IMG/VR virus record: IMGVR_UViG_3300046820_000635 | Length of the DNA stretch: 64,000 bases | Direction: 5' to 3' (one strand) | Source: a virus | Taxonomy: Duplodnaviria; Heunggongvirae; Uroviricota; Caudoviricetes | In this document: piece by piece, positions 1 to 64,000 of the stretch | Layout: the number at the start of each line of letters is the position of its first letter | How positions within the stretch are numbered: the stretch's first letter is position 1 | Program-made: the position numbers and the translations under genes | Notes under the pieces: model-generated | What the model was told of the DNA's origin: nothing | The model's input: the letters and a program-made list of their open reading frames with translations, nothing else | Databases searched by the model: none

Positions 1-735
1 CGCGGCCTCAAGTACGGTGATGCAGACGCTCTCGCAGAAGTTAAGACTTGGCAAGAACATCAATCGTTCTATCTCACAGAGATGTCAGTTGAGTTGGCAA
101 AAGAGCGTGGTAAGTGTTTAGGTTCAGATCAAACACGTTATGGTCAAGGTAAGTTTCCGTGGGAGCTACGTGCCAAGGGTGTTAATGAACTAACAGACTT
201 TACCCCAGAACTAGACTGGGAAACATTAAGAGCACAGATGATTCAATACGGTGTTCGTAATGCTACTAATGGTGCTATTGCTCCTGTTGAGTCCAGCTCA
301 GTTGTTATTGGTTCAACCAACGGTATTGAAATGCCGATGAGTTTGATCAGTACCAAAGAATCGAAGGCCGGCTCGTTCACGCAGGTCGTACCTGAGTATC
401 ACAATGCCAAGGTTCGTAAGAACTATCAACTGATGTGGGAACAGACAGACTGCGAAGGTTATCTAAAGACTAGTGCTGTGTTAGCTGCCTATACTGATCA
501 GAGCATTAGTACTAATACATTCTACAATCCGGCAAACTATCCTGATCGAAAAGTACCAACGACACTGATTGCTAAGAATTTAATGCAGGCACACATGTGG
601 GGTATTAAGACATTCTACTATAGCTTGATCAATAAGGCAGGTAGCAAACAGACTGCCGAAGAAGCACCGTCTCAAACTCCGTTAGCAGTCATTGATTATG
701 ATGATACAGAAGATTGTGAGGCCTGTAAGCTATGA
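1..735 (+). CDS. nrdA: Ribonucleoside-diphosphate reductase alpha subunit, C-terminal part (5' end lies outside the window)
   Basis: Frame 1 is open from base 1. C-terminal tail ...DYDDTEDCEACKL carries the CxxC redox pair typical of class Ia NrdA. Immediately followed by nrdB and a glutaredoxin. Confidence 0.8.
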   Translation, partial: RGLKYGDADALAEVKTWQEHQSFYLTEMSVELAKERGKCLGSDQTRYGQGKFPWELRAKGVNELTDFTPELDWETLRAQMIQYGVRNATNGAIAPVESSSVVIGSTNGIEMPMSLISTKESKAGSFTQVVPEYHNAKVRKNYQLMWEQTDCEGYLKTSAVLAAYTDQSISTNTFYNPANYPDRKVPTTLIAKNLMQAHMWGIKTFYYSLINKAGSKQTAEEAPSQTPLAVIDYDDTEDCEACKL

Positions 736-1280
736 CCTTTAGTTTCTTAAGAAATGTCCTAAAGGAAGGTAGAGAGCATAAGTTAGAAATTTATGCACTA
801 CCTTACGAATCTGATGAGTTGAATCCTGCAATTTCTAAAGACACAATCGACTACCATTATGGCAAGTTGGCCAAGGCCTATGCAGAGCGCTATAATAATA
901 ACGAAGGTGATGCAGGATTTAATGAAGCAGGAGTATTCTTGCATAATATCTTGTTTCAACAATATCAAACTCCTAAGAGTTCAAACAAACCCACGGGCGG
1001 TATTGAAGATTTTATCATCGACCACTATGTGACTTTTGATTTGTTTAAAGATGAGTTTGCTAAAGTAGCAATGAGCATACAAGGTAGCGGTTGGGTTTAT
1101 CTAGCCAAAGATGGCAAGATTAAAACTATCAAAAATCACGAGATTAAGAAAGACATTGTATTATTGATCGACTGGTGGGAACATGCAATGTACGATTATA
1201 AATGGGACAAAAAATCATACCTCACTAACCAATGGAAAATCATCAACTGGGATCATATAAATGTTAGAAACAATATGTGA
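732..1280 (+). CDS. sod: Fe/Mn superoxide dismutase
   Basis: LPYESDELNPAISKDTIDYHYGK (N-terminal His ligand), FLHNILF (second His), IDWWEHAMYDYKWD...NWDHIN (Asp/His ligand motif D-x-W-E-H). 182 aa. Confidence 0.8.
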   Translation: MTFSFLRNVLKEGREHKLEIYALPYESDELNPAISKDTIDYHYGKLAKAYAERYNNNEGDAGFNEAGVFLHNILFQQYQTPKSSNKPTGGIEDFIIDHYVTFDLFKDEFAKVAMSIQGSGWVYLAKDGKIKTIKNHEIKKDIVLLIDWWEHAMYDYKWDKKSYLTNQWKIINWDHINVRNNM

Positions 1281-1881
1281 TATTATGGTAGACGCTTATA
1301 AGCGTAACTGGATTACTAGTCGTGATGGCAATGTAAGTATTCGTCACCACGACCGTGATCACTTTTACATTACACCTAGTGGTGTGCGTAAGCAAACTCT
1401 ACAACCTGATCAGTTTAAGAAAATCAGTATTCATGGCTTACTATGGCAAGAAGAATTCTATTCTGATATTAGTGCTAACTTAAAGCCTAGTGGTGAGATA
1501 CCATTACACTTTGGATTACAACGAGCAATGGGTCAACATAGTAATGATGTTCGAGTAGTAGTTCACGTACATCCTACTTATTGCATTGCGGCCATGCACG
1601 CCGGTATCAACCTTAGTACTATCAGCGATGCATTTCCGGAACTCAATCGCTATACAAAAGTTGCACCCAATGTCGGTGATGTACCTCCTATCAGTCAAGC
1701 ACTTGCTGACCAGTGCCATAAGAACTTACAGTTAGACAGCAACGGAAATATTGCCTACGACATAGTAGGTATCAAAGGTCATGGCGTGGTTGCCATTGAT
1801 ACTAGTCCATGGCGTGCTTACGAGCACATTGAAAGACTAGAACACATCTGCAAGATAGTACTTGCTTCGGGAAAATATTAA
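1261..1881 (+). CDS. Class II aldolase/adducin-family protein (ribulose-5-P 4-epimerase / fuculose-P aldolase-like)
   Basis: GNVSIR...FYITPSGV and VVVHVHPTYCIAA motifs. Start may be the ATG at 1285. Confidence 0.6.
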   Translation: MLETICDIMVDAYKRNWITSRDGNVSIRHHDRDHFYITPSGVRKQTLQPDQFKKISIHGLLWQEEFYSDISANLKPSGEIPLHFGLQRAMGQHSNDVRVVVHVHPTYCIAAMHAGINLSTISDAFPELNRYTKVAPNVGDVPPISQALADQCHKNLQLDSNGNIAYDIVGIKGHGVVAIDTSPWRAYEHIERLEHICKIVLASGKY

Positions 1882-1882
1882 A

Positions 1883-2983
1883 ATGTCAAAACAACAATAC
1901 AATCTAACAACAAAAACAGACTATCTTAATCGCAAGATGTTTCTAGATCCAGCAGGACCGGTTACTATCCAACGTTTTGAAGAAGTAAAGTACAAGAAGA
2001 TTGCAGACTTTGAAACAACAGCACGTGGTTTCTTTTGGGTACCGGAAGAAGTTTCACTGACAAAAGACAGTCAAGATTTTAAAGATGCTAGTGATGCAGT
2101 CAAGCACATCTTCACTAGCAACCTTCTAAGACAAACAGCACTAGATAGTTTACAAGGTCGCGGCCCAAGTCAAATCTTTACTCCGGTTGTTAGTCTGCCA
2201 GAGCTAGAAAGTCTAATGTTCAACTGGAGCTTCTTCGAAACTAACATTCATAGTCGTTCATACAGCCATATCATCCGCAACATCTACAACGTGCCCAAGG
2301 AAGTGTTCAACACTATCCACGATACTACAGAGATTGTATCCATGGCATCTAGTGTAGGCAAGTATTATGATGATCTACATTTAATCAACTGCCGTAAAGA
2401 AATCGGCGAAGTGATTACAGAGCACGAACACATCAAGGCAATCTGGTTAGCACTAAATGCCAGCTATGCACTAGAAGCATTCCGCTTTATGGTATCGTTT
2501 GCTACATCGTTGGCCATGGTCGAGAACAAGATCTTTATTGGTAACGGTAACATCATCAGTTTAATCCTTCAGGACGAGTTGTTGCACAAAGGGTGGACTG
2601 CTTACCTAATCAATCAAGTAGTTAAAGAAGACCCGCGCTTTGCTAAAATGAAGATTGAGTGCGAAGCAGAAGTCTATGCATTGTACATGGATGTTATCCG
2701 TGAAGAAAAAGAGTGGGCAGAATATCTGTTCAAGAAAGGTCCTGTGATTGGTCTTAATGCAAACATTTTGAAAGAGTTCGTTGACTATACTGCCCGCGAT
2801 GCTCTGCATCAGATTGGTATTAAGTATCTTGCACCTAGTCCAAAGTCAACTCCTATTCCTTGGTTCAACAAGCATAGCGATACCAGCAAGAAACAAACAG
2901 CACTACAAGAAAATGAAAGTACTAACTATGTCATCGGTGTAATGAGTGAAAAGTTAGATTACGATGAACTGCCAGCTATTTAA
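1883..2983 (+). CDS. nrdB: Ribonucleotide reductase beta subunit (diiron/tyrosyl radical)
   Basis: MSKQQYN start. NWSFFETNIHSRSYSHIIRNIY ferritin-like diiron motif. Acidic C-terminal tail for alpha-subunit binding. The ORF track starts at 1862, but the ATG at 1883 is more likely. Confidence 0.85.
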   Translation: MSKQQYNLTTKTDYLNRKMFLDPAGPVTIQRFEEVKYKKIADFETTARGFFWVPEEVSLTKDSQDFKDASDAVKHIFTSNLLRQTALDSLQGRGPSQIFTPVVSLPELESLMFNWSFFETNIHSRSYSHIIRNIYNVPKEVFNTIHDTTEIVSMASSVGKYYDDLHLINCRKEIGEVITEHEHIKAIWLALNASYALEAFRFMVSFATSLAMVENKIFIGNGNIISLILQDELLHKGWTAYLINQVVKEDPRFAKMKIECEAEVYALYMDVIREEKEWAEYLFKKGPVIGLNANILKEFVDYTARDALHQIGIKYLAPSPKSTPIPWFNKHSDTSKKQTALQENESTNYVIGVMSEKLDYDELPAI

Positions 2984-3002
2984 AATTTATTAAGGAAGAA
3001 AA

Positions 3003-3227
3003 ATGAAAGCTATCGTTTGGTCTAAGTACCACTGCCCATTTTGCGATCAAGCAAAGGCATTATTAACACAGAAAGGTATTACCTTCGAAGAACGAAAGAT
3101 CGGAGACGGATATTCAAAAGAAGATCTATTAGAAGCTGTACCGACAGCAAGAACTGTTCCGCAGATTTTTATCGGCGAACAGCACATCGGCGGATTTACA
3201 GAACTTAAAGCACACCTACAAGGATAA
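3003..3227 (+). CDS. Glutaredoxin (RNR-associated hydrogen donor)
   Basis: 74 aa. CPFC active site at the N-terminus (WSKYHCPFCDQAKALL). Adjacent to nrdAB. Confidence 0.8.
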   Translation: MKAIVWSKYHCPFCDQAKALLTQKGITFEERKIGDGYSKEDLLEAVPTARTVPQIFIGEQHIGGFTELKAHLQG

Positions 3228-3228
3228 T

Positions 3229-3519
3229 ATGTTAATCGATAAAGGCGCAACAGAAGGCGAAGTAGTAACGCTAAAACTTACTAGCGGAGAAGAACTGGTA
3301 GCAAAGTTAGTAGAAGATGGACCTATGTTTTACAAACTAGGAAGACCTATGGTATTAACTATGGCACAACAAGGACTAGGAATGGTTCCTTACCTGTTTA
3401 CTGTAAATCCAGATAAGGATGTTAAATTGTTTAAATCTACAGTAACAGTTATTGAAGCAACCGATAAGTCGTTTGCCGATGCTTACATTCAGCAGACCAC
3501 TGGTATCAAGTTGGTGTAA
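3229..3519 (+). CDS. hypothetical protein
   Basis: 96 aa ORF, ATGA-coupled to the glutaredoxin gene. Confidence 0.4.
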   Translation: MLIDKGATEGEVVTLKLTSGEELVAKLVEDGPMFYKLGRPMVLTMAQQGLGMVPYLFTVNPDKDVKLFKSTVTVIEATDKSFADAYIQQTTGIKLV

Positions 3520-3529
3520 ATAAAAGATA

Positions 3530-4519
3530 ATGACATCCCCTACTATCAACCCGTCCAACTCGCCCTCTACTTCGGTAGGCGGGCACTTTTTAGTCCCGCA
3601 CACACATAACTTTACATCTGTTGTGGGCCTACGGTTTGGGCCCGATGGTAGAGTTGAGCCTGTGTACGATTCTGCTGACGTCAAGGCAAATAATCAAGTT
3701 ATTGCTCTCTATAACGCAGCCACACCTAAATCGGCTTTTAGTCAAAGTACTGTTCCTCCAGTTACAGTTATACAGGCTGTGCAGAACGAAGATGGAGAAG
3801 ATACTACTCGTGGTAAAGCCGAAGCTGATCGATTCCTTGCTGAAGGAAAAATCACTAAGAAAGAATACGAAGAAATCACTAAAGAAGTTAAACCTGCTGG
3901 AACAGGAACGCCACCTAGTGCCGTAACAGTTAGAGGACAGGATATCACTCCTGTGAGTGAAGGTGACTTTAAGATGTCTACAGTGTTAACACCTAACGGC
4001 ACAACACTGGGCGATATGATTTCCAAGGTAACATTTCCTAGAACAATCCCTCAACTCAGCGAAGGATTTCCGGGAATGACCCCCGCACAGATTGTCAACA
4101 ATCTTGCTGCTCTAGCTCTCAATATTGTTGAACCAGTCAAGCGTCAATATCCAAAAGCATTTCTTACTAATAGTTTCCGCCATGGCGCAAGTATTGGTGG
4201 CGGGCAGCATGGCACCGGACAGGCCTGTGATATACAAATTCGAGGATTGGCAGCACACGACTACTACGATGTTGCATTGTGGATGAGCAAGAATCTACCA
4301 TATGATCAATTATTGTTAGAGTATATGCCCGGAAAGACAGTGTGGATACATATAAGCTATGCAATACCTAATCTACCATACGGTGGAAAATGGATATCTC
4401 AAACTAAACCTCAAAATAAACTAGCAACATTAAGTGCTGCCGCCGGGGGAAAGTTTTTACCGAATCTGCATTCTGATGTAGTTGTGGCAGCAGTACCAAA
4501 TAGAGTAGTAGCAGCATAA
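3530..4519 (+). CDS. Protein with C-terminal peptidase M15-like (zinc D-Ala-D-Ala carboxypeptidase fold) domain
   Basis: FRHGASIGGGQHGTGQACDIQI fits the R..GG...H..G.A.D zinc-site signature of M15/DUF882. A later WIHISY supplies the second His. The N-terminus is Ser/Pro/Thr-rich. Confidence 0.55.
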   Translation: MTSPTINPSNSPSTSVGGHFLVPHTHNFTSVVGLRFGPDGRVEPVYDSADVKANNQVIALYNAATPKSAFSQSTVPPVTVIQAVQNEDGEDTTRGKAEADRFLAEGKITKKEYEEITKEVKPAGTGTPPSAVTVRGQDITPVSEGDFKMSTVLTPNGTTLGDMISKVTFPRTIPQLSEGFPGMTPAQIVNNLAALALNIVEPVKRQYPKAFLTNSFRHGASIGGGQHGTGQACDIQIRGLAAHDYYDVALWMSKNLPYDQLLLEYMPGKTVWIHISYAIPNLPYGGKWISQTKPQNKLATLSAAAGGKFLPNLHSDVVVAAVPNRVVAA

Positions 4520-4929
4520 TGAAAAAGTTTTTATGGAACGTATTAGGTTTCCTGTGTTTAGGTTTAGCCTACTTGGGAGTTATTACTCCCGGATTACCTT
4601 ATAGCATTTGGGTAGTGGCAGCAGCCTATTGTTTCAGCAAGGGCAGCGAACGTATGCACAACTGGATTATGAATCACAAGTTGTTTGGCCCATTCTTACG
4701 TAATTGGGGAGAGAAACGTGTTTTCCCTCAGAAGATGAAATACTTCATGTTGGGTATGATGAGTTTAAGTCTAGTTCTCATGTACTTGGGCGGAGTTAAA
4801 CTTATTGGTATAATCAGTACCGCAGTCTTTATGGCCATTGTTGCTATCTGGGCATGGAGATATCCTTCCTCTGTTGAGGAGCACGACCGTAGAAAAGAAA
4901 CAGGAGAGAAGATAGGATGGCTAAAATAA
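4519..4929 (+). CDS. YbaN/DUF454-family inner membrane protein
   Basis: LGFLCLGLAYLGVITPGLPYSIWVVAAAYCFSKGSERMHNWIMNHKLFGPFLRNW closely matches the YbaN pattern. 136 aa. ATGA-coupled. Confidence 0.6.
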   Translation: MKKFLWNVLGFLCLGLAYLGVITPGLPYSIWVVAAAYCFSKGSERMHNWIMNHKLFGPFLRNWGEKRVFPQKMKYFMLGMMSLSLVLMYLGGVKLIGIISTAVFMAIVAIWAWRYPSSVEEHDRRKETGEKIGWLK

Positions 4930-5165
4930 CTATCGACGAGTTGGTTGAACTGGCATTTGCTGTAGAAGAAGGAGATCCTTTTGATTGGAGCACATTCAAA
5001 CAGGGCAAAGAACAGGCAATGCGTATGATTGCTGCAAGTATAATAGAACAGTTTGACAAAGACGATGTCAATGATCAAGATCAAATTATTATGTTGGCAA
5101 CTATCACTAAGTTAGTTACTGAAAATATGATTCTACATGCACAACTAATGCAGGCAAAGAAATGA
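4917..5165 (+). CDS. hypothetical protein
   Basis: 82 aa acidic ORF, overlapping start and stop. Confidence 0.35.
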   Translation: MAKITIDELVELAFAVEEGDPFDWSTFKQGKEQAMRMIAASIIEQFDKDDVNDQDQIIMLATITKLVTENMILHAQLMQAKK

Positions 5166-5464
5166 AATGCGAAAAGGGCGATTTAGCCAAAATCATTCAC
5201 AGTATACGCCCTACTAACATAGGTAAAACTGTGTTAGTTGAAGAGTATATTGGGCATCTTAAAGAAGGCGAAGTATTTCAGTTTCGTGGTATTTTATGCA
5301 AGGCAATAATTACAGATCATTATTGGTGGATAGAAACTGAATATGGTCTCCAAAATATGCTAGGCGATACGCCAAAAGCATATATTCCAGACACTTGGTT
5401 AGATCCAATACGTCCGGAAAAACAAGTCCAAAAAGAAAAAGTAGATATTGACATCTTTGCCTAA
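5162..5464 (+). CDS. hypothetical protein
   Basis: 100 aa ORF, ATGA-coupled. Confidence 0.35.
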   Translation: MKCEKGDLAKIIHSIRPTNIGKTVLVEEYIGHLKEGEVFQFRGILCKAIITDHYWWIETEYGLQNMLGDTPKAYIPDTWLDPIRPEKQVQKEKVDIDIFA

Positions 5465-5466
5465 AG

Positions 5467-6342
5467 ATGTTTAAATATAAGTTATTGCTGTATGAAGCGA
5501 TGAGAAATAAGTTCAAGACGCGGGGCCGAATAGGCAGCATCGAAGTATCGTCCAGCATAAATACATTTATGTATTACTATGTCTATCAAATAACAAACTT
5601 GTTAAACGGTAAGATTTATGTTGGGAAACATAAATCTTCCAAACATCCTTCTGAAAATCAATACTACGGTTCAGGAAAGCAAATCACTGCCGCTATTAAA
5701 AAATACGGCGTAGAAAACTTCAAGAAAGAAGTCTTGCATTATTGTTCTTCTTTAGAAGAAATGGCAGACAAAGAAGCAGAAGTTGTCACAGAAGATTTTG
5801 TAAAAAGACCCGATACATATAACATGCACAAAGGCGGCCCGGGAGGTTGGGACCACTACAACGGCAGCAAAGAGCACAGTGAAAATTCCCGCAAAGGCGG
5901 GAAAAAAGGTGCCAAGCGATTGAATGACTTTATAGCAGAACAAAAAGCCAACAACACAGAATGGTGGCAAAATTGGTATGCTACAGTTGTCGAACAAAAT
6001 CGTGCCAAGAATTCCAATGGCTGGAGCAATTTTACTCCCGACGAATATGAGCAGAGACGAGCACAAGCAAGTAAGTTAGCAACCGGAGAGGGCAATAGTC
6101 AATACGGTAAGATTTGGATCTCAAATGTATTGACTAAAGAAGTAAAACGTATTACAATCAATGATACTATTCCACAAGGATGGGTCAGAGGAAAGAAAGG
6201 GCACGTTCCTACAAAACTTTGGGTAAATAATGGTGTTAAGGAACATTATATCTTACTTGAAAAGAAACAAGAATATGTCCTTAAAGGTTTTAGTAGTGGC
6301 AGACTTAAATCAAGTATGTTACGAACGAGTATAGTAGTTTAA
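5467..6342 (+). CDS. GIY-YIG homing endonuclease (Seg-like)
   Basis: YYYVYQITNLLNGKIYVGKH (GIY-YIG core), later YYGSG and NFKKEV. Basic C-terminal DNA-binding half. The true start may be the ATG at 5569. Confidence 0.75.
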   Translation: MFKYKLLLYEAMRNKFKTRGRIGSIEVSSSINTFMYYYVYQITNLLNGKIYVGKHKSSKHPSENQYYGSGKQITAAIKKYGVENFKKEVLHYCSSLEEMADKEAEVVTEDFVKRPDTYNMHKGGPGGWDHYNGSKEHSENSRKGGKKGAKRLNDFIAEQKANNTEWWQNWYATVVEQNRAKNSNGWSNFTPDEYEQRRAQASKLATGEGNSQYGKIWISNVLTKEVKRITINDTIPQGWVRGKKGHVPTKLWVNNGVKEHYILLEKKQEYVLKGFSSGRLKSSMLRTSIVV

Positions 6343-6360
6343 TGCTTCGATAGAAAGAAG

Positions 6361-6397
6361 TTCTGGACCCGGCTATCGTATGCCGGCAGGTCCACCA
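6361..6397 (+). ncRNA. ssrA: Putative tmRNA acceptor piece (T-arm-like hairpin plus 3' acceptor strand CAGGUCC-ACCA) of a permuted ssrA gene
   Basis: CAGGTCCACCA (6387-6397) is exactly complementary to GGGCCTG at 6539-6545, giving a G3:U70 pair (Ala identity) plus an ACCA tail. It is preceded by the hairpin CCGGC-tatcgtat-GCCGG. Confidence 0.5.
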
Positions 6398-6538
6398 AAA
6401 GAAAATATATGATTGATAAACCATTACCACCAGCAACAAAATATTGGTGTGACGCATGTGGAACTTTAGAAAGTCCAGATAAACACAAAAATATTTTTTG
6501 TAAGTTGTTTAAATGGTTAGATAGTGTTTTCTTTTGAT

Positions 6539-6750
6539 GGGCCTGAAAGGTTTCGACAGGGCAACAAGTATTGACAAGATCTACTCGGCAATGTAGAAGC
6601 CGTTAGGATTGGGGTCTCCCGGTCGAAGAAGCAAAACAAAGTAAACGCAAACGACTCACAGTTCGCATTAGCTGCCTAAACTCAGCTTAGGGTAAGACAT
6701 ACCTCGTAACAGAAACTCAAGAAGGCTACTTCGGTAGCCTTTCTCTTGAT
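6539..6750 (+). ncRNA. ssrA: Putative tmRNA coding piece: 5' acceptor strand GGGCCUG, UUCGAC D-analog, tag reading frame AND SQF ALAA ending in stop
   Basis: GGGCCTGAAAGGTTTCGACAGGG resembles the E. coli tmRNA 5' end GGGGCUGAUUCUGGAUUCGACGGG. gcaaacgactcacagttcgcattagctgcctaa (6647-6679) encodes ANDSQFALAA*. No downstream T-arm or CCA, so a two-piece arrangement is implied. The hairpin GGCTACttcgGTAGCC at 6725-6740 may end the transcript. Confidence 0.6.
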
Positions 6751-6810
6751 CGTGTAAGAAAACTATTATACAATATCAATGTAACTATATAGGTTACTTC
6801 AGTTTATATT

Positions 6811-7113
6811 ATGATAGGTATTGATATTACTAAAATATCAAGGTTTGAAAAGATGATACATTTTCCAGCCTTTCTTAAAAGATTTAATGTCGAAGGCGAT
6901 GATGCTATCTCTGCGGCTAAGACATGGTCCTGTCTTGAGGCTATAGTAAAAGCAGAAGGTCGGTCATTTGCCTACAATAAAATAAAGATTAGATTTCCTG
7001 CAAATAGTTCTCCGGTAGTAGAAGACCCAGAAGGTATCTTACAAGGATCCTATGCACTGTCACTAAGTCATGACGATGACATATTAGTAGCAGTTGCCCT
7101 GCGGCTCATTTAA
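6811..7113 (+). CDS. Holo-ACP synthase-like 4'-phosphopantetheinyl transferase (AcpS family)
   Basis: MIGIDITKISRFEKMI...FLKRFNVEGDDA...AAKTWSCLEAIVKAEG...LSLSHDDDILVAVALR aligns with the bacterial AcpS motifs GIGTDIVEI...KEAAAKA...SLSHEgdyAiA. 100 aa, shorter than typical AcpS. Confidence 0.55.
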   Translation: MIGIDITKISRFEKMIHFPAFLKRFNVEGDDAISAAKTWSCLEAIVKAEGRSFAYNKIKIRFPANSSPVVEDPEGILQGSYALSLSHDDDILVAVALRLI

Positions 7114-7249
7114 AAAAACTATTGCTGCCATAAAAATATATTAGATAAAATCTATTAAAAACGCTTGGTCTATAGCGTAAATAAAAGTATAATATTAAAC
7201 ATAGAACAACAAGTTCTTAATTTTCATTTCACACACAAAGGAGAAACAG

Positions 7250-7789
7250 ATGAAAACAATCGGCGATAAACTAACAGCATTTGCAGTAACAGGTGTTAAG
7301 CCAGGACAACCAGAAGATGCATATTTCACAATCACAGACCAAAGCTTCGAAGGCAAGTGGAAAGTGATTGTGTTCTATCCAAAAGACTTTACATTTGTAT
7401 GTCCAACAGAAATTGTAGCATACGATAAGTTAAACAGTGACTTTGCTGATCGCGATGCTGTATTGCTAACAGGAAGCACAGACAATGAGTTTTGCAAAAC
7501 AGCTTGGCAAAAAGCACACTCGGATCTACAGAAAATCACTCACACTCAGTTTGCCGATACACAGCGTGGTGAGTTGAGCTTAGTTGAACAGCTAGGCGTG
7601 TTCTACGCACCTGCCGGTGCTGCACTTCGTGCAACATTTATTGTTGACCCACAAAACGTTATCCAGCACGTTACAGTGAACAACCTAGATGTTGGTCGTA
7701 GCCCAGAAGAAACACTGCGTATTCTTGACGCATTGCAAACTGGCGAGCTGTGTGCTTGCAACCGTACTATCGGCGGCGAAACACTTTAA
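7250..7789 (+). CDS. 2-Cys peroxiredoxin (AhpC/Prx1 family)
   Basis: VIVFYPKDFTFVCPTEI peroxidatic Cys motif. C-terminal GELCACN resolving Cys region. 179 aa. Confidence 0.85.
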   Translation: MKTIGDKLTAFAVTGVKPGQPEDAYFTITDQSFEGKWKVIVFYPKDFTFVCPTEIVAYDKLNSDFADRDAVLLTGSTDNEFCKTAWQKAHSDLQKITHTQFADTQRGELSLVEQLGVFYAPAGAALRATFIVDPQNVIQHVTVNNLDVGRSPEETLRILDALQTGELCACNRTIGGETL

Positions 7790-7800
7790 TCGGGACTAAC

Positions 7801-8202
7801 ATGTTGGATTGCTTGATCATCGGAGATAGTATTGCTGTAGGAACTAAAATGTTCCGTCCAGAGTGTGTAGATTATGCACAGGGCGGAATTACCAGTCATG
7901 GTTGGAATAAGAAGTACGGCAATAATAATCTATCAGCTAAATCTGTAATCATTAGTCTAAGCACAAATGATTGGGAAAAAGCAGACACTTACGGTATGTT
8001 GATGAACATACGAACAAAAGTAACAGCTGATAGAGTCTTCTGGGTATTGCCTAATGAAGAATCTAAACCTGATGCTGTTAGGCATGTCCAACGTGTTGCG
8101 GCTCAGTTTAACGACACTGTTATTCCCACCACACGTTGGCAGAAAGATAAAATCCATCCTAGTTGGGCCGGTTACAAAAACATTGCGGAGAAAACAAAAT
8201 GA
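7801..8202 (+). CDS. SGNH/GDSL-type hydrolase
   Basis: MLDCLIIGDSIAVG: GDS block at the N-terminus. 133 aa. Start at 7801 preferred over the track start at 7750. Confidence 0.5.
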   Translation: MLDCLIIGDSIAVGTKMFRPECVDYAQGGITSHGWNKKYGNNNLSAKSVIISLSTNDWEKADTYGMLMNIRTKVTADRVFWVLPNEESKPDAVRHVQRVAAQFNDTVIPTTRWQKDKIHPSWAGYKNIAEKTK

Positions 8203-8717
8203 CAGCATGGGTAGACGCTCTTAAAGAGTCAAGCATTCCTGAGTATGCTAAAGACACAAAACTCAACATTGATGCAGTTATCAAACGTTCAACACTGCCT
8301 GTTGAAGAAGCTGAAGCTGTTGCATTAGCGGCAGCATTTGCAACAGGCAATAGCAAGTTATGGACTTGGGTCCATAGTCAACTTGCAGATCGTAAAGAAG
8401 CAGATGCCGCCTTGACAGCCGCTAGCATTATGGCACAAAACAACGTCTGGTATCCCTACGTTGAAATGGCCGATGATGAACAGCTAAAAGGCTTGCCAGC
8501 ACAGTTGCGCATGAATGCTATCGCAAGCCACGGCGGAACTACAAAGGCTCGTTTCGAAGCATACAGTTTGGCAGCTAGTATTGTGGGCAAGTGTCACTTC
8601 TGTGTTAAGGCACACTACGAAACACTCAAGAAGGAAGGTTACACTGTAGAACAACTTCGTGACATCGGACGTATTGCCGCAGTAATGACCAGTGTTTCTA
8701 GAGTAGTAGCTAACTGA
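8199..8717 (+). CDS. AhpD-like alkylhydroperoxidase / carboxymuconolactone decarboxylase family protein
   Basis: GKCHFCVKAHYETLKKEG CxxC-H motif characteristic of AhpD. ATGA overlap with the upstream gene. GGAG RBS. Confidence 0.7.
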   Translation: MTAWVDALKESSIPEYAKDTKLNIDAVIKRSTLPVEEAEAVALAAAFATGNSKLWTWVHSQLADRKEADAALTAASIMAQNNVWYPYVEMADDEQLKGLPAQLRMNAIASHGGTTKARFEAYSLAASIVGKCHFCVKAHYETLKKEGYTVEQLRDIGRIAAVMTSVSRVVAN

Positions 8718-8722
8718 TAGAC

Positions 8723-8751
8723 TTGACAACCTCCAAACTTTCTGTTATACT
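8723..8751 (+). promoter_or_regulatory. sigma70-type promoter TTGACA-N17-TATACT lying in the loop of an 11-bp hairpin
   Basis: TTGACA at 8723-8728, TATACT at 8746-8751. Flanking inverted repeat CCTCCAAACTT (8730-8740) / AAGTTTGGAGG (8768-8778) contains the GGAGG RBS of the 8785 gene. Confidence 0.6.
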
Positions 8752-8784
8752 AGTCCTATAGTTTAACAAGTTTGGAGGTTTCTT

Positions 8785-9165
8785 TTGAGTATGCATTTAG
8801 AAGGCCCGTGGCTCAGCACTATCGGCAAGAAAAAAGGCAAGAAGAAATTTACTTCTGCCGAATCTAAACGAAAGTTTGAAGAACAGGCAGCAAGTTGGCA
8901 AGCTATCCTAGACAAATACGACAACAAGAAAGTTGTCAAAGAAATAAAGAAAACACTAAAAGATGTATACAAGTTGGATGTACCTCCTGGTCGTAGCAGT
9001 CGCCACATTCCTAGCCGTGACACAGGTATGGTTCCGTGTGTAAAAGCCCCAGATAAAATCTACACCGGAGACAAGATTAAAGGCATTGGCACAATGCACA
9101 AGAGCAATGCAGTGCCGGTGTTTAGCGATGAAGAAGCTCAAGATATTGCCAAAATGCGTCGATAA
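8785..9165 (+). CDS. hypothetical Lys-rich protein
   Basis: 126 aa. GGAGG RBS 7 nt upstream. Confidence 0.45.
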   Translation: MSMHLEGPWLSTIGKKKGKKKFTSAESKRKFEEQAASWQAILDKYDNKKVVKEIKKTLKDVYKLDVPPGRSSRHIPSRDTGMVPCVKAPDKIYTGDKIKGIGTMHKSNAVPVFSDEEAQDIAKMRR

Positions 9166-9463
9166 TCACCGGTTTCGCCCTGTGATATTGGATTATGAGG
9201 TATATATTACTACGTTTCGCAAAGAAACTAAGATAGTTGGTTTGATTTAATGGGATTCATTTTATTAAACCCGCGGGTCTTGGCCAATGAGAAACCCGTA
9301 TTTTCGGGAAGCCAAGGGTCGCCAAAGGCACACAAGTTATGAGATTGTGCGTCCAATGGAGACAACTACACGAAAGTAGGGTTCTTTCAGAGCCTCGTGA
9401 AGTTAACTCCCTTTATGTAATGTGATTTGAAGTTTTGAATCACACCAAGTCAAAGGAGGACTT

Positions 9464-10024
9464 ATGGAAAAAGCATTAAGGCTTACTGCCTTTATTTTAG
9501 GTATTATTTTGGTATCGTTTCTTGTAATGAAAGTAACAGATACTAAGTTCAATAACCTTCGTGAACGAAATGGTTACTACAGCCAAGATGTCGTTACAAT
9601 CAAAACCAGAGAAAGACAACTAGATTGTCTTGCCCTTAATATCTATAGAGAAGCAGGACATGAAAGCTTCGAAGGTAAAGTTGCTGTCGCACAGGTTACT
9701 ATGAATCGTGCGGCACACCCAGACTTTCCAAAAGATATCTGCGGTGTCATTTATCAGAAAAGTGTTATAATGGAAAAAGTCGTATGCCAGTTCTCATGGT
9801 ACTGCGAATCAGGATCCAAAGTAGCACCTTTACAAAATGCTGCCTATAAAGAAAGCTATGAAGTTGCCAAGAAGGTGCTATTGGAAGGATTCAAACTTGA
9901 CGTTCTAAAAGAAGCACTGTACTATCATGCGAACTATGTCAATCCTAAATGGAACTTAGACAAAATCGGAAGTATCGGTAATCACATTTTCTACAAACCC
10001 AAAGACAAAGGAACTAAAAAATGA
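9464..10024 (+). CDS. Cell-wall hydrolase, SleB/Hydrolase_2 family, with N-terminal signal-anchor (endolysin candidate)
   Basis: LDCLALNIYREAGHESFEGKVAVAQVTMNRAAH...QFSWYCESG matches the SleB/CwlJ catalytic-domain signature. N-terminal TM LTAFILGIILVSFLV. AAAGGAGG RBS. Confidence 0.75.
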   Translation: MEKALRLTAFILGIILVSFLVMKVTDTKFNNLRERNGYYSQDVVTIKTRERQLDCLALNIYREAGHESFEGKVAVAQVTMNRAAHPDFPKDICGVIYQKSVIMEKVVCQFSWYCESGSKVAPLQNAAYKESYEVAKKVLLEGFKLDVLKEALYYHANYVNPKWNLDKIGSIGNHIFYKPKDKGTKK

Positions 10025-10326
10025 CAGACTTTAATCTTCAACTGTTCAAAGAATCTATCCTTGCTAAGTTCTCTTCAGTCTCTGCAGAAACATTTGGGTG
10101 GTTAGCAGTGTTGGTATTACATGCCGCAACTGTTCCTAGTTTGCTCGCAGTAATGAGTGGACTCACAGATCGATTGCCTGGTGTAGACCTAGTATTGCTA
10201 GTTTGGTCTGGTCTTACACTGTTGTTTATCAAGGCAGCAGTACAGAAAGACATGCTTAATATCATTACAATCGGTTTGGGCTTCATCATCCAAGCCGTAA
10301 TGATGGCACTGATTTTCTTCAAATAA
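10021..10326 (+). CDS. Small multi-TM membrane protein (holin candidate)
   Basis: 101 aa with 2-3 hydrophobic helices. ATGA-coupled directly after the hydrolase gene. Confidence 0.45.
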   Translation: MTDFNLQLFKESILAKFSSVSAETFGWLAVLVLHAATVPSLLAVMSGLTDRLPGVDLVLLVWSGLTLLFIKAAVQKDMLNIITIGLGFIIQAVMMALIFFK

Positions 10327-10347
10327 CCAATTTGAATACCAAAACAC

Positions 10348-10376
10348 TTGACACCGCCTTTGAGCGGTGTTATACT
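10348..10376 (+). promoter_or_regulatory. sigma70-type promoter TTGACA-N17-TATACT with a terminator hairpin in the spacer
   Basis: TTGACA at 10348-10353, TATACT at 10371-10376. ACACCGC...GCGGTGT 7-bp hairpin followed by a T-run. Confidence 0.55.
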
Positions 10377-10410
10377 TTTAATACTGAAAACACACACAGA
10401 AAGGTCAGTT

Positions 10411-10548
10411 ATGATTCGTTACAAGTATCGTGTATACCTACAAGGTCGTACGTTTGATACAGTTTTTGAATGTGCTACTGCTAGCGAAGGCGAAGCAGCT
10501 CTTAAAGCACAATACGGCTGTAATGTAGCATGGCTCGGTCGAGCTTAA
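10411..10548 (+). CDS. hypothetical small protein (46 aa)
   Basis: AAAGG RBS then ATG at 10411, downstream of the 10348 promoter. Confidence 0.35.
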   Translation: MIRYKYRVYLQGRTFDTVFECATASEGEAALKAQYGCNVAWLGRA

Positions 10549-10571
10549 TCTTAACTCACAGAAAGACACAC

Positions 10572-11054
10572 ATGAAAAAGATTCTATTCCTCATTCCATT
10601 CATTGCTCTAATGACTGCATGTTCTTCTATGAAAGAAATCGAAGAACGTAAAACCTATGCACAGCCCGATTGGTATCAAGAGTGTCAACAAGCTGGTGTT
10701 AAAGGTTACTTCTGGTGGAAGAAAGAGTTCGCTTATGCTTGCGGCGGCGGCGAATCTATTCACGCACAGGCAGCAGAAGAACAGATGTATGCTATTGCAA
10801 TGAACAACTTTGCAAAACGCATTAACTCAGAAGTCAACAGTGAAACAACTCTTGATTTTGTCAATGACAAAAAGAACACACGAACAAAGATTTCGTATGT
10901 TGTCAAGAGTACAACTATTCGTGAACACCTAAAAACTGAAACAGCACAGTTTACCATGAAAGGACGTCACTATACATTTGTTCGTCTAGAAATGCCCAAG
11001 GCCGTATTTGATCAACTGATCGCAGAAGCTAAGGCATCGAAAGCAGAACAATGA
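10572..11054 (+). CDS. Lipoprotein (spanin-like candidate)
   Basis: MKKILFLIPFIALMTACSS lipobox. Confidence 0.55.
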   Translation: MKKILFLIPFIALMTACSSMKEIEERKTYAQPDWYQECQQAGVKGYFWWKKEFAYACGGGESIHAQAAEEQMYAIAMNNFAKRINSEVNSETTLDFVNDKKNTRTKISYVVKSTTIREHLKTETAQFTMKGRHYTFVRLEMPKAVFDQLIAEAKASKAEQ

Positions 11055-11371
11055 AATATCTGTTAGTTCTGGCGATAATAGCCTTAGCAGGATGTTCGTC
11101 ATCTCCAAAAGTTGTTGCAGAAAAACCACAGTACTGTTATACCAGTCAAAAAATTGTTAGTGAAGACAAAGAAGTAGTTAGCAGTCGTACTGAAGTTGAC
11201 TGTACAGATGATCAAATCAAACGTCTAGCAGTTGCTAGGATAGGCATGGCTCCTAACTGTGGCGAGTTTACCTATTGGATGAATATCGGAGGAAGCAATG
11301 TTCAACGCAAAGGCATCAGTTGTCAAAAGCTGGATGGTAGTTGGGAAGTTGTTAATACTTCTGGCCGGTAA
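11051..11371 (+). CDS. Lipoprotein, Cys-containing (outer-membrane spanin-like candidate)
   Basis: MKYLLVLAIIALAGCSS lipobox. 106 aa. Several Cys. ATGA overlap. Confidence 0.55.
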   Translation: MKYLLVLAIIALAGCSSSPKVVAEKPQYCYTSQKIVSEDKEVVSSRTEVDCTDDQIKRLAVARIGMAPNCGEFTYWMNIGGSNVQRKGISCQKLDGSWEVVNTSGR

Positions 11372-11726
11372 CGCCCACGCCGATAATATTGGCAATCCGA
11401 GGTTCTTCGAGTACCAAGCTAGTAATATTGCCAATAGACTTTTAGAACTCAGCTTCGGTTGGTATAAGACTCTTGACTTAGATCAAAAAGCCGCGTACTA
11501 TCAAAGTATAACACATGCTTTGATGTATGCAGAAAACGGAGAGGCAGTAAGTTGGTATGAAAGAGATGCTAGTGGGCTGTCTGTCCCTGTTATGACCTGG
11601 CCTACAGGTTCTGGATACTGTCGAAGGCTGCATATTAAGGCCATTGCCTACAATACAGAAAAAAACATTACACGCACTGCCTGTTTTGAAAATGCTAGTA
11701 GTAAATGGCAATGGCTGAGGGAATAA
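11298..11726 (+). CDS. Secreted hypothetical protein
   Basis: Signal peptide MVVGKLLILLAGNAHA. The true start may be about 11337. Confidence 0.4.
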   Translation: MFNAKASVVKSWMVVGKLLILLAGNAHADNIGNPRFFEYQASNIANRLLELSFGWYKTLDLDQKAAYYQSITHALMYAENGEAVSWYERDASGLSVPVMTWPTGSGYCRRLHIKAIAYNTEKNITRTACFENASSKWQWLRE

Positions 11727-11730
11727 ATAT

Positions 11731-13041
11731 TTGTTCATGAAAATAAATCTTGGTGATCGTATAATAGCCTATTTGGCTTTAATCAGTGGTTTGACAATTT
11801 CGGCAGTGGCCGTTTGGTACTCTGTTGCTGGTTTGGTGTCTATCTTTGCCGCAGCCGCAGTGCCTATCATTGTCATGGGGGTGACCTTAGAAATCAGTAA
11901 ACTTATAGCTACTGTATGGCTGAAGCTAAACTGGAATCGCGCCCCGCAACTTATCAAAATATATCTATGCGCAGCCATCGCAATACTGATGGTTATTACC
12001 AGTATGGGTATCTTTGGCTTCCTTTCAAAAGCACACAGTGATCAAAGCCTGGTGTCAGGTGACGTGCAAAGTAAGATAGCAGTCTACGACGAAAAGATTA
12101 AAATAGCAAAGGAAAATATAGATGCTAACCGCAAGGCGCTTAAACAGATGGATGAAGCTGTGGACCAAGTCATGGCAAGGAGCAGTTCAGAAACGGGTGC
12201 CGACAAAGCTGTTGGGATTAGACGCTCACAACAAAAAGAACGTGCCCGCCTTCAGTCTGACATCCAAGCCGAACAGAAAACTATTACTGCCCTTAGCGAA
12301 GAACGGGCGCCCATTGCCGCTGAGGTTCGAAAGGTTGAAGCAGAAGTTGGTCCGATAAAATATATCGCAGCCTTTGTCTACGGTGATAACCCAGATGCTA
12401 ACGTATTAGAAAAAGCAGTCACATGGGTAATCATTATCATTGTATCAGTGTTTGATCCACTAGCAGTTATTCTATTGTTAGCCAGTCAGTATAGCTTCCA
12501 ATGGTTTAGACAAGCTCGTGAAGAAGAAACCACGGAGGGTGACAGCCCTGAAAAGGAATCTGACGTAGTCAGCACAGCCACTGTCACTGAACAAGCGCCT
12601 ATCATAATAGAAAAGATTGAACCACAGCCAGTTTCTATTGTTGTTCCGGTAATACCTGAGCCTATAGTAGAACCAGATCCGACACCAGAACCAGAACCGA
12701 TAGTAGAATCTGCTCCTGTTGATGATGACATCGAAGAAATCGAATCGGCTCAACCTTCCGAAAAAGAAGCAATGAAAAAGTGGAAGGCTGAAAATCCTAA
12801 CGACTCATTGAAGCATCAAAAGAAGTTGTTAGAAAGAGGAATGATTTCTAGGCTACCCTGGGAAGACTATCTAAAGGCACAGCCAGATGTGTCAGACGCC
12901 GAGGCAGCAGAAGAAGCAGCCAAGTGGGCAATGGAACAACTAGAACGACCAGGTGATTATCTCACATCGTCTGAAAAAGGCTATGTGCAGAACAGTGAAC
13001 AGAACAAGTCTACTCTTTGGCAGAAAATACATAAAACATGA
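11731..13041 (+). CDS. Membrane protein with coiled-coil and Pro/Glu-rich repeats (PEPIVEPDPTPEPEPIVE)
   Basis: 436 aa. About 4 N-terminal TM helices, a central coiled-coil, another TM, then an acidic Pro-rich tail. Confidence 0.5.
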   Translation: MFMKINLGDRIIAYLALISGLTISAVAVWYSVAGLVSIFAAAAVPIIVMGVTLEISKLIATVWLKLNWNRAPQLIKIYLCAAIAILMVITSMGIFGFLSKAHSDQSLVSGDVQSKIAVYDEKIKIAKENIDANRKALKQMDEAVDQVMARSSSETGADKAVGIRRSQQKERARLQSDIQAEQKTITALSEERAPIAAEVRKVEAEVGPIKYIAAFVYGDNPDANVLEKAVTWVIIIIVSVFDPLAVILLLASQYSFQWFRQAREEETTEGDSPEKESDVVSTATVTEQAPIIIEKIEPQPVSIVVPVIPEPIVEPDPTPEPEPIVESAPVDDDIEEIESAQPSEKEAMKKWKAENPNDSLKHQKKLLERGMISRLPWEDYLKAQPDVSDAEAAEEAAKWAMEQLERPGDYLTSSEKGYVQNSEQNKSTLWQKIHKT

Positions 13042-13439
13042 CCGAAAAGATTCTTCTAGTAACTAGTCCAGATGATGTTCAGCAACAAGGGCTAAGAATA
13101 CTTTTTGTAGATCTTAGTGACGATCAAACCCAACTAATATCGCAATCTCTCAATCTCATTGAAGATTTTCCTACAATCATTTCATACATATGGAAAGTTG
13201 GAGAAGATGTCGATTGGTTGATTGATAAAAAATATAAAGCCGATTTAATAATATTCAACGCAGAAAGTATTAATCAAACTGTTGTCGGTTATATGGCCGG
13301 TCAGTATAACGCATATTATTTTGGTAACTTAAAATCGTTATCAGCAGTAAACACATCTGCATTATATTCCCTAGAAGAATGTAAACAGTTGCTCGACAAA
13401 TATATAGAAAAGAAAACTTCTTTTAAACTTACACATTAA
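13038..13439 (+). CDS. hypothetical protein
   Basis: 133 aa, ATGA-coupled. Confidence 0.4.
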   Translation: MTEKILLVTSPDDVQQQGLRILFVDLSDDQTQLISQSLNLIEDFPTIISYIWKVGEDVDWLIDKKYKADLIIFNAESINQTVVGYMAGQYNAYYFGNLKSLSAVNTSALYSLEECKQLLDKYIEKKTSFKLTH

Positions 13440-13497
13440 TCTTGCATTTTTATAAAAGAAGATGCTAAACTAATATTTTAAGAAAGACTATACAACA

Positions 13498-14079
13498 ATG
13501 CTAACTGATATTATGATCGACATGGAGACACTCGATGTACTCCCTACTGCAACTATTCTTACTATTGGAGCAGTAAAGTTTGACCCGTTTGGCGATGATG
13601 TAAAAGATCCAAAATGTGAAAAGTTTTATGTTCGTGTAGATGTTGATAGTTGCGATGCTATTGGTTGTACTGTAAGTCCTGCTACTTTAGAATGGTGGAG
13701 TAAACAAGATCAAGCAGCACAAGACGAAGCATTTGATCCTGCAAATCGTATCAAGATTGAAGATGCTATGGCACAGCTTTATAAGTTTTGCTGGGGAGCA
13801 AAACGAGTATGGAGTCACGGTGCAGGATTTGATGTTATTATCTGCGAACACTTATTTAGAAAGCTGGGCCGAGCAGTTCCTTGGAGCTTCTGGGAGGTAC
13901 GTGATACTCGTACACTATTTGATATCGGTATTAATCCTAACCGCCCTCCTGTTTTAAAGCATCATGCTTTAGAAGATGCGTGGAATCAAGCAGTAGGTGT
14001 CCAGAACGTTTACAAAGCGCTACGATCTTCTACAATGCTTGACGGAACTTATATTAGTCCTCTGGCATCTCAGAGATAA
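13498..14079 (+). CDS. DEDDh 3'-5' exonuclease (DnaQ-like)
   Basis: MIDMETLD (Exo I), SHGAGFDV (Exo II), HHALEDA (Exo III). Confidence 0.7.
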   Translation: MLTDIMIDMETLDVLPTATILTIGAVKFDPFGDDVKDPKCEKFYVRVDVDSCDAIGCTVSPATLEWWSKQDQAAQDEAFDPANRIKIEDAMAQLYKFCWGAKRVWSHGAGFDVIICEHLFRKLGRAVPWSFWEVRDTRTLFDIGINPNRPPVLKHHALEDAWNQAVGVQNVYKALRSSTMLDGTYISPLASQR

Positions 14080-14133
14080 ATATTTTTTGTTAGCACCTGA
14101 TGGGCTAACATCGGGCATAATGCCCAAATTAGA

Positions 14134-14150
14134 TCTTACTTTATAAGGAG
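14134..14150 (+). promoter_or_regulatory. Conserved 18-nt element TCTTACTTTATAAGGAGA upstream of dnaK
   Basis: Identical copy sits upstream of the hsp20 gene at 16073-16090. Confidence 0.4.
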
Positions 14151-14157
14151 ATAGACA

Positions 14158-16041
14158 ATGTCTAAGATCATCGGTATTGACCTCGGCACCACCAATTCAT
14201 GCGTGGCTGTTATCGAGAATGGAACTTCCAAAGTTATTGAAAATGCAGAAGGTGCAAGAACAACACCTAGTATCGTCGCCTATGCAAATGACGAAATCCT
14301 AGTTGGTGCATCAGCAAAGCGTCAAGCAGTTACAAATCCCAAAAATACAATCTATGCAGCCAAGCGTTTAATCGGACGTAAGTTTAAAGAACAGGCTGTA
14401 CAAAAAGATCTCGGTCTAATGCCATATGAAATCTACGAAGCAGGCAACGGTGATGCATGGGTTCGTGCTCAAGGCAAAGAACTAGCACCACCACAGATTA
14501 GCGCAGAAGTCTTGCGCAAAATGAAAAAAACAGCAGAGGATTATCTAGGTGAAGAAGTTACTCAAGCGGTTATCACAGTTCCCGCATATTTTAATGACAG
14601 CCAAAGACAGGCTACAAAGGACGCTGGAAAGATCGCAGGCTTGGAAGTACTCCGTATTATTAACGAGCCTACTGCGGCAGCTCTTAGTTATGGCGTTGAT
14701 AAAACTGACAAAGCTGATCGCAAGATTGCTGTTTACGACCTTGGTGGCGGTACATTCGACGTATCAATCATTGAAATCGCGAATGTTGACGGTGACAAAC
14801 AAATCGAAGTACTAAGTACTAACGGCGACACTTTCTTGGGTGGCGAAGACTTTGATCAGCGTATTATGGATTTTCTGGTTGATACATTCAAACAGGAACA
14901 GGGCATTGATCTAACTAAAGATATGCTGGCCCTACAGCGGTTAAAAGAAGCCGCTGAAAAGGCTAAGATTGAGCTGTCTAGTTCTGCACAAACAGACGTT
15001 AACTTGCCCTACATTACAGCAGATGCAACAGGTCCTAAGCACATGAATGTCAAGTTGACTCGTGCTAAACTAGAAAGTCTTGTTGACGAACTAATCCAAC
15101 GTAGTATTGCACCATGTAAAACTGCTATGCAAGATGCTGGCGTAACCGCTAGCGATATTGACGAAGTTATTCTTGTTGGCGGTATGACACGTATGCCAAA
15201 GGTACAAGAAGCTGTTGAGAAGTTGTTTGGTAAGGCTCCTCGAAAGGATGTCAATCCGGACGAAGCAGTTGCTGTCGGCGCTGCTATTCAAGGTGCTGTG
15301 CTAGGTGGTGATCGTAAAGACGTTCTATTGCTAGACGTTACTCCATTGAGCCTAGGTATCGAAACACTAGGCGGTGTAATGAGCAAGTTGATTCAAAAGA
15401 ATACGACTATTCCGACTAAGTCTAGTCAAACATTCTCAACAGCTGAAGACAATCAACCTGCCGTAACTATCAAGGCCTACCAAGGTGAACGTGAACTATG
15501 CCAACACAACAAACTGTTAGGAGAGTTTAATCTCGAAGGTATTGCACCAGCTCGTCGTGGACAACCGCAGATCGAAGTTACCTTTGATATCGATGCTAAT
15601 GGTATCATGCATATCTCTGCCAAAGACAAGAGTACAGGTAAAGAAAATAAAATCACTATCAAGTCTAACAGCGGATTGAGTGACGATGAAGTTCAACGTA
15701 TGATTCGAGAAGCAGAAGAAAATGCCGAAGCCGATAAAAAGGCACGTACTCTTATTGAGACACGAAATCAAGCAGAAGCTATGGTGCATGAACTCAAGAA
15801 AGATACAGAAGATCTAAAAGACGAGCTTACTGACACACAACGTAGCGATGCCGAAGCTGCTATCCAAGCAGTGGCAGACGCAGGCAATGACGTAGATGCT
15901 ATCAAATCAGCAATCGAGAAACTGACTACAGTAGCGGTTTCTTTTGCACAGAAAAAACAGCTTAAAGAATCTGGTACAACACCGGACCAAGCTGCACAGG
16001 ATGATGTAGTTGATGCTACTTTTACTGAGAGCAAAAACTAA
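14158..16041 (+). CDS. dnaK: Hsp70 chaperone (DnaK-like)
   Basis: [26 protein letters not shown], complete 627 aa. AAGGAG RBS. Confidence 0.9.
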
Positions 16042-16072
16042 TCATAAAGAGTACCGTAATGGACTCTATTGA

Positions 16073-16090
16073 TTCTTACTTTATAAGGAG
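16073..16090 (+). promoter_or_regulatory. Conserved 18-nt element TCTTACTTTATAAGGAGA upstream of hsp20
   Basis: Identical to the element at 14134-14150 upstream of dnaK. Confidence 0.4.
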
Positions 16091-16096
16091 AAACAT

Positions 16097-16528
16097 ATGA
16101 ATCAACTAGCAAGAATAGACGCTTTAAACAGAGCATTGATTGGATTCGACACCATGTTCGATCAAATGGAACGCCGTTTCGCAAACAGCGTATCAAATAA
16201 CTATCCACCTCATAATATCATCAAGGTCGGAGAAAATAACTACAAGATTCAGTTGGCAGTAACAGGATTTAACAAATCCGAAGTTAGCGTAACTGTAGAA
16301 AACAATGTGCTGATTGTCAAGGGCGAAAGTATGACAACAGAGTGGCCTTCCGAAGCTTACCTCTATCGTGGTCTTGCTACCCGCGATTTTGTCAAAGAGT
16401 TTCCTCTTGCCGAACATATCGAAGTAGTTGGAGCACAAATCGAAAACGGCCTTTTGATCATTAGTTTGATTCGCAACATTCCAGAATCTGCGAAGCCTAA
16501 AGTGATTGACATCGTCGAGATTAAGTAA
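16097..16528 (+). CDS. Small heat shock protein (Hsp20/alpha-crystallin, IbpA-like)
   Basis: NYKIQLAVTGFNKSEVSVTVENNVLIVKGE alpha-crystallin domain. 143 aa. Confidence 0.8.
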   Translation: MNQLARIDALNRALIGFDTMFDQMERRFANSVSNNYPPHNIIKVGENNYKIQLAVTGFNKSEVSVTVENNVLIVKGESMTTEWPSEAYLYRGLATRDFVKEFPLAEHIEVVGAQIENGLLIISLIRNIPESAKPKVIDIVEIK

Positions 16529-16577
16529 TATAATAAAGGGGAAGGAAACTTCCCCTGTAACATAACCCGGAGAAAAC

Positions 16578-16880
16578 ATGGCCGTAGACACACAAATTGA
16601 CGAGAAGGTATCGATCAAAGTAGAACCACCAAAGATGTGGAAAGTAGTATTTTTAAACGATGACCATACTCCGATGGAATTTGTAATCGAACTGCTGGTA
16701 AGTATCTTTAGACATACTGAAAGCAAAGCTAAAGATCTTACTTTAGAAATTCATAATTCTGGTAGTGCAGTCGCGGGCATTTACAGTCACGAGATTGCAG
16801 AACAACGTGGGATGGAAGCAACACATCTCTCAAGAGCAAATGGATTCCCACTTCAGGTCCAACTAGAACAAGATTCCTAA
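16578..16880 (+). CDS. clpS: ClpS-like ATP-dependent Clp protease adaptor
   Basis: PKMWKVVFLNDDHTPMEFVIELLVSIFRHTESKA matches the ClpS core (YKVILLNDDYTPMEFV...). Confidence 0.8.
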   Translation: MAVDTQIDEKVSIKVEPPKMWKVVFLNDDHTPMEFVIELLVSIFRHTESKAKDLTLEIHNSGSAVAGIYSHEIAEQRGMEATHLSRANGFPLQVQLEQDS

Positions 16881-16881
16881 C

Positions 16882-17148
16882 ATGATTCATGGCGAGGACT
16901 TTAAATTTTTAAAGTATAAAAATGTAGGCACTCGCCAATTTTCTTACTGGCTAACATTTCTTGATACAAGACCTAGCAATAGGCGATATGGTAAACGATC
17001 AAGAAAAGAATTAATAAACTTTTGGTCTTATAGTTTGGGCAAACTAGGAGATCGTTGGGAATATAGCGCACCCGGTAATGGAGAGTTTATTATCAAAATC
17101 CATCAAGAAAGTGATATCACAATAATGCTCTTGAAGTATCACAGATAG
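16882..17148 (+). CDS. hypothetical protein
   Basis: 88 aa ORF. Confidence 0.35.
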   Translation: MIHGEDFKFLKYKNVGTRQFSYWLTFLDTRPSNRRYGKRSRKELINFWSYSLGKLGDRWEYSAPGNGEFIIKIHQESDITIMLLKYHR

Positions 17149-17162
17149 TAAATAATCACACT

Positions 17163-17708
17163 ATGAGTCTAAAAGATATTACCAAAGACCTCCACCATGA
17201 GGCAGAAACAACAAAGTTCGCTAAGATGCTGCTTAGTGGCAAGATTGGCAAAGAAGACTACAGAAACTATCTGTATAACTTAATGGCAGTATACGATCCA
17301 ATCGAATGGTACTGTCAGCGTCAAGGATTCCTTGTCGCAATGCCAGACTTACCTCGTCTAAAATCAATCTATGCAGATTTCATGGAGCTAGACGACGGAT
17401 CTTACTGTTACCTAACTCCAGCAACACTTGAATACCAAGCATACTTACACAAACTAGGTAACGATGAACAACGTAAACACCTTGTTAAAGCGCATCTATA
17501 TTGCCGCCATATGGGCGACTTATTCGGTGGCCAAATCATTAAGAAGCAGGTAGCACATATTTCAAGCGGTAAGTTCTACGACTTTGAAAATGCTGATGCT
17601 ATGAAGATGGCTATTCGCGTAACGCTTACCGACGACTTAGGTGACGAAGCTCGTGTAGCATTTGAATACGCTATTAAGATGATGCGAGATTTGTATAATG
17701 GAGAGTAA
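17163..17708 (+). CDS. Heme oxygenase (HO-1 family)
   Basis: LKDITKDLHHEAETTKF...YRNYLYNLMAVYDPIEW and AHLYCRHMGDLFGGQIIKK match the proximal-His and GDLSGGQ helix motifs of heme oxygenase. Confidence 0.7.
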   Translation: MSLKDITKDLHHEAETTKFAKMLLSGKIGKEDYRNYLYNLMAVYDPIEWYCQRQGFLVAMPDLPRLKSIYADFMELDDGSYCYLTPATLEYQAYLHKLGNDEQRKHLVKAHLYCRHMGDLFGGQIIKKQVAHISSGKFYDFENADAMKMAIRVTLTDDLGDEARVAFEYAIKMMRDLYNGE

Positions 17709-18381
17709 AGTTTGGGACTCACTGATTGCTGTACAACAGTACTTTGAAGAGTCATTTAATAATACAGGAAAGGAAGTCTATGAGACGGGTATGGATCGCT
17801 TTAACAGCCCTGGTTGGGTTAACCGTGTTTGGACCAGTGGGTCTTATCGTCGTGCTCACGTTGATGTTGTGGATGCTAGGAAAACAAAAGGACTGTGGAT
17901 GATGCACTGCTGTGTGTTTCCTCATACACACAATCCGGCACCAATCTTTGGTTTTGATGTTATTGCAGGCAAGAATAAAATCACAGGTTGTTTTTATGAC
18001 TACAGCCCTGCAGGCGATCCCGAACACCCTATGCTTGACTGGTTCGCAGACGAAGCACAACAACTAGAATGGGTTAAGACACGCAAGTTACCCGAGTGGG
18101 CTGAACGTATCTTTAGTACCAGTATGGTAGCTGCTGCTAATGTTAGTGACGAGACCGAACTTGCACAGATTGTAGACATGGCCTATCGTGGAATCGATAC
18201 TTACCTGCAATCAGTAGGCAATACCAACAATACAGCACATGACACAACAGACGCACAAAACTTCTATTGCGAAAATCAAAAGATGAATCCGCATACACCA
18301 AAAGTTATGGTCAGTCTTGGACTTAGCGAAGAAGACGTAAAGGTCTTTATTCAGGATTGTCTGTTTCCTGAAATCAAATAA
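17698..18381 (+). CDS. Ferredoxin-dependent bilin reductase (PebS/PcyA/PcyX family)
   Basis: RRAHVDVVDARKTKGLWMMHCCVFPHTHNPAPIFGFDVIAG matches the FDBR core (R.AH.D......L...H.V.FP......P.FG.D...). Overlaps and follows the heme oxygenase gene. Confidence 0.7.
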   Translation: MESKVWDSLIAVQQYFEESFNNTGKEVYETGMDRFNSPGWVNRVWTSGSYRRAHVDVVDARKTKGLWMMHCCVFPHTHNPAPIFGFDVIAGKNKITGCFYDYSPAGDPEHPMLDWFADEAQQLEWVKTRKLPEWAERIFSTSMVAAANVSDETELAQIVDMAYRGIDTYLQSVGNTNNTAHDTTDAQNFYCENQKMNPHTPKVMVSLGLSEEDVKVFIQDCLFPEIK

Positions 18382-18389
18382 ATACTTGC

Positions 18390-18671
18390 ATGAGAGCAAG
18401 TGATTTTGATAGAATAAAGAAAGACAAGTTTAAACCTAAACTGGTCGCAAGATGGTGGGGTGGTTACAACGGTAACAGTATCCCGCCTGATGTAAAGCCT
18501 CTATTTCAAAAACACGTTAAAACAGCCGCTAACGGCAAACAATACATTAATCAATATGACGATCGTTGGTATTATAGTGTATTCAAAAACTACCCACATA
18601 TTACAGACTGGGACAGTTTCTTTGACGTAATCAAACCCTACTTTACCGTACAAAGAAAACAAGATATTTAA
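18390..18671 (+). CDS. hypothetical protein
   Basis: 93 aa ORF. Confidence 0.35.
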   Translation: MRASDFDRIKKDKFKPKLVARWWGGYNGNSIPPDVKPLFQKHVKTAANGKQYINQYDDRWYYSVFKNYPHITDWDSFFDVIKPYFTVQRKQDI

Positions 18672-18755
18672 GGTTTTCTTGCTCTAGATTAAACTCAGCG
18701 TTTAATTGCTGCCCCCGTGTATCTAAATACTATACCGATTACCGGGAGCGAATCA

Positions 18756-19247
18756 ATGAAAAGAACAATAGTAGGATTGGGGATTACTCTGGCCGTATAC
18801 ACGACATACGCAGCAGAAATCCAACATAGCTTTAATAGTCCGTCATTTAGTGGTGTAGGATATAGCAGCCATGTTCTTACACTTAAACAACTAGAAGATC
18901 AGCAGAAAGATAAAAACAAAGCTGCGATCGACGCATTAAAAGCTGCTGCTGAAAGAGAAGCAGCAAATACTCCACAGGCTAGATTTAAAGCCAGCATGGA
19001 AACAAGAGTCTACAGCGAGTTAGCTAAACGTATTAGCGATAGCCTATTCGGTAGCACAACTACAGCACCTACCTGCAATGGCGGTGGATCTAGTTCTTCT
19101 AGCAGCCCTTGCGCTGCTATTGAGTTAGTAGGACAAAACATTTCTTGGTGGATTACAGGATCTAACATTATTGTTAGAATTCAGGATGCTAATGATCCTA
19201 ACACATACACAGAAATGACCATGCCATATGCGGCATTTAGCATCTAA
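18756..19247 (+). CDS. CsgF-like curli assembly component (secreted)
   Basis: Signal peptide MKRTIVGLGITLAVYTTYA. Mature N-terminus EIQHSFNSPSFSGVGYSSHVLTLKQ parallels CsgF [29 protein letters not shown]. GGGAG RBS. Confidence 0.6.
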   Translation: MKRTIVGLGITLAVYTTYAAEIQHSFNSPSFSGVGYSSHVLTLKQLEDQQKDKNKAAIDALKAAAEREAANTPQARFKASMETRVYSELAKRISDSLFGSTTTAPTCNGGGSSSSSSPCAAIELVGQNISWWITGSNIIVRIQDANDPNTYTEMTMPYAAFSI

Positions 19248-19258
19248 GGATTAGAAAC

Positions 19259-20215
19259 ATGACAAAAACAATTATATCCTTAGCAATCATTGCATTATTG
19301 AGCGGATGTGCAACAAGTTCAGCTATACATGAAAAAGTCACAGGCAAACAATTTGATGAGCCAGTAGTTGAACAGAGTACATACTTAAAGAAAGATACAA
19401 ACAAGTTAAAGCCGCCAGCAACTGGTCCCATTCCTATTGCCGTATACGGATTTCAGGACAAGACTGGACAACGTAAGAGCATTCCGAACATTGCTAGTTT
19501 GAGTTCGGCAGTAACACAAGGTGCAGACAGCTATTTGATTAAAGCATTACAAGATGTAGGTGACCAGCGTTGGTTTACTGTTCTTGAAAGAGTTGGTTTA
19601 GAAAACCTAATCAAAGAGCGTCAAATGATTCGACAGATGCGTGAGCAGTATCAAGGTAAGGATGCAAAGCCTTTACCTCCTATGATGTTTGCTGGCGTAA
19701 TAGTTGAAGGTGGTATTATAGGCTATGATTCAAATACTCTAACTGGTGGTAGCGGAGTTAGATTTTTAGGAGTCGGAGCAACTACACAATACCAAAGCGA
19801 TACTGTAACTGTTAATCTACGCACAGTTAGCGTAAGCACAGGAGAAGTATTAACCAGTGTTACTATCACAAAAACTGTGTTAAGTTACATGGACAAGTTC
19901 GGAGTTCTGAAGTTTGTTGAGCAAGGTACACAAAGTATCGAAGCAGAAACAGGCGGCAGTATCAACGAAAGTATCAACAAAGCTGTGAATCTAGCAGTTC
20001 AAGCAGCCGTTGTTGGTACTATACATGAAGGTGCAAGGAAAGGGCATTGGAACTTTAAGGAGGAGAAAAAAGATGAGTTGGTTCAATCACAAACCTCGCC
20101 GCAAAGAGCCGCCGAAACTGTACCCTCACAACCACAGCCCAGCGACAAAGAAAGCGCTGGATCAGGCAAAGCAGTTGAGTCCGACAAAACAAACGGACAA
20201 AAAGAAGTAAAATAA
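19259..20215 (+). CDS. CsgG-like outer-membrane lipoprotein secretion channel
   Basis: Lipobox LLSGCATSS. IAVYGFQDKTGQ...RWFTVLERVGLENLIKERQMIRQ...AGVIVEGGIIGYDSNTLTGGSGVRFLGVGATTQYQSDTVTVNLRTVSVSTGEVLTSV aligns along the whole E. coli CsgG sequence. Confidence 0.85.
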   Translation: MTKTIISLAIIALLSGCATSSAIHEKVTGKQFDEPVVEQSTYLKKDTNKLKPPATGPIPIAVYGFQDKTGQRKSIPNIASLSSAVTQGADSYLIKALQDVGDQRWFTVLERVGLENLIKERQMIRQMREQYQGKDAKPLPPMMFAGVIVEGGIIGYDSNTLTGGSGVRFLGVGATTQYQSDTVTVNLRTVSVSTGEVLTSVTITKTVLSYMDKFGVLKFVEQGTQSIEAETGGSINESINKAVNLAVQAAVVGTIHEGARKGHWNFKEEKKDELVQSQTSPQRAAETVPSQPQPSDKESAGSGKAVESDKTNGQKEVK

Positions 20216-20228
20216 CAGGGAGCTCACT

Positions 20229-21065
20229 GTGTTACAAGCCGCAGTGAAAATAAAAATGAAATTAGGACAAACAAATACAATTAAAAATATAGTCCTGGTA
20301 ACGGCATTGGCAATGGCTAGCATCACAAATGCTCAGTCAACAGTTGCTACAGGCCCAAACAAGGTCTATATCGAACAAGTCGGTAATAGCAATACAGTTA
20401 CCATTCAGCAAGTTGGCGGAACTAACGACGTTGGCGGAACAGCCGTTACAGCATCATCAGTTGCAGCCAATGGAGTAACCACATTAACTCCAACAGCACC
20501 TAGTTCTTCGAACTATGCTACTATCACAGGTAGTTCGAATACTGTTACTCTAAATCAAACAGGTAACGGCAACAGTGCGCAGTACAATATTCAAGGTAAC
20601 GACAATGTCTATACCAGCAACGTTACAGGACACGGTAATCAAACTAGGTTAACTGTGGGCGATGTTAACAATGCTAGTAATCTACGTAATGTTATTACAG
20701 AAACAATCGTTGGCGACACAAACTTGATTATACAAGATATTGTTGGTAGTGATATTACCAGTATTACAGGTATTACAGGCAACTCAAACCAAGTTACAAA
20801 AAGTTTGTTAAGCTCAAACGGTACTAGCGACATTAGTATTTCTGGTAATAGTAACGTTCTAAACATTCAGCAAACAGACGCTGCTGGTGCAAACGGGCAT
20901 TATCTAAAACAAGTTATAGCAGGTGACTACAACAGCATCACTACTCAACAGCAAGGTACTAATGATACCACTGTTGATATCCGTGCTACAGGTAGCCACA
21001 ATACTATTACTGTAAGAACTAGTAGTTCAGCTATCGTTAATCCTGCAACAGCAATCGTGAGGTAA
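20229..21065 (+). CDS. Curlin-repeat secreted protein (CsgA/CsgB-like amyloid subunit candidate)
   Basis: Signal peptide, then degenerate repeats of the S-x5-Q-x-G-x-G-N-x-A-x3-Q type: NSNTVTIQQVGGTNDVGG, SSNTVTLNQTGNGNSAQYNIQG, GHGNQTRLTVGDVNNASNLRNVI and others. Confidence 0.6.
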   Translation: MLQAAVKIKMKLGQTNTIKNIVLVTALAMASITNAQSTVATGPNKVYIEQVGNSNTVTIQQVGGTNDVGGTAVTASSVAANGVTTLTPTAPSSSNYATITGSSNTVTLNQTGNGNSAQYNIQGNDNVYTSNVTGHGNQTRLTVGDVNNASNLRNVITETIVGDTNLIIQDIVGSDITSITGITGNSNQVTKSLLSSNGTSDISISGNSNVLNIQQTDAAGANGHYLKQVIAGDYNSITTQQQGTNDTTVDIRATGSHNTITVRTSSSAIVNPATAIVR

Positions 21066-21068
21066 GAC

Positions 21069-22172
21069 ATGCGAGTCCTTTTGTTAGCTCTACTGCTAAC
21101 ATTTTCTGTGGCTTCAAATGCCAATGGCAATATTGGCAAAGTCACAGAAAATAAAGGAAATGCCTGTGAAGTTGAAAGGAACAAGAAGAAGATGTCCGGC
21201 ATTAAAGGTGCCGACATTGAATCTTTGGATACCTATATAACACAGGCATGCGTAAGCACCTTGACATTTACCGATGATACCAAAGTCAAAGTTACAGAAA
21301 ACAGCCGTCTGCTTATTGACGATTTTGTTTTCGATCCTAAGAAAAGCGATGCAGGCAAGCTCGCTCTCAAAGTGGGTATGGGAACCGTTAGATACGCTAG
21401 CGGGCAGATTGCTAAGAACAATCCACAACAAGTCGCAATAAAAACCCCTTCGGCAACTATCGCAGTTCGCGGTACTGATTTCTCTATGACTGTGGACGAA
21501 GCAGGACAGAGTCTTGTGGTCCTACTGCCCAGCTGCAAAGAAGAAAAAGACATGAAGCAGTATGAGCTGGAAGAGAATCGCTGTAAAGTTGGTAAGATTG
21601 AAGTTAGTACAGATGCGGGTAAGGTAGTGTTGGATCAAGCATTTCATGCTACCTATGTTACCAGTACAAACATAATGCCGACTCCGGCTACAGTTATCAA
21701 CACCATCGAGGCCAAAATCAACAACAACCTAATATTGGTTAAGCCTATGGAAGTATCTACTGCTATCCGTGAACATGCCAAGACTAAGCAGGATCGAGAA
21801 CTAGAGGAAATCGAAGCAGAAGCTTCACGCAGACTTGCCGCAAGAGTTAAAGAAGCAGCAGAAGAAATAGAAAGAGCTAGACTGTTGGCACTAGCAGTTG
21901 CCTTGGGTACGGCTAGCTGTAATGCCAGTACCAGTATCTGTGTAAACTGGGAAAACACCGATGCCAGCACTATTCAAACCAAAGGCAAAGGCACTGCTTT
22001 TCGTACCAACGAGGATCACTATGCTGAAGTTAAGACACAGGGCTATAGTTCAAATACAAGCATTACAATAATACACAACGATGCATCGGCAACAGAAGTT
22101 ATCGGTGACGGAAGCGCAGGCGGAAATATGATTTATATCAAACAGAATGCAGGAGTGCTAAGAAGAAGATGA
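21069..22172 (+). CDS. Secreted FecR-domain protein with C-terminal coiled coil
   Basis: Signal peptide MRVLLLALLLTFSVASNA. IAIKTPSATIAVRGTDFSMTV matches the FecR beta-motif. Confidence 0.5.
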   Translation: MRVLLLALLLTFSVASNANGNIGKVTENKGNACEVERNKKKMSGIKGADIESLDTYITQACVSTLTFTDDTKVKVTENSRLLIDDFVFDPKKSDAGKLALKVGMGTVRYASGQIAKNNPQQVAIKTPSATIAVRGTDFSMTVDEAGQSLVVLLPSCKEEKDMKQYELEENRCKVGKIEVSTDAGKVVLDQAFHATYVTSTNIMPTPATVINTIEAKINNNLILVKPMEVSTAIREHAKTKQDRELEEIEAEASRRLAARVKEAAEEIERARLLALAVALGTASCNASTSICVNWENTDASTIQTKGKGTAFRTNEDHYAEVKTQGYSSNTSITIIHNDASATEVIGDGSAGGNMIYIKQNAGVLRRR

Positions 22173-24064
22173 TGACACGCATATTACAGTTCTTGGCATT
22201 GTTGGTACTTTCTGTCAGTGCGCAGAGTCAAACATATTACAATGCTATTGCTACTGCCTATGTTACAACAACTATCAGTCAGCATGTTGTATTTGATGCA
22301 AATATGCAAGCAGGTGGAACATTTACCTTTAGTGTATTAGCACACAATGGCGGTGGACGTGCCGGGCAAAGCGACACAGCCAACGTAAAGATAGAATTCT
22401 ACAACAGTAGTGGCGGATTAGTGTCGCAGGTAAACACATCGCACTCTGCTAACTTACCAAACCCTAACGCTGTGTGTGGTAATCCTTGTATCGATACAAG
22501 CGTTCCTTGGACAACACTGACTGTTAGTAAAACACTATCTGCGGCGGAAGCTGGAACAGTGGCCTATGCCCGAGTTAGTATGTATGGTATTGATGGAAGC
22601 TATTGGGCAGGTGATTACGGTCCGTGGTATCGTGCTCCTACTCTGCAACTTAACAGTGGTGGCAACTTATTGTATAACCCAGAGTTTGGTCCTTACAACA
22701 ACATAACAGCACAGGGTTGGACCAGTAATCCAGGGTTCGGTGCTTGTCAAGGTGCATGGGGTGGTAGTAATGCCTGTATCGTTAACAGCGATGGTGTACC
22801 TGGTTCTAGTACAGTTGGTTTAGTTGCTAACCAGAATGGTGGAGGCCCTAGTGCAACAGGTGGTACAACTAGCGGTACTGCTGGCGGATATAATAACACT
22901 ATGACAGTAACCAACGCAGGTACCGGTGCAACAGCTGGTGGTCCTCCCCCACCAGCCCCAACAGTTATTACCGGGTCATCACCGACAGTTTATATAACAA
23001 ACTACTATCCCACAAGTAATAACAGTCCTGTAAGTGAAGGAGCATCCAATGCTTTTGATGGTAATCCGAATACCAAATATCTAAACTTCGATAAACTAAA
23101 TGCAGGTGTAACTATTAAATTAAATTCGGGTCGAGTAGTTACAGGATTTAAACTTACTACAGCTAACGATTTTAGTGGGAGAGATCCTACTAGTTATAAA
23201 CTCTACGGAAGTAATAACGGAAGTACCTGGACTCTGATTCAGGAAGGTGCATTATCACTTAGCGAAAATCGACTTACAGTTAGTTCTGAGATTACTGTAA
23301 CTAATACTAATGCCTATGTTTACTATTATATTTTCTTTCCAACTACAAAAGCAGGTACAGGTTGTGGATTAGATTGTGATAGTATGCAGATTGCCGAAAT
23401 CACATACATCTATGATGCTAATAATACAACAACATCTACAGCTACAGGTTCATCAGTTTCTAACCCAGGAAGTTTATGCTGCGGAGGAAATGCTTCTTCG
23501 TTTAATGCTAATACTTCTAACTCTGCAAAAGTTTTATTATTCACTAATAGAACAACAGCAGATAGTCAAGTTTATATTGAACAAATCGGTATTGGTAATA
23601 ATATAGAAGTATTTCAATCCGGCACTAGACAAAACTATGCAAAATATTACGGCAATGGATCAAACAATGATGTAACTATTATACAGACAGGAAATGCCTC
23701 TACTTCTGTGAACTATACAGATTTGTCAATAACAGGCAATTCAAATAATGTTAATGTTACACAACAAAGCAGCGGAGGCGGCAAAGGAGCGTTTGTTACT
23801 ATATCTAATAACTCGAATATTGTTAATGTTACGCAAAAAGATTCTGGAAGCCATTATTTAGATCTAGCACTATCCGGTGGAAATAAAACTGTAGGTGTAC
23901 TACAACAGGGATCCGCTAGTCATATGGCTACTATTAATCTAAGTGGAAATCCTACCAGTTTAAATCTAACTCAAAGCGGAAGTACACAAAACTTTTATTC
24001 TATTACTCACAACTGTGCAACAGCAGGTGGGTGTGCTCCTATTACAGTGACACAAGGCAACTAA
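22169..24064 (+). CDS. Large secreted protein: N-terminal beta-rich domain, Gly/Thr/Pro linker, F5/8-type-C (discoidin-like) domain, C-terminal curlin-like repeats
   Basis: Signal peptide. NAFDGNPNTKYLNFDK...TGFKLTTANDFSGRDPTSYKLYGSNNGSTW discoidin-like. C-terminal repeats SQVYIEQIGIGNNIEVFQSG, SNNDVTIIQTGNAS, NSNNVNVTQQSSGGGKGA, NKTVGVLQQGSASHMA. Confidence 0.55.
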   Translation: MMTRILQFLALLVLSVSAQSQTYYNAIATAYVTTTISQHVVFDANMQAGGTFTFSVLAHNGGGRAGQSDTANVKIEFYNSSGGLVSQVNTSHSANLPNPNAVCGNPCIDTSVPWTTLTVSKTLSAAEAGTVAYARVSMYGIDGSYWAGDYGPWYRAPTLQLNSGGNLLYNPEFGPYNNITAQGWTSNPGFGACQGAWGGSNACIVNSDGVPGSSTVGLVANQNGGGPSATGGTTSGTAGGYNNTMTVTNAGTGATAGGPPPPAPTVITGSSPTVYITNYYPTSNNSPVSEGASNAFDGNPNTKYLNFDKLNAGVTIKLNSGRVVTGFKLTTANDFSGRDPTSYKLYGSNNGSTWTLIQEGALSLSENRLTVSSEITVTNTNAYVYYYIFFPTTKAGTGCGLDCDSMQIAEITYIYDANNTTTSTATGSSVSNPGSLCCGGNASSFNANTSNSAKVLLFTNRTTADSQVYIEQIGIGNNIEVFQSGTRQNYAKYYGNGSNNDVTIIQTGNASTSVNYTDLSITGNSNNVNVTQQSSGGGKGAFVTISNNSNIVNVTQKDSGSHYLDLALSGGNKTVGVLQQGSASHMATINLSGNPTSLNLTQSGSTQNFYSITHNCATAGGCAPITVTQGN

Positions 24065-24080
24065 TACAGCAAATAAATAG

Positions 24081-26135
24081 TTGATGCAAATCAAACTAAA
24101 ATCTTTGCTGTTAAGCCCGTGGACAGCAGTAATCACACTGGCACTAGTACTAGGTATCCGCGTTAGCGATCCAGCGTTTGTAGAAAGCGTTAGACTACGT
24201 TATTTTGACACACTAATCACTGCTAAAGAACCTACACAAAATAATATTGTTACGGTTAACATTGACGAAGAATCTTTAGATAAACTAGGACAATGGCCTT
24301 TACCGAGGGCAGAGTATGCTAAAATTATTAAAGACTTGTATGATAGGGGCGCTGGCCTTGTTGTTCTCAACGTGCTTATGGCTGAGCCTGATCGCACTGG
24401 TGGTGACTCAGCTCTTGCCCAGGCTCTTTCTCAATATCCAGTAGTTCTAGGTAGTGTACCTAGCGACAAAACAAAAAACATTCCACGCAATCCGGGCAGT
24501 GCTGTTCTGGGACCAGAGTTTCTTGATCAAATCATAACCTATCCCGGAATCATTGCCAATATACCTCCTCTAGAAAAATCAGCAGCAGGGATTGGTATTG
24601 TAAATACTCTACCAGAAGTTGATGGTGTAAATCGCCGATTACCTTTGATTGCCGGTGTTGACGGCAAACTATACCCAAGCATAGCTATGGAGACACTGCG
24701 AGTAGCAGCAGGCGATTCAACCTTTCAAGTAAAGCTCAACGAGAATGGCGTTGAGAAAATGCGTATTCCAAAGTTTGGCCCTATTACTACGGACAACTTT
24801 GGACGCATCTGGGTCGATTGGAGCCAGGAGAATCAAAGTGTAAGTCTAACTAACTTGCCCAAAGATCTCGCTGGCGCTATCGTTATTGTTGGACCTACCG
24901 CAGCAGGGGTGAGCAATCCAGTACCGACTGCTAAGGGTGCAGTATGGCCGCATGATGTTCAAGCCGCAGTTATTGGTACAATGGTCAATGGCGTTGTTAT
25001 ACAGAGGCCTGACTATGCAGACGGTCTAGAAATACTTGCTATTGCATTAGCAGGATTAATTTTATTATTTTTAACAAGGTGGACTTATGTTGGATTGGGT
25101 GCAACTATTGTTATTGCTGTGGGCGGCTACGTTGCTAGTAGCTACGCTTTCAGTAACTTTCTATTCTTATTTGATACTACTGCCTTTACAGCTGGCACAG
25201 TCTTGGTCGCTTTGCATGCCTATGGTGTCAAGTTTGTAAGTGAGTTTTTACAGAAGCAGGCAATCAAGAAACAGTTTGCTGGCTACTGCTCAAAAGAAGT
25301 AGTAGAGATGCTACAGAAAGATCCAGACTTAATCAAGCGTGGTGTGCGTAAAGACGTGTCAGTTATGTTTAGTGACTTGCGTGGATTTACTCCTATTGGT
25401 GAACATTACGGTGATGATGTAGGCGGACTAGGCAAGTACATGAACGGCTACATGGATGCTATTAGTCGTCCTATTATGGACAACAAGGGTATGGTTATCA
25501 AGTATGTAGGTGATGCGTCAATGCACATCCATGGAGCTCCTATTGAAGATCCTAACCACGCTAGAACTATTGTTGCTGTTGGCCTACAGATGTTAGATGC
25601 TGTTGATGCCTATACAAAAGAAATGGAAGCACAAGGATTACCACCAGCCGCAATGGGTTGGGGTTGTAACACAGGTATTGGCTTCATTGGCGAGATGGGT
25701 TCAACTGATAGGCACAGCTATGACATCTTAGGCGACATGGTTTCAACTGCGGCTCGCTTAGAAGCACGTTGCAAGGCTTATGGCGTACTATGTATTATTG
25801 GTGCTGAAACATACAACCGCACTAAAGATGATTTCTTCTACTTGTGTATCGATAACTTACAACCCAAGGGCAAGTCAGTAGCAGACTTAATATATACAGC
25901 ACTACGCCCCAACGGTGAGGACTGGAGTAAAGACCTAGTTAAGTACAACGAAATGCAAGCCCTGTACAAGGCTAAGAAGTTTGACGAAGCTGCTGCTATG
26001 TGCTCTAAGATGAAAGGTACATTCGGTGGACAAATGGACAAGTATTATAAGATTTGGATTGAACGTTGTGACTTCATGAAACAGCAAGATCTAGGCCCAG
26101 ATTGGCAGGGAGAGTTTATAGCGAATGAAAAATAA
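24081..26135 (+). CDS. CHASE2 sensor domain - multi-TM - class III adenylate/guanylate cyclase
   Basis: N-terminal TM plus an extracytoplasmic CHASE2-like region, about 4 TM helices, then VSVMFSDLRGFTPIGEHY...GDASMHIHGAP (cyclase metal-binding Asp and transition-state residues). Confidence 0.75.
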   Translation: MMQIKLKSLLLSPWTAVITLALVLGIRVSDPAFVESVRLRYFDTLITAKEPTQNNIVTVNIDEESLDKLGQWPLPRAEYAKIIKDLYDRGAGLVVLNVLMAEPDRTGGDSALAQALSQYPVVLGSVPSDKTKNIPRNPGSAVLGPEFLDQIITYPGIIANIPPLEKSAAGIGIVNTLPEVDGVNRRLPLIAGVDGKLYPSIAMETLRVAAGDSTFQVKLNENGVEKMRIPKFGPITTDNFGRIWVDWSQENQSVSLTNLPKDLAGAIVIVGPTAAGVSNPVPTAKGAVWPHDVQAAVIGTMVNGVVIQRPDYADGLEILAIALAGLILLFLTRWTYVGLGATIVIAVGGYVASSYAFSNFLFLFDTTAFTAGTVLVALHAYGVKFVSEFLQKQAIKKQFAGYCSKEVVEMLQKDPDLIKRGVRKDVSVMFSDLRGFTPIGEHYGDDVGGLGKYMNGYMDAISRPIMDNKGMVIKYVGDASMHIHGAPIEDPNHARTIVAVGLQMLDAVDAYTKEMEAQGLPPAAMGWGCNTGIGFIGEMGSTDRHSYDILGDMVSTAARLEARCKAYGVLCIIGAETYNRTKDDFFYLCIDNLQPKGKSVADLIYTALRPNGEDWSKDLVKYNEMQALYKAKKFDEAAAMCSKMKGTFGGQMDKYYKIWIERCDFMKQQDLGPDWQGEFIANEK

Positions 26136-26298
26136 TTTCTACACTCCACTAGACTGGTGGGTTGAATATTCTGTATGGATAATGCTACAGTACAAGTTTA
26201 TGTTGCCGGCAATGATGATTGCTCGTAACAATGAAACAGAACAGTTTATCAAACAGTTTACACTTAACGGTATTAAGATTCCTACTATTTGCAGGCCA

Positions 26299-26327
26299 TA
26301 AAAAAAGCACCCTATGGGTGCTTTTTA
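26299..26327. terminator. Bidirectional rho-independent terminator
   Basis: AAAAAAAGCACCC-tat-GGGTGCTTTTT between convergent gene blocks. Confidence 0.75.
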
Positions 26328-26654
26328 ACTACTTCCACTTTTGGCTTCTTTATCATCGTCGCCAACTTTATTAATTTCTTTTTCAGCTTCAACACGCTCG
26401 TATTCAATAGTCTTGCCACGCAGGTGTAAGACTGTGTTGACCTTTTGATTTAAACGAATCAAATCGTTATCTAGCATACGGATACGATCAATAAGTGCAA
26501 TCAAAACGGTATTGGCATCACTGATAACTGGTTTAACTTCTTTAGTAGCCCATTCCCAAACGTATTTGATAATGAAGCCCATTCCAACTGCCATGACAAT
26601 TGGAAAACCATACTTATTGACTAACTCAACTACATCCATTCTCGTCTCCAACAT
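26325..26654 (-). CDS. Small membrane protein, paralog A
   Basis: N-terminal TM. ALIDRIRMLDNDLIRLNQKVNTVLHLRG parallels the motif in the 26835..27116 ORF. Confidence 0.5.
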   Translation of the reverse strand: MLETRMDVVELVNKYGFPIVMAVGMGFIIKYVWEWATKEVKPVISDANTVLIALIDRIRMLDNDLIRLNQKVNTVLHLRGKTIEYERVEAEKEINKVGDDDKEAKSGSS

Positions 26655-26838
26655 TTACTGTGTATCCTCTTACGAATGCTTCTAACGGATCCACTTTAAC
26701 TAACATTTGGCGCCCATTCACATTGGTAAATCTAAATAGATCACCGTGTTTGTATCCTAGCTTATCTGTGTTAAGTTCTTCATCTAAAAGAATTCTATTA
26801 GGATTTAGATCCCAGGAGTAATCGAAATGTAGCATCAA
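26626..26838 (-). CDS. hypothetical protein
   Basis: 70 aa ORF between the two paralogs on the minus strand. Confidence 0.35.
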   Translation of the reverse strand: MMLHFDYSWDLNPNRILLDEELNTDKLGYKHGDLFRFTNVNGRQMLVKVDPLEAFVRGYTVNVGDENGCS

Positions 26839-27116
26839 TCTCTCCTAGCATCATTCTTACCGTCTGCTCGAGCAATACGGTCAACGTCCGGACGGAGTCC
26901 TAATGCATTGGATACAATAGTGTCGATGCGGACAACATCGTGATTCATGGTCTTTACACGATTGTCCAAGGCTGTAATAATACCAGCCATACCTTTAATA
27001 CTGCCCAAAACTCCCTGTAACAACAGTTTGATCGTGAGATACACAAAGTATCCGCCGGCTAAGGCTGCTGCTACTGGCATACCTAAATCGCCAATAATCT
27101 TGAAAATATCGCCCAT
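26835..27116 (-). CDS. Small membrane protein, paralog B
   Basis: Two TM segments then ALDNRVKTMNHDVVRIDTIVSNALGLRP. Confidence 0.5.
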   Translation of the reverse strand: MGDIFKIIGDLGMPVAAALAGGYFVYLTIKLLLQGVLGSIKGMAGIITALDNRVKTMNHDVVRIDTIVSNALGLRPDVDRIARADGKNDARRD

Positions 27117-27153
27117 CGTTTCGCTCCCGGGTTATGTACTACTATTTAACCAT

Positions 27154-27182
27154 TTGACAAACTTTTAAACTGGTGCTATAAT
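27154..27182 (+). promoter_or_regulatory. Consensus extended -10 promoter TTGACA-N17-TGcTATAAT
   Basis: The 19-mer GGTGCTATAATATACACAT is repeated verbatim at 40738-40756. Confidence 0.65.
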
Positions 27183-27209
27183 ATACACATATATTATCTA
27201 GAGGCCTTT

Positions 27210-28025
27210 ATGAAGATTAAGTTAGTATCAGATCTACACTTAGAGTTCAGCGATTACAACGTTAAAAACGATGACGGGTGTGATGTGTTAATTCTCAGTG
27301 GCGATATCATGGTTGCTGAAAAGGTTCTAAAACCCGAAAGTGAGTATGGTATTAGATTCCGAGACTTTTTAAAACGTGTAAGTTTCCAGTTTCCTCATGT
27401 TATCTATGTGGCAGGTAATCATGAGTTTTACGGAGGATATTGGGTCAAAAGTCTTAACGAGCTGCGTATGGCCTGTGGTGTGCATGACAATGTCTACTTC
27501 CTAGAACGTGAAATCAAGAAGATCGACGATGTGACTTTTATCGGGGGTACACTATGGACCGACATGAACAAGTTCGATCCTATTACACTACATGCCGTTC
27601 GTGATATGATGAACGATTACCGAAGTATCCGTAACGATCAGGCAGGCTATACAAACTTAAAACCTGCAGATACGTGCCAACGACACAAACTAACGCTTGA
27701 CTATATTAAGAGTGTGGTAGCAGAACGCCCAGACGAAAAGTTTGTTGTTGTTGGACATCATAGCCCTAGCTTCCAAAGTGTACACGAACAGTATAAAGGC
27801 GAGTTCTTAATGAACGGTGCTTATCACAGCAGCCTTGAAGAGTTTATTATAGATCGTCCACAGATTAAACTTTGGACACACGGTCACACTCATCACCCAT
27901 TTGATTATCAAATTGGGGAAACTCGTATAGTATGCAATCCCCGTGGCTACGAGTCGATTAGGGGTAACGGATCTTTCTGGGGTGAAGATACTGGTTGGAA
28001 TCCTAACATAGTATTAGAAGTATGA
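27210..28025 (+). CDS. Calcineurin-like metallophosphoesterase
   Basis: VSDLHLE, GDIM, GNHEF, GHHS motifs. Confidence 0.7.
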   Translation: MKIKLVSDLHLEFSDYNVKNDDGCDVLILSGDIMVAEKVLKPESEYGIRFRDFLKRVSFQFPHVIYVAGNHEFYGGYWVKSLNELRMACGVHDNVYFLEREIKKIDDVTFIGGTLWTDMNKFDPITLHAVRDMMNDYRSIRNDQAGYTNLKPADTCQRHKLTLDYIKSVVAERPDEKFVVVGHHSPSFQSVHEQYKGEFLMNGAYHSSLEEFIIDRPQIKLWTHGHTHHPFDYQIGETRIVCNPRGYESIRGNGSFWGEDTGWNPNIVLEV

Positions 28026-28504
28026 AAAAAATCTTTTATGAAAAAGTCGGTCGTAGGTATACTCCAGTCAGCGAGTACGACAGTGATTTTCTAGATAGTT
28101 TTCGCAAGGGTACCCATCTTATAATGTGTTACCCGGGCGGAAGCAGTCGCCGTTTTGACATTGATCCCAACTATGCGGCTATGATTGCCGCTGGTCGAGT
28201 TGCAGAAGATGCTATCTCTAAGAAGATCATGGATGTTACAGAGATTCGTAGACAACAAAAGAATCGTAATACTCCTCTGACTCCTAGTCAGAAGGCTGCT
28301 TGGGAAAAACTTGTAGAAGAGTTTGGTCCTGATGCTAAACAATTAGAATGGCCAAGTGCTAGAGAAGCCGCAGAAGAGGCTGTTAAAGCTATGCAGGCAG
28401 AAGCAGATAAACTTATGCAACACGAAAGTGTACGTAAGGCCTATGATCATTTTCAACTAATGTGTAAACTGGTAAAACAAAATGAACTGGAACAATCCTT
28501 TTAA
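28022..28504 (+). CDS. hypothetical protein
   Basis: 160 aa, ATGA-coupled. Confidence 0.4.
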   Translation: MKKIFYEKVGRRYTPVSEYDSDFLDSFRKGTHLIMCYPGGSSRRFDIDPNYAAMIAAGRVAEDAISKKIMDVTEIRRQQKNRNTPLTPSQKAAWEKLVEEFGPDAKQLEWPSAREAAEEAVKAMQAEADKLMQHESVRKAYDHFQLMCKLVKQNELEQSF

Positions 28505-28721
28505 AACCGTTGCAATCAAAACTATCAAGCCCAGTGATAAGATGTTCAAGATCAACACTGGATTTATGACTGCTGATCGAGCCAGCATTGAGATTGATCG
28601 AGCCTGTCCTTCGAAGTACGCCGATATTATTGCACAGTGCTATAGTAATGGTTGGATCAAACCTGTAGCACACGTTACAGAAAAAGAATACATGCTAATG
28701 GGATTATCAAACAATGGGTAA
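28482..28721 (+). CDS. hypothetical protein
   Basis: 79 aa ORF. Confidence 0.3.
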   Translation: MNWNNPFKTVAIKTIKPSDKMFKINTGFMTADRASIEIDRACPSKYADIIAQCYSNGWIKPVAHVTEKEYMLMGLSNNG

Positions 28722-28953
28722 CCAAACAGACTACTTTAATCGCATTGGTTACAAGCCAAAGTATTTTATCGGTGATCGAATTATAGGCAAGTGGAATAAG
28801 ATTCCTTTTGTAGGCACTGTAGGCAATGATCGAAAAATTAACGACACCGACGGTCCGGAAATCACAGTTCATCTCGATTTGCCTATCAAGTTTCAGGGCA
28901 AAGTTTATAACTTCATCATTGTTAAGCACAAGGACGTATCGGCGTATAAATGA
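28714..28953 (+). CDS. hypothetical protein
   Basis: 79 aa ORF. Confidence 0.3.
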   Translation: MGNQTDYFNRIGYKPKYFIGDRIIGKWNKIPFVGTVGNDRKINDTDGPEITVHLDLPIKFQGKVYNFIIVKHKDVSAYK

Positions 28954-29213
28954 ACATCTATAATAAAAATACCACATGGGAAACAATCGTAAGAGATATC
29001 GAGGATTTCCAGAACCGTCGACCAAAAGTTAACATACCTGAAGAGACTAGTAATATTACCTGTGTTGCGGGAGATGTTGAAATGTTGAAAGTATCAAAAG
29101 ATGGATTTTATGTGCGTGGCGTAAAAGTTCCCGCAGATGATAAAGAAGCAGAGACTGTTTATAATGCCTTCAAGAGTTTTTTAATGTGGGCTGAACTTAA
29201 CAAGAGGCAATAA
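28950..29213 (+). CDS. hypothetical protein
   Basis: 87 aa ORF, ATGA-coupled. Confidence 0.35.
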   Translation: MNIYNKNTTWETIVRDIEDFQNRRPKVNIPEETSNITCVAGDVEMLKVSKDGFYVRGVKVPADDKEAETVYNAFKSFLMWAELNKRQ

Positions 29214-29881
29214 TGGGGTTATTAGATATTTTTACAGAAATAACTGAAGCTACAGGAAAATATGAGGAAGGTGGAAAGAAGTCTGTCCCATATACAATAT
29301 ATCGGACTGTAAACATTGTTGATAACGAACCTGTAGCTGTAATCGAGCCAGACTTTGATAGGGGGCCTTGGATAGCAGGAGGTGCTTGTCTTCGTTGGTA
29401 TCAAGGACAGCCAGTAGGCGATAGCGACATTGATGTATTCTGTGCCAACGCTAAACAGGCTGCTGATGTTATTGCTCGCATTAAAAGCTACGGACGTTAT
29501 ACAGTCAAGTTTGAAAGCGAAAATGCTGTAACATTGCAATACCGTAGCGAACACTACGGCAACTGCATAGGAGTAGATCACTGGATCATTCAAGTAATCA
29601 CCAAACGTTATTACACCAGTGTTCGAGAGATTGTTGATAACTTCGATGTGAGTGTATGTCAACTAGGTACAGCAGGATTTGATTGGGCTCTAGGTGAACA
29701 TACTGCTCGAGATATTCGCGAAAAAAATCTAAGAATGAATATTCCTTTACAACCAGATGCTGTTAAGCGTTTGTCAAAGTACTGGACTTACGGATACCGT
29801 CCGGTACCAAATCTGCTAGATGCCATTATCAATAATCCTACAGGTAAATGGGAGTTTGAATCATCGGAGGATTACTCATGA
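29213..29881 (+). CDS. Nucleotidyltransferase-fold protein (minimal pol-beta-type NTase)
   Basis: GGACLRWYQGQPVGDSDIDVF fits the hG[GS]x9-13DhD signature. Confidence 0.5.
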   Translation: MGLLDIFTEITEATGKYEEGGKKSVPYTIYRTVNIVDNEPVAVIEPDFDRGPWIAGGACLRWYQGQPVGDSDIDVFCANAKQAADVIARIKSYGRYTVKFESENAVTLQYRSEHYGNCIGVDHWIIQVITKRYYTSVREIVDNFDVSVCQLGTAGFDWALGEHTARDIREKNLRMNIPLQPDAVKRLSKYWTYGYRPVPNLLDAIINNPTGKWEFESSEDYS

Positions 29882-30249
29882 GAGATGAACGTACATGGAG
29901 TTTGCTAGATCCTAAACCAGTATTGCTTTATCTTAAAAAGCATGACGAGTACATTGTCTATTGGAACGGCATAGCCATGACTCACAGTCAGGCACTGAAT
30001 ATGACATTGGAGTACTGTGGCATTTATCCAACACCTGAAATGAAAGTTGCTATGCGATTGACTTTTAATAAGTTATACTATGCAGAAGCATTTAAAACTC
30101 GATCTTGGGATCATCAGGTAGACTGTGGTGACATTTACGGATCTCAGAAAAAATGGATGCGTGAGCATCTAACGGCACATGTTAAAGACAAAGATCCCAA
30201 AGAAGTTCTAAAGTGGTTTGATTATGCAAGAGCAAGAACAGAAGAATGA
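29878..30249 (+). CDS. hypothetical protein
   Basis: 123 aa. Confidence 0.4.
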   Translation: MRDERTWSLLDPKPVLLYLKKHDEYIVYWNGIAMTHSQALNMTLEYCGIYPTPEMKVAMRLTFNKLYYAEAFKTRSWDHQVDCGDIYGSQKKWMREHLTAHVKDKDPKEVLKWFDYARARTEE

Positions 30250-30481
30250 ACTGTGTTTCGAAGGTTGGTCTACAGAAAACGGTAACAGCAGTGGACGATG
30301 TTGCTGTAACTGTATGTACCAAAAGAAGATCACAGGGCATCCTTGGAATAAAAATGTAGCCTACAGAAGTAGGATTGTTGATGTTATAGGATATGCCTGC
30401 ACTGTGCCGGAACTTCCTCATATAACATTTTTTGAAAGTAAACATGGAATGTGCGAAATGCACGATTGGAGAAAGATATGA
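30218..30481 (+). CDS. hypothetical Cys-rich protein
   Basis: 87 aa, 9 Cys. Confidence 0.3.
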   Translation: MIMQEQEQKNELCFEGWSTENGNSSGRCCCNCMYQKKITGHPWNKNVAYRSRIVDVIGYACTVPELPHITFFESKHGMCEMHDWRKI

Positions 30482-30654
30482 TTAGACTTTGGTTAACATT
30501 TATTATTTTTGCAGGGCTGATTCACTTGAGCATCACATCTTGGCGTGCTCTAAGTGGAAAAGAAAAATGGGGCTTGACAAAGACTGCAATCTATAGTATA
30601 GTTATTGCAATGTTAGCAGCAGCTGGCATGATTTTATTGGTATTTCTTTTTTAA
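30451..30654 (+). CDS. small membrane protein
   Basis: 67 aa, two hydrophobic helices. Confidence 0.35.
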   Translation: MRNARLEKDMIRLWLTFIIFAGLIHLSITSWRALSGKEKWGLTKTAIYSIVIAMLAAAGMILLVFLF

Positions 30655-30666
30655 GGACACACAGAC

Positions 30667-31086
30667 ATGAAACGTATTTTGATTGCATCCTCAGTAGTAG
30701 CCGCAGCCTTGCTCACAGCATGTGGTCAGCCTGCACATGAAGTTTCTTTTGCTTCTCTAGAAGAAGCTAAAGGCACTGCCCGCGAGAACGCAATGTTCAA
30801 CGCACAAATGTATCGCCAAAGTAACATCTTGTTCAAAGGCTGGGACATTATTGGCCGCGGCGACTCAACACAGTCTAACTCTTGCCCACAAGGCGACGGT
30901 TGGGCTACAATGGAATTTGTGAACCCAGAAAAGACTCGATTGGTTAAAGCTAAGTGCTCTACAGTGTCAGGTAACACTGGTTGTTTGGACGATGCTGATT
31001 TTAAAACCAAACATTTTGCTGCTGAAGACGGTGTTTGCGCTCCGTTGAATCGTGTTCCATACCCACTGCCTAAAATTGCAAAATGA
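30667..31086 (+). CDS. Lipoprotein
   Basis: MKRILIASSVVAAALLTACGQ lipobox. Confidence 0.5.
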   Translation: MKRILIASSVVAAALLTACGQPAHEVSFASLEEAKGTARENAMFNAQMYRQSNILFKGWDIIGRGDSTQSNSCPQGDGWATMEFVNPEKTRLVKAKCSTVSGNTGCLDDADFKTKHFAAEDGVCAPLNRVPYPLPKIAK

Positions 31087-31258
31087 TTATCATTGAGGCA
31101 TTAATTATTATCGGCATTATCTGCGTAATCGGCCTGGCCTTTTACGCAGGTCGAAAATCAAAGGATACAGAATGATTAACGATGTTTGGCTCCGCCCCCT
31201 GTACTTTGTACTGGGATTCGTAGTGTGTTTCTTTCTTACGGTAAAAGGATTTATCTAA

Positions 31259-31600
31259 ATGAAACGTATTCTATTAGCCGCAACTATTGCTCTTCTTTCA
31301 GCACAGGTACAGGCCATGTGCTACAGTGAAGGTATCCGTACCGGCACTGTTCAGAAGTTCAGTAAGAAGGGAATGTTAATCAAGAGCTGGGAAGGCGAAC
31401 TTGTAATGGAAGGCAACAAGTTCAACATGCAATCGGGCGGAAATGTTTGGAAGTTCAGCGTAAAAGATCCTACTGTTGCTACAAACATTGAAACTGCAAC
31501 TATGAACGGTAAGCCAGTTAGTTTAAAGTATTGTCAAGTCTACATGACTTTCAATATGACCGACACTGACTATCAAATCACTGAATCTGTAACTCACTAA
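31259..31600 (+). CDS. Secreted protein
   Basis: Signal peptide MKRILLAATIALLSAQVQA. Confidence 0.45.
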   Translation: MKRILLAATIALLSAQVQAMCYSEGIRTGTVQKFSKKGMLIKSWEGELVMEGNKFNMQSGGNVWKFSVKDPTVATNIETATMNGKPVSLKYCQVYMTFNMTDTDYQITESVTH

Positions 31601-31609
31601 GGAAATCAA

Positions 31610-32404
31610 ATGAAACGTATTTTTATTCTCGGTACTATGCTGGCAGCAGTTTTGATGACTGGCTGCACTCGAATTGAAACTGGCGAGGTTGGCGTCCGCG
31701 TTGGCTTTGACAAACAGGTACAGCAAGGCGAACTATTGCCTGGTTCATTTAATCAGGTCTTAATCGGTGATGTACTTACATTTCCAATCAAAGATGTTAA
31801 CGTTAAGTTGGAAGACATGACTCCAGTTGCTAAAGACAACAGTACCATGAAAGATTTTGATGCTGTAGTTATCTATAACATCAATCAAGCACAGGTTGCT
31901 GAACTCTACAGTCAAAAGAGTCAGGCATTTCATGCCCGTCACAATGGTGACATCTATTTGATGTATAACTACATTGTCCAAACTACTCGTAATGCTATCT
32001 ATAAAGAAGCACGTAAGTACGAAGCGTTGGACATGGCAGACAATCGTCAGCTTATGGAACAGAGTATTAAAGAGCAAATCCAAAAGTCATTGGCCGAAGA
32101 AAAACTAGATGGTAGTTTGATTATCGGTCAGGTATTGATTCGTAATGTTGTGCCCGCAGATAGTGTTGTAGAATCCGCTAACGCTCTTGTACGTGCCAAG
32201 AACGAATACAAGCAGAAAGAAGTTGAAGTGCAGACTGCCAAAAAAGAAGCAGAGCGTATGGCAGCACTGGCTAATAACTCAGCAAGTTCTATTGCATTCA
32301 TGAATGCTCAGGCATCACTGAATATTTCCGAAGGTATTAAGAACGGTCGGGTCCAGACTATTGTTGTGCCAAGCAACATGACTGGTTTGATGATTAACAA
32401 GTAA
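31610..32404 (+). CDS. SPFH/band-7 (flotillin/YqiK-like) domain lipoprotein
   Basis: Lipobox LMTGCTR. ETGEVGVRVGFDKQV...VLTFPIKDVNVKLEDMTPVAKDNSTMKDFDAVVIYNI...IIGQVLIRNVVPADSVVESANALVRAKNE follows the SPFH-domain pattern. Confidence 0.55.
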   Translation: MKRIFILGTMLAAVLMTGCTRIETGEVGVRVGFDKQVQQGELLPGSFNQVLIGDVLTFPIKDVNVKLEDMTPVAKDNSTMKDFDAVVIYNINQAQVAELYSQKSQAFHARHNGDIYLMYNYIVQTTRNAIYKEARKYEALDMADNRQLMEQSIKEQIQKSLAEEKLDGSLIIGQVLIRNVVPADSVVESANALVRAKNEYKQKEVEVQTAKKEAERMAALANNSASSIAFMNAQASLNISEGIKNGRVQTIVVPSNMTGLMINK

Positions 32405-32741
32405 TCAAGGATAGGGCAGGCAACTGCCCTATTTTCAAAATGAATCTATTTAAGCGTGGTATCGATGCACTTCGCCAGCCAGATCGTAATCCACGATGCT
32501 ACGAAATGACTGAAGATGAACGACTAGAGAAAATCAAAGAGTGGAATAATCGTAACGTATGGAACGATCCTAAACTGTCCGATGACGACCAAATGAACTT
32601 TTATCACGGAGAATAATATGAACTGGATTATGGAAAATTTTGAAGTAGTAGCAGCCGCAATGGTTCCACTTACAGTGATTGCAGTGTTAGTTGGTATCTT
32701 GGTTAAGGCTCAAGTTACACAGGTTTTCGAATAAGTCATAT

Positions 32742-33236
32742 ATGAAGTTATTTGACCGTACTGGCGGATACTGGATATTTTATACCAGTGCCATTTACCT
32801 TATCGGTAGCATGTGGAGTTGGATTGTTGGAGTACCTGCAATATGGTTGGCACCTGCTTATGTGATATGTTTGGCGATGCCCTTTTGGTTTCCTCCATTA
32901 GGGCGTTCAATGAATTTACTTGTAGATTGGGATCTTAGAATGTTTAACTGGTTTAAAAACTACAGAAAATCAGAAGGCTCTGTTGCAGAAGATATGGACA
33001 AAGTTATGAATGATTTAAACAATGTTGTCAAGTTTCCAGAACTCAAGGCAGCACCTCCTCCCATGCCAGAAGTTGAACAGCCTGCTAAGATTTTTTATAG
33101 GCTGGGACTAACTGATAACAATCGTCTTGCATTCAGTATGGGTTATAGTGAAATCACTATGAACAAGCAGGGTGTTCAAAATATGATCGATCAACTTGCG
33201 TTCTTTCAAAGTCAACTAGTGGATGATGAAGAATGA
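32742..33236 (+). CDS. Membrane protein
   Basis: Three hydrophobic helices after MKLFDRTGGYWIF. Preceded by a 38-aa TM micro-ORF at 32618-32734 with a GGAG RBS. Confidence 0.4.
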   Translation: MKLFDRTGGYWIFYTSAIYLIGSMWSWIVGVPAIWLAPAYVICLAMPFWFPPLGRSMNLLVDWDLRMFNWFKNYRKSEGSVAEDMDKVMNDLNNVVKFPELKAAPPPMPEVEQPAKIFYRLGLTDNNRLAFSMGYSEITMNKQGVQNMIDQLAFFQSQLVDDEE

Positions 33237-33739
33237 CTAAGTTAACGATATATTTGGATATGGATGATGTAGTAGCAGACTGGCAGGGTCATGTTGAGCA
33301 AATGCTAGACTATAAGTTTGCCAAAGATGAACGCTTGCCAGATGGTAAGTGGCGTCGTCTCAAAGACAATCAACGATTGTATAGTGAACTGCCCTTACGA
33401 AAAGGTGCTTTGGAACTAGTGGAATGGGTTACTAACTATGCGGACAGTACAGGCGGACATGTTTTTTTTCTAAGTGCAATCCCTAAAGGTAATGATATGC
33501 CCTGGGCGCCTCAGGATAAAGTATTCTGGGCACAGCGTTACTTTCCACGTATCCCGGTATTTCTTGGACCCTATGCAACCCAAAAGTATATGCACTGTCG
33601 TAATCCCGGAGACATTCTAATCGATGATCGTGGCAGTAACTGCGAAGAATGGCGTGCTGCTGGTGGCCGTGCTCATCAATACAAAGAATGGCCCGAATGT
33701 AAACTTTGGCTAGAAGAAACTCTAGGAGAAAGAAAATGA
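33233..33739 (+). CDS. HAD-family 5'(3')-deoxyribonucleotidase
   Basis: IYLDMDDVVADW (DxDxV motif I), later D/K motifs. Typical of T4-like phages. Confidence 0.65.
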   Translation: MTKLTIYLDMDDVVADWQGHVEQMLDYKFAKDERLPDGKWRRLKDNQRLYSELPLRKGALELVEWVTNYADSTGGHVFFLSAIPKGNDMPWAPQDKVFWAQRYFPRIPVFLGPYATQKYMHCRNPGDILIDDRGSNCEEWRAAGGRAHQYKEWPECKLWLEETLGERK

Positions 33740-33930
33740 GTGGACGTGGCGTAATAATGCAAGAGCCCGAACAGTTCTGCGAAATGTGCGGCAAGCTAGA
33801 CGAATGCCGACCTTATGGTCCTAACAACGAGCAGATCTGTTTTGATTGTGCAATGAAGGATGACGAATCCAAAGCAATCGCAGAAAAGAAAATGGCAGCA
33901 TATATCTTCGGTGAAGAAAGCGGTAATTAA
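33736..33930 (+). CDS. Zinc-ribbon small protein
   Basis: CEMCG...CFDC, 64 aa, ATGA overlap. Confidence 0.4.
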   Translation: MSGRGVIMQEPEQFCEMCGKLDECRPYGPNNEQICFDCAMKDDESKAIAEKKMAAYIFGEESGN

Positions 33931-33933
33931 TCG

Positions 33934-33962
33934 TTGACAAACTAAAGGTATGGTTGTACAAT
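33934..33962 (+). promoter_or_regulatory. sigma70-type promoter TTGACA-N17-TACAAT driving the CUA-anticodon tRNA
   Basis: Consensus -35, 17-nt spacer, TACAAT ending 9 nt before the tRNA. Confidence 0.65.
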
Positions 33963-33971
33963 AAAAACATC

Positions 33972-34046
33972 GCGCTATTAGCTAAGTGGCATAGCAGGAG
34001 CCTCTAAAACTCCGTAGCGTGGGTTCGATTCCCACATAGCGCACCA
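33972..34046 (+). tRNA. tRNA with CUA anticodon (amber-reading suppressor-type tRNA), CCA encoded
   Basis: Perfect 7-bp acceptor GCGCTAT/ATAGCGC, D arm GCTA-AGTGGCA-TAGC, anticodon arm GGAGC-CTCTAAA-ACTCC (U33, A37), T arm GTGGG-TTCGATT-CCCAC, discriminator A, CCA. Confidence 0.65.
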
Positions 34047-34429
34047 GATCAATGTAGTAAAGGACAGCGCGGTAAGAGTGGCGCCCGTGGCAAAGGGTAA
34101 CTTGGATTCTCGTAGAGATGAGCGACATTAAATTGTGCCCAAGGTAGAGTATGCCTAAGTTACGATCACTCCTTCCGACAGTCGGGAAAAAGCGCAAACG
34201 CGAAAGCGGTCAGCAAAGGTTGGCAATGTATGATGTCTTGAAAAACACATACGAAACCGTTGTAAAGCTGGCAAGTGAGGAACCCTCGGGCCGCCCAAGA
34301 CTGTTACTACAAAGAGCAGCGAGACTACTACAACCTCAGCGGTGTGCTATCGCAGCGAGCAATAACGCAACCTTGTAGTTGGCTTCCAGGAACTAGACTG
34401 GACATAGATTAACACACAGAAAGCAGTAA

Positions 34430-34579
34430 ATGGACAAGTACAAACAAATCGGTAAGTTGGCAGAAGCAGCAGCATTGATCCAGGAAGTAATGAATGTCTG
34501 CGATCCAGAGTTTCATGACGCTCTTGAAGACATGCCGGATCGACTTGCAGATATCAGTGACGCAATCGAGGTGGCCTAA
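34430..34579 (+). CDS. hypothetical small acidic protein (49 aa)
   Basis: Unlisted ORF MDKYKQIGKLAEAAALIQEV.... TAATATG coupling to the next gene. Confidence 0.4.
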   Translation: MDKYKQIGKLAEAAALIQEVMNVCDPEFHDALEDMPDRLADISDAIEVA

Positions 34580-34580
34580 T

Positions 34581-35525
34581 ATGGGATGCTGGAATAAAAC
34601 CTGCGGATTGAGTAACCTGTTTATCAACAGCGGCACTCCTGTATATGTATTCGTACTTGAGCGTAATAAAAAAGTCGATAGTCTTTGCTACTCTACTCCT
34701 TTCTACAGCCCATTGCTATTGCCTTTCGAAAGCGAGTACAACGACTACGGTGGTGGTGAAAATAGCAGTGGCCCAGCAATGACATTGATCATGGAAGCTA
34801 TTAAAGAACAGCTGGTCGAAGTAGAAGTAGGTGATAATCAATATCACGACATTGCTGTTAAAAAGGCAGACTTCGACGAAGAATTATTCTTCGAAGCTAT
34901 TCACGAAGATCGTTTAAAAGTACAACAACACTCTATGGCCGAACCTACTGATGTTGGCTTTGTAATGTTCCGCAAGGACGTTGTTGACGATATCATTGCA
35001 AACTGGAAGCGTGAAGAATATGTAGGTGACGGTAAAGGTACTACTGGTTGGGATAACAACTATATTATCTATGGCTTCAAAGACATTGTTGCAGACTTAC
35101 CCGAATTTCTCGACAAGCTAGAAGAAAATCTAAGTGAAGATGAAGACGGTGGGTTGAACATGCGATTCTTTGGCGGCATCAAGGATCTCTTTAAGTATGG
35201 TGATCCTAACAAGGTTGGCAAATGGATGAGGGGTGATCATTATCGTTACTCAAAGATTCTAGACATTAGCGATGTTATTGTTAGTCTAATGCAAGAGGGT
35301 AAGCGTAAAGATGCACAGCTACTCTTGATTGAGCATTTGAAGGCCAAGTACATTGATGGATTTATGCACAGTACTCGTCGTGTTTGGATCCCAGGCGGTC
35401 ACGAAGGCAGTCAAGATCAAGAGCATCACGGTTATCGCATAATGAACGCTGCTATTGCTAAAGTACTTGATGCTAAGAAAGCAGAGTTTGAACTAGAGAA
35501 CGACGAAGAGTTTTCGGAGTTTTAA
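34581..35525 (+). CDS. hypothetical protein
   Basis: 314 aa. GAGGTGG RBS. Start at 34581 preferred over the track start at 34494. Confidence 0.5.
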   Translation: MGCWNKTCGLSNLFINSGTPVYVFVLERNKKVDSLCYSTPFYSPLLLPFESEYNDYGGGENSSGPAMTLIMEAIKEQLVEVEVGDNQYHDIAVKKADFDEELFFEAIHEDRLKVQQHSMAEPTDVGFVMFRKDVVDDIIANWKREEYVGDGKGTTGWDNNYIIYGFKDIVADLPEFLDKLEENLSEDEDGGLNMRFFGGIKDLFKYGDPNKVGKWMRGDHYRYSKILDISDVIVSLMQEGKRKDAQLLLIEHLKAKYIDGFMHSTRRVWIPGGHEGSQDQEHHGYRIMNAAIAKVLDAKKAEFELENDEEFSEF

Positions 35526-35526
35526 A

Positions 35527-35694
35527 ATGTCCAAAGAAAAAGAATTATTTAAACTTTGCAAAAAGTTCATCGAAGAGCAAAACATTCACTGTGCAGAAAC
35601 AGTTTATCAAAGTGATCGCGTTATTGAAAACGCATACGAGTTTATCGAAGACATCTGCAATATTGTAGGTTATAATGAGGAAGAGGAAGAATGA
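35527..35694 (+). CDS. hypothetical small protein (55 aa)
   Basis: Unlisted ORF MSKEKELFKLCKKFIEEQNIHCAETVY..., ATGA-coupled to the next gene. Confidence 0.35.
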   Translation: MSKEKELFKLCKKFIEEQNIHCAETVYQSDRVIENAYEFIEDICNIVGYNEEEEE

Positions 35695-36020
35695 GAGTTC
35701 ACTTGATTTTGCCTTTTATTGGTTTTCTTCTGAAGAAAGTATTTTCGGGAGTGTTCAGGATCCATAGGAGATATCGTGAAACTATGGAGGATAGCCCAGG
35801 GCTGGCTATGTTTGCCGGAACTATGTGCAGCGTAGGTTTTGTGATGGTTACAACATTTATCAGCATGATGGCTTTTCAAGAAATATCTCCTATCAAATAT
35901 ACTATTGTAACATCAGCAGTTGTTGCTTTTTCCTACGTCTGCTATATGTTTTTTAGTATGCAGTTCAAAAACTTCTTAGATGAAAGAAAAGAACTATTTG
36001 ATATTATCAAGGATCGATAA
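35691..36020 (+). CDS. membrane protein
   Basis: 109 aa, 3 hydrophobic helices. Confidence 0.4.
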   Translation: MRVHLILPFIGFLLKKVFSGVFRIHRRYRETMEDSPGLAMFAGTMCSVGFVMVTTFISMMAFQEISPIKYTIVTSAVVAFSYVCYMFFSMQFKNFLDERKELFDIIKDR

Positions 36021-36250
36021 TGAGTTGCAAACACGAAAGAACTGTTAGTCGCTATGTTGAAGAAGAAAACTGGTACACAGGCGAAACAGAAGGTAATTGG
36101 GAATATACAACCGAAAACACCTATGTAGATATTGACCTACACAGATACAAGTGTACAATGTGTAATGAAGTATTTTATTACTCAGGACGTGCTCGAGACT
36201 ACTATGAAAAAGGTATCAAGAGCGAATGGATTACAGGACTAGACAAATGA
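36020..36250 (+). CDS. hypothetical protein (Cys-pair zinc-finger-like)
   Basis: 76 aa, C..HE...CTMC. Confidence 0.35.
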   Translation: MSCKHERTVSRYVEEENWYTGETEGNWEYTTENTYVDIDLHRYKCTMCNEVFYYSGRARDYYEKGIKSEWITGLDK

Positions 36251-36630
36251 GATTAGAAGGAAGAAATGTTATGCGTGATGTAAAAATGGACAAAGCTGAA
36301 TTGCTAAACATTGTTCGAGAGAACAAAGAAAAGCATATTCGTGAATACAACGAAGCTGTTGAGGACTATAAGAAAGCTGCTGTTAAGCTAGCTCAAGAAA
36401 ATCTTGAACTTGCTAACACAGGCGACCTTGATAAGATTTCGAAGATCAAGTCTCTGCCTAGTAAGCCAACTAGTTACGAAGACAGCTATACTCGTGCTAT
36501 TCGAATGTTGGAACTGAGTGTTGAATCAATTATTGAAATTGAAGAGCAAATCTTCAACCAACTAGTACTCGATGAGTGGCAATGGAAACATAACTTTGCA
36601 GTAGCATCTGCATTGTACAAAACAATTTAA
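36226..36630 (+). CDS. hypothetical protein
   Basis: 134 aa. Confidence 0.4.
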   Translation: MDYRTRQMRLEGRNVMRDVKMDKAELLNIVRENKEKHIREYNEAVEDYKKAAVKLAQENLELANTGDLDKISKIKSLPSKPTSYEDSYTRAIRMLELSVESIIEIEEQIFNQLVLDEWQWKHNFAVASALYKTI

Positions 36631-36690
36631 AGATTTTAGTCATTTGACTAAAAAACCCGCCGTAAGGCATTATTATAAAGGCAATTTACA

Positions 36691-37167
36691 ATGACGGTAC
36701 TTAAACTTAAAGACTTGACAACTGCATCTCGGTCTACACTTTGGCGTCGAGCTAATCCAGCTCGATATCAGTTTCATCTGCGTTCGGCACAAGCTGATCG
36801 TAAAATTCATAACTTACCAAAAGCAGTTCGTACTGCACTCATGATATGTTTCCATAGTGCAAAGAAAAGTGCAACGGTTGATAATCGAGAGTTTAAGTTG
36901 ACTAAAGACTTTTTGCAACGTCAATGGATTTTGCAAGAAGGTAAATGCAAAGTCAGTGGCATTCCTATGCAAACAGAATCTGGAACAGTTAAAGAGCGTA
37001 ATAATCTGCGTGTAAGTATTGATCGAATTGATAATACCAAAGGTTATACTAAAAATAACATCCACTTAGTTATTTGGCAGGTGAATAATGCCAAGGGCGC
37101 AGATACTATGCAGTCAGTGTTTGATCTTGCAGTCGCAATTGTTAAGAACAATAATCTGACAGTATAA
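36691..37167 (+). CDS. HNH endonuclease
   Basis: SIDRIDNTKGYTKNNIHLVIWQVNNAKG (HNH core), upstream Cys. Confidence 0.6.
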   Translation: MTVLKLKDLTTASRSTLWRRANPARYQFHLRSAQADRKIHNLPKAVRTALMICFHSAKKSATVDNREFKLTKDFLQRQWILQEGKCKVSGIPMQTESGTVKERNNLRVSIDRIDNTKGYTKNNIHLVIWQVNNAKGADTMQSVFDLAVAIVKNNNLTV

Positions 37168-37171
37168 ATAG

Positions 37172-37196
37172 ATTGAGGGGGAAGGTCCCCCTCAAT
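37172..37196 (+). terminator. Stable hairpin ATTGAGGGGG-aaggt-CCCCCTCAAT
   Basis: 10-bp GC-rich stem directly after the HNH gene. Confidence 0.5.
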
Positions 37197-37253
37197 CACC
37201 AACACTCTTTAAAAACTATGCGTCTAGAGTGTACGCAGTAAAAAGGAGATACC

Positions 37254-38153
37254 ATGATGTATCAATCAAAACTCGTTGCGAGTCTAAAAGCTAACGGCAA
37301 AATTCTTCGCGAATTTAAAGACACAATCTATATCCCCTTCGGCGCGGAATATAGCTTTCTAATCAAGAACTTAAACACAACTCGAGCACTGGTCAATATT
37401 TTTATTGATGGCGAAGATGTGATTGAAGGTGGACTTGTACTCAGTGCAGGACAAGAAGTTGATCTTGAGCGTTATGTAAAGAACGGCAACCTGTCAGCAG
37501 GTAATCGTTTTAAGTTCATTGAACGTACACAGGCAATCGAAGATGGTCCACGCGGTGCAAAGTTAGAGGACGGATTAGTTCGTATTGAGTTTCAATATGA
37601 AAAGCCTCGGCCTGTTATCAACGTCAACTCTATCTTCAATAACGATGGTATGATTTATCCACAAGGCGTTCGTACACCTTGGTACAGCACTAACGCTACT
37701 ACTACAGGTGTTAGCGGCAGCTTGGGTAAAGATCGTTTCTCTGTAACCGCCAGTGGTGCTACTTACTCTGCTAACGTTGGCGGTGTGATGCGTGGTGTTG
37801 ATTTTAGTAACGGCGAAGCAACTAGAGCCGCAGCCGCAGCCGCTATCGATACAATAGCCCCTCAGTCAATGAATGCACACGATGGTTCTGCTACAATGGA
37901 CTGGAACGATGTAGGCATTACTGTTCCGGGAAGTAAGAGCACACAAAAGTTTACAACTGTAACTATGGGCGAAATGGAGGCTGAAAAGCATACCATTGTT
38001 CTAAAGCTATTGGGCGAAACTCCTGATAACAAACCTGTAATGAAACCAGTTACTGTTGAGCGTAAACCAAAATGTGTTACCTGCGGCAAGCAAAATAAAG
38101 CTCATGCTAAGTTTTGTGTCGAATGTGGCACAGCACTAGAGATTTTTGCATAA
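37254..38153 (+). CDS. hypothetical protein with C-terminal zinc ribbon
   Basis: 299 aa. AAAAGGAG RBS. KCVTCGK...CVECG. Confidence 0.5.
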   Translation: MMYQSKLVASLKANGKILREFKDTIYIPFGAEYSFLIKNLNTTRALVNIFIDGEDVIEGGLVLSAGQEVDLERYVKNGNLSAGNRFKFIERTQAIEDGPRGAKLEDGLVRIEFQYEKPRPVINVNSIFNNDGMIYPQGVRTPWYSTNATTTGVSGSLGKDRFSVTASGATYSANVGGVMRGVDFSNGEATRAAAAAAIDTIAPQSMNAHDGSATMDWNDVGITVPGSKSTQKFTTVTMGEMEAEKHTIVLKLLGETPDNKPVMKPVTVERKPKCVTCGKQNKAHAKFCVECGTALEIFA

Positions 38154-38476
38154 TGGACTATATCCTCCGATACGAACTAACACCAGAAGACATCGAGTTT
38201 CTCAACACAACTTCGATGGATTATGAGTTGCACACTCCCGACAAGTTTTGTGTAGCTGATAGCGGATGGTGCGATTACAGTACCGGAGGATATATCGTTA
38301 GAAAAAACGACAGGGCAATCTTTAAGGACGTTAGTGATAGCAATCTAACGTTCCTAACTTTAAAGTTTGGTAACCGTCTAAAAGAGATGCATGACGGAAT
38401 GAGAGAAATCTACAATGTGGCAGAACAACACAATGTAGGTCCTCTGACTGTAATAGACAGCGAAAGCGTGATTTAA
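38152..38476 (+). CDS. hypothetical protein
   Basis: Start MDYILRYE by TAATGG coupling. Confidence 0.4.
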
Positions 38477-38483
38477 AATGGAC

Positions 38484-38517
38484 AAATAATCACTTTACAA
38501 GGTGATTATTTTTCTGT
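38484..38517 (+). terminator. Rho-independent terminator
   Basis: AAATAATCAC-tttacaag-GTGATTATTT then TTTT. Confidence 0.7.
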
Positions 38518-38575
38518 ATAATAAATACATAGCAAGGAGATAGACTCCAAGCACATTTATACAAAGGATTTTTGT

Positions 38576-38935
38576 ATGTCACAAAAAACATTCACCATCG
38601 ACAAGTTCTATGTCTTGTCAGCAATCAACAAAGCAGGAAAGCGTGTCTACTACGACACTGATTCACATTCGGGCGGTTATCCCTACTGGAGCACTTTTAC
38701 GGCTCACGCATGTTCTAAAAAGTTCGTTAAACTAGACGACATTCCTACATTCTCAAGCACTGACTATATGCGTCGTGATGTTAACAGCATCGAAGTACTA
38801 GAAGTCAAAATACAGGCCAAAGTAGTACAAACTACTGAAATCGTTTCAGAAGCCCGTGCAAAGGCCGAGGCAGAAATTGCTAAGATTCAAAAAGAACTAG
38901 CACAAAAAATCGCAAGACTGGAGAATGTAAAATGA
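38576..38935 (+). CDS. hypothetical protein
   Basis: 119 aa, C-terminal coiled coil. Confidence 0.4.
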   Translation: MSQKTFTIDKFYVLSAINKAGKRVYYDTDSHSGGYPYWSTFTAHACSKKFVKLDDIPTFSSTDYMRRDVNSIEVLEVKIQAKVVQTTEIVSEARAKAEAEIAKIQKELAQKIARLENVK

Positions 38936-39948
38936 AAAAATACGATACACTTGTCCTCATCGGACGCTTTCAGCCAATCCATAATGCTCATCTAGAGATT
39001 ATCAAACGTAGCACAGCATTGTGCAACAAATTGATTATCATCATAGGTTCAGCTAATCAACCACGCACTTACAAGAATCCATTTGTAGTTGAAGAACGAG
39101 CACGTATGATTCGTGCTGCAACTAGTGGACTTGCATTACAAGTTACCATTGAAGCCAACACAGATACCATTTATAATGATCAAGCATGGGCGGTGCGTAT
39201 CCAATCCATTGTGAACAAGCACACTCTTCCGGGTGAAAAGATTGCTGTCATTGGCCACAAGAAAGATGACAGCTCATTCTACTTGGACATGTTCCCCCAA
39301 TGGGGTTACGAAAATGTGGAGGAAATCGAGCCACTGAGCGCGGTTAACATTCGTGACCTGTACTTCAAACGTGACTGCAATATGAAGTTCATTAAGGCTG
39401 TGGTTCCTGAAACTACTTATGACTTCCTTAACGAATTCAAAGACACTGCCGAATACGAACAAATCATTCGTGAGCGTGAGTTCTTGATTGAACACAATAA
39501 ACAGTATGCCAGCTTGAAGTATCCTCCGATCTTCAGCACTGCTGATGCTGTGGTTATTTGCTCTGCTCACGTGTTGATGATCAAACGCCGTGCCGAGCCA
39601 GGTCGAGGCTTGTGGGCACTGCCAGGTGGTTATGTAAATGCTAATACTGACAAGAGTGTTGAAGACGCTGCTATTCGCGAACTCCGCGAAGAAACGATGA
39701 TCAAAGTTCCTGCTCCAGTATTGCGTGGCAACATTGTTCGTAGTAAAGTATTTGATGCTATTGATCGTAGTCCGAGAGGGCGTATCATCACTCATGCGTT
39801 TTACATTCAATTACCCGACGGCGAACTGCCTAAAGTGAAAGGCAGCGACGATGCAGAGAAAGCACGTTGGGTCCCTATTGCAGAGGTCGAGAGCGAAGAG
39901 TGCTTCGAAGATCATTACGAAATTCTGAGTTCATTCCTCGGTGCTTGA
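38932..39948 (+). CDS. nadM: Bifunctional NMN adenylyltransferase / Nudix ADP-ribose pyrophosphatase (NadM-like)
   Basis: LVLIGRFQPIHNAH (nucleotidyltransferase H-x-x-H). Nudix box GGYVNANTDKSVEDAAIRELREETMI. Confidence 0.8.
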   Translation: MKKYDTLVLIGRFQPIHNAHLEIIKRSTALCNKLIIIIGSANQPRTYKNPFVVEERARMIRAATSGLALQVTIEANTDTIYNDQAWAVRIQSIVNKHTLPGEKIAVIGHKKDDSSFYLDMFPQWGYENVEEIEPLSAVNIRDLYFKRDCNMKFIKAVVPETTYDFLNEFKDTAEYEQIIREREFLIEHNKQYASLKYPPIFSTADAVVICSAHVLMIKRRAEPGRGLWALPGGYVNANTDKSVEDAAIRELREETMIKVPAPVLRGNIVRSKVFDAIDRSPRGRIITHAFYIQLPDGELPKVKGSDDAEKARWVPIAEVESEECFEDHYEILSSFLGA

Positions 39949-40677
39949 TAGAATCATAAATCCAGTCTTCTTATGTGGGGCTTTGTTAGTAATCGTATTT
40001 CTCAAGGATGAATAGTTGATGTTATTTTCTACACACCATAGTTTCAAACAATCAGTAGTAGTAATACCGCTGGGCGTTTGTATGGTGTATATGATGCCGT
40101 GGCCTTTGCCGGCTCTGGCTTTAGACATAGCATCCTTTGTTTCTTTACTTGCTGTTCTACCCTTGTTAGCATCGCCCATTCTTTTAGCCTTCAGTTTAGA
40201 GGCTTCGGATTGTTTTTCTGTGCGAGGCATTTTTCCAACACGAGACATATTGGATCGCATCTTTTCTGTTGCGGGTCGTTCTGCTCCAAGTTTCTTTAAC
40301 TTCTCAATGTGTTCAGGAGAGTGCCTTTTGCCCGCCCAACCGTTAAATCCTTTGAAGGAACCTCCGTCTAATCCTGATTCTGGCTTGAAGTTCAACCAAT
40401 CAGTTGATCCTGTTATATCCATTATGTCTGACATTACTACGGCAGTTTCTACCAAAGTTTCAATGTCAGTGAATAAACAATACCATAGTGTCAAAACTTT
40501 GTCTTTACCGTGGGCAGTGATATGACGACCCCAATGTATTCCGGACCCTGTGTATCGTTCAACATTCTTTTGGGTAGTTTTGCCAAAATAAAGTTTGCCC
40601 GTTTCTGTATGCTGTTTGATATACAGGTAAGTGGGCTTAAAGTTGTCTTTATGGAGTTGGGTAATAGTGTTCTTCAT
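39931..40677 (-). CDS. Degenerate GIY-YIG-type (Seg-like) homing endonuclease
   Basis: TYLYIKQHTETGKLYFGKTTQ...YTGSG; repeated basic ...H..KLKKLG... modules. The only sizeable minus-strand gene, inserted between the NAD-salvage genes nadM and NAMPT. Confidence 0.5.
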   Translation of the reverse strand: MKNTITQLHKDNFKPTYLYIKQHTETGKLYFGKTTQKNVERYTGSGIHWGRHITAHGKDKVLTLWYCLFTDIETLVETAVVMSDIMDITGSTDWLNFKPESGLDGGSFKGFNGWAGKRHSPEHIEKLKKLGAERPATEKMRSNMSRVGKMPRTEKQSEASKLKAKRMGDANKGRTASKETKDAMSKARAGKGHGIIYTIQTPSGITTTDCLKLWCVENNINYSSLRNTITNKAPHKKTGFMILSSTEE

Positions 40678-40723
40678 ACATTTATTTATCCAATCACTAC
40701 GATATTATACAACATTTGTAGTA

Positions 40724-40752
40724 TTGACAGAATGGTAAAACGGTGCTATAAT
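40724..40752 (+). promoter_or_regulatory. Consensus promoter TTGACA-N17-TGcTATAAT (repeat of the 27154 element)
   Basis: GGTGCTATAATATACACAT is identical to 27173-27191. Confidence 0.65.
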
Positions 40753-40778
40753 ATACACATCAACAAAGAAAGTATCGT

Positions 40779-41054
40779 ATGAACGAACGAATTAAACAAC
40801 TTGCTGAACAGGCTACTATCAGGGGAGAAGAATATCTTCCTGGCAATGACGGTCATCCCACTCCAACATTTTACTTTGATAAAGAAAAGTTCGCCGAGTT
40901 GATTGTGCGGGAATGTTTGGGCATTGTTAAGTCAAATACTTACGGTCCAGCAGGAGAATACGATTATAGTTATTCGGATAAAAGTGCAGCAGCTGATGAA
41001 CGAGCAGAAACCATTCATGAAGAGATCGCATATCATTTCGGAGTTGAAGAATGA
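40779..41054 (+). CDS. hypothetical protein
   Basis: 91 aa. Confidence 0.4.
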   Translation: MNERIKQLAEQATIRGEEYLPGNDGHPTPTFYFDKEKFAELIVRECLGIVKSNTYGPAGEYDYSYSDKSAAADERAETIHEEIAYHFGVEE

Positions 41055-41302
41055 AAATAATCAAATGCTGGGACATTCAAGTTTGGGATGGCGGTGATCG
41101 CCACAATCACAAATACTATGTCAAGACTAAAGAAGCCGCAGAGGCTTGGAAAGAAACAAACAAGTATGATGAAATCTACGAAAAAGAATTTGTCATCCTT
41201 GATGACTTAACCGAAGTCGAAGCATTTAAGAACGGCGAACTTCGTAAGCAAGCGTTAGCCAAACTTACTGATGCTGAAAAGGTTGTATTGGGCTTAAAAT
41301 AA
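41051..41302 (+). CDS. hypothetical protein
   Basis: 83 aa, ATGA-coupled. Confidence 0.4.
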   Translation: MKIIKCWDIQVWDGGDRHNHKYYVKTKEAAEAWKETNKYDEIYEKEFVILDDLTEVEAFKNGELRKQALAKLTDAEKVVLGLK

Positions 41303-41313
41303 CCCAAAACAAG

Positions 41314-41342
41314 TTGACGTTTACGGGTGTAGACGTTATACT
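41314..41342 (+). promoter_or_regulatory. Promoter TTGACG-N17-TATACT
   Basis: Upstream of the NAMPT gene. Confidence 0.55.
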
Positions 41343-41395
41343 ATAAACAAGTCCAAGCGATAGACGCCTGGCATAACAAGTAAAGGAACTTTACC

Positions 41396-42796
41396 ATGAA
41401 ACTCGCAAAAAACATTATTCTCAACACCGACTCATATAAAGTGTCGATGTTCAAACAATACCCAGTAGGAACTACAGGTGTATATTCTTACATTGAATCC
41501 CGAGGCGGACGTTACGATCAGACTGTATTCTTCGGACTGCAAGCGTTCATTAAAGAGTACTTACTCGAGCCCATCACACAACAAGACATTGATGTGGCTG
41601 ATGAAATCCTTACCCTACACGGTGAGCCTTTCAACCGAGCAGGATGGCAGTACATTCTTGACAAGCACAATGGATACCTCCCAGTTGTTATCCGAGCCGT
41701 CCCCGAAGGAACAGTTGTACCTGTCAAGCAGGTGCTTGCAACAATTGAAAACACAGATCCAGAATGCTTCTGGTTGACTACTTGGTTAGAAACGGCCCTG
41801 CTTCGTGCTGTATGGTATCCAACTACCGTAGCCTCACAAAGTGCAACTATCCGCAAAGTAATTCTTGACGCATTGGAGAAAACTGGTGATCCATCTACTA
41901 TTGATTTCAAACTTCACGATTTCGGTGCTCGCGGCGTATCTTCTATGGAATCCGCCGGCATCGGTGGTGCGGCGCATCTCGTCAACTTCATGGGCACTGA
42001 CACTATCACTGGTGTTCTGTATGCTCGTGAGTATTACAATGCTGGTATCGCAGGTTTCTCAATCCCAGCCGCAGAACACTCAACAATCACAAGTTGGGGT
42101 CGTGAAGGTGAAGTAGATGCTTACAGAAATATGCTCAATCAATTCGCCAAACCTGGTTCCATTGTTGCTATTGTCAGCGACAGTTATGACATTTATAATG
42201 CCGTTGACAATCTTTGGGGTGAACAACTTCGTCAACAGGTTATTGATAGTGGTGCAACTGTTGTTATTCGCCCTGACAGTGGTGATCCTGATGTCGTGTG
42301 CCGCCAACTAGTCCAAAAGCTGGATGCCAAGTTTGGATCTACTGTGAACAGCAAAGGATTCAAAGTTCTCAACAATGTTCGCCTGATCCAAGGTGACGGT
42401 GTTAACGAAAACACTATCCGTACAATCTTGGGATCCTTCCAAGCATACGGATACTCAGCAGACAATATTGCATTTGGTATGGGTGGCGCACTGCTACAAC
42501 AAGTCGATCGAGATACACAACGTTTTGCAATGAAGTGTTCTAGCATTGTAGTTAACGGCGAAAATCGTGATGTGCAAAAAGATCCTATCACTGACAGTGG
42601 TAAGAAGTCTAAGGCTGGTCGTGTTAAGCTGTGGACTAACAGTGGCAGAGAGTTTGCATCCGGTGTCACTGCTCCTACTGGCTGGACAGACAAGGGCATC
42701 GGTGGATGGACTGAAGCATTGCAAATCGTTTATCAAAACGGTGCATTGTTTAACGAAATCACATTCGACCAAGTTCGAGCTAATGCTCGCAAATAA
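41396..42796 (+). CDS. Nicotinamide phosphoribosyltransferase (NAMPT/NadV-like)
   Basis: 466 aa. Start MKLAKNIILNTDSYKVSMFKQYP, then ...HDFGARG...GTDTITG.... Confidence 0.85.
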   Translation: MKLAKNIILNTDSYKVSMFKQYPVGTTGVYSYIESRGGRYDQTVFFGLQAFIKEYLLEPITQQDIDVADEILTLHGEPFNRAGWQYILDKHNGYLPVVIRAVPEGTVVPVKQVLATIENTDPECFWLTTWLETALLRAVWYPTTVASQSATIRKVILDALEKTGDPSTIDFKLHDFGARGVSSMESAGIGGAAHLVNFMGTDTITGVLYAREYYNAGIAGFSIPAAEHSTITSWGREGEVDAYRNMLNQFAKPGSIVAIVSDSYDIYNAVDNLWGEQLRQQVIDSGATVVIRPDSGDPDVVCRQLVQKLDAKFGSTVNSKGFKVLNNVRLIQGDGVNENTIRTILGSFQAYGYSADNIAFGMGGALLQQVDRDTQRFAMKCSSIVVNGENRDVQKDPITDSGKKSKAGRVKLWTNSGREFASGVTAPTGWTDKGIGGWTEALQIVYQNGALFNEITFDQVRANARK

Positions 42797-42803
42797 ATGA
42801 ATA

Positions 42804-42839
42804 AAGGGTCTTGACAGGCCCTTTATTCTACAGTATACT
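42804..42839 (+). promoter_or_regulatory. Terminator hairpin AAAGGG...CCCTTT whose loop carries the -35 of the promoter TTGACA-N17-TATACT
   Basis: TTGACA at 42811-42816, TATACT at 42834-42839. Confidence 0.55.
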
Positions 42840-42878
42840 AATAGCTCAACAACACTTTGTATTTTAAAGGCTCAAACA

Positions 42879-43955
42879 ATGTCTTACTTTCTGAAATCAG
42901 GCAACACTTTTAAGGTTTCTAACAAGGCCGCAATGGATCTGCATGATAAATTGCCAGTCGGCACTTACACTGTAGGTTTCGATAAAATGTCTGGTACGTT
43001 TTATCTAGAGCAAATCGAATCGTTCGAGTTGTCCGGCAAAATCTACGGTAATGCTACACGCCATGCAGATCGTATCCTACGTACATTCTTGTCACGTCCC
43101 AACGCTACTGGTGTAATGCTTACAGGCGAAAAGGGTTCTGGTAAGACATTGCTTACTAAGAAAATCGCAGTCGATGCGGCGGCACAAGATATCCCTACTA
43201 TCGTTATTAATCAGCCTTGGGCAGGTGAAGGCTTCAATGCGTTCATGCAAATGATTGATCAACCTACTGTGATTATCTTTGATGAGTTCGAGAAAGTCTA
43301 CGATCGCGAAACGCAAGAACAGATGTTGACATTACTTGACGGTGTTTACCCAAGCAAGAAACTGTTCATGTTGACCTGTAACGACAAGTGGCGTGTTGAC
43401 TCTCATATGCGTAACCGTCCAGGTCGTATCTTTTATATGATCGACTTCAAGGGCTTGGATGCAGAGTTCATTCGTGAGTACTGCATGGATAACTTGAACG
43501 CTAAAGAGTTTATCGAGAAAATTTGTCAGATTGCTGCTCTGTTCAGCGAGTTCAACTTCGACATGCTGAAAGCAATGGTTGAAGAAATGAATCGTTACAA
43601 CGAGTCTCCAACTGATGTACTGAAGCTGTTGAACGCTAAACCAGAGTTCAGCGATGAGTCTAAGTACAAGGTCGAACTGCAAATCGACGGTATCGAGATC
43701 GACGGCGAAAAAGTTGAACAAACCGAATGGCACGGTAATCCGTTAACAAAAGGTGTTCACATCGACTACAAGGTCTTCGAGAAAGACGACGATGGAGAAG
43801 AAGACTGGAACTGGGAAGGTGTGCGTTTTACCGCGCAAGATCTCAAGAAAGTTGATTCTACACACGGTAAGTTCATCTTTATGAATGAAACTGGCGCACG
43901 TTTGGTCCTGACCAAAGTCAAGGAAAAGACCTACTATCACTACGATGCACTGTGA
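42879..43955 (+). CDS. AAA+ ATPase
   Basis: Walker A LTGEKGSGKTLL; Walker B VIIFDEFEK. Confidence 0.65.
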   Translation: MSYFLKSGNTFKVSNKAAMDLHDKLPVGTYTVGFDKMSGTFYLEQIESFELSGKIYGNATRHADRILRTFLSRPNATGVMLTGEKGSGKTLLTKKIAVDAAAQDIPTIVINQPWAGEGFNAFMQMIDQPTVIIFDEFEKVYDRETQEQMLTLLDGVYPSKKLFMLTCNDKWRVDSHMRNRPGRIFYMIDFKGLDAEFIREYCMDNLNAKEFIEKICQIAALFSEFNFDMLKAMVEEMNRYNESPTDVLKLLNAKPEFSDESKYKVELQIDGIEIDGEKVEQTEWHGNPLTKGVHIDYKVFEKDDDGEEDWNWEGVRFTAQDLKKVDSTHGKFIFMNETGARLVLTKVKEKTYYHYDAL

Positions 43956-43981
43956 TCAGTCTCATGTAGATAAATATCTAC

Positions 43982-44281
43982 ATGAAAATCAGTGAAGTAT
44001 TAACAGAACTAACGTTCCATGGCAGCAAGTGTACCAAGGACTGTAGCGGACACAGTGCAGGGTATGCTTGGGCCATGCAACACAAAAGTTCTGCAGGGTG
44101 TAACTCTACTAGCCCGAGTTTCAACAAAGGCTGCGAAATAGCAGCTGATCAGCAGAAAACCGGTGTAGTTCGTCGTCCTAAGATACGTGATGTTCGTGGA
44201 AAGTTTGCTCCTAAACCAGTAGCAAAACCAGCAGTAAAGCCCGCACCTACTACACCAATTAAGCCTGTAGCACCAAGATAG
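43982..44281 (+). CDS. hypothetical Cys-rich, Pro/Lys-tailed protein (ends in TAG)
   Basis: 99 aa. C-terminus KPVAKPAVKPAPTTPIKPVAPR. Amber stop. Confidence 0.4.
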   Translation: MKISEVLTELTFHGSKCTKDCSGHSAGYAWAMQHKSSAGCNSTSPSFNKGCEIAADQQKTGVVRRPKIRDVRGKFAPKPVAKPAVKPAPTTPIKPVAPR

Positions 44282-44284
44282 ATC

Positions 44285-44312
44285 TTGACAAATCCTGTTA
44301 AGACTATATACT
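44285..44312 (+). promoter_or_regulatory. Promoter TTGACA-N16-TATACT
   Basis: Upstream of the 44343/44376 gene. Confidence 0.5.
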
Positions 44313-44375
44313 AAACAATAGACATTAACAAAGGAGATTAACATGTCGTAGATTGAATATGCTTGCAAGGACGTA

Positions 44376-44930
44376 GTGTTCCATTTTAACAAAAAACACT
44401 TAGAAGATCAGACCATTCCAATGTGGGTCATTAAAACACATGGAGAAAGTTTTTACGTACATCACGTAAGTTGCGAATTACCTTGGAGCACCAAGGAAAC
44501 ACCGGACAATTCGCATACTAAAGGTAGCATCAAAGTTAAAGATTGTTTATTAACAATCAATGACGACAACGAAGCTGCTATTTCCAAACTCACTATTTTT
44601 GATAAAGTTCGTCTGCGTAATCAGCGACTGGGTATCACTCGCGTTATGTGGAGTAACGGACACATGCCCGACATTCTTAAAAACGAAGGTATCAAGCACA
44701 GCCCTTTTAAAACTATTCACGGTGCCTGTTCCACTGCCTACACTGTTTGTGATTTGTTAGACAAACAGCAGGTAACCTTGCTTGCGTTAAAGTACAGCAA
44801 TAAGTTTCGTATCCTTATGCCCAACGAAACACAATATCGTGCCTATGACGATAAGAAACTATGGGAAAAGTTGCAACGTGATTATGACACTGCGGAGTAC
44901 GACGATGAAGATGAAGATTCCGATGAATAA
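44376..44930 (+). CDS. hypothetical protein (possible amber-containing alternative start at 44343)
   Basis: GTG at 44376 sits 4 nt after an AAGGA RBS. Alternatively, ATG at 44343 sits 7 nt after a perfect AAGGAG, but its codon 3 is TAG in frame. Confidence 0.5.
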   Translation: MFHFNKKHLEDQTIPMWVIKTHGESFYVHHVSCELPWSTKETPDNSHTKGSIKVKDCLLTINDDNEAAISKLTIFDKVRLRNQRLGITRVMWSNGHMPDILKNEGIKHSPFKTIHGACSTAYTVCDLLDKQQVTLLALKYSNKFRILMPNETQYRAYDDKKLWEKLQRDYDTAEYDDEDEDSDE

Positions 44931-45072
44931 GATTATTGATTTTATCAATGACATTAAACGGCTCAATATTCGCCATAAGCCGTTTAGTGCTTGGGTTCCT
45001 CACGGATACTACGAGATTGAACTTTATCCAAATCCAAACAACGATCTGTTGTATCTAAAATACTGTACTTGA
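44923..45072 (+). CDS. small protein (49 aa) ending ...DLLYLKYCT, related to the downstream paralog family
   Basis: ATGA-type coupling. C-terminus resembles the family motif. Confidence 0.35.
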   Translation: MNKIIDFINDIKRLNIRHKPFSAWVPHGYYEIELYPNPNNDLLYLKYCT

Positions 45073-45123
45073 CTTTGCTTGGATTTGGTGCTATACTTTA
45101 TCTAAAGCTGAAGAAAGGTTAGT

Positions 45124-45309
45124 ATGCTGTTGATCACTATCGTTATTGGTTTTGTTCTTGTCTTTATGAGTGGAGTACATTTTTGTGCCTACAAAGTAGA
45201 CAAGTTGGAAGGCCGGGCACGAGCTACTAACTCTCTCATGTGGAGTCTGTTGTCTGGAATCATTGGACTCTACCATATTATTGCTCTTATAGGAATGTCT
45301 GCAAAATGA
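45124..45309 (+). CDS. small membrane protein
   Basis: 61 aa, two helices. Confidence 0.35.
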   Translation: MLLITIVIGFVLVFMSGVHFCAYKVDKLEGRARATNSLMWSLLSGIIGLYHIIALIGMSAK

Positions 45310-45830
45310 TTACATTGAAACAATGGATGGAAGTTGTTGAGTATCGTGTTACCGAAGGTAGCGAATACTACTGGAAGTGCTACGGATATGACGCTTATGC
45401 GTTAGATTCTTGGAACGGTGACAATGAAGGTCACAGCTTTACAGTTATTTTTGATACCAAAACTCAAGTGGTCTACGAAGTGCAGGCACACGACTATAAA
45501 AATAATCGTGCCTATCGCATGATTAATCCAGAGTTCATAGAGGCTAATCGTACAGAAGCTGAACAGAAAAATGTAAGTCGTACAGAAGCTTGGGAAAATA
45601 CTTCCTATGTCGATCTAGATCTAGAAGAAGACTTTTTAGAAAAAGCAAAGGCCATTGCCAATGGTGAAGATTACGATACTCGAGTGCGTATTCCTCTCGA
45701 CTTCACTGACGAAGAGCTGTTAACCTACATGACTATGGCTCATGAACGTGACATGACATTCAACGCATTTATCGAAGAAGCATTGCGACATGCTATTGAC
45801 AAATATAAACTGACTGAAAACAATGAATAA
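45306..45830 (+). CDS. hypothetical protein
   Basis: Start MITLKQW by ATGA coupling. Confidence 0.45.
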   Translation: MITLKQWMEVVEYRVTEGSEYYWKCYGYDAYALDSWNGDNEGHSFTVIFDTKTQVVYEVQAHDYKNNRAYRMINPEFIEANRTEAEQKNVSRTEAWENTSYVDLDLEEDFLEKAKAIANGEDYDTRVRIPLDFTDEELLTYMTMAHERDMTFNAFIEEALRHAIDKYKLTENNE

Positions 45831-46146
45831 GCAAAAGTTCTTTGACGAGATCAAAGGTATTCAGAGAATCGTCATTAATGACTGCTACGGTGGCTTTGGC
45901 CTGAGCAGTCGTGCTGAAACTGAATATAAGAAACTTGCTGGTATTCCTGCAGATGATCAATGGAGTCACTATGATATTCCCCGTGACGATCCTTATCTTG
46001 TTAAGGTAGTAAGAGAGTTGGGCATGGCAGCAAATGGTGCTCATGCTAATCTTAAGATCGTTGAAGTGCCCGGGGATGTCCTGTGGGATATTGCAGAGTA
46101 CGATGGTGTAGAATGGGTTGCTGAAAAGCATCGCACATGGTCATGA
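45823..46146 (+). CDS. hypothetical protein ending ...HRTWS (tggtcatga junction, like the paralog family)
   Basis: 107 aa. Confidence 0.45.
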   Translation: MNKQKFFDEIKGIQRIVINDCYGGFGLSSRAETEYKKLAGIPADDQWSHYDIPRDDPYLVKVVRELGMAANGAHANLKIVEVPGDVLWDIAEYDGVEWVAEKHRTWS

Positions 46147-46340
46147 AAGTAGAACCCACAAGCTATCCCGGTTGGTCAGACCATCCTACTTATCTTGTTC
46201 GCACATTCAAAGACTACGAAGAAGTTTGTATGTGGATGTACAAAAATCAAGTAGAACATTTCTTGTTAAGTTCTGGATCCAACGGGTACACGTTTCAAGT
46301 TAGAGGTAAGAAGGAATGGTTTGAACTAAAATGGGGTTAA
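46143..46340 (+). CDS. paralog-family small protein 1 (C-term ...FELKWG)
   Basis: ATGA coupling. C-terminal family motif. Confidence 0.5.
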   Translation: MKVEPTSYPGWSDHPTYLVRTFKDYEEVCMWMYKNQVEHFLLSSGSNGYTFQVRGKKEWFELKWG

Positions 46341-46630
46341 TAGCAGTAAAAGGTGGTTGGGTAGCTATGCGTACAACATCAGTTAATCATTGGCAGTTTT
46401 ATGACGGAGTAACTCCGATTAATCCAGGTAATATATTTGGAGAGATAGTTCCGCCACGTGGATGGACCTGTTGGGTATATCCCGAAAACGATCAAGCATT
46501 TGAGGATTGGATGGCTACAAACTGTCCTACAGCAGAATGTACACATCGTTTTAACAGTGGAGATCCTATGTATACTGTTAATATTACAGACGACAAAGAG
46601 GCAACTATGTTTCAGCTGAAGTGGCTATGA
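46331..46630 (+). CDS. paralog-family small protein 2 (…DDKEATMFQLKWL)
   Basis: C-terminal E.DA..F.LKW motif. Confidence 0.5.
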   Translation: MGLIAVKGGWVAMRTTSVNHWQFYDGVTPINPGNIFGEIVPPRGWTCWVYPENDQAFEDWMATNCPTAECTHRFNSGDPMYTVNITDDKEATMFQLKWL

Positions 46631-46881
46631 AACCAATCATCCTTTCGAAACCTCAGTGGTATTCACTCAAGGAAAAGGTTAACCAAGATTATCCTCCTAG
46701 TGTAAGTCTTGTTCGAGAGAAGATGAAACGTGTGCTAGGCTTTACTCCTAGATTGCACGAAACGTGGGATGCACGTACAGGCTATAACATAGAAATGCAC
46801 TTAGATTTTTTCGACGATCAAAAACGAACAATGTTTCTTTTAAAGTATAGTGAATATGTCTCACAAAATCGCAACACTTGA
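46627..46881 (+). CDS. paralog-family small protein 3 (…DDQKRTMFLLKYS…)
   Basis: ATGA coupling. Motif present, with an 11-aa extension after it. Confidence 0.5.
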   Translation: MKPIILSKPQWYSLKEKVNQDYPPSVSLVREKMKRVLGFTPRLHETWDARTGYNIEMHLDFFDDQKRTMFLLKYSEYVSQNRNT

Positions 46882-47089
46882 CGAAATAATGTCCACTCGT
46901 GTTAAACAACAGTGGATGTATCGTGTTGACGTTACTGTCAACTCTGCAGAGATGGATAAGATGACTGCCTGGTGTGAAACCAATGCTAGAGGAGCATGGC
47001 GAGTTAATACTAAATTTATTGAATATTTTCAGTTTGAAAAAGACAGTGATGCTATGATGTTTATGTTAAAGTTTGGCGGTTCTCAATGA
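46850..47089 (+). CDS. paralog-family small protein 4 (…EKDSDAMMFMLKFGGSQ)
   Basis: C-terminal motif. Confidence 0.5.
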   Translation: MNMSHKIATLDEIMSTRVKQQWMYRVDVTVNSAEMDKMTAWCETNARGAWRVNTKFIEYFQFEKDSDAMMFMLKFGGSQ

Positions 47090-47448
47090 AACCCTGCATC
47101 TGGTATCATACCGCTGATAAAAATCCGGGCAGTAGTGGATTTTATCTCAGCCTTCGAGGTTGGGGTATTGCTGGTAAAGCAGACTACGATAGCGACTATG
47201 GTTATCTCTACTACGATAAAAAAAGAAATCAATGGAGAGAATACGACTCCATTAACAGTCACAGTGCTATTGTATATTACTGGACTGAGGCAGATCCGGG
47301 CAAATGGGTGGACAACGATCCTCCGGTAACTCATCGTAAGAGCATAACCACTGAGGCAAATGCTTCACTGAAGAGTGCTTGGGAAAATGTTGAAAAAGCA
47401 GTTGAACAATATAATCTAATTAAGGCACTATCAAATGATGTTGAATAA
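47086..47448 (+). CDS. array gene 5, no C-terminal motif
   Basis: 120 aa, W-rich, ATGA-coupled. Confidence 0.4.
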   Translation: MKPCIWYHTADKNPGSSGFYLSLRGWGIAGKADYDSDYGYLYYDKKRNQWREYDSINSHSAIVYYWTEADPGKWVDNDPPVTHRKSITTEANASLKSAWENVEKAVEQYNLIKALSNDVE

Positions 47449-47872
47449 TCTAACCGATAAAGAACTTATCAATCACGTTATCAAGTTTGATAATGACCCT
47501 ATTCGTATCCGTCTTGCTACGGCGAACGAAAGAACTACGGGAGCTATCTGGGACGATCTAGTTGATGTGGGTATGGACGAAACCTACTGCACGTTTACCA
47601 GCGAATGGGGTAGTAATATGCACGTTGGGCGTTACATTCAACATCTTCGCGAAGAGCTTGAAATTCGTGATGATGAGCTTCATAACCTACGCGAAGAGCT
47701 TGAAGAACAAAAAGCTCGCACTATTGCTGATTTGATTAACGAACTTAATCAACAGATTACTACAGAACGTTACATAGCAAAAGAAGCTCGTATGGATCTA
47801 GACAAAGCACGTCAAGAAGCAGCCGATGCCAAAGAAAAACTTAAAATGTGGAATCACTTGCGGACACCGTGA
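47435..47872 (+). CDS. array gene 6, coiled-coil protein, no motif
   Basis: 145 aa. Confidence 0.4.
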   Translation: MMLNNLTDKELINHVIKFDNDPIRIRLATANERTTGAIWDDLVDVGMDETYCTFTSEWGSNMHVGRYIQHLREELEIRDDELHNLREELEEQKARTIADLINELNQQITTERYIAKEARMDLDKARQEAADAKEKLKMWNHLRTP

Positions 47873-48129
47873 TGGAAATCTTTAACAGAGAGCAAGACGG
47901 ATATCCGGCTACAGCTGATCCTAAGGCGGTTAAAAGCTCGTCTGCTTTCTGGTTGCACCTAAGGTGGGTGGGCAGTGACGGAGTGAGCCGCTACAAGATC
48001 GAAGCCAATCAGGAAGTAATAGATTGGTTAACACGATCTGACCCTAATCGTAAGAATTGGTGGCCCATTAACGGCAAGATAAATGTCAACGAAGTGTTGT
48101 ATTTGCCTCTTGTGCTAAAGTTCAAATGA
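47848..48129 (+). CDS. array gene 7 (…LPLVLKFK)
   Basis: Weak motif. Confidence 0.4.
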   Translation: MESLADTVMEIFNREQDGYPATADPKAVKSSSAFWLHLRWVGSDGVSRYKIEANQEVIDWLTRSDPNRKNWWPINGKINVNEVLYLPLVLKFK

Positions 48130-48146
48130 CTGTATAATTCTTTCCT

Positions 48147-48488
48147 ATGCAACTTCAACCCTGGCAACAAGACATGTTAACAAAACTAGACGGCGTTAAA
48201 CCCAGTGAGCTGATGGTTATTAGTTCTGGTCGTCAGATAGGGAAGAGTTACTTAAACGCCTTTATGAAAGAATTGTATTACATGGCAACACCTTACCGAT
48301 ACATCAGCGAAGCAACGGTGGACGGAGAGAAGTGGTACACAGTTACGGGTCAGAAACCCGTATGTGCATGGATTCGTACACAGGATAATAAGTTCTGGCA
48401 CGAACACATCGACAGCACTTGGCACATTAGTTACAATACATTTGACATCCACGAAAAGATTTACACAATGTTGGGGATGAAGTTCTAA
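48147..48488 (+). CDS. array gene 8 (…TMLGMKF)
   Basis: 113 aa, weak motif. Confidence 0.4.
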   Translation: MQLQPWQQDMLTKLDGVKPSELMVISSGRQIGKSYLNAFMKELYYMATPYRYISEATVDGEKWYTVTGQKPVCAWIRTQDNKFWHEHIDSTWHISYNTFDIHEKIYTMLGMKF

Positions 48489-48733
48489 TGGTAACTACTC
48501 GACCTTATCGTAAAACTAACCCTCGTTCAATCCGTGGTGCTCGTAAACAGGGCTGGCATATTGTTAAGGTGCCTGGAAACACTATGGAACGATTTAACAC
48601 CAGTTGGCTAGGACTGGTAATGTGGACTACACATAAAACTCGTGGAAACTTTGTTAACAACTTTGTTCTAAGAGAGTTTGCCTTTGAGACTATTGAAGAT
48701 GCTAGTTGGTTTACTATGAAATGGTGCATATGA
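48488..48733 (+). CDS. paralog-family small protein 9 (…TIEDASWFTMKWCI)
   Basis: TAATG coupling, motif present. Confidence 0.5.
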   Translation: MVTTRPYRKTNPRSIRGARKQGWHIVKVPGNTMERFNTSWLGLVMWTTHKTRGNFVNNFVLREFAFETIEDASWFTMKWCI

Positions 48734-48999
48734 AAAGACTCATTCATAATAACATGACTGTTAGTGAGCAGTTTGCTCACATGAAGCAGTTTGAGGAAGT
48801 AACTGATCAAGCATGGCGTGTTCACGCACCTGTTGGATCCTACAGCAATGCTGATCTAAAACGTGATTTTGTTGAAGAAAGATTTGGCATTAGATGTAAA
48901 GTACTAATAACAGATTCTGTTCTTCATCAAGGTCGACTAGTTGAACCTAGGGTCGTAGACGAAAAGAAATGTTTATTTTATTTGATTAAAAGCCAATGA
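48730..48999 (+). CDS. array gene 10 (…LFYLIKSQ)
   Basis: ATGA coupling. Confidence 0.45.
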   Translation: MKRLIHNNMTVSEQFAHMKQFEEVTDQAWRVHAPVGSYSNADLKRDFVEERFGIRCKVLITDSVLHQGRLVEPRVVDEKKCLFYLIKSQ

Positions 49000-49295
49000 C
49001 AAAAATAGTTCGAACCATTGATCGTCGTAATGCTTTATATGGCAAATACAAGTATCAGGTTAAATCTGGTGCTATTGTTGGCGGAGCAGCCGAACCTAGA
49101 AAATGGTGCCGAGAAAAATGGGGGCCTCCAATACAATGGGTTGAACATAAAATCAGCGAAACCAGTTGGCAGTGTTGGAATGAAAAGAATCCGCGCTGGA
49201 CGGAAGTTAAGCGCCCAGGATTTAGTTCTCCTTTCATCTACATTCGTGATGAAGCTGATGCTGTAATGTTCGGACTTGTTTGGTCCACAAAATGA
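48996..49295 (+). CDS. paralog-family small protein 11 (…RDEADAVMFGLVWSTK)
   Basis: Motif present. Confidence 0.5.
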   Translation: MTKIVRTIDRRNALYGKYKYQVKSGAIVGGAAEPRKWCREKWGPPIQWVEHKISETSWQCWNEKNPRWTEVKRPGFSSPFIYIRDEADAVMFGLVWSTK

Positions 49296-49495
49296 CCAGT
49301 GCAAAGTTTTGGTGTAAACATTTTGTAGCTTTACCACACCTTGAAGTCGGTGTACGTCGAGAAGCTGCCGAATGGGCATTATCAAGATTCGGCTCACAGC
49401 AAGTTGATATATTTCATAATAACCCTACAGGACGACCGGGCTTTTACTTCGAACACGAAAAAGATGCTATACTGTTTGCACTAAGATGGAGTTAA
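49292..49495 (+). CDS. paralog-family small protein 12 (…FEHEKDAILFALRWS)
   Basis: ATGA coupling, canonical motif. Confidence 0.55.
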   Translation: MTSAKFWCKHFVALPHLEVGVRREAAEWALSRFGSQQVDIFHNNPTGRPGFYFEHEKDAILFALRWS

Positions 49496-49499
49496 TGCT

Positions 49500-49754
49500 G
49501 TGTGGACCACGCCTAGAGTTGTAAACAAGATCGAAATCGGTTACGCACCGGAATATGATCAACCTTATTGGGTTGAACTAAATCTCCGTGGCTCACAGAC
49601 ATATCTCCAATACGAAGAGGTTCATCGCTGGGTTAACGAAAAGTTTGGCGAAAAAACAGCAGCTTGGAATAATCCACGTTGGAGTGCCAGTAATCGCAAA
49701 TATTGGTTTAAGTATGAAAAAGATCGAACACTTTTTGTATTGAGGTGGGTATGA
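49500..49754 (+). CDS. paralog-family small protein 13 (…YEKDRTLFVLRWV)
   Basis: GTG start. Motif present. Confidence 0.5.
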   Translation: MWTTPRVVNKIEIGYAPEYDQPYWVELNLRGSQTYLQYEEVHRWVNEKFGEKTAAWNNPRWSASNRKYWFKYEKDRTLFVLRWV

Positions 49755-49963
49755 CAGCACAATACAGCCGCAGCCAAGAGCTTGTGCATCGTGTGGAAGT
49801 GCCACATTCAGGTGGATGGATTTGGGGTAAAGATCAGAGATTCGAATGGTGCGAACGGCACTGTCAAGACAACTATCGTGGCGCCATGTTTCGTCGAGAT
49901 CGAACTGTATGGCATTTTAAATCCCAGCAGGATGCTCTATTGTTTGCGTTGAAGTGGTCATGA
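49751..49963 (+). CDS. paralog-family small protein 14 (…SQQDALLFALKWS)
   Basis: ATGA coupling. Confidence 0.55.
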   Translation: MTAQYSRSQELVHRVEVPHSGGWIWGKDQRFEWCERHCQDNYRGAMFRRDRTVWHFKSQQDALLFALKWS

Positions 49964-50322
49964 AACAAGACGATATACAAAGAACAATCAATATGCTCAG
50001 GCATACTATTCCTGTGAGCATAGCACAGTCCATTGTAGGTGTACAACCAATAGATGCTGGCTCTTTCTTTGCTCCCCACATTCCAAAAGTTACATCTAAA
50101 TCGAAATATCAATTCAGCCGTGCTAAATGGCACACAGTTGATATCGGCGATGGTGTCTGGCGTCTAAGCCGTGAGTATAACGAAATCATCAAATGGTGTA
50201 CTGAACATTTTGGAAAACATCCAAACAAACCAGATGCATGGAGTCGTTGGTGGGTTGGTTTAGGAGTTATTAACTTCCGCGACGAAAAAGATTTTGTGTT
50301 TTATCAGTTGAAGTGGTCATGA
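49960..50322 (+). CDS. paralog-family small protein 15 (…RDEKDFVFYQLKWS)
   Basis: ATGA coupling. Confidence 0.55.
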   Translation: MKQDDIQRTINMLRHTIPVSIAQSIVGVQPIDAGSFFAPHIPKVTSKSKYQFSRAKWHTVDIGDGVWRLSREYNEIIKWCTEHFGKHPNKPDAWSRWWVGLGVINFRDEKDFVFYQLKWS

Positions 50323-50555
50323 GGGTAGAGTTTTATCAAGGTGTGCCCGAAGGTTGTACTGAATGGCTAAACAAACATGTAGGCAAAGGTAATATAACTG
50401 GGTTTGTTGACGATGACGATTATGCTTGGTTTTATGAGCGTATTAAGAAGCCTGTTCGTCTGGAAACAGTTTATGATGACCCGTGGCGATATGTACCCAC
50501 TATCACAGTGAAAGATGAAAAGAAAGCAATATTGTTTGTTATGAGGTGGTCATGA
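50319..50555 (+). CDS. paralog-family small protein 16 (…KDEKKAILFVMRWS)
   Basis: ATGA coupling; GAGGTGGTCATGA junction. Confidence 0.55.
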   Translation: MRVEFYQGVPEGCTEWLNKHVGKGNITGFVDDDDYAWFYERIKKPVRLETVYDDPWRYVPTITVKDEKKAILFVMRWS

Positions 50556-50773
50556 GAGTAGATATAAAACCGCAGTGGAAGAAACTAGCAAACTGGTATT
50601 GGGATAATGCCGGTGGCTACGAAGGCGTTGGCATGAGTATCTGGGACATGTTACAACGCGACTACGGTGCTTTTAAAGTGTTTAACATTAACAGTGTAAG
50701 AGACGATCGTAAAATGTGGGTTCGATTTCCTGATGAAAAAATGTATATGTTGTTTTTATTGAGGTGGTCATGA
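50552..50773 (+). CDS. paralog-family small protein 17 (…PDEKMYMLFLLRWS)
   Basis: ATGA coupling; GAGGTGGTCATGA junction. Confidence 0.55.
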   Translation: MRVDIKPQWKKLANWYWDNAGGYEGVGMSIWDMLQRDYGAFKVFNINSVRDDRKMWVRFPDEKMYMLFLLRWS

Positions 50774-50994
50774 ATCACTTGCCTAGAAAAGGACAGTACG
50801 AACTGTTTAGTCATGGTATGAAAACACATTGCTTCGACGATTTAGATCTCGAAGCTGTTAAATCAACTCCGGAAATGTTCGAATGGTTGCGTAGTCAAGA
50901 TCCGGAACTGTGTCGTCCAATGGACGATACAAATGTTGCATTTTATCTCGATCCTAAACTTTATTTGTTATGGAAGTTAAAATGGGCCTCGTAA
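50770..50994 (+). CDS. paralog-family small protein 18 (…LYLLWKLKWAS)
   Basis: ATGA coupling. Confidence 0.5.
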   Translation: MNHLPRKGQYELFSHGMKTHCFDDLDLEAVKSTPEMFEWLRSQDPELCRPMDDTNVAFYLDPKLYLLWKLKWAS

Positions 50995-51338
50995 AAATAC
51001 AGGGAAAGAAAACATTTTATGATGGACAAACAGTCTACATCATTGGCGGTATAACTCCTCACAAATTTCACAAATTTTATAAAGACACAGAGAGTGATGC
51101 GTTTGTTATGAACTGGTGTGATCAAGAACGTGCGCATCATGCGCTGCGTAGGGCGATCAGGCATCATCTTCCTGGGATAACTGAGTGGTTGTCTACAAAC
51201 AATGCCGAAACTACATGTTGGGTTGATCCGGATATTTTTAGATCAATAACTACTGATATGTTTACTGACTATCCTTGGGGTATTGGTTTTAAGAAAGACG
51301 ATCCGTTAGAATCTTGGTTTGTTATGAGGTGGTCATGA
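50970..51338 (+). CDS. paralog-family small protein 19 (…DDPLESWFVMRWS)
   Basis: 122 aa. Confidence 0.5.
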   Translation: MEVKMGLVKIQGKKTFYDGQTVYIIGGITPHKFHKFYKDTESDAFVMNWCDQERAHHALRRAIRHHLPGITEWLSTNNAETTCWVDPDIFRSITTDMFTDYPWGIGFKKDDPLESWFVMRWS

Positions 51339-51577
51339 AACCTTGTGAACTGCAACCAATATTAGCAAGAGCTGTAGAAACCGTTGGACCGAAAAATTAC
51401 TGGGAACTTCCGCCGGATTCACTAATAATCACTGGCAATCCAAAATATGATGCACAACTTCATTATGTGTTAGTTGAGTTCGGAGTAGATGTAAAGTTAG
51501 ATAAGAATCACGGCATGGAAGATTATCATATAGTCGATGATCAAAAGTTCATGATGTTTTTGTTGAGGTGGTTATGA
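51335..51577 (+). CDS. paralog-family small protein 20 (…DDQKFMMFLLRWL)
   Basis: ATGA coupling. Confidence 0.55.
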   Translation: MKPCELQPILARAVETVGPKNYWELPPDSLIITGNPKYDAQLHYVLVEFGVDVKLDKNHGMEDYHIVDDQKFMMFLLRWL

Positions 51578-51846
51578 AAGTCAAAAACACATTAAGCATA
51601 GATAAAGTCTGGTATACCTTGCCGGACAAGATGGAGAACTTTACTGGGAGCAGGGTAGACGATGTAGAGGCACGGCGGTATATTCGAAATAACTTTCCCC
51701 AGCAACAATACACTGGTATAGACAAGTTTGACAATGTAATAATCTGGTGCCACGCACACTTGGGCAACAACTTTGTTTGGGACTGGGAAACTTTTTATTT
51801 CAAGACCGAGCAAGATCGGGTGTTCTTTTTGTTGAAGTGGTCATGA
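51574..51846 (+). CDS. paralog-family small protein 21 (…KTEQDRVFFLLKWS)
   Basis: ATGA coupling. Confidence 0.55.
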   Translation: MKVKNTLSIDKVWYTLPDKMENFTGSRVDDVEARRYIRNNFPQQQYTGIDKFDNVIIWCHAHLGNNFVWDWETFYFKTEQDRVFFLLKWS

Positions 51847-52043
51847 TCAAAAAGCAATACCGTAGAGGCCAAAGAGGTTATTTTAATAACTTTATCATAT
51901 CTCACGATGGCAATGAGATAATAGAAGAAAAGTTAAAAGCCTTTAATGCCACTCTGGGCAAAAGTAAAAATAAACATGCTATAATGAATGTTAAATGGCA
52001 CGATAAAAATCTGTATGTAATGTTTGTATTGAGATGGACATGA
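51843..52043 (+). CDS. paralog-family small protein 22 (…HDKNLYVMFVLRWT)
   Basis: ATGA coupling. Confidence 0.55.
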   Translation: MIKKQYRRGQRGYFNNFIISHDGNEIIEEKLKAFNATLGKSKNKHAIMNVKWHDKNLYVMFVLRWT

Positions 52044-52246
52044 AATATTGGAACAAGGATAAAAAGGTTCGGCAATCTCATTGGTACAAAGTTTCAATGA
52101 AAGATCGACAAGGATGGAACTATCATACAATCAAACGTGAGTTGCAACTAACACACAGTAGCGGCAAGTTCTATTTGTATTACGGTAGCACGGCTATTTG
52201 GTTTGAGCGTGAACAAGATGCCATGTGGTGGATATTAAAGTCATGA
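52040..52246 (+). CDS. paralog-family small protein 23 (…EREQDAMWWILKS)
   Basis: ATGA coupling. Confidence 0.5.
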   Translation: MKYWNKDKKVRQSHWYKVSMKDRQGWNYHTIKRELQLTHSSGKFYLYYGSTAIWFEREQDAMWWILKS

Positions 52247-52446
52247 AAAAATACGGTCTTGTAGTCGAACATTGGGATTGGAAATACAAAACGGACGTGC
52301 GACTATGGTTGCAGGAGAACTTCGGCCCGGGTGGCGTAGGTGGTCCTAACTGCAATAAGCGATGGGGCGAAGAATATGATTACGGTCTTGAAAATCTCTA
52401 CATGGACGAAGATATTTTTGTAATGTATAACTTGAGGTGGTCATAA
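52243..52446 (+). CDS. paralog-family small protein 24 (…DEDIFVMYNLRWS)
   Basis: ATGA coupling. Confidence 0.55.
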   Translation: MKKYGLVVEHWDWKYKTDVRLWLQENFGPGGVGGPNCNKRWGEEYDYGLENLYMDEDIFVMYNLRWS

Positions 52447-52766
52447 TGGCAATCAAACCTAACGATTGTGTGATTAGAATTGAAGATCTAATTATTGGTA
52501 CAAAGGAAGTTGTTGACAGTTGGAATGGTCGTATGGTAGAAGTTGATCGGTATGAGCAGTATTGGGAAAATTTTCAAGAACACATAAATGAAGTTTCAAA
52601 AAGTATCACGCAAACAACGTGGAATCAATCTCCATATGACATAGCATTTGAGCAGGAACTTAATAAGCATGGCGGATCACTCAAGCAAACTAAAAATTGG
52701 AATAATCGATATATTAAGTTTAAGAGCCATTCTCATCTAACAATGTTTGTATTGAGGTTTTCGTGA
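52446..52766 (+). CDS. paralog-family small protein 25 (…SHSHLTMFVLRFS)
   Basis: TAATG coupling. Confidence 0.5.
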   Translation: MAIKPNDCVIRIEDLIIGTKEVVDSWNGRMVEVDRYEQYWENFQEHINEVSKSITQTTWNQSPYDIAFEQELNKHGGSLKQTKNWNNRYIKFKSHSHLTMFVLRFS

Positions 52767-52954
52767 GTAATCCTTATAAGTATCGTGTAGAGTTTCGACG
52801 AACAGGGGATTGGTACGACAGTGGAGGCATGTGGTATCAAATCTCTTCTTGGTGTAATCGAACATTTGGTGCCGGTAACTGGGATTATTTTTACGATGGA
52901 TTTGTTTTTGAAAAGGAAAGCGACTATATGTTGTTTAAACTAAAATGGCTGTAA
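52763..52954 (+). CDS. paralog-family small protein 26 (…EKESDYMLFKLKWL)
   Basis: GTGA overlap start. Confidence 0.5.
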   Translation: MSNPYKYRVEFRRTGDWYDSGGMWYQISSWCNRTFGAGNWDYFYDGFVFEKESDYMLFKLKWL

Positions 52955-53277
52955 TGCATATAAACAACACCGGCCGTCCTATTCGATATAGAACATGGAT
53001 GACTCGCGCTTCTCTAGTTACTTCAAATCATTTTGTGGTACTTAAAAGTCACAACATTCCGGCGAGATATTTGTTAGATTCGGATGTGCTAACAGCACCT
53101 AATGGATCTCACTACAGGTATTCTAATAGCGACCCTAGGGCCGAGTTTGAAACCACTTGCGACGAACAAGATGTTGTGTTACAATTACTATACGGTAAAG
53201 ACCTTATTCTACTAATGGAAGAAGTAGTCTTGCCTAACACATATTCTGTCTGTACACTTTCTACAATGAACATCTAA
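52945..53277 (+). CDS. array gene 27, no motif
   Basis: 110 aa. Confidence 0.4.
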   Translation: MAVMHINNTGRPIRYRTWMTRASLVTSNHFVVLKSHNIPARYLLDSDVLTAPNGSHYRYSNSDPRAEFETTCDEQDVVLQLLYGKDLILLMEEVVLPNTYSVCTLSTMNI

Positions 53278-53561
53278 TGACCCGATACTCGTTTAATCCA
53301 ATTGAACAAAACTTTCAAGAATGGGATACTGAACAGCGGCGACGACGAAACGAGTATTGGAAAAAGTTACACATGGCAAGGGCTGATTTCTTCAACAGCA
53401 CTGTTGAAAAAGAACATCCTACTACTTCTTCATTTTACTACTATATGCAGAATAAATGGGGTGTAAAAATGATGCTTGACGATAATCAGAATATTACAAG
53501 AGAATATAAAATCGTAGATGAATCAAAGTACCTAATGTTTTTAATGAAATATGGCAGTTAG
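53277..53561 (+). CDS. paralog-family small protein 28 (…DESKYLMFLMKYGS)
   Basis: TAATGA coupling. Confidence 0.5.
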   Translation: MTRYSFNPIEQNFQEWDTEQRRRRNEYWKKLHMARADFFNSTVEKEHPTTSSFYYYMQNKWGVKMMLDDNQNITREYKIVDESKYLMFLMKYGS

Positions 53562-53928
53562 AACTCTAAAGCGTAAAGTACTGATCCGTGAGTACGATTA
53601 CAAAAAAGTTAAAGCCCAGGCATTTACGTCGGTGGGTATTTCCACATTATATGATCGTGCTAGTTTTACTCCAGTGTCGTTTAGCGATATTGAAAAGCAT
53701 CAGATGCTGGAGATTTTAAAAGGCAAAACAGAAACTACCTGGCGAGACTTAGAACAGCCCGCACTTGCCCTATACTCTGTAAGAGATTATCTATATGATG
53801 TTCGTTATTATGATTGGCGAGTAACTTTTGACGAAGAAGGATATCTATGTGTACAGGCAAGAAAGAATACACCATTAAGTCGGATTGGTTGGGGGATCTT
53901 CGAAAAGGATCTCTTGGCGAGAATATGA
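53551..53928 (+). CDS. array gene 29, no motif
   Basis: 125 aa. Confidence 0.4.
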   Translation: MAVRTLKRKVLIREYDYKKVKAQAFTSVGISTLYDRASFTPVSFSDIEKHQMLEILKGKTETTWRDLEQPALALYSVRDYLYDVRYYDWRVTFDEEGYLCVQARKNTPLSRIGWGIFEKDLLARI

Positions 53929-54200
53929 CAGCTACACAAATATTAGAACAGAATTACATTGATGAAGCTGTCAAGCGCTCAGCTAAAGAACTTCACGACG
54001 AAATAGATTTTAGCATATTGGCAGATTTATATAAAAAGAATGGATGGACTGAAGTTGATTTTAATCCGTATCGACGGCATGAAGCTATTAAAGAATGGCT
54101 GAAGAATAATTGCAAAGGACATCGTATAAGTCGAGGTCGCCGCTTTTTGTTTCAAGATCAAAGTGATGCTATTAATTTTGTACTAAGATGGTCAGAATAA
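53925..54200 (+). CDS. paralog-family small protein 30 (…QDQSDAINFVLRWSE)
   Basis: ATGA coupling. Confidence 0.5.
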   Translation: MTATQILEQNYIDEAVKRSAKELHDEIDFSILADLYKKNGWTEVDFNPYRRHEAIKEWLKNNCKGHRISRGRRFLFQDQSDAINFVLRWSE

Positions 54201-54589
54201 AAGATTACATTGTAGACAAGTATCTCACTTGGCGTACAGGCAAGGACAAACTTCAGCGTGATTGGGAAGCCTGGTATGATGTAAATGTTGTCTATCGTGC
54301 CAGTACTATCGAAAATATGTTTATGCACTTTAAACATATCATCATTGTAGACTCTAATAGATTTATGGTAGAAGATCCGTTTGTGTGGAGGCCGTGTGAG
54401 GATGCTCGACAATATTTTTATCCTGCTCGCAGATTAGGAGAAAATTGTGTTTGGCGTTTTGAGCGAGTTAGAAAAGATCAATGGGACGGTCGTTGGCACA
54501 TCGACGAAATGGGTGGGAGCGATTATGTATTTGTAGCAACAAATTGTGAAAAAGATGCTATAATGATATCGTTAAAATATGCAGGTTGA
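54188..54589 (+). CDS. paralog-family small protein 31 (…CEKDAIMISLKYAG)
   Basis: 133 aa. Confidence 0.5.
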   Translation: MVRIKDYIVDKYLTWRTGKDKLQRDWEAWYDVNVVYRASTIENMFMHFKHIIIVDSNRFMVEDPFVWRPCEDARQYFYPARRLGENCVWRFERVRKDQWDGRWHIDEMGGSDYVFVATNCEKDAIMISLKYAG

Positions 54590-54595
54590 CAATAA

Positions 54596-54835
54596 ATGGC
54601 ACTTATCAATCACATTGACCAAGATCATGATTATAGGGTAGCGATCCCTTGGAATAAAGTTTGGACGAACTTAGCTGCTAGAGAACAGCAGTGGAATGAT
54701 GTGGCTGCTTATGCTCTCGAACATTTTGGTTTGCCCGGAGAAAGATACACCTGTCGTCCTACTACAAAAAATTTAGAGTTTTGGTTTCGTGCTGAGCTAG
54801 ATGCCCTTATGTTTCAAATACGATGGAGTTCATAA
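54596..54835 (+). CDS. paralog-family small protein 32 (…RAELDALMFQIRWSS)
   Basis: Motif present. Confidence 0.5.
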   Translation: MALINHIDQDHDYRVAIPWNKVWTNLAAREQQWNDVAAYALEHFGLPGERYTCRPTTKNLEFWFRAELDALMFQIRWSS

Positions 54836-55047
54836 TGGGACAGAAAATCTTTAAGGAAAAAGGTGGCTTGTCCTTTCGCAGTGACGAACGTGATATCGCT
54901 GTTCCTTATTCTATGAGACAGGCAGTTTACGAATGGTGTGGAGCAAATAAGATTACTGTTGAGTATCAGGGCACGTTAGGTGGAACTGATGTTTGGCGTG
55001 TTAGAGATGAACAACAACGTGCTTGGTTTACTATGAGGTGGTCATGA
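54835..55047 (+). CDS. paralog-family small protein 33 (…RDEQQRAWFTMRWS)
   Basis: TAATG coupling. Confidence 0.5.
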   Translation: MGQKIFKEKGGLSFRSDERDIAVPYSMRQAVYEWCGANKITVEYQGTLGGTDVWRVRDEQQRAWFTMRWS

Positions 55048-55271
55048 TTCAAGCCAGCGTTAGATTAAATCAGCCCTTGGCTCCAAATCGATTCATTGAT
55101 GAAAGTCCTATCAATATATGGTTGTTGGCTAATATAGGTCAGTGTGCCAAGTTTCGAGACTCGATAACCAAAGAACATCCGTGGCATGTTGATCATCGAT
55201 ATGGATATCTTGTGTACAGTTTTGCTCGAGAGCAGGATGCTGTTATGTTTGCATTAAGATGGAGTAAATGA
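55044..55271 (+). CDS. paralog-family small protein 34 (…AREQDAVMFALRWSK)
   Basis: ATGA coupling. Confidence 0.55.
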   Translation: MIQASVRLNQPLAPNRFIDESPINIWLLANIGQCAKFRDSITKEHPWHVDHRYGYLVYSFAREQDAVMFALRWSK

Positions 55272-55570
55272 TGGAATATTTTTATGGCGGTGGTGGAAAT
55301 AATCGCCCGGACTTTACCTACAGATTCTTAGTTACTAGAGTCACAGAAGAAATGTTCCACTGGTGTGAACGCTATCCACTAACAGGTCCCTTTGAACGCT
55401 GGCACGTAATCTATAACTACAGGGATCACGGATACAGAAAAGGCAAACCGGAAGCAGATATCGTTGAGATTCCGCTTATACAGTTCGAAAACAAACAGGC
55501 TGCTTTTATGTTTAGTCTTGCTTTCAGTGAATACATAGTAGAAGACAAAACTTTTAGCTTTGCCAAATGA
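55268..55570 (+). CDS. paralog-family small protein 35 (…ENKQAAFMFSLAFSEY…)
   Basis: ATGA coupling. Motif present, followed by a 14-aa extension. Confidence 0.5.
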   Translation: MMEYFYGGGGNNRPDFTYRFLVTRVTEEMFHWCERYPLTGPFERWHVIYNYRDHGYRKGKPEADIVEIPLIQFENKQAAFMFSLAFSEYIVEDKTFSFAK

Positions 55571-55905
55571 AAATAGTCTGGGGAAGAAGTTTAGGATGGA
55601 ACATAGAACTGCACAAGGCACGTATGAGTTATAACGGCGCGGCAAAATGGAATCCCAGTCCGGGAAAAGTATACATGGAATACACTATTATTACAGACGG
55701 ATGCGATTGTTATCCTTGGCACGAAGTGTTCATTTGGTGGCCGGTTAAAACTATTACCGGAAAACGAGTTTGGGGTACCAAACTCTATAAGCGTAAAGTT
55801 TGGGTAGTGTGGGGCACAGGTTTTCACATGGAACCTGAAACACAGTACGCAACATTATTTGAGATGATAGAGCATGGCGATACTAAGAAAATATCAGTGG
55901 CCTAA
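55567..55905 (+). CDS. array gene 36, W-rich, no motif
   Basis: 112 aa. Confidence 0.4.
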   Translation: MKIVWGRSLGWNIELHKARMSYNGAAKWNPSPGKVYMEYTIITDGCDCYPWHEVFIWWPVKTITGKRVWGTKLYKRKVWVVWGTGFHMEPETQYATLFEMIEHGDTKKISVA

Positions 55906-56281
55906 TGTGCCTGACAGAACAGCAGACATCAATCAGATACTTGCTGACCAGTTCTTTGAGTATCACAATCCTTATACTCATAGACCTGTACGTAATAAGT
56001 ACAATGTTATCAAAGACGGGGAGACTCAAAGAGTGGAAGAATGTCGCGAAATGGTTGTACATGAATTTAAACTAGGTGATGTAGACGATCCGGATCTATA
56101 CGCTGCTCAACCGTTATATGAATGGCAGAGTACAGAGTTTGGTCAATGGGTTATGAAAAATGCGGCCGACACACCTACATGGCAGAGGTATGCAGACCCT
56201 ACGTCCTACGGTTACCAATATAGAATCACAGCAAAGTTTATGGGGCCTGCTCTAACTGAAATGCTGCTCAGGAAAGGTTAA
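55874..56281 (+). CDS. array gene 37, no motif
   Basis: 135 aa. Confidence 0.4.
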   Translation: MAILRKYQWPNVPDRTADINQILADQFFEYHNPYTHRPVRNKYNVIKDGETQRVEECREMVVHEFKLGDVDDPDLYAAQPLYEWQSTEFGQWVMKNAADTPTWQRYADPTSYGYQYRITAKFMGPALTEMLLRKG

Positions 56282-56532
56282 TGGGCGCAACAGTTCCTCG
56301 GATTACTGGAAACATTCGTCGACAGCCCCAACTTGTTGACGACAAACTATTAGAAGCATTAAAAGATTATCACATCGTTCGACTCTATTCCGATGCTGAT
56401 TATAACGATAAACTCACTTGGTGTTTGGAAAACTGCCAAAATAAGTTTAGAGATTTTAAAGAGTCAAATCAACGTGCTTGGTACTTTAAAGAAGAACAAG
56501 ATGCACTGATGTTTGCTATGAAATGGAGTTGA
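56281..56532 (+). CDS. paralog-family small protein 38 (…KEEQDALMFAMKWS)
   Basis: TAATG coupling. Canonical motif. Last array member. Confidence 0.55.
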   Translation: MGATVPRITGNIRRQPQLVDDKLLEALKDYHIVRLYSDADYNDKLTWCLENCQNKFRDFKESNQRAWYFKEEQDALMFAMKWS

Positions 56533-56588
56533 CCTTTTGGAATATAGATGCTATACTATATTTTTAATCAACTACTTTAAAGTCAATC

Positions 56589-57050
56589 ATGGCACGTGAA
56601 AGAGCAAAACTTACCGATAAAGAAGAAAAGATTTTGATTCAAGCTCAGCTGATGGGTTTGAGTACTGCTTCTATGGTTAAGATCGGTAATCGATTAAAGG
56701 CACTCGAACACGAACGTGAGCTCAAAGCCAGGGTTGACAACATAACAAGTAAGTATACTTTTTCTCCGATTGAAGGCGGCTGGCGTATCGTTGATAAAAA
56801 CGGTCTGCACTACGACTTTACCAATCGAATAATCAGCTACGGCAATCGTATAAGTTGGGGTAGTAGAAAAGAAATCTGCTGGGATGTTAAGATTAACAAG
56901 CCCGGAACACGATACGTAGAACGTGTAGGCAAGCGACAGGTGATTCATACGGGTGACGAGTATCCTGCACGCCTTTGCCCAGAAAAGAATAAAGAGCTGC
57001 TTGGAATGATGCGTGTTATTGAACGCGGAACTTTGGATAAAATAAAATGA
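56589..57050 (+). CDS. hypothetical protein
   Basis: 153 aa. Confidence 0.4.
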   Translation: MARERAKLTDKEEKILIQAQLMGLSTASMVKIGNRLKALEHERELKARVDNITSKYTFSPIEGGWRIVDKNGLHYDFTNRIISYGNRISWGSRKEICWDVKINKPGTRYVERVGKRQVIHTGDEYPARLCPEKNKELLGMMRVIERGTLDKIK

Positions 57051-57448
57051 AAATTGGATTCAGCCTTGGACGTTGTATACGTGATATTGTCAACGGTGAA
57101 GTTTCTATTGACGATGTTGCATTTATTATTGCAGCCACCCATATTAAAGAAGCAGAGCAGTTAGATCAAGTGATCGAAATGTATGGCTATGAGCGTGGCT
57201 ATCTGTTAGGTCTTGATTTAGAAAAATCTAAAGAAGTAGCAAGACAACTTTGGGATAGCAGTAAAATTTTACAGCCCCGACGAGAAGGAATGAGTCGTCA
57301 CATGCAGCCCGAAAACTCTATTTGGGTAGACATGTTTCCAACAGTTTTGAGCGAAAACGAATCAGTCAAGAAAGCCTGGGATGGGTATCGTTTTATGCTA
57401 CATATGGTAGAGAACGTAGACACTGAGGCTACGGAAATTTTTCGGTAA
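57047..57448 (+). CDS. hypothetical protein
   Basis: 133 aa, ATGA-coupled. Confidence 0.4.
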   Translation: MKIGFSLGRCIRDIVNGEVSIDDVAFIIAATHIKEAEQLDQVIEMYGYERGYLLGLDLEKSKEVARQLWDSSKILQPRREGMSRHMQPENSIWVDMFPTVLSENESVKKAWDGYRFMLHMVENVDTEATEIFR

Positions 57449-57453
57449 ACAAT

Positions 57454-57636
57454 ATGAACATTAAAGAAGGCAGTCGCTGGCATGCAGGCGATAGTAAAAA
57501 ATTCGTCGTATTACATCTTGTAGAACAGGGCGAACAGACCTGGGTACACTATCGAGACGAAAAGGGTAATCCTCCTAGAGAGTATAGCTGTTATAAAGAA
57601 AGTTTTCTTCAACGATTTTCGGAACTGCCATCATGA
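57454..57636 (+). CDS. hypothetical protein
   Basis: 60 aa. Confidence 0.3.
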   Translation: MNIKEGSRWHAGDSKKFVVLHLVEQGEQTWVHYRDEKGNPPREYSCYKESFLQRFSELPS

Positions 57637-57923
57637 TTGCTTTTAGTTTTGATTTTTCGCCTCTGACACGTGAGTTTAAAAACTACTGGTGCAAATATTA
57701 TGCAACACCTTTTAAGCACAAGTTTGTTGAGTTAGAGTTGCACACTACAGAAGCATTAGTTGGCTTTAACTTTCTTTGGACTACCCGGCGAGATCATGCA
57801 GGACTAGACATGCAGTTGTCATTGTTTGGACTGTGTTTTCATTTTAACTTCTATGATAATCGTCATTGGAATCATGAAGAAGAACGTTGGATGATCTATA
57901 CCGAAGAAGAAGGACTGCACTGA
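57633..57923 (+). CDS. hypothetical protein
   Basis: 96 aa, ATGA-coupled. Confidence 0.4.
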   Translation: MIAFSFDFSPLTREFKNYWCKYYATPFKHKFVELELHTTEALVGFNFLWTTRRDHAGLDMQLSLFGLCFHFNFYDNRHWNHEEERWMIYTEEEGLH

Positions 57924-58318
57924 TGCTCGATAATATTACAGAAGCACAGGCCGTTGTGCTGTTACTGACCTTTTTAGCACTCAAGCACTTTGTTGTTGAC
58001 TTCCTGCTACAGCAAAAGTATCAGTATTCTAACAAAGGCACATATGGACATCCCGGGGGCCTGCTACACGCTGGTCTACATGGACTAGGAACAATAGCTG
58101 CTCTTTGGTTATTTGGTGATATTGAATGGGTGATTTTAATGGCAGTTTTTGATAGTGTTGTACACTATCATGTAGATTGGTTAAAAACCAATGTAAACGC
58201 TAAAATGGGTTGGGGTCCGTCAACTCATGAAGAATTTTGGTGGTTGTTGGGCGCAGATCAACTACTTCACTCTTTAACATATATTGTGATTATTGGTTGG
58301 ACAATCGGAGCTTTTTGA
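57923..58318 (+). CDS. His-rich multi-TM membrane protein
   Basis: Start MLDNITEAQAV by TGATG coupling. 4 hydrophobic helices. HPGGLLHAGLHG, HYHVDW. Confidence 0.45.
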   Translation: MLDNITEAQAVVLLLTFLALKHFVVDFLLQQKYQYSNKGTYGHPGGLLHAGLHGLGTIAALWLFGDIEWVILMAVFDSVVHYHVDWLKTNVNAKMGWGPSTHEEFWWLLGADQLLHSLTYIVIIGWTIGAF

Positions 58319-58332
58319 GATTCATTTGTTAG

Positions 58333-58926
58333 ATGATAAGTAATAGTGAATCCATAGGAGCAAAAGTGAAGAAAATCGACGATTTCAACGCCGAGGATCG
58401 CATTAGTGTAAAACTGCTAGAGAATTCGATACATTTTCTATCAGGTGATATAGACGAAGAATCTATCGCATCATGTATCCGCTGGATAACCTACGAAAAC
58501 CTAACTCATAAAGAAGGTAAAACCTTAACTTTATATGTCAACAGCTCGGGCGGAGATCTGTATCAAGCATTTGCCCTTGTTGATATCATGCGTAACAGTG
58601 TACATCCTATAAGAACTATAGGCATCGGAAATGTTATGAGTGCCGCATTTCTAATTTTTGTCAGCGGTACTCGTGGGGAAAGATATATAGCTGAGAACAC
58701 AGGAATAATGTGTCATCAATACAGCGATAGTCCGGAAGGAAAACATCACGATCTCAGAGCCTCAATGAAAGAGGGCGAGAACTGCAATGCCAGGATGTTA
58801 GAAATATTAAAATCAGCAACCGGACTTGCTGCTTCAAAAATAAAAGCCAAACTACTACCGGCCAGCGATGTTTATATTACTGCTGCCGAGGCAATAGACT
58901 TGGGCGTAGCCGATTATATCTTATAA
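58333..58926 (+). CDS. clpP: ClpP-family serine peptidase (S14)
   Basis: LYVNSSGG (YINSPGG), GNVMSAAFL (GQAASMG, catalytic Ser), GIMCHQYS (MIHQP, catalytic His), ASDVYITAAEAIDLGVADYIL C-terminal helix. Confidence 0.7.
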   Translation: MISNSESIGAKVKKIDDFNAEDRISVKLLENSIHFLSGDIDEESIASCIRWITYENLTHKEGKTLTLYVNSSGGDLYQAFALVDIMRNSVHPIRTIGIGNVMSAAFLIFVSGTRGERYIAENTGIMCHQYSDSPEGKHHDLRASMKEGENCNARMLEILKSATGLAASKIKAKLLPASDVYITAAEAIDLGVADYIL

Positions 58927-58936
58927 GGAAAACAAT

Positions 58937-59185
58937 ATGAAAACCGATATGAAAGTCATCAGCATCAATGGTAAAGAAGAGTTTGATGCAAAACGTAGAC
59001 AAGACTTGTTAGATGTGTTAGACTCAATGAGACTTATGGTGCAAAGCGGAGAGATATCTGAGTTCGTTGCCTGTAGTGTTGACGAAGATGGTATTGCTCA
59101 GATTCACGTATGTGCTATGGACTTACCTGGCAGTGTCGGACTCTTCGAGATCGGCAAACATATGTTGATTGCACAAGAAAGTTAA
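58937..59185 (+). CDS. hypothetical protein
   Basis: 82 aa. AAGGAAAA RBS. Confidence 0.4.
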   Translation: MKTDMKVISINGKEEFDAKRRQDLLDVLDSMRLMVQSGEISEFVACSVDEDGIAQIHVCAMDLPGSVGLFEIGKHMLIAQES

Positions 59186-59224
59186 AATGTTACAAAAAAG
59201 CCACATTATCTGGTACTTTTTTAG

Positions 59225-59253
59225 TTGACAACTAAATAAAAAGGTCATACAAT
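59225..59253 (+). promoter_or_regulatory. Promoter TTGACA-N17-TACAAT
   Basis: Consensus hexamers. Confidence 0.5.
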
Positions 59254-59308
59254 AAGAACATGGTTAGGAAAGTTGCAAAAAATATTTTGCCAGAAATGCA
59301 AATAGTGG

Positions 59309-59337
59309 TTGACAACAGAACTAAATAAATGTATACT
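59309..59337 (+). promoter_or_regulatory. Promoter TTGACA-N17-TATACT
   Basis: Consensus hexamers. Precedes a roughly 270-nt unit that ends at the terminator at 59571. Confidence 0.5.
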
Positions 59338-59570
59338 TAAACACATGCACTAGAAATAGTGCTTGTGTAAATTTTTCAAAGGTAAAGAAACGCAAATGAA
59401 AACGTCATCATTACATAGACAATGTAAATCGATAGCCCAGGTGGGAGGCATTATGCCCTCTTATTGGCTTGCGATTGAGAGTCTATCTAATAATGATCGC
59501 ACACCAGAATTTACCTCGGGGTCCGAAGGAGCAGGTTACGCTTAACTAGCAAAGTAACTTAAACTCAAAA

Positions 59571-59603
59571 GGACCCCAGGATTAAAAACCCTGGGGTTTT
59601 TGT
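59571..59603 (+). terminator. Rho-independent terminator
   Basis: GGACCCCAGG-attaaaaa-CCCTGGGG then TTTTTGTTTG. Confidence 0.8.
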
Positions 59604-59618
59604 TTGCTAAAAGGCAAA

Positions 59619-59780
59619 ATGGTTAGTGATAAGAAAGTGGTTGACGCAGAGTTTACAAGACAGTATACTTTAAGTCCAGAGGCATTCAACAAGTTGATTG
59701 CTGATAAGATTAAAAGATACTCAATGTATAACAAAGCAGATACAAAGCAGCGAGAAAGGCAGGTTAAACAACTTGCATAG
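59619..59780 (+). CDS. hypothetical small basic protein (53 aa, TAG stop)
   Basis: Unlisted ORF MVSDKKVVDAEFTRQ... AAAGG RBS. Confidence 0.35.
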   Translation: MVSDKKVVDAEFTRQYTLSPEAFNKLIADKIKRYSMYNKADTKQRERQVKQLA

Positions 59781-59998
59781 TATTGCAAAAGTGGAATAGA
59801 TTACGGTAACGAGGACCGGACTGCCCACTCTAAACATGCAGTAAACGGGCGGCCTAGTCGATGAAACTCCTTTTGTGGAGGGAAAAACACTAGCGTATTA
59901 AAACAAATTGGTTCCCACCACTTTTGACGTGGACCGTGGCTGCATAGCAGGACAGTTTGTTTTAATACACACATTCTTAAGAGTGTGTTACAATTTAT

Positions 59999-60084
59999 GG
60001 AGTCGTAGGAAAATTGGTAACCCCAGTGGACTGTAAATCCGCCGCCCTTGTGCATTACTGGTTCAAGTCCAGTCGGCTCCACCA
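59999..60084 (+). tRNA. tRNA-Tyr (GUA), type II
   Basis: Anticodon arm GTGGA-CTGTAAA-TCCGC, long variable arm, T arm ACTGG-TTCAAGT-CCAGT, CCA encoded. Confidence 0.7.
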
Positions 60085-60089
60085 TATAT

Positions 60090-60165
60090 GCTTCGTTAGC
60101 TCAATTGGGAGAGCGCGACACTGTCACTGTCGAGGTAAGGGGATCGAAACCCCTACGAGGCGCCA
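60090..60165 (+). tRNA. tRNA-Asp (GUC)
   Basis: GCTTCGT/ACGAGGC acceptor, CGACA-CTGTCAC-TGTCG, GCCA end. Confidence 0.75.
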
Positions 60166-60172
60166 AGTTTAT

Positions 60173-60246
60173 GTATCCCTAATGTAATGGCAGCATCACA
60201 GTCTCCAAAACTGTTCGTCGGAGTTCGAGTCTCTGGGGGTACGCCA
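60173..60246 (+). tRNA. tRNA-Trp (CCA)
   Basis: ACAGT-CTCCAAA-ACTGT anticodon arm, as in E. coli tRNA-Trp. CGGAG-TTCGAGT-CTCTG T arm. Confidence 0.7.
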
Positions 60247-60262
60247 AGTTTCAATAATATAT

Positions 60263-60337
60263 GGACCGTTCGTCTATCGGTCAGGACATTAGGTTTTCAT
60301 CCTAAGAAGAGGGGTTCGATTCCCCTACGGTCTTCCA
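60263..60337 (+). tRNA. tRNA-Glu (UUC), copy 1
   Basis: D arm TTCGTCTA..GG.CAGGACA as in E. coli tRNA-Glu. TTAGG-TTTTCAT-CCTAA. AGGGG-TTCGATT-CCCCT. Confidence 0.7.
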
Positions 60338-60343
60338 TATAAT

Positions 60344-60417
60344 GCGGGTATGATGTAAAGGTAACCTGAAACCTTGCCAAGGTTTATTTGCGAGTTCGAT
60401 TCTCGCTACCCGCTCCA
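60344..60417 (+). tRNA. tRNA-Gly (GCC)
   Basis: GCGGGTA/TACCCGC acceptor, AAACC-TTGCCAA-GGTTT, GCGAGTTCGATTCTCGC, U73-CCA. Confidence 0.75.
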
Positions 60418-60422
60418 ACAAT

Positions 60423-60500
60423 GCACACGTGGCAGAGAGGCCCAATGCAACTGATTGCAAACCAGTAAAACCGCAGGTTCAAATCCTGCCGTGTGCTCCA
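60423..60500 (+). tRNA. tRNA-Cys (GCA)
   Basis: GCACACG/CGTGTGC acceptor, loop TTGCAAA, U73-CCA. Confidence 0.7.
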
Positions 60501-60627
60501 ATATACAAATGGCAAAAAGTTTCAACGTAGTTGAGATGGCTGAGAAGAGAAGTGCCTTGATAAGGAATAACACGACGAACTTTAAATAGTGGGATACAAA
60601 ACGCACCACTCCATATTGTACTCATTT

Positions 60628-60704
60628 ACCCCAGTGGCGCAACTGGTAGACGTGCTTCTCTCAAAAGGAAGATGCTGAAGGTTCGAATCCTTCCTGGGGT
60701 ACCA
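60628..60704 (+). tRNA. Leu-like tRNA, anticodon CAA, but type I (short variable arm)
   Basis: ACCCCAG/CTGGGGT acceptor, A73-CCA, D loop AACTGGTAGAC, anticodon arm CTTCT-CTCAAAA-GGAAG, T arm GAAGG-TTCGAAT-CCTTC. Confidence 0.5.
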
Positions 60705-60710
60705 AACAAT

Positions 60711-60802
60711 GGAAAGTAATGCAGCTGGGATGGTCCGGCGACTAGCCTTGAAAACTAGGTTCTCAGAAATGGGATGGGGTTCGACTCCTCTGCTTTCCGC
60801 CA
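60711..60802 (+). tRNA. tRNA-Ser (UGA), type II
   Basis: GGAAAGT/GCTTTCC acceptor, loop CTTGAAA, long variable arm, G73-CCA. Confidence 0.7.
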
Positions 60803-60807
60803 AATAT

Positions 60808-60881
60808 TCCTCTATAGTTAAATGGTATAACAATCGGCTGATAACCGGTCATTCCACGTTCAATTCGTGGTGGAGGAACCA
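60808..60881 (+). tRNA. tRNA-Ile (GAU)
   Basis: ATCGG-CTGATAA-CCGGT, CCACG-TTCAATT-CGTGG, A73-CCA. Confidence 0.7.
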
Positions 60882-61112
60882 AGTTTTGTAAGTGTCAGCA
60901 AGTACAGTCACGCTATCTAGGTAAGTTCGAACTACCGAAATAGTAAAAGGGGACGGGTTCAACTCCCGGCTGCTCGGAAGAGCGGTGCAGATTGGTTGCT
61001 AACTGGACAGGTACCCAAGTGATATCCATCGTGCTCGAGGTCAGGCTAGGCGGCCGGTAGGTCCTGAATAAATCTACGATAAACGTTGACGTAGGCTTAC
61101 AAATTCAATTAT

Positions 61113-61186
61113 CTGGGTGTAGGATAATGGTAGTCGACGAAGCTTGGATCTTCGAGGCGCAGGTTCGATTCCTGCCACCCAGACCA
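61113..61186 (+). tRNA. tRNA-Pro (UGG)
   Basis: CTGGGTG/CACCCAG acceptor, CGAAG-CTTGGAT-CTTCG, GCAGG-TTCGATT-CCTGC, A73-CCA. Confidence 0.7.
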
Positions 61187-61389
61187 TTTATGTCATGGTG
61201 TAATGAGAATGCACAGGATCGCCATTATAAAATCCTTCGGGTGATGGAACAAGGTTCAGGTACGGTAAGAACCCGTAACGACAATATTTTCTGCAGAAAG
61301 AACAGAGACACGGTGGTCCTAAAGGTGTGGGGACTATAAAAGCCGAGCAACGTCTGGGGTACAACTCCATACGCACCGACAAATTCTAT

Positions 61390-61468
61390 TCCGTGAAATC
61401 CAAGCAGGGTGCAAGGACTTGACTGTTAATCAATGATTAGGTGGGTTCGATCCCCACACACGGAGCCA
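61390..61468 (+). tRNA. tRNA-Asn (GUU)
   Basis: TCCGTGA/ACACGGA acceptor, loop CTGTTAA, GTGGG-TTCGATC-CCCAC, G73-CCA. Confidence 0.65.
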
Positions 61469-61484
61469 AATAAAGGAGAATGCA

Positions 61485-61697
61485 ATGAGCATCAAAGAAA
61501 TGGTGGCAGGTAAGTCAGTTAAGTTTGTTAGATACCAACGTAAAGAGTTGTGGTATGTAACTGAATGCGGATTTGAATTTCCTGTACCAATCGAAGATAC
61601 TGGTGATGCTGCATTTAACGACAGCGACAAGGCTATGTTGTTTATGAGATGGATTCGTAAGCACAAAGAGATGTTAGCTGAAGCAGTAACAGAATAA
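61485..61697 (+). CDS. small protein (70 aa) carrying the paralog-family motif internally (…FNDSDKAMLFMRWIRKH…)
   Basis: AAGGAG RBS. Sits between tRNA genes. Confidence 0.5.
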   Translation: MSIKEMVAGKSVKFVRYQRKELWYVTECGFEFPVPIEDTGDAAFNDSDKAMLFMRWIRKHKEMLAEAVTE

Positions 61698-61699
61698 TG

Positions 61700-61773
61700 G
61701 GGGGAGCCGAGGGCGGCGGCGTTGCTTTGCAAGCATCGTGACTACAAGGGTTCGATACCCTGGTCCTCCACCA
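61700..61773 (+). tRNA. Atypical tRNA, possibly tRNA-Ala (UGC)
   Basis: GGGGGAG/GTCCTCC acceptor with G3:U70, A73-CCA, loop TTTGCAA, T arm AGGG-TTCGATA-CCCT. The D arm is truncated and the variable region is long. Confidence 0.4.
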
Positions 61774-62009
61774 AGAATGTCTGGGTCTGACATGGTGTTT
61801 CTGAAGAGGTTGATCACTCTGAGGAGAATGTGGTTCGATACCACGCCCGGCGCCAACTTTCGAAGATAGACGTACTGCTTGAGTCCCAAGTAACTGGCGC
61901 TAAGAGCGCAATGGTTTGACAGTGAAGTATGGTTTGTTAAAACTCGCGGATACGAGACAATCTAGTGAGTCCTCCCAGGAGGATAGTTAGGCTCTTCGAA
62001 AACCTTTAT

Positions 62010-62085
62010 ATCGCGTTGGACTTCTGGGTTAGGTCATCACCCTTTCAAGGTGACTAGACGGGTTCGATTCCCGTACGCGATACCA
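62010..62085 (+). tRNA. tRNA with UUC anticodon (Glu), copy 2, A73
   Basis: ATCGCGT/ACGCGAT acceptor, TCACC-CTTTCAA-GGTGA, ACGGG-TTCGATT-CCCGT. Confidence 0.65.
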
Positions 62086-62089
62086 ATAT

Positions 62090-62165
62090 GCCCCTGAAAC
62101 CTTTAATGGATGAGGTCCTGTTTTGTAAGCAGGAGAAGTCGGTTCGATTCCGGACTGGGGCACCA
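62090..62165 (+). tRNA. tRNA-Thr (UGU)
   Basis: CCTGT-TTTGTAA-GCAGG, GGGCACCA end. Confidence 0.65.
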
Positions 62166-62178
62166 ATACAAGGAGATT

Positions 62179-62244
62179 ATGATGGCAATAGTTGTTGTAG
62201 TAATAATCTTCGTTACATTATATATTTTTATAAGGAAACTTTGA
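62179..62244 (+). CDS. 21-aa hydrophobic micro-protein MMAIVVVVIIFVTLYIFIRKL
   Basis: Perfect AAGGAG RBS 6 nt upstream. Lies between tRNA genes. Confidence 0.35.
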   Translation: MMAIVVVVIIFVTLYIFIRKL

Positions 62245-62332
62245 CATGAAACGTACTGACAAACGATAGTGTCATTCTAGACCCCCGTATGGTCCTGGAT
62301 GGCACGTAAAAGAAAATCTAATACGATTCCAT

Positions 62333-62408
62333 CCCTTGTTAGCGTTAACGGTAGCGCACTTGACTCTTAATCAATGAGGTCTCGGTTCGAATCCGAGGCA
62401 AGGGACCA
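62333..62408 (+). tRNA. tRNA-Lys (CUU)
   Basis: CCCTTGT/GCAAGGG acceptor, loop CTCTTAA, TCTCG-GTTCGAA-TCCGAG, A73-CCA. Confidence 0.65.
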
Positions 62409-62411
62409 TAT

Positions 62412-62485
62412 GGGGGTGAAGCTTTAAGGTGAAGCAACGAGCTTTTAACTCGTAGAACAGGGGTCAGTACCCTGTACCCCTACCA
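62412..62485 (+). tRNA. tRNA-Lys (UUU)
   Basis: ACGAG-CTTTTAA-CTCGT, D arm GCTT-TAAGGTG-AAGC, A73-CCA. Confidence 0.65.
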
Positions 62486-62945
62486 TATAAAAGACAATTG
62501 ACAGCGAACACAGGTACAAGGGCCCTTGTAGCCTAGTAACTGGCAGTTAACAATGCCAAGTGGAGAGGAAAGGTTTTCGCGACCAACGCCGTGCCAGCAA
62601 CATTGTTTTCGCAGTTGTCTTCTATATGGTAAATGTTATCTGCAGGTAACATCCATATTGGGGAGTAATTAACCTCAAGAACTCGCGGTGATGGAATGGT
62701 AGACATAGGCCCATTATGGGGTCAGTGGAAATAAACGCCACATGCAGGTTCGAGTCCTGCCCGCAATGAGTTTGCAACAAACAAGTCGGCATGTGTGTCC
62801 ACCGTGCATTAACCGACGATAAACAAAGCTAGGGCAAGCGCCAGTTAACGGTGGAGCTCATACAAAAACATATTCGAAGACTTGTGCATAGCACCTGGAA
62901 CGGATGGGCACGCCGGAGGACCTGGGCCTGAGTATGTTTCTATAT

Positions 62946-63021
62946 GGTGATGTAGTTCAGTTGGTAGAACACCTCCTTCATACGGAGACTGTCGGCGGTT
63001 CAAATCCGTCCATCACTACCA
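62946..63021 (+). tRNA. tRNA with CAU anticodon (Met; T arm GGCGG-TTCAAAT-CCGTC is initiator-like)
   Basis: GGTGATG/CATCACT acceptor, loop TTCATAC, A73-CCA. Confidence 0.6.
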
Positions 63022-63028
63022 AATTTGT

Positions 63029-63102
63029 TGGTCTATGGTGTAATGGTAACACAACAGACTTTGACTCTGTCGTTCCAGGTTCGAGCCCTGGTAGGCCTGC
63101 CA
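63029..63102 (+). tRNA. tRNA-Gln (UUG)
   Basis: ACAGA-CTTTGAC-TCTGT, CCAGG-TTCGAGC-CCTGG, 1:72 U-U mismatch (E. coli has weak U1-A72), G73-CCA. Confidence 0.65.
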
Positions 63103-63111
63103 ACAATAAAT

Positions 63112-63203
63112 GCCAGCGAGACTTGGTAGTCAGAGAGTCCTTATAAGACTTTTAGCGCCAGATTAGCGTTCTTGAGTGGGTTCGATTCCCACCGCTGGTA
63201 CCA
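63112..63203 (+). tRNA. Type II tRNA with Leu-like acceptor (GCCAGCG, A73) but apparent UAU anticodon
   Basis: 7-bp anticodon stem GAGAGTC/GACTTTT with loop CTTATAA. Long variable arm. GTGGG-TTCGATT-CCCAC. CCA encoded. Confidence 0.5.
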
Positions 63204-63207
63204 ATAT

Positions 63208-63282
63208 CGGTCCTTAGTTCAATGGATAGAATGCCATGCTTCGAACTTGGAGATGTGGGTTCGATTCCTGCAGGACCGGCCA
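63208..63282 (+). tRNA. tRNA-Arg (UCG)
   Basis: CGGTCCT/AGGACCG acceptor, loop CTTCGAA, G73-CCA. Confidence 0.6.
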
Positions 63283-63289
63283 AAGATAT

Positions 63290-63364
63290 GCGTCCGTCGT
63301 ATAGTGGAGAATACACGATCCTACGAAGTTCGGAACGGTGGTTCGATTCCATCCGGGCGCACCA
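63290..63364 (+). tRNA. tRNA-Arg (ACG)
   Basis: GCGTCCG/CGGGCGC acceptor, loop CTACGAA identical to E. coli tRNA-Arg, A73-CCA. Confidence 0.7.
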
Positions 63365-63371
63365 AAGTTAT

Positions 63372-63445
63372 AGCGGGTAGGGCGGTCACCACTCCAGTCT
63401 CATAAGCTCGGAGCATCGGCAGTTCGAATCTGTCACCCGCATCCA
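63372..63445 (+). tRNA. Second CAU-anticodon tRNA (Met or Ile2-lysidine type); boundaries uncertain
   Basis: Loop CTCATAA, GGCAG-TTCGAAT-CTGTC, 1:72 mismatch. The D arm is hard to place. Confidence 0.45.
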
Positions 63446-63451
63446 ATCAAT

Positions 63452-63525
63452 GTTGTTCCTAGTGTAGTGGCTGCACACCTGTCTGTGAAACAGGTAGAGA
63501 GGGTTCGATTCCCCGGTTCAACCCA
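63452..63525 (+). tRNA. tRNA-His (GUG) with encoded G-1
   Basis: CCTGT-CTGTGAA-ACAGG. 8-bp acceptor GTTGTTCC/GGTTCAAC (G-1:C73) containing two U-U mismatches. CCA encoded. Confidence 0.6.
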
Positions 63526-63536
63526 AAGGAAATATT

Positions 63537-63956
63537 ATGGAACAAATGAAAACATACAATACACTAAAAGGTTCTGTAAGAACATTTGACGAACTTTTAG
63601 GTAGAACTCTTTATAAAGTAGAACAAGACGGCGAAACATTGACTTTGTATCTTTCGAACACAAACTATGTAAGATTTTATCACAGCCAGGACTGTTGTGA
63701 ACATGTGTATATTGAAGACATCTGCGGTGATTTGCAAGACTTGGTAGGAGCACCTTTGTTAATAGCAGAGGAAGTATCTGATGAGTTGTACGAAGCAGAA
63801 CATACACCAGAATATTCAGAATCATATACGTGGACATTCTACAAGTTTGCTACACGCAAAGGCTATGTTGATGTTCGTTGGTTTGGTAGTTCAAATGGCT
63901 ATTATTCTGAAAGTGTTAGTGTCGAGTTCGTTGACACAACAGTGACAGAAGACTAG
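63537..63956 (+). CDS. hypothetical protein
   Basis: 139 aa. AAAGGA RBS directly after the tRNA array. Confidence 0.45.
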   Translation: MEQMKTYNTLKGSVRTFDELLGRTLYKVEQDGETLTLYLSNTNYVRFYHSQDCCEHVYIEDICGDLQDLVGAPLLIAEEVSDELYEAEHTPEYSESYTWTFYKFATRKGYVDVRWFGSSNGYYSESVSVEFVDTTVTED

Positions 63957-64000
63957 GATGATTATTTCAGTGGTAGAATAACTCCTCGACACGGAGTCGG

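Follow-up and report, generated by a model that had tools for sequence, protein, structure and literature searches.

Four antioxidant-type genes lying within 8 kb of a viral sequence, for a superoxide dismutase (SOD), a glutaredoxin (Grx), a peroxiredoxin (Prx) and an AhpD-family protein, raise the question of whether they act as one system or as several. The initial annotation of this DNA favoured one: a self-contained cluster for detoxifying superoxide and peroxide, perhaps directed against oxidative-burst-type abortive responses of the host. The window, by which we mean the whole 64-kb stretch analysed, comes from the early, host-like part of the genome of an uncultivated jumbo phage. Contigs related to it are as long as 364 kb, the whole genome is probably larger than 300 kb, and no close relative was found among isolated phages. 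Each of the four ORFs is found on the + strand where it had been annotated (Table 1); some ten further genes and an RNA gene, omitted from that annotation, share the same 8 kb. We consider it likely that the four genes make up two separate accessory antioxidant modules within this early region, both dependent on the host for reducing power.

Table 1. Features of the window, with the basis for each assignment.
Feature	Position	Strand	Basis
nrdA 3′ part, class I ribonucleotide reductase (RNR) large subunit, running off the window's left end	1–735	+	Translation, synteny
sod, short Fe/Mn SOD, 182 aa	732–1280	+	Pfam, solved-SOD alignment, AlphaFold model
Class II aldolase/adducin-family protein	1261–1881	+	Motifs HxH (His102/His104), GHG (173), PSGE (76)
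nrdB, class Ia-type RNR small subunit	1880–2983	+	Profile matches, motifs
grx, dithiol glutaredoxin	3003–3227	+	C11-P-F-C14, TVP at 51, GG at 63
GIY-YIG gene	5467–6342
Permuted (two-piece) tmRNA gene	6333–6744	+	RF04321, 91.6 bits vs gathering score 47
Sigma-70-like promoter TTGGTC-17-TATAAT (7165–7193) and 5′-UTR hairpin (7202–7217)	7165–7217	+	Upstream of prx
prx, AhpC-type peroxiredoxin, mycobacterial/Burkholderia three-Cys kind	7250–7789	+	Pfam, solved relatives, residues
Small SGNH-like hydrolase	7801–8202	+	GDS at 8–10, Asn56, Asp116-x-x-His119; weak Pfam match under cut-off
ahpD, alkylhydroperoxidase D	8199–8717	+	TIGR families, solved relatives, residues

The enzyme identities first proposed hold for all four proteins. 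Prx matches Pfam AhpC-TSA (E = 2e-22), has M. tuberculosis AhpC as its best solved relative (2bmx, 6e-43), and combines a peroxidatic Cys51, accompanied by Thr48 and Arg127, with resolving cysteines in a C-terminal Cys168-Ala-Cys170. The only solved relatives of AhpD are M. tuberculosis AhpD (1gu9/1knc, 1e-21); its TIGR00778 match exceeds the cut-off, its TIGR00777 match is full-length but reaches 111 bits against a cut-off of 192, and Glu120, Cys132-His-Phe-Cys135 and His139 are in place. The ATG start of ahpD overlaps the upstream stop codon and agrees with the JGI gene call. Grx has the expected CPFC motif and matches Pfam Glutaredoxin (E = 1e-14). SOD exceeds the curated cut-offs of both Sod_Fe_N (35 bits) and Sod_Fe_C (67 bits), and alignment to solved Fe/Mn SODs confirms all four annotated metal-ligand positions (His42, His71, Asp147 and His151). 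Tyr50 is the equivalent of Tyr34, His136 is the water-coordinating residue (the C-terminal His type), and the AlphaFold model (pLDDT 87) superposes on Fe/Mn SODs with a TM of ~0.8.

This SOD nevertheless departs from the usual pattern: Leu46 and Ala47 replace His30 and His31 of the HxxxHH motif, the N-terminal hairpin is shortened and the score falls far under the NCBIfam equivalog cut-offs, so that a reduced or altered activity is possible. The residue at XD-2 is Leu145, where Gly, Ala, Thr or Val is discussed for most characterised SODs (PMC10172142). Together with the proximity of sod to nrdB, and of iscU and iscA to sod in relatives, these features could be taken to indicate a metal-binding protein with a SOD fold, such as one that supplies NrdB with Fe/Mn or chaperones it, and not a dismutase. 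We regard this as very improbable, because the full catalytic apparatus (four ligands, Tyr34, water-coordinating His, Glu150 and the GSGW motif) is invariant among relatives, and because active SODs exist among SodFM4 enzymes that do not have the last His of HxxxHH (PMC10172142).

Conservation extends to the other three enzymes. Catalytic residues are invariant in every full-length unique homologue from related viral contigs (39 SOD, leaving out one additional sequence gapped at catalytic positions, 65 Prx, 70 AhpD and 32 Grx), across relatives at 50–100% identity; the SOD and AhpD residues, whose substitution on alignment was named at the outset as evidence against the annotation, are intact. 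Median dN/dS values against the window, rough because dS is close to saturation, are 0.087 for SOD, 0.068 for Prx, 0.074 for AhpD and 0.104 for Grx, and argue strongly that all four genes are under strong purifying selection (dN/dS 0.07–0.10). These values bear on the idea that the genes are passive hitch-hikers at endonuclease-targeted hot spots, with no function selected in the phage. Both module junctions do receive repeated insertions of homing endonucleases and very diverse, unrelated cargo genes, and the window itself contains a GIY-YIG gene; but dN/dS far under 1 largely refutes the idea, and the invariant catalytic residues, the persistence of Prx-AhpD linkage through varied insertions and the conserved promoter and ribosome-binding site of the prx unit also count against it, making it hardly credible.

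The first module is a class Ia RNR operon, nrdA-sod-(class II aldolase-like)-nrdB-grx, so tightly packed that genes overlap or nearly abut. The same order, with the aldolase-like gene optional, recurs in relatives, where nrdA is kept upstream of SOD or nrdB. The NrdA C-terminal tail ends in DCEACKL, a CxxC redox tail, and NrdB has the Asp/Tyr pairing of the class Ia pattern (LDSLQGR, HSRSY) as well as EAFRF, DELLH and the C-terminal Tyr, with E. coli R2 as its best solved relative. Because grx lies directly 3′ of nrdB, as it does in the relatives whose loci reach nrdB, and because its product matches profiles of NrdB-Grx fusion proteins, Grx is best read as an RNR reductant, probably that of the NrdA C-terminal CxxC; class Ia RNR is usually reduced by a glutaredoxin of this CPFC kind. 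It had been counted among the oxidative-stress genes; its linkage places it with RNR instead.

The position of sod within this operon is more equivocal. Its start codon overlaps the nrdA stop (ATGA), which predicts translational coupling to nrdA, and of 36 distinct loci 29 have SOD in the nrdA-nrdB interval. In several relatives, intact IscU (NifU_N, 4e-55) and IscA (7e-19) genes adjoin it in that interval; away from the nrd genes, too, SOD has an IscA-like neighbour. Superoxide inactivates the tyrosyl radical of E. coli R2. NrdB here is of the O2-activated class Ia type, and class Ia cofactor assembly needs no superoxide (PMC8463856). From such evidence it could be argued that SOD, with IscU and IscA in relatives, is dedicated to care of the RNR cofactor, that is, to the diferric-tyrosyl radical of NrdB and the supply of iron to it, and not to general cytoplasmic defence. 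However, sod is an optional insert: many relatives have nrdA-nrdB without any SOD, and insertions in general collect at the nrdA|nrdB junction, a hot spot that also takes HNH endonucleases, a glycosyltransferase-like ORF and the aldolase-like gene (whose place in relatives is either this junction or the prx-ahpD interval). Furthermore, the SOD homologues of PA5oct-like phages and of Vibrio phage 2.275.O lie away from RNR genes, and the counted loci were chosen with SOD as bait. We consider an exclusive role of this kind unlikely, although worth keeping in view; that SOD might protect the RNR iron-radical cofactor draws circumstantial support from the relatives in which it shares the nrdA-nrdB interval with IscU and IscA.

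Between the grx and prx units lie a lysis-like ORF, a DUF454 gene, the homing endonuclease, a permuted tmRNA gene (tag ANDSQFALAA at 6647–6679, followed by a hairpin) and a PPTase-like ORF. The tmRNA gene stands between the two blocks and upstream of two promoter-like sites (6746–6774 and 7165–7193), which indicates separate transcription units; a further promoter-like site follows just 3′ of ahpD (8723–8751). These promoters were called by their match to a consensus, in DNA that is rich in AT. The motif upstream of prx was present in 35 of the 61 unique upstream regions compared, whereas shuffles gave a mean of 0.9 and at most 4, and the position of both promoter and hairpin is conserved in relatives.

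The second module, prx-(SGNH-like)-ahpD, appears to be a captured bacterial ahpC-ahpD operon with its own conserved sigma-70-like promoter. Prx and AhpD genes are linked in 69/69 distinct related loci, with nothing between them in 28 and cargo of various kinds in 41; the SGNH-like gene, whose stop overlaps the ahpD start, is one such variable cargo. In bacterial homologues (~70% identity; Oxalobacteraceae and a Rickettsiales genome), ahpD adjoins ahpC in the same order. The earlier proposal that AhpD would reduce Prx as in mycobacteria is well supported: the M. tuberculosis AhpC/AhpD pair provides the closest solved structures, and both linkage and gene order agree.

Could the two modules still form a single co-expressed, self-contained system that counters oxidative-burst-type abortive infection? 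Four intact enzymes do lie within 8 kb on one strand, and both modules are probably read early from host-type promoters or operons. Yet the genes assigned to Grx and RNR belong together, unrelated genes, the tmRNA gene and promoter-like sites separate the modules, and each module occurs without the other. Specifically, among 17 fetched loci spanning both positions, not all of them distinct, six have SOD only, seven have Prx and AhpD only and four have both; these counts are biased because AhpD or SOD served as bait, and the relatives are non-independent samples. Together, these observations point to two transcriptionally separable modules, gained and lost independently in relatives, where a single cluster had been claimed.

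The claim of self-containment fares no better. Neither thioredoxin, thioredoxin reductase, Lpd nor a lipoyl-domain protein was found in the window (~125/131 + strand ORFs of at least 55 aa, Pfam E ≤ 1e-4), and no reductase for AhpD or Grx was found within its 64 kb, whereas the AhpD of M. tuberculosis and that of B. thailandensis depend on Lpd, lipoylated SucB and NADH (PMC6626918). With no AhpD reductant in 64 kb the system is not self-contained, although a phage-encoded reductase could sit elsewhere, as the window covers 64 kb of the larger genome. A ROS-based abortive system is neither identified nor implied by any result, and the proposed link to such responses has no support. A single self-contained system is thus quite improbable, and we favour two host-dependent modules.

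We propose the following scheme for these two modules. Grx would pass electrons from host glutathione to the C-terminal CxxC of NrdA, as family knowledge and conserved linkage suggest. SOD would dismutate superoxide inside the infected cell; its operon position suggests the NrdB diferric-tyrosyl-radical cofactor and the iron and Fe-S pools as chief beneficiaries. Cys51 of Prx would reduce H2O2, organic hydroperoxides or peroxynitrite, the resulting sulfenic acid would be resolved by Cys168 or Cys170, and the disulfide would be reduced by the Cys132/Cys135 pair of AhpD. AhpD in turn would be recharged by the host, most likely through a lipoylated E2 (SucB or AceF), Lpd and NADH. The likely benefit is that the infected cell is kept metabolically competent under oxidative stress through a long jumbo-phage infection.

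Comparison with known systems places each part. The RNR operon resembles T4 nrdA-nrdB with nrdC, E. coli nrdAB-yfaE and NrdB-Grx fusions in that a small dithiol redoxin comes after class Ia nrdA and nrdB, and mobile endonuclease genes occupy the nrdA|nrdB junction in T4-like phages as they do in the relatives here. Unlike those operons, this one has genes for SOD and for a class II aldolase-like protein in its interior, joined in relatives by IscU and IscA; the window showed no YfaE-like ferredoxin. By residues, not phylogeny, the SOD is most like the C-terminal-His SodFM3/SodFM4 enzymes in its two-domain fold, four ligands, Tyr34 and water-coordinating His, but differs from SodFM enzymes in the replacement of both His30 and His31 and in the Leu at XD-2, and is ~10–25 residues shorter than matched solved cellular SODs (182 vs 191–226 aa), mostly in the N-terminal hairpin. 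It is 41% identical to PA5oct-group proteins (gp261) and 39.5% to Vibrio phage 2.275.O gp049, neither of which is embedded between nrdA and nrdB; the annotation of the PA5oct protein records its detection by mass spectrometry.

The peroxidase unit most resembles the AhpC-AhpD pair of M. tuberculosis and B. thailandensis (NADH to Lpd to lipoyl-SucB to AhpD to AhpC to peroxide), sharing a three-Cys AhpC (peroxidatic Cys and C-terminal C-x-C) and the Glu, CxxC and His set of AhpD, and Prx is ~61–72% identical to Burkholderiales AhpC. It differs in being phage-encoded, in having one unrelated gene between prx and ahpD, in an AhpD pattern of C-H-F-C in place of C-S-H-C, and in that Lpd and SucB are not encoded nearby, so the host must supply them. 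Among 50,697 isolated-phage records, relatives of SOD number 24, of Prx 21 and of AhpD one, in an unverified record; AhpD occurs in no verified record, and the literature searched yielded no description of it in a phage. Viral ahpC and Fe/Mn SOD have been reported from Lake Erie metagenomes, and peroxiredoxin, thioredoxin and glutaredoxin from cyanophages. The modules share the concept of these auxiliary metabolic genes, in which enzymes that detoxify ROS are carried by the phage and are thought to keep the infected cell going (PMC12801897, PMC12542629), but here the peroxiredoxin is accompanied by its reductase partner AhpD.

The first of two gene groups in this region is an RNR operon in which nrdA, running off the left end of the window and ending at position 735, is followed by sod, a class II aldolase-like gene, nrdB and grx; the second consists of prx, a gene for an SGNH-like protein, and ahpD. 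The RNR operon is tightly packed: the sod ATG overlaps the nrdA stop, the aldolase-like gene overlaps sod by 20 nt, and grx begins 20 nt past nrdB. The initial annotation had treated sod, grx, prx and ahpD as one self-contained system for detoxifying superoxide and peroxide. We find that the enzymes themselves are intact, and that the grouping is not.

The superoxide dismutase (SOD) matches both parts of the two-domain Fe/Mn SOD fold above cut-off, the N-terminal alpha-hairpin and the C-terminal alpha/beta domain (Pfam PF00081 and PF02777), and its AF2 model (pLDDT 87) resembles many solved Fe/Mn SODs (Foldseek TM ~0.76–0.82). When aligned with these solved enzymes, its four metal-ligand positions are occupied by His42, His71, Asp147 and His151, as had been claimed; all four are kept in 39 of 39 full-length unique relatives and in the homologues from PA5oct-like Pseudomonas jumbo phages and a Vibrio phage. 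Beyond the ligands, the second-sphere Gln/His and the gateway Tyr34 serve as criteria for SodFM enzymes (PMC10172142). In the phage SOD, Tyr50 is the equivalent of Tyr34, and Asn135-His136 fills the C-terminal Gln/His site that coordinates water in the second sphere; both are invariant. A C-terminal water-coordinating His is a feature of the SodFM3 and SodFM4 types (PMC10172142). The HxxxHH motif of helix 1, which holds His30 and His31, is absent, the sequence reading H42-Y-G-K-L46-A47 with Leu46 invariant in the family. Because SodFM4s also lack the last His of this motif (PMC10172142), its absence does not bar the phage SOD from the wider family.

Overall, this SOD is an unusual short form, with a reduced N-terminal hairpin, Leu46/Ala47 in place of His30/His31, and a Leu at XD-2, two residues before the Asp ligand. 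All 39 full-length unique relatives keep these positions, as do the PA5oct-like (41% identity) and Vibrio phage 2.275.O (39.5%) proteins. The protein scores below the NCBIfam equivalog cut-offs for SodB (80 against 348 bits) and SodA (38 against 363 bits) and, by these scores, is an orthologue of neither. The C-terminal His together with the Leu at XD-2 hints at an Fe-preferring or cambialistic enzyme; a short SOD that lacks His30 and has a C-terminal His offers studies of SOD metal preference a compact natural variant. Directly past the ligand His151, the SOD of the window reads EHA-MYDYKW where the family has EHAWALDYQH. A frameshift in this 3′ region was ruled out: the divergence is an in-frame 3-nt deletion with clustered substitutions, common to another contig (L082).

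The remainder of the operon is that of a class Ia-like RNR. NrdB has the Asp/Tyr pairing and all ligand motifs used to assign RNR subclasses (criteria in PMC8463856), its best solved relative being E. coli R2 (1e-73), and NrdA ends in CEAC. The first metal motif of NrdB carries one extra residue between Glu and His (E-T-N-I-H, against E-T-I-H in E. coli R2), which is also present in both related nrdB sequences compared (L089, L101). The glutaredoxin (Grx) ORF is intact as originally described, with C11-P-F-C14, TVP at 51 and GG at 63, and thus has the CP[YF]C and glutathione-binding motifs; both Cys are invariant in relatives, and position 13 is Y or F. Because grx lies directly 3′ of nrdB in relatives whose loci include nrdB, and because its product matches profiles built from NrdB-Grx fusions, Grx is best read as the RNR reductant, not as the oxidative-stress gene it had been taken for. 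The aldolase-like gene, of the class II aldolase/adducin family, is highly conserved (dN/dS 0.04) and has metal-binding motifs; its nearest profiles, MtnB and FucA, score far under their cut-offs. Its place differs among phages: sod and nrdB flank it in some, prx and ahpD in others (for example, at 9376–9987 of locus L011).

The peroxiredoxin (Prx) and the AhpD-family CxxC protein of the second module are likewise both intact by profile matches and aligned catalytic residues. The Prx PxxxTxxC motif (P44-K-D-F-T48-F-V-C51) and Arg127 do not vary among 65 unique sequences. Among solved structures, M. tuberculosis AhpC (2bmx, 6e-43) is the closest relative of Prx; the invariant resolving pair Cys168-Ala-Cys170 aligns with its C-A-(C/S)-N. 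Such a C-terminal C-x-C is typical of AhpCs that are partnered by AhpD (Cys174/176 in M. tuberculosis, Cys171/173 in B. thailandensis), and the roles of these C-terminal Cys have been described (PMC6626918). Prx falls below the equivalog for AhpF-partnered AhpC (TIGR03137, 112 against 272 bits), and no AhpF-like ORF was found in the window. AhpD matches the AhpD core (TIGR00778, 30.9 against a cut-off of 27.8; Pfam CMD, 1.6e-12) and carries the CxxC motif C132-H-F-C135. It lies under the cut-off of the full-length subfamily TIGR00777 (111 against 192 bits), with a match that spans 3–169 of the model’s 177 positions. Its sole match among solved structures is M. tuberculosis AhpD, in which the catalytic Glu118, Cys130, Cys133 and His137 (1gu9) align with Glu120, Cys132, Cys135 and His139; these are invariant in 70 unique sequences. 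On alignment to solved structures, neither SOD nor AhpD shows the substitution of catalytic residues that would have told against the initial annotation. Median dN/dS values against the window of 0.087 (SOD), 0.068 (Prx), 0.074 (AhpD) and 0.104 (Grx) are approximate, with dS near saturation, yet clearly far under 1 and demonstrate purifying selection. In addition, a 2.4 kb JGI contig encodes Prx, SGNH-like and AhpD proteins identical to those of the window, with the same gene calls.

The organization of the second module and its upstream region suggests how it is expressed. The SGNH-like ORF begins 11 nt after prx, and the ahpD ATG overlaps the SGNH stop. Upstream, a promoter-like site and a hairpin are followed by a strong AGGAG ribosome-binding site. 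Of 61 unique relatives, 35 have this promoter/hairpin layout ~48–57 nt 5′ of prx, regardless of the gene that stands upstream; in shuffled sequences the motif turns up 0.9 times on average and at most 4 times. The pairing of the hairpin is kept while its stem sequence varies (TAGAAC...GTTCT, CAGTG...CACTG, CAGCG...CGCTG), and it might stabilize the mRNA or serve as an operator. Given the conserved upstream elements and the next promoter-like site, a strong one after ahpD, prx-sgnh-ahpD looks like an early transcription unit of its own, read by host polymerase. A generic scan of positions 1–9500, informative only once compared with relatives, showed no clear enrichment, with 29 promoter-like sites (22.8 ± 5.2 in shuffles) and 13 terminator-like sites (6.8 ± 2.6 in shuffles), most of the latter on the non-coding strand. 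The SGNH-like hydrolase is minimal (133 aa), its gene is translationally coupled to ahpD, and its GDS, Asn and DxxH positions do not vary across 17 homologues. Its sequence changes quickly (dN/dS 0.30; 41–74% identity in relatives beyond the two closest contigs); only sub-threshold Pfam matches and no solved sequence relative were found for it.

The stretch between the modules holds, 3′ of the first, a conserved 96-aa ORF, a lysis-like ORF, a gene for a DUF454 protein, two small ORFs and a GIY-YIG endonuclease gene. The seemingly empty 470 nt that follow are filled by a permuted tmRNA gene, which the Rfam profile found and ARAGORN did not call; a weaker beta-proteobacterial tmRNA match at the same place is under its gathering score. 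Next to it is a PPTase-like ORF with its own promoter-like site, present in the closest relatives only.

We compared the window’s proteins by tblastn with 143 fetched viral loci. Prx and AhpD are linked in 69 of 69 distinct loci; 28 have them side by side, and 41 have variable cargo between them. The cargo includes SGNH-like, aldolase-like, TerC, SHMT, IMPDH/GMP-reductase-like, DOPA-dioxygenase-like, (NAD-) epimerase, GIY-YIG and HNH genes, and the prx|ahpD interval is a hot spot for such insertions (contigs L009, L013, L017, L029, L034, L035, L037, L045, L057 and L067). The nrdA|nrdB interval is equally variable: of 36 distinct loci, 5 have nothing there and 29 have SOD, either by itself or together with the aldolase-like gene, a small conserved ORF, HNH endonucleases, or IscU and IscA. 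The aldolase-like and SGNH-like genes were candidates for parts of the redox modules as they recur at both junctions; this role was rejected as unproven, since TerC, SHMT, GMP-reductase-like, DOPA-dioxygenase-like, epimerase and endonuclease genes are found at these junctions too.

The two modules are separable. Among 17 loci that span both positions (not all distinct, and counted with a bias because SOD or AhpD served as bait in fetching them), 6 have SOD only, 7 have Prx and AhpD only, and 4 have both. This independent occurrence, together with the tmRNA gene and separate promoter-like sites that lie between the modules, argues against a single cluster inherited and expressed together. In the closest contig (L080/L085, IMGVR_UViG_3300046779_000619), nrdA, the aldolase-like gene, nrdB, Prx, the SGNH-like gene and AhpD are 99–100% identical to those of the window; SOD is only 79% and Grx only 82% identical. 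The comparison, made over positions 1–10000, indicates allele exchange at the redox genes. The same contig lacks most of the GIY-YIG gene. The antioxidant genes are modular accessory genes at endonuclease-prone junctions.

Nor do the modules supply their own electrons. Among ~125 of the 131 plus-strand ORFs of at least 55 aa, a Pfam scan found no Trx, TrxR, Lpd or lipoyl-domain protein, and the description of the system as self-contained therefore fails for this 64 kb of genome, to which the scan was limited. From what is known of these families, SOD would convert superoxide to H2O2 and O2; Cys51 of Prx would reduce peroxides, its sulfenate being resolved by Cys168 or Cys170; the resulting disulfide would be reduced by Cys132/Cys135 of AhpD; and Grx would reduce NrdA at the expense of host glutathione. 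With no Lpd or lipoyl-domain ORF in the window, the host would have to supply the recharging of AhpD, which by analogy with a characterized system (PMC6626918) would proceed via host lipoyl-E2 (dihydrolipoamide), Lpd and NADH. The antioxidant genes would depend on host NADH, lipoamide and glutathione. In that system, from B. thailandensis, AhpC (Cys57, Cys171, Cys173) is reduced by AhpD (C131xxC134) in reconstitution (PMC6626918), with Lpd, SucB and NADH as the electron source and with H2O2, organic hydroperoxides and peroxynitrite as substrates (PMC6626918).

A minimal SOD co-translated with a class Ia RNR might guard the NrdB cofactor during infection, and the recurrent coupling of nrdA and sod fits protection of the diferric-tyrosyl cofactor and of its iron supply. 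So do intact IscU (NifU_N, 4e-55) and IscA (Fe-S_biosyn, 7e-19) genes beside SOD in the same nrdA|nrdB cassette of relatives. Against this, the nrdA|nrdB junction is a general insertion hot spot with endonucleases, many relatives lack SOD, and the PA5oct and Vibrio phage SOD homologues lie elsewhere, near ClpS, FtsH or topoisomerase genes; we consider such protection of NrdB rather unlikely. Assembly of the class Ia NrdB cofactor uses O2 and requires no superoxide (PMC8463856). The link drawn by the initial annotation to oxidative-burst-type abortive responses of the host finds no support in these results. A broader and likewise doubtful proposal is that the nrdA|nrdB interval is a metal-cofactor-care cassette, in which SOD, accompanied in relatives by IscU and IscA (proteins of Fe-S and iron handling), protects and re-supplies the NrdB diferric-tyrosyl radical, and that the separately captured AhpC-AhpD pair taps host lipoamide and NADH to remove the H2O2 made by SOD. 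If true, it would be the first viral example of a dedicated module for protecting the RNR cofactor; finding SOD, IscU and IscA within the RNR operon points to a way in which phages might keep a radical enzyme working in a stressed cell. The IscU proteins of relatives have three Cys, Asp and His ligands, with an IscA/ErpA-like gene alongside SOD between nrdA and nrdB. An IscA-like gene also adjoins SOD in more distant contigs without nearby nrd genes. Contigs with one or other of these arrangements are L101 (10533–11217), L089, L113, L116–L119 and L133, and L124–L126 and L135; the window has neither IscU nor IscA.

Megablast of positions 1–9000 against 50,697 phage records gave no match, so there is no close isolate usable for annotation. 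Hundreds of IMG/VR viral contigs, some of 270–364 kb, encode protein relatives of AhpD and SOD, and metagenomic proteins of the same short SOD family come from contigs up to 370 kb. Contigs of this size, with no DNA match to an isolate, place the window in an uncultivated jumbo-phage lineage; IMG/VR alone contains at least 588 AhpD-encoding stretches. The top bacterial AhpC matches (79–89%) lie on short MAG contigs of mixed taxonomy in species-representative genomes; these contigs are probably phage DNA that was mis-binned. Among matches that are clearly cellular, the best (66–72%) come from a Rickettsiales endosymbiont and from Oxalobacteraceae (Herbaspirillum, Collimonas and others). Because ahpD stands immediately 3′ of ahpC in these genomes, the phage prx-ahpD module is, by similarity and gene order, a captured bacterial ahpC-ahpD operon. 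Hints at the host diverge among the Oxalobacteraceae/Rickettsiales affinity of AhpC, the weak beta-type tmRNA match, and the heme oxygenase and bilin reductase genes.

Coordinates of features in the window (positions in nt)
Feature	Position	Strand	Remarks
sod	732–1280	+
Divergent segment of sod	1179–1210	+	just after His151
Class II aldolase/adducin-family gene	1261–1881	+
Extra residue in NrdB first metal motif	2237–2251	+
grx	3003–3227	+
tmRNA gene, permuted (two-piece)	6333–6744	+	Rfam RF04321, 91.6 bits vs gathering score 47, E = 3.5e-17
tmRNA tag	6647–6679	+	ANDSQFALAA, then stop
Hairpin after tmRNA tag	6722–6741	+
Promoter-like site of PPTase-like ORF	6746–6774	+
PPTase-like ORF, 100 aa	6811–7113	+	weak match (ACPS, 24.3 bits vs cut-off 25, sub-threshold)
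Promoter-like site	7165–7193	+	TTGGTC-17-TATAAT, upstream of prx
5′-UTR hairpin	7202–7217	+	just 3′ of prx promoter-like site
prx (AhpC-type)	7250–7789	+
SGNH-like gene	7801–8202	+
ahpD	8199–8717	+
Promoter-like site after ahpD	8723–8751		11/12 matches, with TG
DnaK/Hsp70, ClpP	14158–16041, 58333–58926	+	proteostasis
Heme oxygenase and ferredoxin-dependent bilin reductase	17163–18381	+	overlapping genes
Envelope/signalling run	18717–26135	+	CsgF-like, CsgG-like (1e-51), FecR-domain, discoidin-domain, CHASE2 adenylate/guanylate cyclase
Isolated tRNA, CUA anticodon	33972–34046	+	amber-suppressor-like; ARAGORN label ‘Pyl’
NAD salvage pair	38932–42796	+	NMN adenylyltransferase/NUDIX protein, nicotinamide phosphoribosyltransferase
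Array of 20 tRNA genes	59999–63524	+	one with odd anticodon loop (62682–62768)

The window is almost wholly plus-strand coding, with ~40% GC and many cell-like genes, and the antioxidant genes are one facet of this phage’s broad cellular housekeeping set. Besides DnaK and ClpP, there are ClpS and Hsp20 matches among the small ORFs. The window’s DnaK is 60–73% identical to DnaK in the ‘phages’ collection, where most such records resemble bacterial DNA; further relatives occur in huge uncultured phages and in Lak phages.

Three features appear undescribed in the searchable literature: a phage-borne AhpC accompanied by AhpD, its specific reductase, the short C-terminal-His SOD without His30 as a widespread phage subfamily, and the SOD-IscU-IscA cassette inside an RNR operon. 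All three are absent from verified isolated phages. Specifically, no description of AhpD or of an AhpC-AhpD pair in a phage was found in that literature, which leaves subscription journals outside its coverage, and AhpC occurs together with AhpD in no verified isolated phage of the collection. Matches by tblastn in Staphylococcus, Listeria, Enterococcus, Acinetobacter and Ralstonia “phage” records were rejected as precedents, being unannotated fragments of probable bacterial DNA; the Ralstonia one bears the label UNVERIFIED_ORG. Complete copies of cellular antioxidant enzymes, kept under selection, are found in a jumbo-phage lineage that is very abundant and uncultivated. The general idea of phage antioxidant genes is already known from two precedents: cyanophage peroxiredoxin, thioredoxin and glutaredoxin have been described as genes relieving oxidative stress (PMC12801897), and a list of viral genes from Lake Erie metagenomes includes ahpC, nifU and Fe/Mn SOD (PMC12542629).

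Follow-up and report, generated by a model that had tools for sequence, protein, structure and literature searches.

A circularly permuted tmRNA gene in an uncultured marine-type phage, with a small protein gene probably nested in its spacer

What is a protein-coding frame doing in the part of a tmRNA gene that the mature RNA would leave behind? The question is raised by a 64,000-nucleotide stretch of DNA from a tailed virus (Caudoviricetes; IMG/VR record IMGVR_UViG_3300046820_000635), which we call the window. An initial annotation had read in it a tmRNA (ssrA) gene split in two, its acceptor end lying upstream of its coding part, with a segment between them that holds a 42-codon open reading frame (ORF). 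The two-piece tmRNA of Caulobacter goes back to Keiler, Shapiro & Williams (2000), as cited in PMC9004378 and PMC11915505. Phage examples are already catalogued, two-piece genes accounting for 53 of 133 unique phage tmRNAs, that of the Methylophilales phage Melnitz included (PMC9004378). A phage two-piece tmRNA is therefore known as such; what is new is the nested mini-protein gene, a clade of genes to which the program ARAGORN is blind, and the modular exchange of their parts.

The phage and its host

The long ORFs of the window all lie on the plus strand, as does every feature described below, and its GC content is about 0.41. Searches of PHROG matched phage-specific families over their full length (915 and 634 bits), along with RNR, NAMPT and a NadR-like protein. 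An adenylate-cyclase-like protein (24081-26135) shares 47% identity with its counterpart in Melnitz and 36% with the one in Pelagibacter phage HTVC008M. These two are the nearest cultured relatives, and the links to them are at the protein level only; DNA searches against named phages with 1 kb, with 25 kb and with the tmRNA coding piece alone returned no relatives. Because it has protein links to both phages and no DNA match to a named one, the window comes from an uncultured, large T4-like myophage of marine type, in the neighbourhood of Melnitz and the pelagimyophages. A DnaK homologue, tried as a taxonomic marker, proved a poor one.

The type of the tmRNA had been taken as a hint at the host clade. 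The hint turns out to be weak: phage ssrA genes are recombination mosaics, and Melnitz carries an alpha-type ssrA though its host is OM43 (PMC9004378), both of which make host inference from tmRNA type unreliable. A scan of 596 Gb of genome contigs with a 5' motif of 17 specified bases gave mostly chance matches in coding genes of high-GC bacteria, and since the pattern is too short it yields no host information.

A permuted tmRNA gene

Run over the 64-kb window, the Rfam covariance model RF04321 (tmRNA_permuted) scores 91.6 bits at 6333-6679 against a gathering threshold of 47. The E-value is 2.3e-16 over the whole window and 3.7e-18 locally, and the match spans the full model (1-213). Covariance models were one of the checks that the initial annotation had proposed for its permuted reading. 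With a score so far above threshold, the gene order, an invariant G3:U70 pair and compensatory changes among relatives, that reading is confirmed as far as sequence and predicted structure can do so: 6333-6745 is a genuine circularly permuted ssrA gene. Its order is acceptor piece (6333-6397), intervening segment (6398-6538) and coding piece (6539-6745).

The acceptor piece is drawn from the RF04321 alignment and is supported by its T-arm and P2a, which covary among relatives, and by an acceptor stem in which no pair varies. It opens with the 5'-side strand of helix P2 (6333-6365), and from 6333 on it overlaps the last codons of the upstream ORF. Next come the T-arm (6369-6386; stem 6369-6373/6382-6386, loop 6374-6381), the 3' acceptor strand CAGGUCC (6387-6393; CAGGTCC in the DNA), the discriminator A73 (6394) and an encoded CCA (6395-6397). 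This piece had been placed at 6361-6397. Its 3' end holds; its start moves to 6333, where the P2 strand begins.

The coding piece is defined by the RF04321 alignment and by partial alignments to RF01850. Its first part is the 5' acceptor strand GGGCCUG (6539-6545), followed by the D-analog AAAGGUUUCGAC. The D-analog of the tmRNA reads GGUUUCGAC, and GGGCCTG and the D-analog AAAGGTTTCGACAGGG together occupy 6539-6561, just where this element had been claimed to start. The 3'-side strand of P2 (6558-6586) pairs with 6333-6365 in the Rfam alignment, and a hairpin region separates it from the tag frame (6647-6679). Read from the sequence and falling in the Rfam tag region, that frame starts at the resume codon GCA and runs gca aac gac tca cag ttc gca tta gct gcc taa, giving the peptide ANDSQFALAA and a UAA stop, the very tag first proposed. 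It ends in ALAA; relatives have ANDTQFALVA and ANDEQFALAA. The stop codon is held in a hairpin, after which come a conserved CCUCGUAACAGAA motif and a terminator-like terminal hairpin (6722-6741), seen in the fold and trailed by a U-rich tract. The coding piece, first given as 6539-6679, keeps its start and gains an end at about 6745, the terminator-like hairpin now included. A separate scan lists the palindrome at 6722-6741 on the minus strand only.

Across the two pieces the acceptor stem is 7 bp long (GGGCCUG:CAGGUCC) and contains G3:U70. The upstream hairpin, the CAGGUCC-ACCA that follows it, its pairing with GGGCCUG and the G:U pair are all present as described. The beta-type model RF01850, also suggested as a check, gives a divided answer. 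Its alignment takes in only the coding piece, which resembles the beta type, since a 141-nt insertion is more than the model can bridge, and the score of 45.5 bits stays below the threshold of 84. Relatives do pass the threshold, L001 with 131.7 bits and L020 with 93.6. By sequence, then, the ssrA of the window resembles the beta type but lies outside RF01850 by score. The glutamine (glnA) riboswitch model RF01739 has no match at E-values up to 10 in 6000-7000, with Melnitz as a positive control at 52.8 bits. As no SmpB gene was found in the window by tblastn with an E. coli SmpB, a weak test, the phage would depend on the SmpB of its host.

Relatives and the precursor fold

Relatives were gathered by exact-motif scans. 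The T-arm of the window is an odd one, and the clade that shares it consists of viral contigs L001-L003 and 14 contigs added by a metagenome scan (L006-L019). A scan with the 5' strand added L004 and L005, whose T-arms differ. Most of the clade is permuted, with four one-piece members (L002, L006, L011 and L013). In a de-permuted alignment of 10 distinct members all seven pairs of the acceptor stem are invariant, the G:U included, and compensatory changes are seen at 8 of the 19 pairs predicted for the T-arm and P2a; at several P2a pairs AU, GC and UA all occur.

Folded as one RNA, the precursor (6333-6745) has a minimum free energy of -121.7 kcal/mol (z=-4.98), and the T-arm forms. The ends of the intervening segment pair with each other (6396-6408 with 6524-6536) in a 13-bp closing stem that extends the acceptor stem, an end-complementarity of z=-5.1. 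The feature is general: of the 86 phage segments that are 40 nt or longer, 85 have z below -2, with or without an ORF. Such near-universal complementarity of segment ends supports a single, processed precursor.

A small gene in the spacer

By analogy with other two-piece genes, the 141-nt segment (6398-6538), bounded by its closing stem and identical to that of L020 at 140 of 141 positions, would be missing from the mature tmRNA. A conserved UGAU leader directly precedes G1 of the tmRNA (6539). Inside the segment lies the ORF (6409-6537), whose UGA stop (6535-6537) falls 1 nt before G1 and whose 42-residue product is MIDKPLPPATKYWCDACGTLESPDKHKNIFCKLFKWLDSVFF, of which one part reads MIDKPLPPATKYWCDACGTLESPDK. 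The ORF of that length reported in the initial annotation is real, and chance seldom supplies one: dinucleotide shuffles match it in only 0.35% of cases (P=0.0035), and the corresponding figure for L003 is 0.27%.

Homology says more than length. A phmmer search of 1.84 billion representatives finds 14 homologues at E<1e-3, with E-values of 1e-7 to 8e-4 to family members other than P0001. Most are 38-48 residues long and four are terminal modules of longer proteins. Seven positions are invariant in an alignment of 13 sequences (P8, C14, C17, G18, H26, C31 and W36), so that the family pattern over about 40 residues is P...C-x2-C-G...H-x4-C...W, which the peptide of the window fits. The pattern is like a CCHC knuckle followed by a helix, and the product may be a zinc-knuckle-like protein. 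Neither the mini-protein nor its longer homologues match Pfam; the family is unnamed and has no Pfam entry. Three homologues could be located, and all three stand alone as genes, away from any tmRNA, in phage arrays whose genes are tightly packed. We show here, on these comparative grounds, that the nested ORF is in all likelihood a genuine small gene rather than mere spacer. Copies of the CCHC gene inside a spacer number only two, those of the window and L020, and because the two are nearly identical, selection on them in situ is unmeasurable. The segment also contains a weak promoter-like site (6413-6442, 9 of 12 matches), from which the coding piece may be transcribed separately.

Reading frames in phage tmRNA spacers

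The window is not alone in having a frame in its spacer. Segments in its clade range from 19 to 141 nt, and ATG ORFs occur only in the two longest classes, of 141 nt (the window and L020) and 138 nt (L003, L027 and L028). In both classes the ORF begins 11 nt past the CCA and ends at the UGA of the leader. We considered the shared stop of the window and L003 ORFs as independent evidence of coding and rejected it, as the UGAU leader also occurs in segments that have no ORF. The L003 peptide is unrelated to that of the window and belongs to a family of small membrane proteins. Its gene is found in three kinds of place: within the ssrA spacer (L003, L027, L028), immediately before the acceptor piece (L025, L026) and free-standing beside ahpC/ahpF (L029, L030). 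Synonymous sites in the family are saturated, at a pN of 0.13-0.21.

Melnitz offers a second entry point. The 142-nt spacer of its ssrA contains an unannotated ATG ORF that follows a GGAG and reads across G1. A scan with the Melnitz T-arm turned up 120 viral loci, whose 96 unique spacers measure 3-266 nt, and the two clades pooled give 109 unique phage spacers. Among the 51 that reach 100 nt, 36 have an ATG ORF 30 codons long or longer; when the segments are shuffled with their composition preserved the number is 11.0±3.1, and the highest of 300 trials is 20. The 43 spacer peptides fall into 24 clusters, six of them with at least two distinct members. These include an eight-member membrane family ending at the leader UGA, a seven-member family to which the Melnitz ORF belongs and a family of four. 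With pN/pS at 0.05-0.38 in the informative pairs, the spacer ORFs appear to form conserved families under purifying selection.

Where these ORFs stop is distinctive. The eight-member membrane family, the CCHC pair, the L003 type, L243 and L176 all stop at the UGA of the UGAU, 1 nt before G1. Other spacer ORFs cross G1 into the mature 5' end and stop at +13 or +42. In a literature covered incompletely we came across no account of permuted tmRNA genes whose spacers code for protein. Nested genes are apparently common in the tmRNA genes of phages, and the pattern apparently undescribed. The spacer of permuted ssrA thus recurrently houses small protein genes, in at least six recurring families plus many singletons, the Melnitz ORF among them, and would be a new hiding place for phage microproteins.

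A mosaic locus and its endonuclease

How a spacer comes by its gene may be read from the relatives. Against L020, the window is 68% identical in the acceptor piece and 82% in the coding piece, with a segment that differs by a single change (A9P) between them, and the outer flanks of the two are unrelated. Against L010, the acceptor piece matches at 65 of 66 positions and the coding piece at about 96% over its positions 1-76, and the segments are unrelated, that of L010 being 75 nt long and having no ORF. L014 and L019 give the same picture, with 63 of 66 positions in the acceptor piece, 75 of 76 over positions 1-76 of the coding piece and an unrelated 62-nt segment, again with no ORF. From about position 78 of the coding piece onward, taking in the tag, the stop hairpin and CCUCGUAACAGAA, the window is like L020 and L027 and unlike L010. 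L014 and L019 have the acceptor piece and spacer in common and differ in their tag modules.

The locus is a recombination mosaic, because the L020 segment sits almost unchanged in a diverged ssrA while the near-identical ssrA genes of L010 and L014 carry unrelated spacers. On these comparisons the gene is built of four modules: the endonuclease and acceptor piece, the spacer, the 5' tRNA-like strand with P2, and the tag with the 3' hairpins. Modules one and three, which must pair as P2, are inherited together.

The endonuclease of the first module is encoded by a free-standing homing-endonuclease gene of GIY-YIG type (5467-6342, SegE-like; Pfam PF19835, E=2.1e-7, and PF01541), the 3' end of which lies inside the acceptor piece. 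In tblastn searches it is directly upstream of ssrA in relatives also, with 96% amino acid identity in L010 and 82% in L018/L019. So linked, the enzyme may promote the exchanges that make the locus a mosaic. Co-conversion with the endonuclease gene does not suffice, on its own, to explain the segment swap, because between the window and L020 the acceptor piece, which lies between that gene and the segment, was not co-converted. What the locus appears to show is structural co-adaptation, in the form of matched P2 strands, shaping recombination mosaics, with a homing endonuclease as a possible driver.

Passenger or partner

We think it very probable that the window carries a functional phage ssrA whose spacer hosts a small passenger gene. 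On the two-piece paradigm of Caulobacter, a single precursor would be transcribed and the ends of the 141-nt segment would pair, lengthening the acceptor stem. RNase P would cut before G6539 and 3' processing would trim to CCA6397, and the acceptor and coding pieces would stay joined through the acceptor stem and helix P2. AlaRS would then charge the RNA by way of G3:U70 and A73. With host SmpB the tmRNA would rescue stalled ribosomes, appending ANDSQFALAA, a degron of the ALAA type. We infer the two-piece processing, the aminoacylation and the translation of the ORF by analogy. The tmRNA itself would be one more example of a known phage accessory, and its likely role is to keep ribosomes free or to tag proteins while the phage infects streamlined marine hosts.

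The nested gene, for its part, would be a passenger, housed in a spacer that is dispensable and well transcribed. Phages could exchange it by recombining within the conserved tmRNA sequences that flank it, and selection for matched P2 strands would remove single crossovers within the spacer, so that only whole-segment swaps would be seen. Either the precursor or the 141-nt RNA set free from it could serve as the message for this gene; translation and processing of one and the same molecule would interfere, because the leader and last codons of the ORF sit in the closing stem. We favour the passenger because the families are unrelated, homologues stand free and close relatives do without an ORF. 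One feature it leaves unexplained is that many nested ORFs end exactly at, or cross, the RNase P site.

The alternative that survives best, which we consider improbable though worth keeping in sight, is a functional coupling between the nested ORF and the tmRNA. It might take three forms. Ribosomes translating the ORF on the precursor could open both the closing stem and the acceptor stem, and thereby gate cleavage by RNase P and maturation of the 3' end. Or the excised segment could be the mRNA, its stop lying 1 nt from the 3' end that RNase P makes or, as in the Melnitz type, missing, so that trans-translation would have in it a built-in substrate or sensor. Or the mini-protein could act on the machinery of trans-translation or proteolysis. 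It is a point for coupling that ORFs of mutually unrelated families should stop 1 nt before G1 or run across it, that leader and last codons should make up the closing stem, that long segments should be so strongly enriched in ORFs, and that the gene for the L003-type peptide should adjoin ssrA in two different arrangements. Against it, the peptide families, in 24 clusters, are unrelated to each other, two of them have free-standing homologues away from any tmRNA, and the close relatives L010, L014 and L019, whose tmRNA parts are near-identical, carry no ORF. The UGAU leader, moreover, occurs without an ORF, so the common stop position could be a by-product. There is a small chance, then, that pre-tmRNA is also mRNA, an unrecognised class of dual-function RNA in which translation of the nested ORF is tied to maturation or to trans-translation. 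If true, ribosome occupancy could gate RNase P cleavage; alternatively the excised segment, as a stop-at-the-end or non-stop mRNA, could report on tmRNA activity during infection or titrate it. A processing precursor that is an mRNA as well makes a testable case, since Melnitz and its OM43 host are in culture.

Much less probable is a segment that is simply a structured processing spacer, its 42-codon frame incidental and untranslated. The ORF has no clear Shine-Dalgarno sequence and its leader, AAAGAAAAUAU, is sequestered in the 13-bp stem; AlphaFold2 (AF2) models the CCHC family with low confidence (pLDDT 62.7), placing a β-hairpin at the CxxC and a helix at the C-terminus; and the stop codon comes from a leader conserved for other reasons. 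An incidental frame would, however, have to be of a length rare in shuffles and to encode by accident the invariant CCHC, P, G and W of 14 homologues, most of them annotated as genes of 38-48 residues in phage operons. It would also stand apart from the analogous nested ORFs of other spacers, with their low pN/pS. The passenger gene therefore remains our reading of the frame.

A T-loop that hides a clade

The oddity of the T-arm lies in its loop. The 5-bp stem is present and covaries; the loop (6374-6381) is the 8-nt UAUCGUAU, which departs from the UUCGAAU consensus. ARAGORN, recommended with the initial annotation as a way of checking the region, calls no tmRNA there and reports 21 tRNAs. 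The T-loop is the reason for the miss. After an in-silico swap to a canonical T-arm the program calls 'tmRNA* ... ANDSQFALAA*', it finds relatives that have canonical T-loops and equally long spacers (L020, L027, L005 and Melnitz), and it misses every relative that bears the UAUCGUAU loop. The long spacer was tried as the cause, and in-silico shortening gave no rescue.

The UAUCGUAU loop is kept in at least 14 metagenomic genes, one-piece and two-piece, with covarying stems, and this conservation suggests that it works. That the gene is instead a decayed remnant, whether host debris or an ssrA disabled by its odd T-loop and the insertion of a foreign gene, is the least credible reading: the silence of ARAGORN, the departure from UUCGAAU and the sub-threshold score with the beta_tmRNA model (45.5 bits against 84) might suggest it, but every functional element is intact, the paired regions covary among relatives, those at least 14 genes are independent and have compensatory stem changes, the tag frame is intact to its final ALAA, and the low RF01850 score is due to an insertion longer than the model spans. 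An entire clade of phage tmRNA genes, marked by its non-canonical T-loop, thus escapes the standard detector, and phage ssrA is therefore under-annotated.

Comparison with known systems

The closest parallel is the two-piece ssrA of Melnitz, the OM43 phage, and of related pelagimyophage-like phages (Buchholz et al. 2022, PMC9004378). As in the window, the permuted gene is borne by a marine myophage of T4-like type. The spacers are of nearly the same length (142 nt in Melnitz, 141 nt in the window), and each has a closing stem with an ATG ORF inside. The genes themselves differ: that of Melnitz is alpha-type (RF01849, 106.7 bits), with the acceptor strand GGGGGCG and a canonical T-loop, whereas that of the window is beta-like, with GGGCCUG and a non-canonical loop. 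A glutamine riboswitch follows the Melnitz coding piece and none is found in the window. The two nested ORFs are unrelated in sequence, that of Melnitz crossing G1, and the two phages have no similarity at the DNA level. The Melnitz spacer and its ORF are neither annotated nor discussed in the original description (PMC9004378).

Bacterial permuted tmRNAs (Caulobacter; RF01849, RF01850, RF01851 and RF04321), with 11,946 genes in the tmRNA database, have the gene order of the window, and share with it a tRNA-like domain made from two pieces, a P2 that joins them and a tag ending in AA. The 2025 paper on that database says of the intervening sequence simply that the mature RNA lacks it, and the only cargo it notes in spacers is one tRNA-Ala gene and one repetitive element (PMC11915505). 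The spacer of the window, unlike these, holds a protein-coding gene. Homing-endonuclease genes are described there only in the group I introns of intron-form tmRNA genes, and are of the LAGLIDADG type (PMC11915505). Those genes resemble the window in having an ORF in a part of ssrA lost from the mature RNA and in their association with homing endonucleases. In the intron form, however, a self-splicing intron interrupts the T-loop of a standard gene and the ORF is the endonuclease. In the window the ORF lies in the spacer of a permuted gene, from which tRNA-processing enzymes would remove it; its product is the 42-residue CCHC peptide, and the GIY-YIG gene is separate and upstream.

T4-like phages carry free-standing GIY-YIG endonucleases of the Seg type in or next to tRNA genes, SegB for example. 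The GIY-YIG gene of the window likewise abuts a gene for a conserved structured RNA, and the neighbouring sequence is mosaic, as would be expected from co-conversion in repair triggered by an endonuclease. The swapped segment of the window differs in having sharp boundaries, unlike a simple co-conversion gradient.

One-piece relatives and module variation

Not every relative of the permuted gene is split. Standard one-piece tmRNA genes occur in four of the related viral and metagenomic contigs, L002 (8680-9040), L006, L011 and L013. In L002, L006 and L013, the T-arm, the 3' strand of the acceptor and the CCA are base-for-base those of the permuted window gene, an identity judged by the 33-mer GGACCCGGCTATCGTATGCCGGCAGGTCCACCA in L002. 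Such agreement between genes of different architecture implies one of two histories: either modules would have passed between one-piece and two-piece genes, or permutation would have taken place recently, within phages.

The tag also varies. The window and other relatives encode tags of 10 amino acids, whereas some relatives (among L003, L012 and L014) carry very long ones of ~33 amino acids, for example ANTNASGTVKVKMAKGFRFGSKAANDSSVLLAA. Between L014 and L019, the tag module is the sole difference. The L012 gene encodes CCT instead of CCA. A gene of ~95 nt on the minus strand of L004, a high-GC viral contig (~13535-13630), consists of the tRNA-like domain only: GGGCCUGAAAGGUUUCGAC, then the T-arm, then CAGGUCCA. 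It has neither a tag frame nor an encoded CCA and resembles the tmRNA of mycobacteriophage DS6A, which is without a CDS (PMC11915505).

A nested ORF and a riboswitch in Melnitz

In the Methylophilales phage Melnitz (MZ577097.1; regions 6079-6260 and 6399-6560), an unannotated ORF lies inside the annotated tmRNA feature. It occupies the 142-nt intervening segment, is preceded by the Shine-Dalgarno motif GGAG and has conserved homologues in six further viral contigs. A glutamine riboswitch sits 3' of the coding piece, directly upstream of a second unannotated ORF of ~32 codons on the plus strand, and from this position it may control that ORF instead of ssrA.

Other RNA genes and auxiliary genes

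The window has a bank of ~20 tRNA genes (59999-63524). Within it are a 92-nt tRNA-Ile(UAU) (63112-63203), a gene whose anticodon was not determined (62682-62768) and a tRNA that Rfam detects but that is missing from the ARAGORN list (62412-62482). Far from this bank lies a lone tRNA (33972-34046; Rfam tRNA, 62.7 bits), labelled tRNA-Pyl by ARAGORN. It is an amber suppressor with a CUA anticodon, and its presence could point to stop-codon suppression late in infection. Two contigs bearing ssrA genes related to that of the window hold other RNA elements: two group I introns amid dense tRNA arrays in L008 (4275-4470 and 8541-8725; 72.4 and 70.8 bits) and a tRNA-Sec-like gene in L001 (10149-10235), which at 51.4 bits lies above the threshold of 47.

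A set of auxiliary genes that is unusual for a phage occupies 6811-8717 and 14158-16041 of the window. Its products are a full-length DnaK homologue (66-73% identity to bacterial DnaK), an AhpC peroxiredoxin, a member of the AhpD/CMD family, a GDSL-like protein and, by a weak Pfam match, an ACPS-like 4'-phosphopantetheinyl transferase. In another contig, L029, ahpC/ahpF neighbour the gene for the L003-type membrane peptide, one of a family of small proteins.

Follow-up and report, generated by a model that had tools for sequence, protein, structure and literature searches.

The repeated element and its genes

Two chaperone genes of the phage DNA analysed here (64,000 nucleotides, called the window below), dnaK and hsp20, are preceded by one and the same 18-mer, TCTTACTTTATAAGGAGA, which raises the question of whether this element is a generic strong ribosome-binding site (RBS) or a regulatory part belonging to chaperone genes, and by what mechanism it might act. 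The window contains exactly two copies of the 18-mer, 14134-14151 and 16074-16091, both on the + strand, which end 6 nt before the dnaK ATG (14158) and 5 nt before the hsp20 ATG (16097). The original prediction had rightly reported an identical repeat at these two sites, with positions that were one base off. The further search that it proposed, made over the window, returned only the dnaK and hsp20 copies. With up to three mismatches allowed, the 64 kb contain these two sites (0.09 expected), a number reached in none of 100 shuffles of the window, and neither a regular expression nor a covariance model run with its filters off found any further site. A third TCTTACTTTA at 16736, sharing AGATCTTACTTTA with the dnaK copy, is located inside clpS, where it encodes KDLTLE; as relatives use other codons there and the DNA level is not conserved, it is attributed to chance. 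A match at 6233-6277 to R1, a covariance model built from uncultured sequences, has ATCTTACTT and no SD, lies inside an ORF, and was also judged to be chance.

The features of the region are collected in Table 1. The DnaK, Hsp20, ClpS, and ClpP identities originally proposed were all confirmed by Pfam, and the Ser/His motifs of ClpP are indeed intact: the complete Ser-His-Asp triad is present, with VMSAA, MCHQ, and ASDVY aligning with AASAG, MIHQ, and NRDYF of the solved ClpP 3q7h. The ClpS pocket (NDDxTP, gatekeeper Met, and His) is also present (FLNDDHTPMEF and EIHNSG, versus LVNDDYTPMEF and AVHYQG in E. coli), and the protein was aligned to solved ClpS structures as well. Hsp20 carries N-terminal GFD..F and YPPHN motifs like those of E. 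coli IbpA. Viral relatives of DnaK are found on at least 600 contigs, the best 80 of them at 76-85% identity. The phage collection contained no DNA nearly identical to the window, and its DnaK matches were set aside as contaminants or megaphages.

Table 1. Coordinates of the chaperone region, its leaders and promoters, and clpP in the window.
Feature	Position	Strand	Basis
GATAAATA, box resembling a T4 late promoter, sharing bases with the stop codon of the exonuclease gene upstream	14075..14082	+	sequence
dnaK leader hairpin I: 7-bp lower stem, bulged A14095, CC/GG upper stem, 4-nt loop	14088..14110	+	fold
dnaK leader hairpin II (GGGCA-UAA-UGCCC), extra hairpin of this lineage's dnaK leaders	14113..14125	+	fold
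dnaK SD-sequestering hairpin, AUCUU-[A14138]-CUU / UAU / AAG-GAGAU, holding the 18-mer 14134-14151	14133..14152	+	fold
Small, weak hairpin AGAC-AAU-GUCU around the dnaK ATG (14158-14160)	14153..14163	+	fold
dnaK, full-length Hsp70, 627 aa	14158..16041	+	Pfam HSP70 E 6e-258
hsp20 leader hairpin I, AGAGU-[A16053]-CC / GUAAU / GG-ACUCU, in the dnaK-hsp20 spacer	16048..16067	+	fold
hsp20 SD-sequestering hairpin, UUCUU-[A16078]-CUU / UAU / AAG-GAGAA, holding the 18-mer 16074-16091	16073..16092	+	fold
hsp20, IbpA-like small heat-shock protein, 143 aa	16097..16528	+	Pfam HSP20 E 7.5e-17
Putative sigma-70 promoter TTGACA-17-TATAAT, 12/12 consensus, over the last hsp20 codons and stop	16506..16534	+	sequence
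G+C-rich hairpin in the hsp20-clpS spacer, not followed by a T-run on the + strand	16537..16556	+	-14.9 kcal/mol, z -2.7
clpS, N-degron adaptor homologue, without the chaperone leader	16578..16880	+	Pfam ClpS E 4e-28
ClpP-family serine protease gene, away from the module, without the leader	58333..58926	+	Pfam CLP_protease E 9.5e-30

Specificity for chaperone genes

The main survey covered 971 kb around dnaK in 80 related viral contigs, where a relaxed form of the motif occurs 149 times (73 before dnaK, 72 before hsp20, and 4 before groES-groEL) and before no other gene. Since the relaxed motif stands only before chaperone genes in these 971 kb, the 18-mer is not a generic strong RBS; it is a conserved regulatory part of their translation-initiation region. 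Copies before many unrelated genes, the observation that had been named as speaking against a regulatory role, were looked for and did not appear. A collection-wide scan gave 125 matches, about 95 of them before IbpA-like sHsp genes and about 12 before dnaK. As a negative control, 660 kb of myophage structural regions on marine contigs other than those of the window's clade were searched; they hold 278 AGGAG-N4-9-ATG sites and yielded two relaxed-motif matches, both inside coding sequence without a start codon. A leader reserved for a small number of very highly expressed genes is a less likely but conceivable alternative, these control regions coming from outside the window's clade. None of the window's other strong-SD genes has the element upstream either. 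Like hundreds of other phages, the present one appears to place the leader only before its own chaperone genes, and the motif persists across phage families and bacteria, in leaders whose flanking sequences and proteins are down to 40-80% identity.

Cultured phages belong to the carriers: R1 detects the hsp20 leaders of PA5oct, P-SSM3, Syn9, and S-CRM01. The cluster of the Pseudomonas jumbo phage PA5oct (clpX ... hsp20-clpS ... ftsH) resembles the present one in having hsp20 directly upstream of clpS, and its hsp20 leader comprises ATAAATA, hairpins including the bulged UGAGUGCC..GGGCUCA, and AUCUUGCGUAAAGGAGA; unlike the window, it has no adjoining dnaK and no heme oxygenase/bilin reductase, and the proteins are 31-38% identical. 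Generally, T4-like cyanophages and large freshwater phages have hsp20 among their core genes, with a role that is unclear (PMC7674155).

An identical SD hairpin together with hairpin I is found before chromosomal bacterial hsp20 genes and one grpE-dnaK operon, behind the sigma-32-promoter-like CTTGTAA-N15-CCCATCTA. Because the same leader precedes these bacterial genes, it is not phage-specific. It had been suggested that the element might be either a phage-specific site or a conserved translation-initiation region, and only the latter description holds.

Leader architecture and covariation

The two halves of the 18-mer, UCUU-R-CUU on the 5' side and AAG-GAGA on the 3' side, are complementary, with the purine bulged, and the minimum free energy structure of the dnaK SD hairpin is (((((.(((...)))))))). 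Two hairpins are predicted in the hsp20 leader, and three plus a start-codon hairpin in that of dnaK. Relatives have gggcatagtgccc or agagcatagtgctc at the position of dnaK hairpin II. The dnaK-hsp20 spacer is 55 nt long, and its hairpin I is of the same covarying class as hairpin I of dnaK. R1 matches the hsp20 leader (16046-16099, inside its seed) at 43.6 bits and the dnaK leader (14100-14160, outside its seed) at 24.1 bits, E 6e-4; upstream of clpP, the score is 13.4 bits, E 0.34.

AAGGAGA is the strongest SD type in the window, and the two strongest SDs are also predicted to be its most occluded. Among 123 ORF starts, the SD region of dnaK ranks second in predicted occlusion and that of hsp20 fifth, or second among the 40 starts with a recognisable SD. 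The predicted probability of an unpaired SD rises with temperature, and the SD helix amounts to -1.6 to -3.3 kcal/mol at 37 °C. The isolated SD hairpins (-1.6 and -1.8 kcal/mol at 37 °C) are equalled by shuffles (z about 0), and RNAfold in full context misses the known structure of E. coli ibpA, which makes these thermodynamic predictions soft.

Comparative data are stronger for hairpin I than for the SD helix. A hairpin of the hairpin-I shape was found in 173 of 216 distinct leaders (36 of 1080 shuffles), always with a purine bulge; 95.9% of cells are paired, versus 68.4% after shuffling, and double-sided changes number 148 versus 36.5, a value that none of 500 shuffles reached. The SD helix shows no compensatory changes, as the SD itself cannot vary, and the pair flanking it supports it weakly, being formed in 50% of cases against 43% after shuffling, a level reached by 33 of 2000 shuffles. 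The bulged base of the SD hairpin is always a purine, G in 135 and A in 81 of the 216 distinct leaders; UUGCU or UCGCU occurs in 135 of these leaders, most relatives having UUGCU where the window has UUACU. Within a contig, the bulge base agrees between dnaK and hsp20 in 77 of 77 cases, and the complete anti-SD-to-SD element is identical in both genes in 13 of the 77.

Relation to ROSE and other thermometers

ROSE elements are located in the 5' UTR of IbpA/HspA-type genes and have two to four hairpins, the 3'-proximal one containing the SD. The hsp20 copy, 5 nt before its ATG, has this location, the dnaK copy is atypical for the family in this respect, and the predicted folds of both leaders have this architecture. 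According to the published rule, a ROSE-like motif has U(U/C)GCU imperfectly paired with the SD (PMC3669281), whereas both copies in the window have UUACU. The base opposite the SD that is a bulged G in ROSE is a bulged A here (14138 and 16078). The window gave no match to Rfam ROSE, ROSE_2, or ROSE_3 at E<=10, nor did a 76-nt search, while the positive control, E. coli ibpA, scored 100.4 bits. For related leaders, ROSE_3 was the best Rfam match, at 28.1 bits (E 0.018) for a bacterial leader and 22.2 bits (E 0.005) for a G-type phage leader, both below the gathering score of 43, with alignments that put hairpin I and the anti-SD in the predicted register.

The closest likeness in design is with the Pseudomonas ibpA ROSE_3 (RF02523; Krajewski et al. 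2013, PMC3669281), which also has a leader of about 55-62 nt with two hairpins before an IbpA-type sHsp gene, a hairpin I with a 5' bulge and a GAUGCC..GGGUC core, and an anti-SD CU-Y-G-CU pairing with AGGAG. It differs from the window in the bulge (G, not A) and from the A/U-rich phage stems, which lack flanking G-C pairs; the phage element, moreover, stands behind T4-late-like or sigma-70-like rather than sigma-32 promoters and is also found on dnaK and groES. The E. coli ibpA/ibpB ROSE_2 (RF01832) likewise has a hairpin with a 5' bulge and, behind it, an SD hairpin in which a purine is bulged out (CUC-G-CUG/CAG-GAG versus UCUU-R-CUU/AAG-GAGA), and a second internal copy precedes the downstream cistron, ibpB in E. 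coli and hsp20 in the window. Unlike the phage leader, E. coli ibpA has an extra 5' hairpin and a sigma-32 promoter. ROSE_2 misses the phage leaders, and R1 misses E. coli ibpA.

FourU and the single-hairpin thermometer of Synechocystis hsp17 (PMC4166951) also pair a short U-rich strand weakly with an AGGA-containing SD in heat-shock genes. They differ by the absence of the interrupting purine, the CUU extension, and the conserved upstream hairpin; the four consecutive U paired with AGGA in FourU are replaced here by the anti-SD UCUU-A-CUU. Temperature-sensitive mRNA leaders encoded by phages are exemplified by lambda cIII and the SPbeta prophage blyA fourU (PMC10586365), which, unlike the window's leader, are single cases on lysis-lysogeny or lysis genes, neither ROSE-like nor chaperone-linked. 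In a 2024 review, RNA thermometers of phages still figure as a speculative idea awaiting exploration (PMC10884466), and nothing comparable to a ROSE-like chaperone leader of phages was found in the searchable literature.

Other candidates were rejected. Weak Rfam matches to freshwater-2 and pan come only from a AAGGAGAAA..AUG tail in common or from an unspecific hairpin with a bulge. For the CIRCE/HrcA operator (TTAGCACTC-N9-GAGTGCTAA), the window offers TTAGCACC-TGAT-GGGCTAA at 14090-14108, just 19 nt; this CIRCE-like TTAGCAC..GCTAA upstream of dnaK is hairpin I, in which relatives have freely varying stem sequences.

Promoters and transcription units

In T4-type late promoters, transcripts begin about 6-7 nt downstream of a TATAAATA box. 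The GATAAATA upstream of dnaK agrees with this box at 7 of 8 positions and may drive transcription of the dnaK leader. Of the distinct dnaK leaders, 70 of 73 have NATAAATA between -90 and -60, as do 57 of 138 hsp20 leaders, its position being sharply clustered; no TATAAATA-type box was found before hsp20 in the window. The 18-mer itself, as originally stated, is neither a sigma-32 site nor a TATAAATA box.

The sigma-70 promoter at the end of hsp20 recurs as TTGACA..TATAAT at the same place in relatives (e.g., L027, L042, and L048) and presumably serves clpS and the downstream genes separately. Upstream of clpS, R1 has no match. The DnaK-Hsp20-ClpS module first proposed is not one regulatory unit: clpS is without the element, and a 12/12 sigma-70 consensus promoter of its own precedes it. 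The G+C-rich hairpin that follows this promoter is kept in relatives, with stem changes, and may be a 5' stabiliser or a processing/termination signal.

Proposed mechanism and alternative explanations

On the strength of the sequence, the modelled folds, the restriction to chaperone genes, the covarying hairpin I, and the occurrence before bacterial heat-shock genes, the 18-mer is probably the SD-masking, 3'-proximal hairpin of a short ROSE-like mRNA leader responding to heat, to an sHsp, or to both. Transcription of dnaK would start just after GATAAATA, and hsp20 would probably be read through from dnaK. Each leader would open with the conserved 5'-bulged hairpin, to which the dnaK leader adds one more, and UCUU-A-CUU would then pair with the SD AAG-GAGA over a 3-nt loop, one purine bulged, so that the ribosome-binding site may be hidden in vivo. 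Being weak and A/U-rich, the SD helix is expected to melt on warming; with temperature as the presumed signal, the phage's DnaK and Hsp20 would then be translated, as would GroES/EL in relatives. A leader-binding IbpA-type sHsp may likewise release translation when it is titrated away. The phages seem to have kept the leader while swapping its promoter for the T4-late-like NATAAATA.

The leader might instead be an operator for a protein, an IbpA-type sHsp (the phage Hsp20 or that of the host) that binds it and represses dnaK, hsp20, and groES translation; protein aggregates would titrate the sHsp away, making the leader an aggregation sensor on which temperature acts only indirectly. The strikingly fixed shape of hairpin I, Y-R(bulge)-C..G-G, suits a protein-binding site, and the concordant bulge bases of dnaK and hsp20 (77 of 77) fit a shared trans factor, although shared ancestry may explain them too. 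The phage Hsp20 is IbpA-like and, by manual comparison of GLATRDF with GIAERNF, which we take to be the corresponding E. coli IbpA sequence, keeps the Arg at the R93 position; this Arg is common across sHsps and is not diagnostic. A precedent exists, as gamma-proteobacterial IbpA, including that of E. coli, binds the ibpA and ibpB 5' UTRs and represses translation until clients relieve it (PMC10474464), but the RNA determinants of this binding are not defined there. Such an operator, taken as the whole explanation, seems unlikely to us, if worth keeping in view. It is compatible with a thermometer, and sHsp control may act on top of one.

A purely quantitative role is still harder to sustain. 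A pyrimidine/AU tract upstream of a consensus SD could recruit S1 or 16S rRNA as a translational enhancer for maximal expression, large amounts of DnaK and sHsps being needed and the SD type being the window's strongest. In T7, the gene 10 'epsilon' leader is TTAACTTTAAGAAGGAGATATACAT, and TTACTTTATAAGGAGATAGACA resembles its TTAACTTTAAGAAGGAGATATACA. Nevertheless, what is conserved in the tract is specifically its complementarity to the SD, with a purine bulge, the accompanying hairpin covaries, the leader is common to sigma-32-type bacterial heat-shock genes, no such tract precedes the 278 strong-SD sites in structural regions of related myophages or the window's other strong-SD genes, and the predicted folds hide the SD to an unusual degree instead of exposing it; an enhancer is, therefore, quite improbable. 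A double-stranded promoter or operator has very little in its favour: TTGCTTAA resembles the T4 MotA box consensus (MotA-box-like TGCTT), and CTTG resembles the sigma-32 -35 element as quoted in the literature, or the site could be phage-specific, but the motif lies immediately next to the SD, always 5-8 nt before the ATG, and a transcript starting from it would thus lack an RBS; separate upstream promoters exist (NATAAATA, sigma-70-like, or sigma-32-like), and no -10 partner lies at a consistent distance. Finally, the copies could be identical through recent duplication or gene conversion, as a functionless repeat. Identity within the contig in just 13 of 77 contigs does make that identity lineage-specific, but conservation of the motif across diverged leaders, phage families, and bacteria contradicts this explanation, which is hardly credible.

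Implications of the proposed thermosensing leader

If the ROSE-like thermometer model is true, scrambling UCUUACUU should cause derepression at low temperature. A broader, tentative proposal, which we hold with less than even confidence, is that large aquatic phages possess a self-contained post-transcriptional heat-shock regulon, in which one ROSE-derived leader has been copied onto hsp20, dnaK, and groES-groEL units behind phage promoters, so that chaperone translation follows temperature or aggregation without host sigma-32. A concerted G-to-A change of the bulge in all copies of one lineage could retune the set-point to the habitat. The conserved, chaperone-specific leader offers a tangible handle on regulation and would imply that phage chaperones are made conditionally, under heat or aggregation load, rather than constitutively, and that phages retain a host post-transcriptional control while replacing the transcriptional one. 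Through the leader, uncultured DnaK-encoding phages are linked to the tractable Syn9, P-SSM3, S-CRM01, and PA5oct, and, if the model is true, its occurrence before the 'core' hsp20 in model cyanophages and in PA5oct would open the role of phage hsp20 to direct testing. As low-temperature thermosensors, variants very rich in A/U could also be of use in synthetic biology.

The repeated element and its specificity

Two exact copies of the 18-mer TCTTACTTTATAAGGAGA lie on the + strand at 14134-14151 and 16074-16091, ending 6 and 5 nt before the dnaK and hsp20 start codons; the identical element originally described is thus real, with coordinates one base off. Only these two matches occur in the window at up to three mismatches (0.09 expected by chance), and scanning it by regular expression and by R1, a covariance model of the leader built from uncultured viral sequences, with filters off, returned nothing beyond the two sites.

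Features of the dnaK-hsp20-clpS region and of clpP in the window
Feature	Position	Strand	Basis or remark
T4-late-like box GATAAATA	14075-14082	+	directly 5' of dnaK hairpin I
dnaK leader hairpin I, bulged A14095	14088-14110	+	predicted fold
dnaK leader extra hairpin	14113-14125	+	predicted fold
dnaK leader SD hairpin	14133-14152	+	predicted fold
dnaK start-codon hairpin, small	14153-14163	+	predicted fold
Hsp70 (dnaK), full-length	14158-16041	+	Pfam
hsp20 leader hairpin I, bulged A16053	16048-16067	+	predicted fold
hsp20 leader SD hairpin	16073-16092	+	predicted fold
Alpha-crystallin sHsp (hsp20)	16097-16528	+	Pfam
Sigma-70 consensus TTGACA-17-TATAAT, 12/12	16506-16534	+	predicted promoter, spans hsp20 end
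ClpS	16578-16880	+	Pfam
ClpP-family protease	58333-58926	+	Pfam

Pfam confirms the contiguous Hsp70, small heat-shock protein (sHsp) and ClpS and the distant ClpP of the original prediction. The Ser/His/Asp positions of ClpP, whose Ser/His motifs had been called intact, and the N-degron pocket residues of ClpS match solved structures in alignments. The window represents an accessory region of a T4-like phage and also codes for ribonucleotide reductase, homing endonucleases, NAD salvage enzymes, an Rv2179c-like exonuclease, heme oxygenase and ferredoxin-dependent bilin reductase, CsgF/CsgG curli homologues and 21 tRNA genes. Searching the phage collection with the window DNA gave no near-identical match; the bilin reductase has its nearest cultured relative in Pelagibacter myophage Mosig (50% identity). 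DnaK relatives are encoded by at least 600 IMG/VR contigs, of which the best 80 (76-85% identical) were fetched, some being 236-383 kb long. Most of these 80 keep the order orf436-orf133-exonuclease-dnaK-hsp20-clpS-(orf88)-heme oxygenase-bilin reductase.

The relaxed motif C[TA]T[AG]CT[TA]-N2-9-AGGAG was found 149 times on both strands of these 80 loci (971 kb): 73 times before dnaK, 72 before hsp20 and 4 elsewhere, all four preceding groES then groEL. The exact pattern TCTTRCTT-N3-6-AAGGAGA gave at least 125 matches in the whole viral collection; among the 125 listed, about 95 stand before 140-165 aa IbpA-like sHsps and about 12 before dnaK, the remainder mostly having no ORF. Across 660 kb of pelagimyophage-type structural-gene regions, which hold 278 AGGAG-N4-9-ATG sites, the relaxed motif appears only twice, both times inside a coding sequence without a start codon. 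As the motif stands before dnaK, hsp20 and groES-groEL in the 80 loci, mostly before chaperone genes in the collection scan, at the two sites alone in the window and before no start codon in this control, it is not the generic strong ribosome-binding context, spread over many unrelated genes, that the original prediction had allowed for.

Some related phages carry groES-groEL as well, and there too the leader stands before groES (loci L071/L072 2276-4230, L006 7925-9873, L019 from 3102, L139 10725-10779), located upstream of dnaK or else in the interval from dnaK to hsp20. In a few cases (loci L120 4155-4209, L172 on the - strand, and L104/L167), a full leader stands before a non-chaperone ORF; the encoded proteins, one of 65 aa, one of 93 aa whose tail is acidic and one of 300 aa, are possible further regulon members.

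Cultured phages have this leader too: it precedes hsp20 of Syn9, P-SSM3 and S-CRM01 after TATAAATA, of HTVC115P after a sigma-70-type promoter, and of the Pseudomonas jumbo phage PA5oct, in which, as in the window, clpS directly follows hsp20 and whose cluster includes clpX and ftsH. R1 detects the PA5oct, P-SSM3, Syn9 and S-CRM01 leaders at E-values from 7e-6 to 9e-4. In cyanophage S-CRM01 (L205 1005-1908), regA, a T4-like translational repressor gene, lies immediately 5' of hsp20 and its leader.

Predicted structure of the leader

Nearly all leaders share one hairpin shape upstream of the motif, hairpin I. Its lower stem is variable and is topped by a U.G or C-G pair; one purine then bulges out on the 5' side, and two to four further pairs, the first of them C-G, lead to a loop of 3-5 nt. 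It is found in 173 of 216 distinct leaders against 36 of 1080 shuffles, the bulge being G in 97 and A in the other 76, with no pyrimidine at this place. The same hairpin emerges when RNAalifold is applied to 70 leaders aligned by MAFFT, and all 7 of its pairs show compensatory changes. In an alignment of 84 covariance-model hits, which is fitted to the model and favours the structure, 95.9% of cells are paired (68.4% in shuffles) with 148 double-sided changes (36.5 in shuffles); the covariation score of 0.745 was reached by 0 of 500 shuffles, and slid registers gave at most 0.12. The entire window leaders are predicted to fold at -22.4 kcal/mol (z -3.2) for dnaK and -10.6 kcal/mol (z -1.6) for hsp20.

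The 5' and 3' halves of the 18-mer are complementary, (A)UCUU-[A]-CUU / loop UAU / AAG-GAGA(U), giving a predicted helix of eight pairs, one of them U.G, plus one bulged purine, in which a pyrimidine strand (anti-SD) covers the Shine-Dalgarno sequence (SD). Among the 216 leaders, the anti-SD reads TCTT-G-CTT in 121 (G-type) and TCTT-A-CTT in 76 (A-type), and minor forms such as CTC-A-CTT or ACTC-G-CTT turn the U.G into C-G. Compensatory change is impossible here because the SD cannot vary; the flanking pair, paired in 50% of cases against 43% in shuffles, lends weak support. The isolated window helices (-1.6 and -1.8 kcal/mol at 37 °C) are no better than shuffles. At 15 °C, the SD regions of dnaK and hsp20 are nevertheless predicted to be the second and fifth most occluded of 123 window ORF starts; counting only the 40 that have a recognisable SD, they rank first and second.

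Predicted promoters and regulatory units

Among distinct dnaK leaders, 70 of 73 have NATAAATA, the T4 late-promoter core, between -90 and -60; among hsp20 leaders, 57 of 138 do. The 55-nt dnaK-hsp20 spacer of the window has no T4-late-like box; its hsp20 is probably co-transcribed with dnaK, an arrangement like that of E. coli ibpB with ibpA. A DNA-level promoter role of the 18-mer itself is ruled out by its position.

The predicted sigma-70 promoter is followed by a stable hairpin (16537-16556) and the plain GGAG site of clpS, an arrangement seen again in relatives. It overlaps the hsp20 codons that specify the C-terminal V-I-D-I motif of the sHsp, together with the stop codon, so that one DNA stretch would be both coding sequence and promoter. 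As clpS has its own consensus, the proposed DnaK-Hsp20-ClpS module stands as a set of contiguous genes and falls as a single regulatory unit, comprising at least two.

Relation to ROSE thermometers and bacterial leaders

ROSE-like leaders comprise two to four hairpins before sHsp genes, with the hallmark U(U/C)GCU imperfectly paired to the SD in the 3'-proximal hairpin (PMC4166951, PMC3669281). The chaperone leader is ROSE-like by architecture and ancestry. The consensus of the Rfam model ROSE_2, a 5'-bulged hairpin followed by CUC-G-CUG/CAG-GAG, has the same architecture as the phage leaders. The positive control, an E. coli ibpAB fragment within an unverified 'phage' record, reached 100.4 bits on ROSE_2. 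Unlike known ROSE elements, the leader scores below Rfam thresholds, no phage leader reaching any ROSE gathering score. The best Rfam match of a G-type phage leader is ROSE_3 (22.2 bits, E 0.005, cut-off 43), which aligns GGAUGCC..GGGUCC with hairpin I and CUUGCU/AGGAG with anti-SD and SD. The window leaders differ further in their A-bulge form, and no ROSE model matched them at E<=10, not even when 76 nt were searched.

Searched against the collection of bacterial genomes, the 19-mer TCTTGCTTAATAAAGGAGA gave 28 exact matches, 22 of them before a chaperone gene (21 hsp20 and one dnaK, L304); the six without a downstream ORF look like chance. The hsp20-linked matches come mainly from marine alphaproteobacterial single-cell genomes, and otherwise from Pelagibacter and Rickettsiales MAGs and one Polynucleobacter MAG; a Bdellovibrionales MAG has the element in its grpE-dnaK interval. 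The bulged hairpin I recurs in these bacterial chaperone leaders, which also have an upstream CTTGTAA-N15-CCCATCTA similar to the sigma-32 consensus (PMC3669281), and cellular neighbours (aldolase, RecD2, flavodoxin). One alphaproteobacterial leader scores 28.1 bits on ROSE_3 (E 0.018) and the Bdellovibrionales dnaK leader 24.3 bits on ROSE. On this evidence, the leader is a bacterial heat-shock element, which phages carry behind other promoters. The phage-specific regulatory site suggested originally gives way, since the element also precedes bacterial chaperone genes.

Candidate mechanism

The best-supported reading, which we hold to be rather probable, is a ROSE-like, SD-sequestering leader: pairing of the SD with the anti-SD would keep phage chaperone translation low until the weak helix opens and releases it. 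A version that works through a protein is plausible as well and may operate alongside it. Small heat-shock proteins of the IbpA type bind ibpA leaders and hold translation down until aggregates titrate them off (PMC10474464). The bulge base is the same in the dnaK and hsp20 leaders of 77/77 contigs (A/A 46, G/G 31), which would fit a shared constraint, although shared ancestry may explain it. A role as translational enhancer alone, suggested by a likeness to the T7 gene 10 leader, fits poorly with both the specificity and the occlusion data.

In open-access papers and bioRxiv, no ROSE-like element or RNA thermometer was found for phage hsp20, dnaK or groES, and an earlier report elsewhere is possible. 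Phage RNA thermometers figure as a speculation in a 2024 review (PMC10884466), and work on hsp20 of cyanophages and large freshwater phages treats only the protein (PMC7674155). Besides its scores and the A-bulge form in the window, the leader differs from known ROSE elements in its apparently new deployment on several chaperone genes behind phage promoters.

Further observations

The orphan cis-regulatory motif freshwater-2 (RF02980), from freshwater metagenomes, gave sub-threshold matches, driven by the shared AAGGAGAAAAcAAAUG tail, at L108 1076-1185, L094 536-611 and window 16049-16099; the motif may stem from the same kind of phages. Record L203 (MG065691.1, 'Campylobacter phage A11a', unverified) holds E. 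coli ibpA-ibpB with its ROSE_2 leader, which suggests that it includes host or contaminant DNA.

The heme oxygenase/bilin reductase cassette (17163-18381) lies directly 3' of clpS/orf88, and most related contigs keep it in synteny with the chaperone genes. The phage also carries a block of envelope and signalling genes (18717-26135), which codes for CsgF, CsgG, curlin-repeat-like, FecR-domain and F5/8 type C domain proteins and a 684-aa CHASE2 and adenylate/guanylate cyclase protein. About 40 small, tightly overlapping ORFs (60-135 aa) form a long run on the + strand at ~46100-56500, and none of the three searched has a Pfam match; many begin with GTG or ATG within a recurring ..TTTGT(A/T)TTGAGGTG.. 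junction, which points to a family of paralogues amplified in tandem. Ahead of gene blocks, at ~27170-27205, ~40740-40775 and ~56550-56585, stand near-identical promoters of sigma-70 type whose -10 element is extended (TTGAC..N..TGCTATAAT/TGCTATACT); they look like early promoters. A cluster of 20 tRNA genes (59999-63524, + strand) includes one odd two-base anticodon call (62682-62768). Far from it, an isolated tRNA gene with a CUA anticodon (33972-34046), labelled 'Pyl' by ARAGORN, looks like an amber suppressor, so that the phage might read through or recode TAG.
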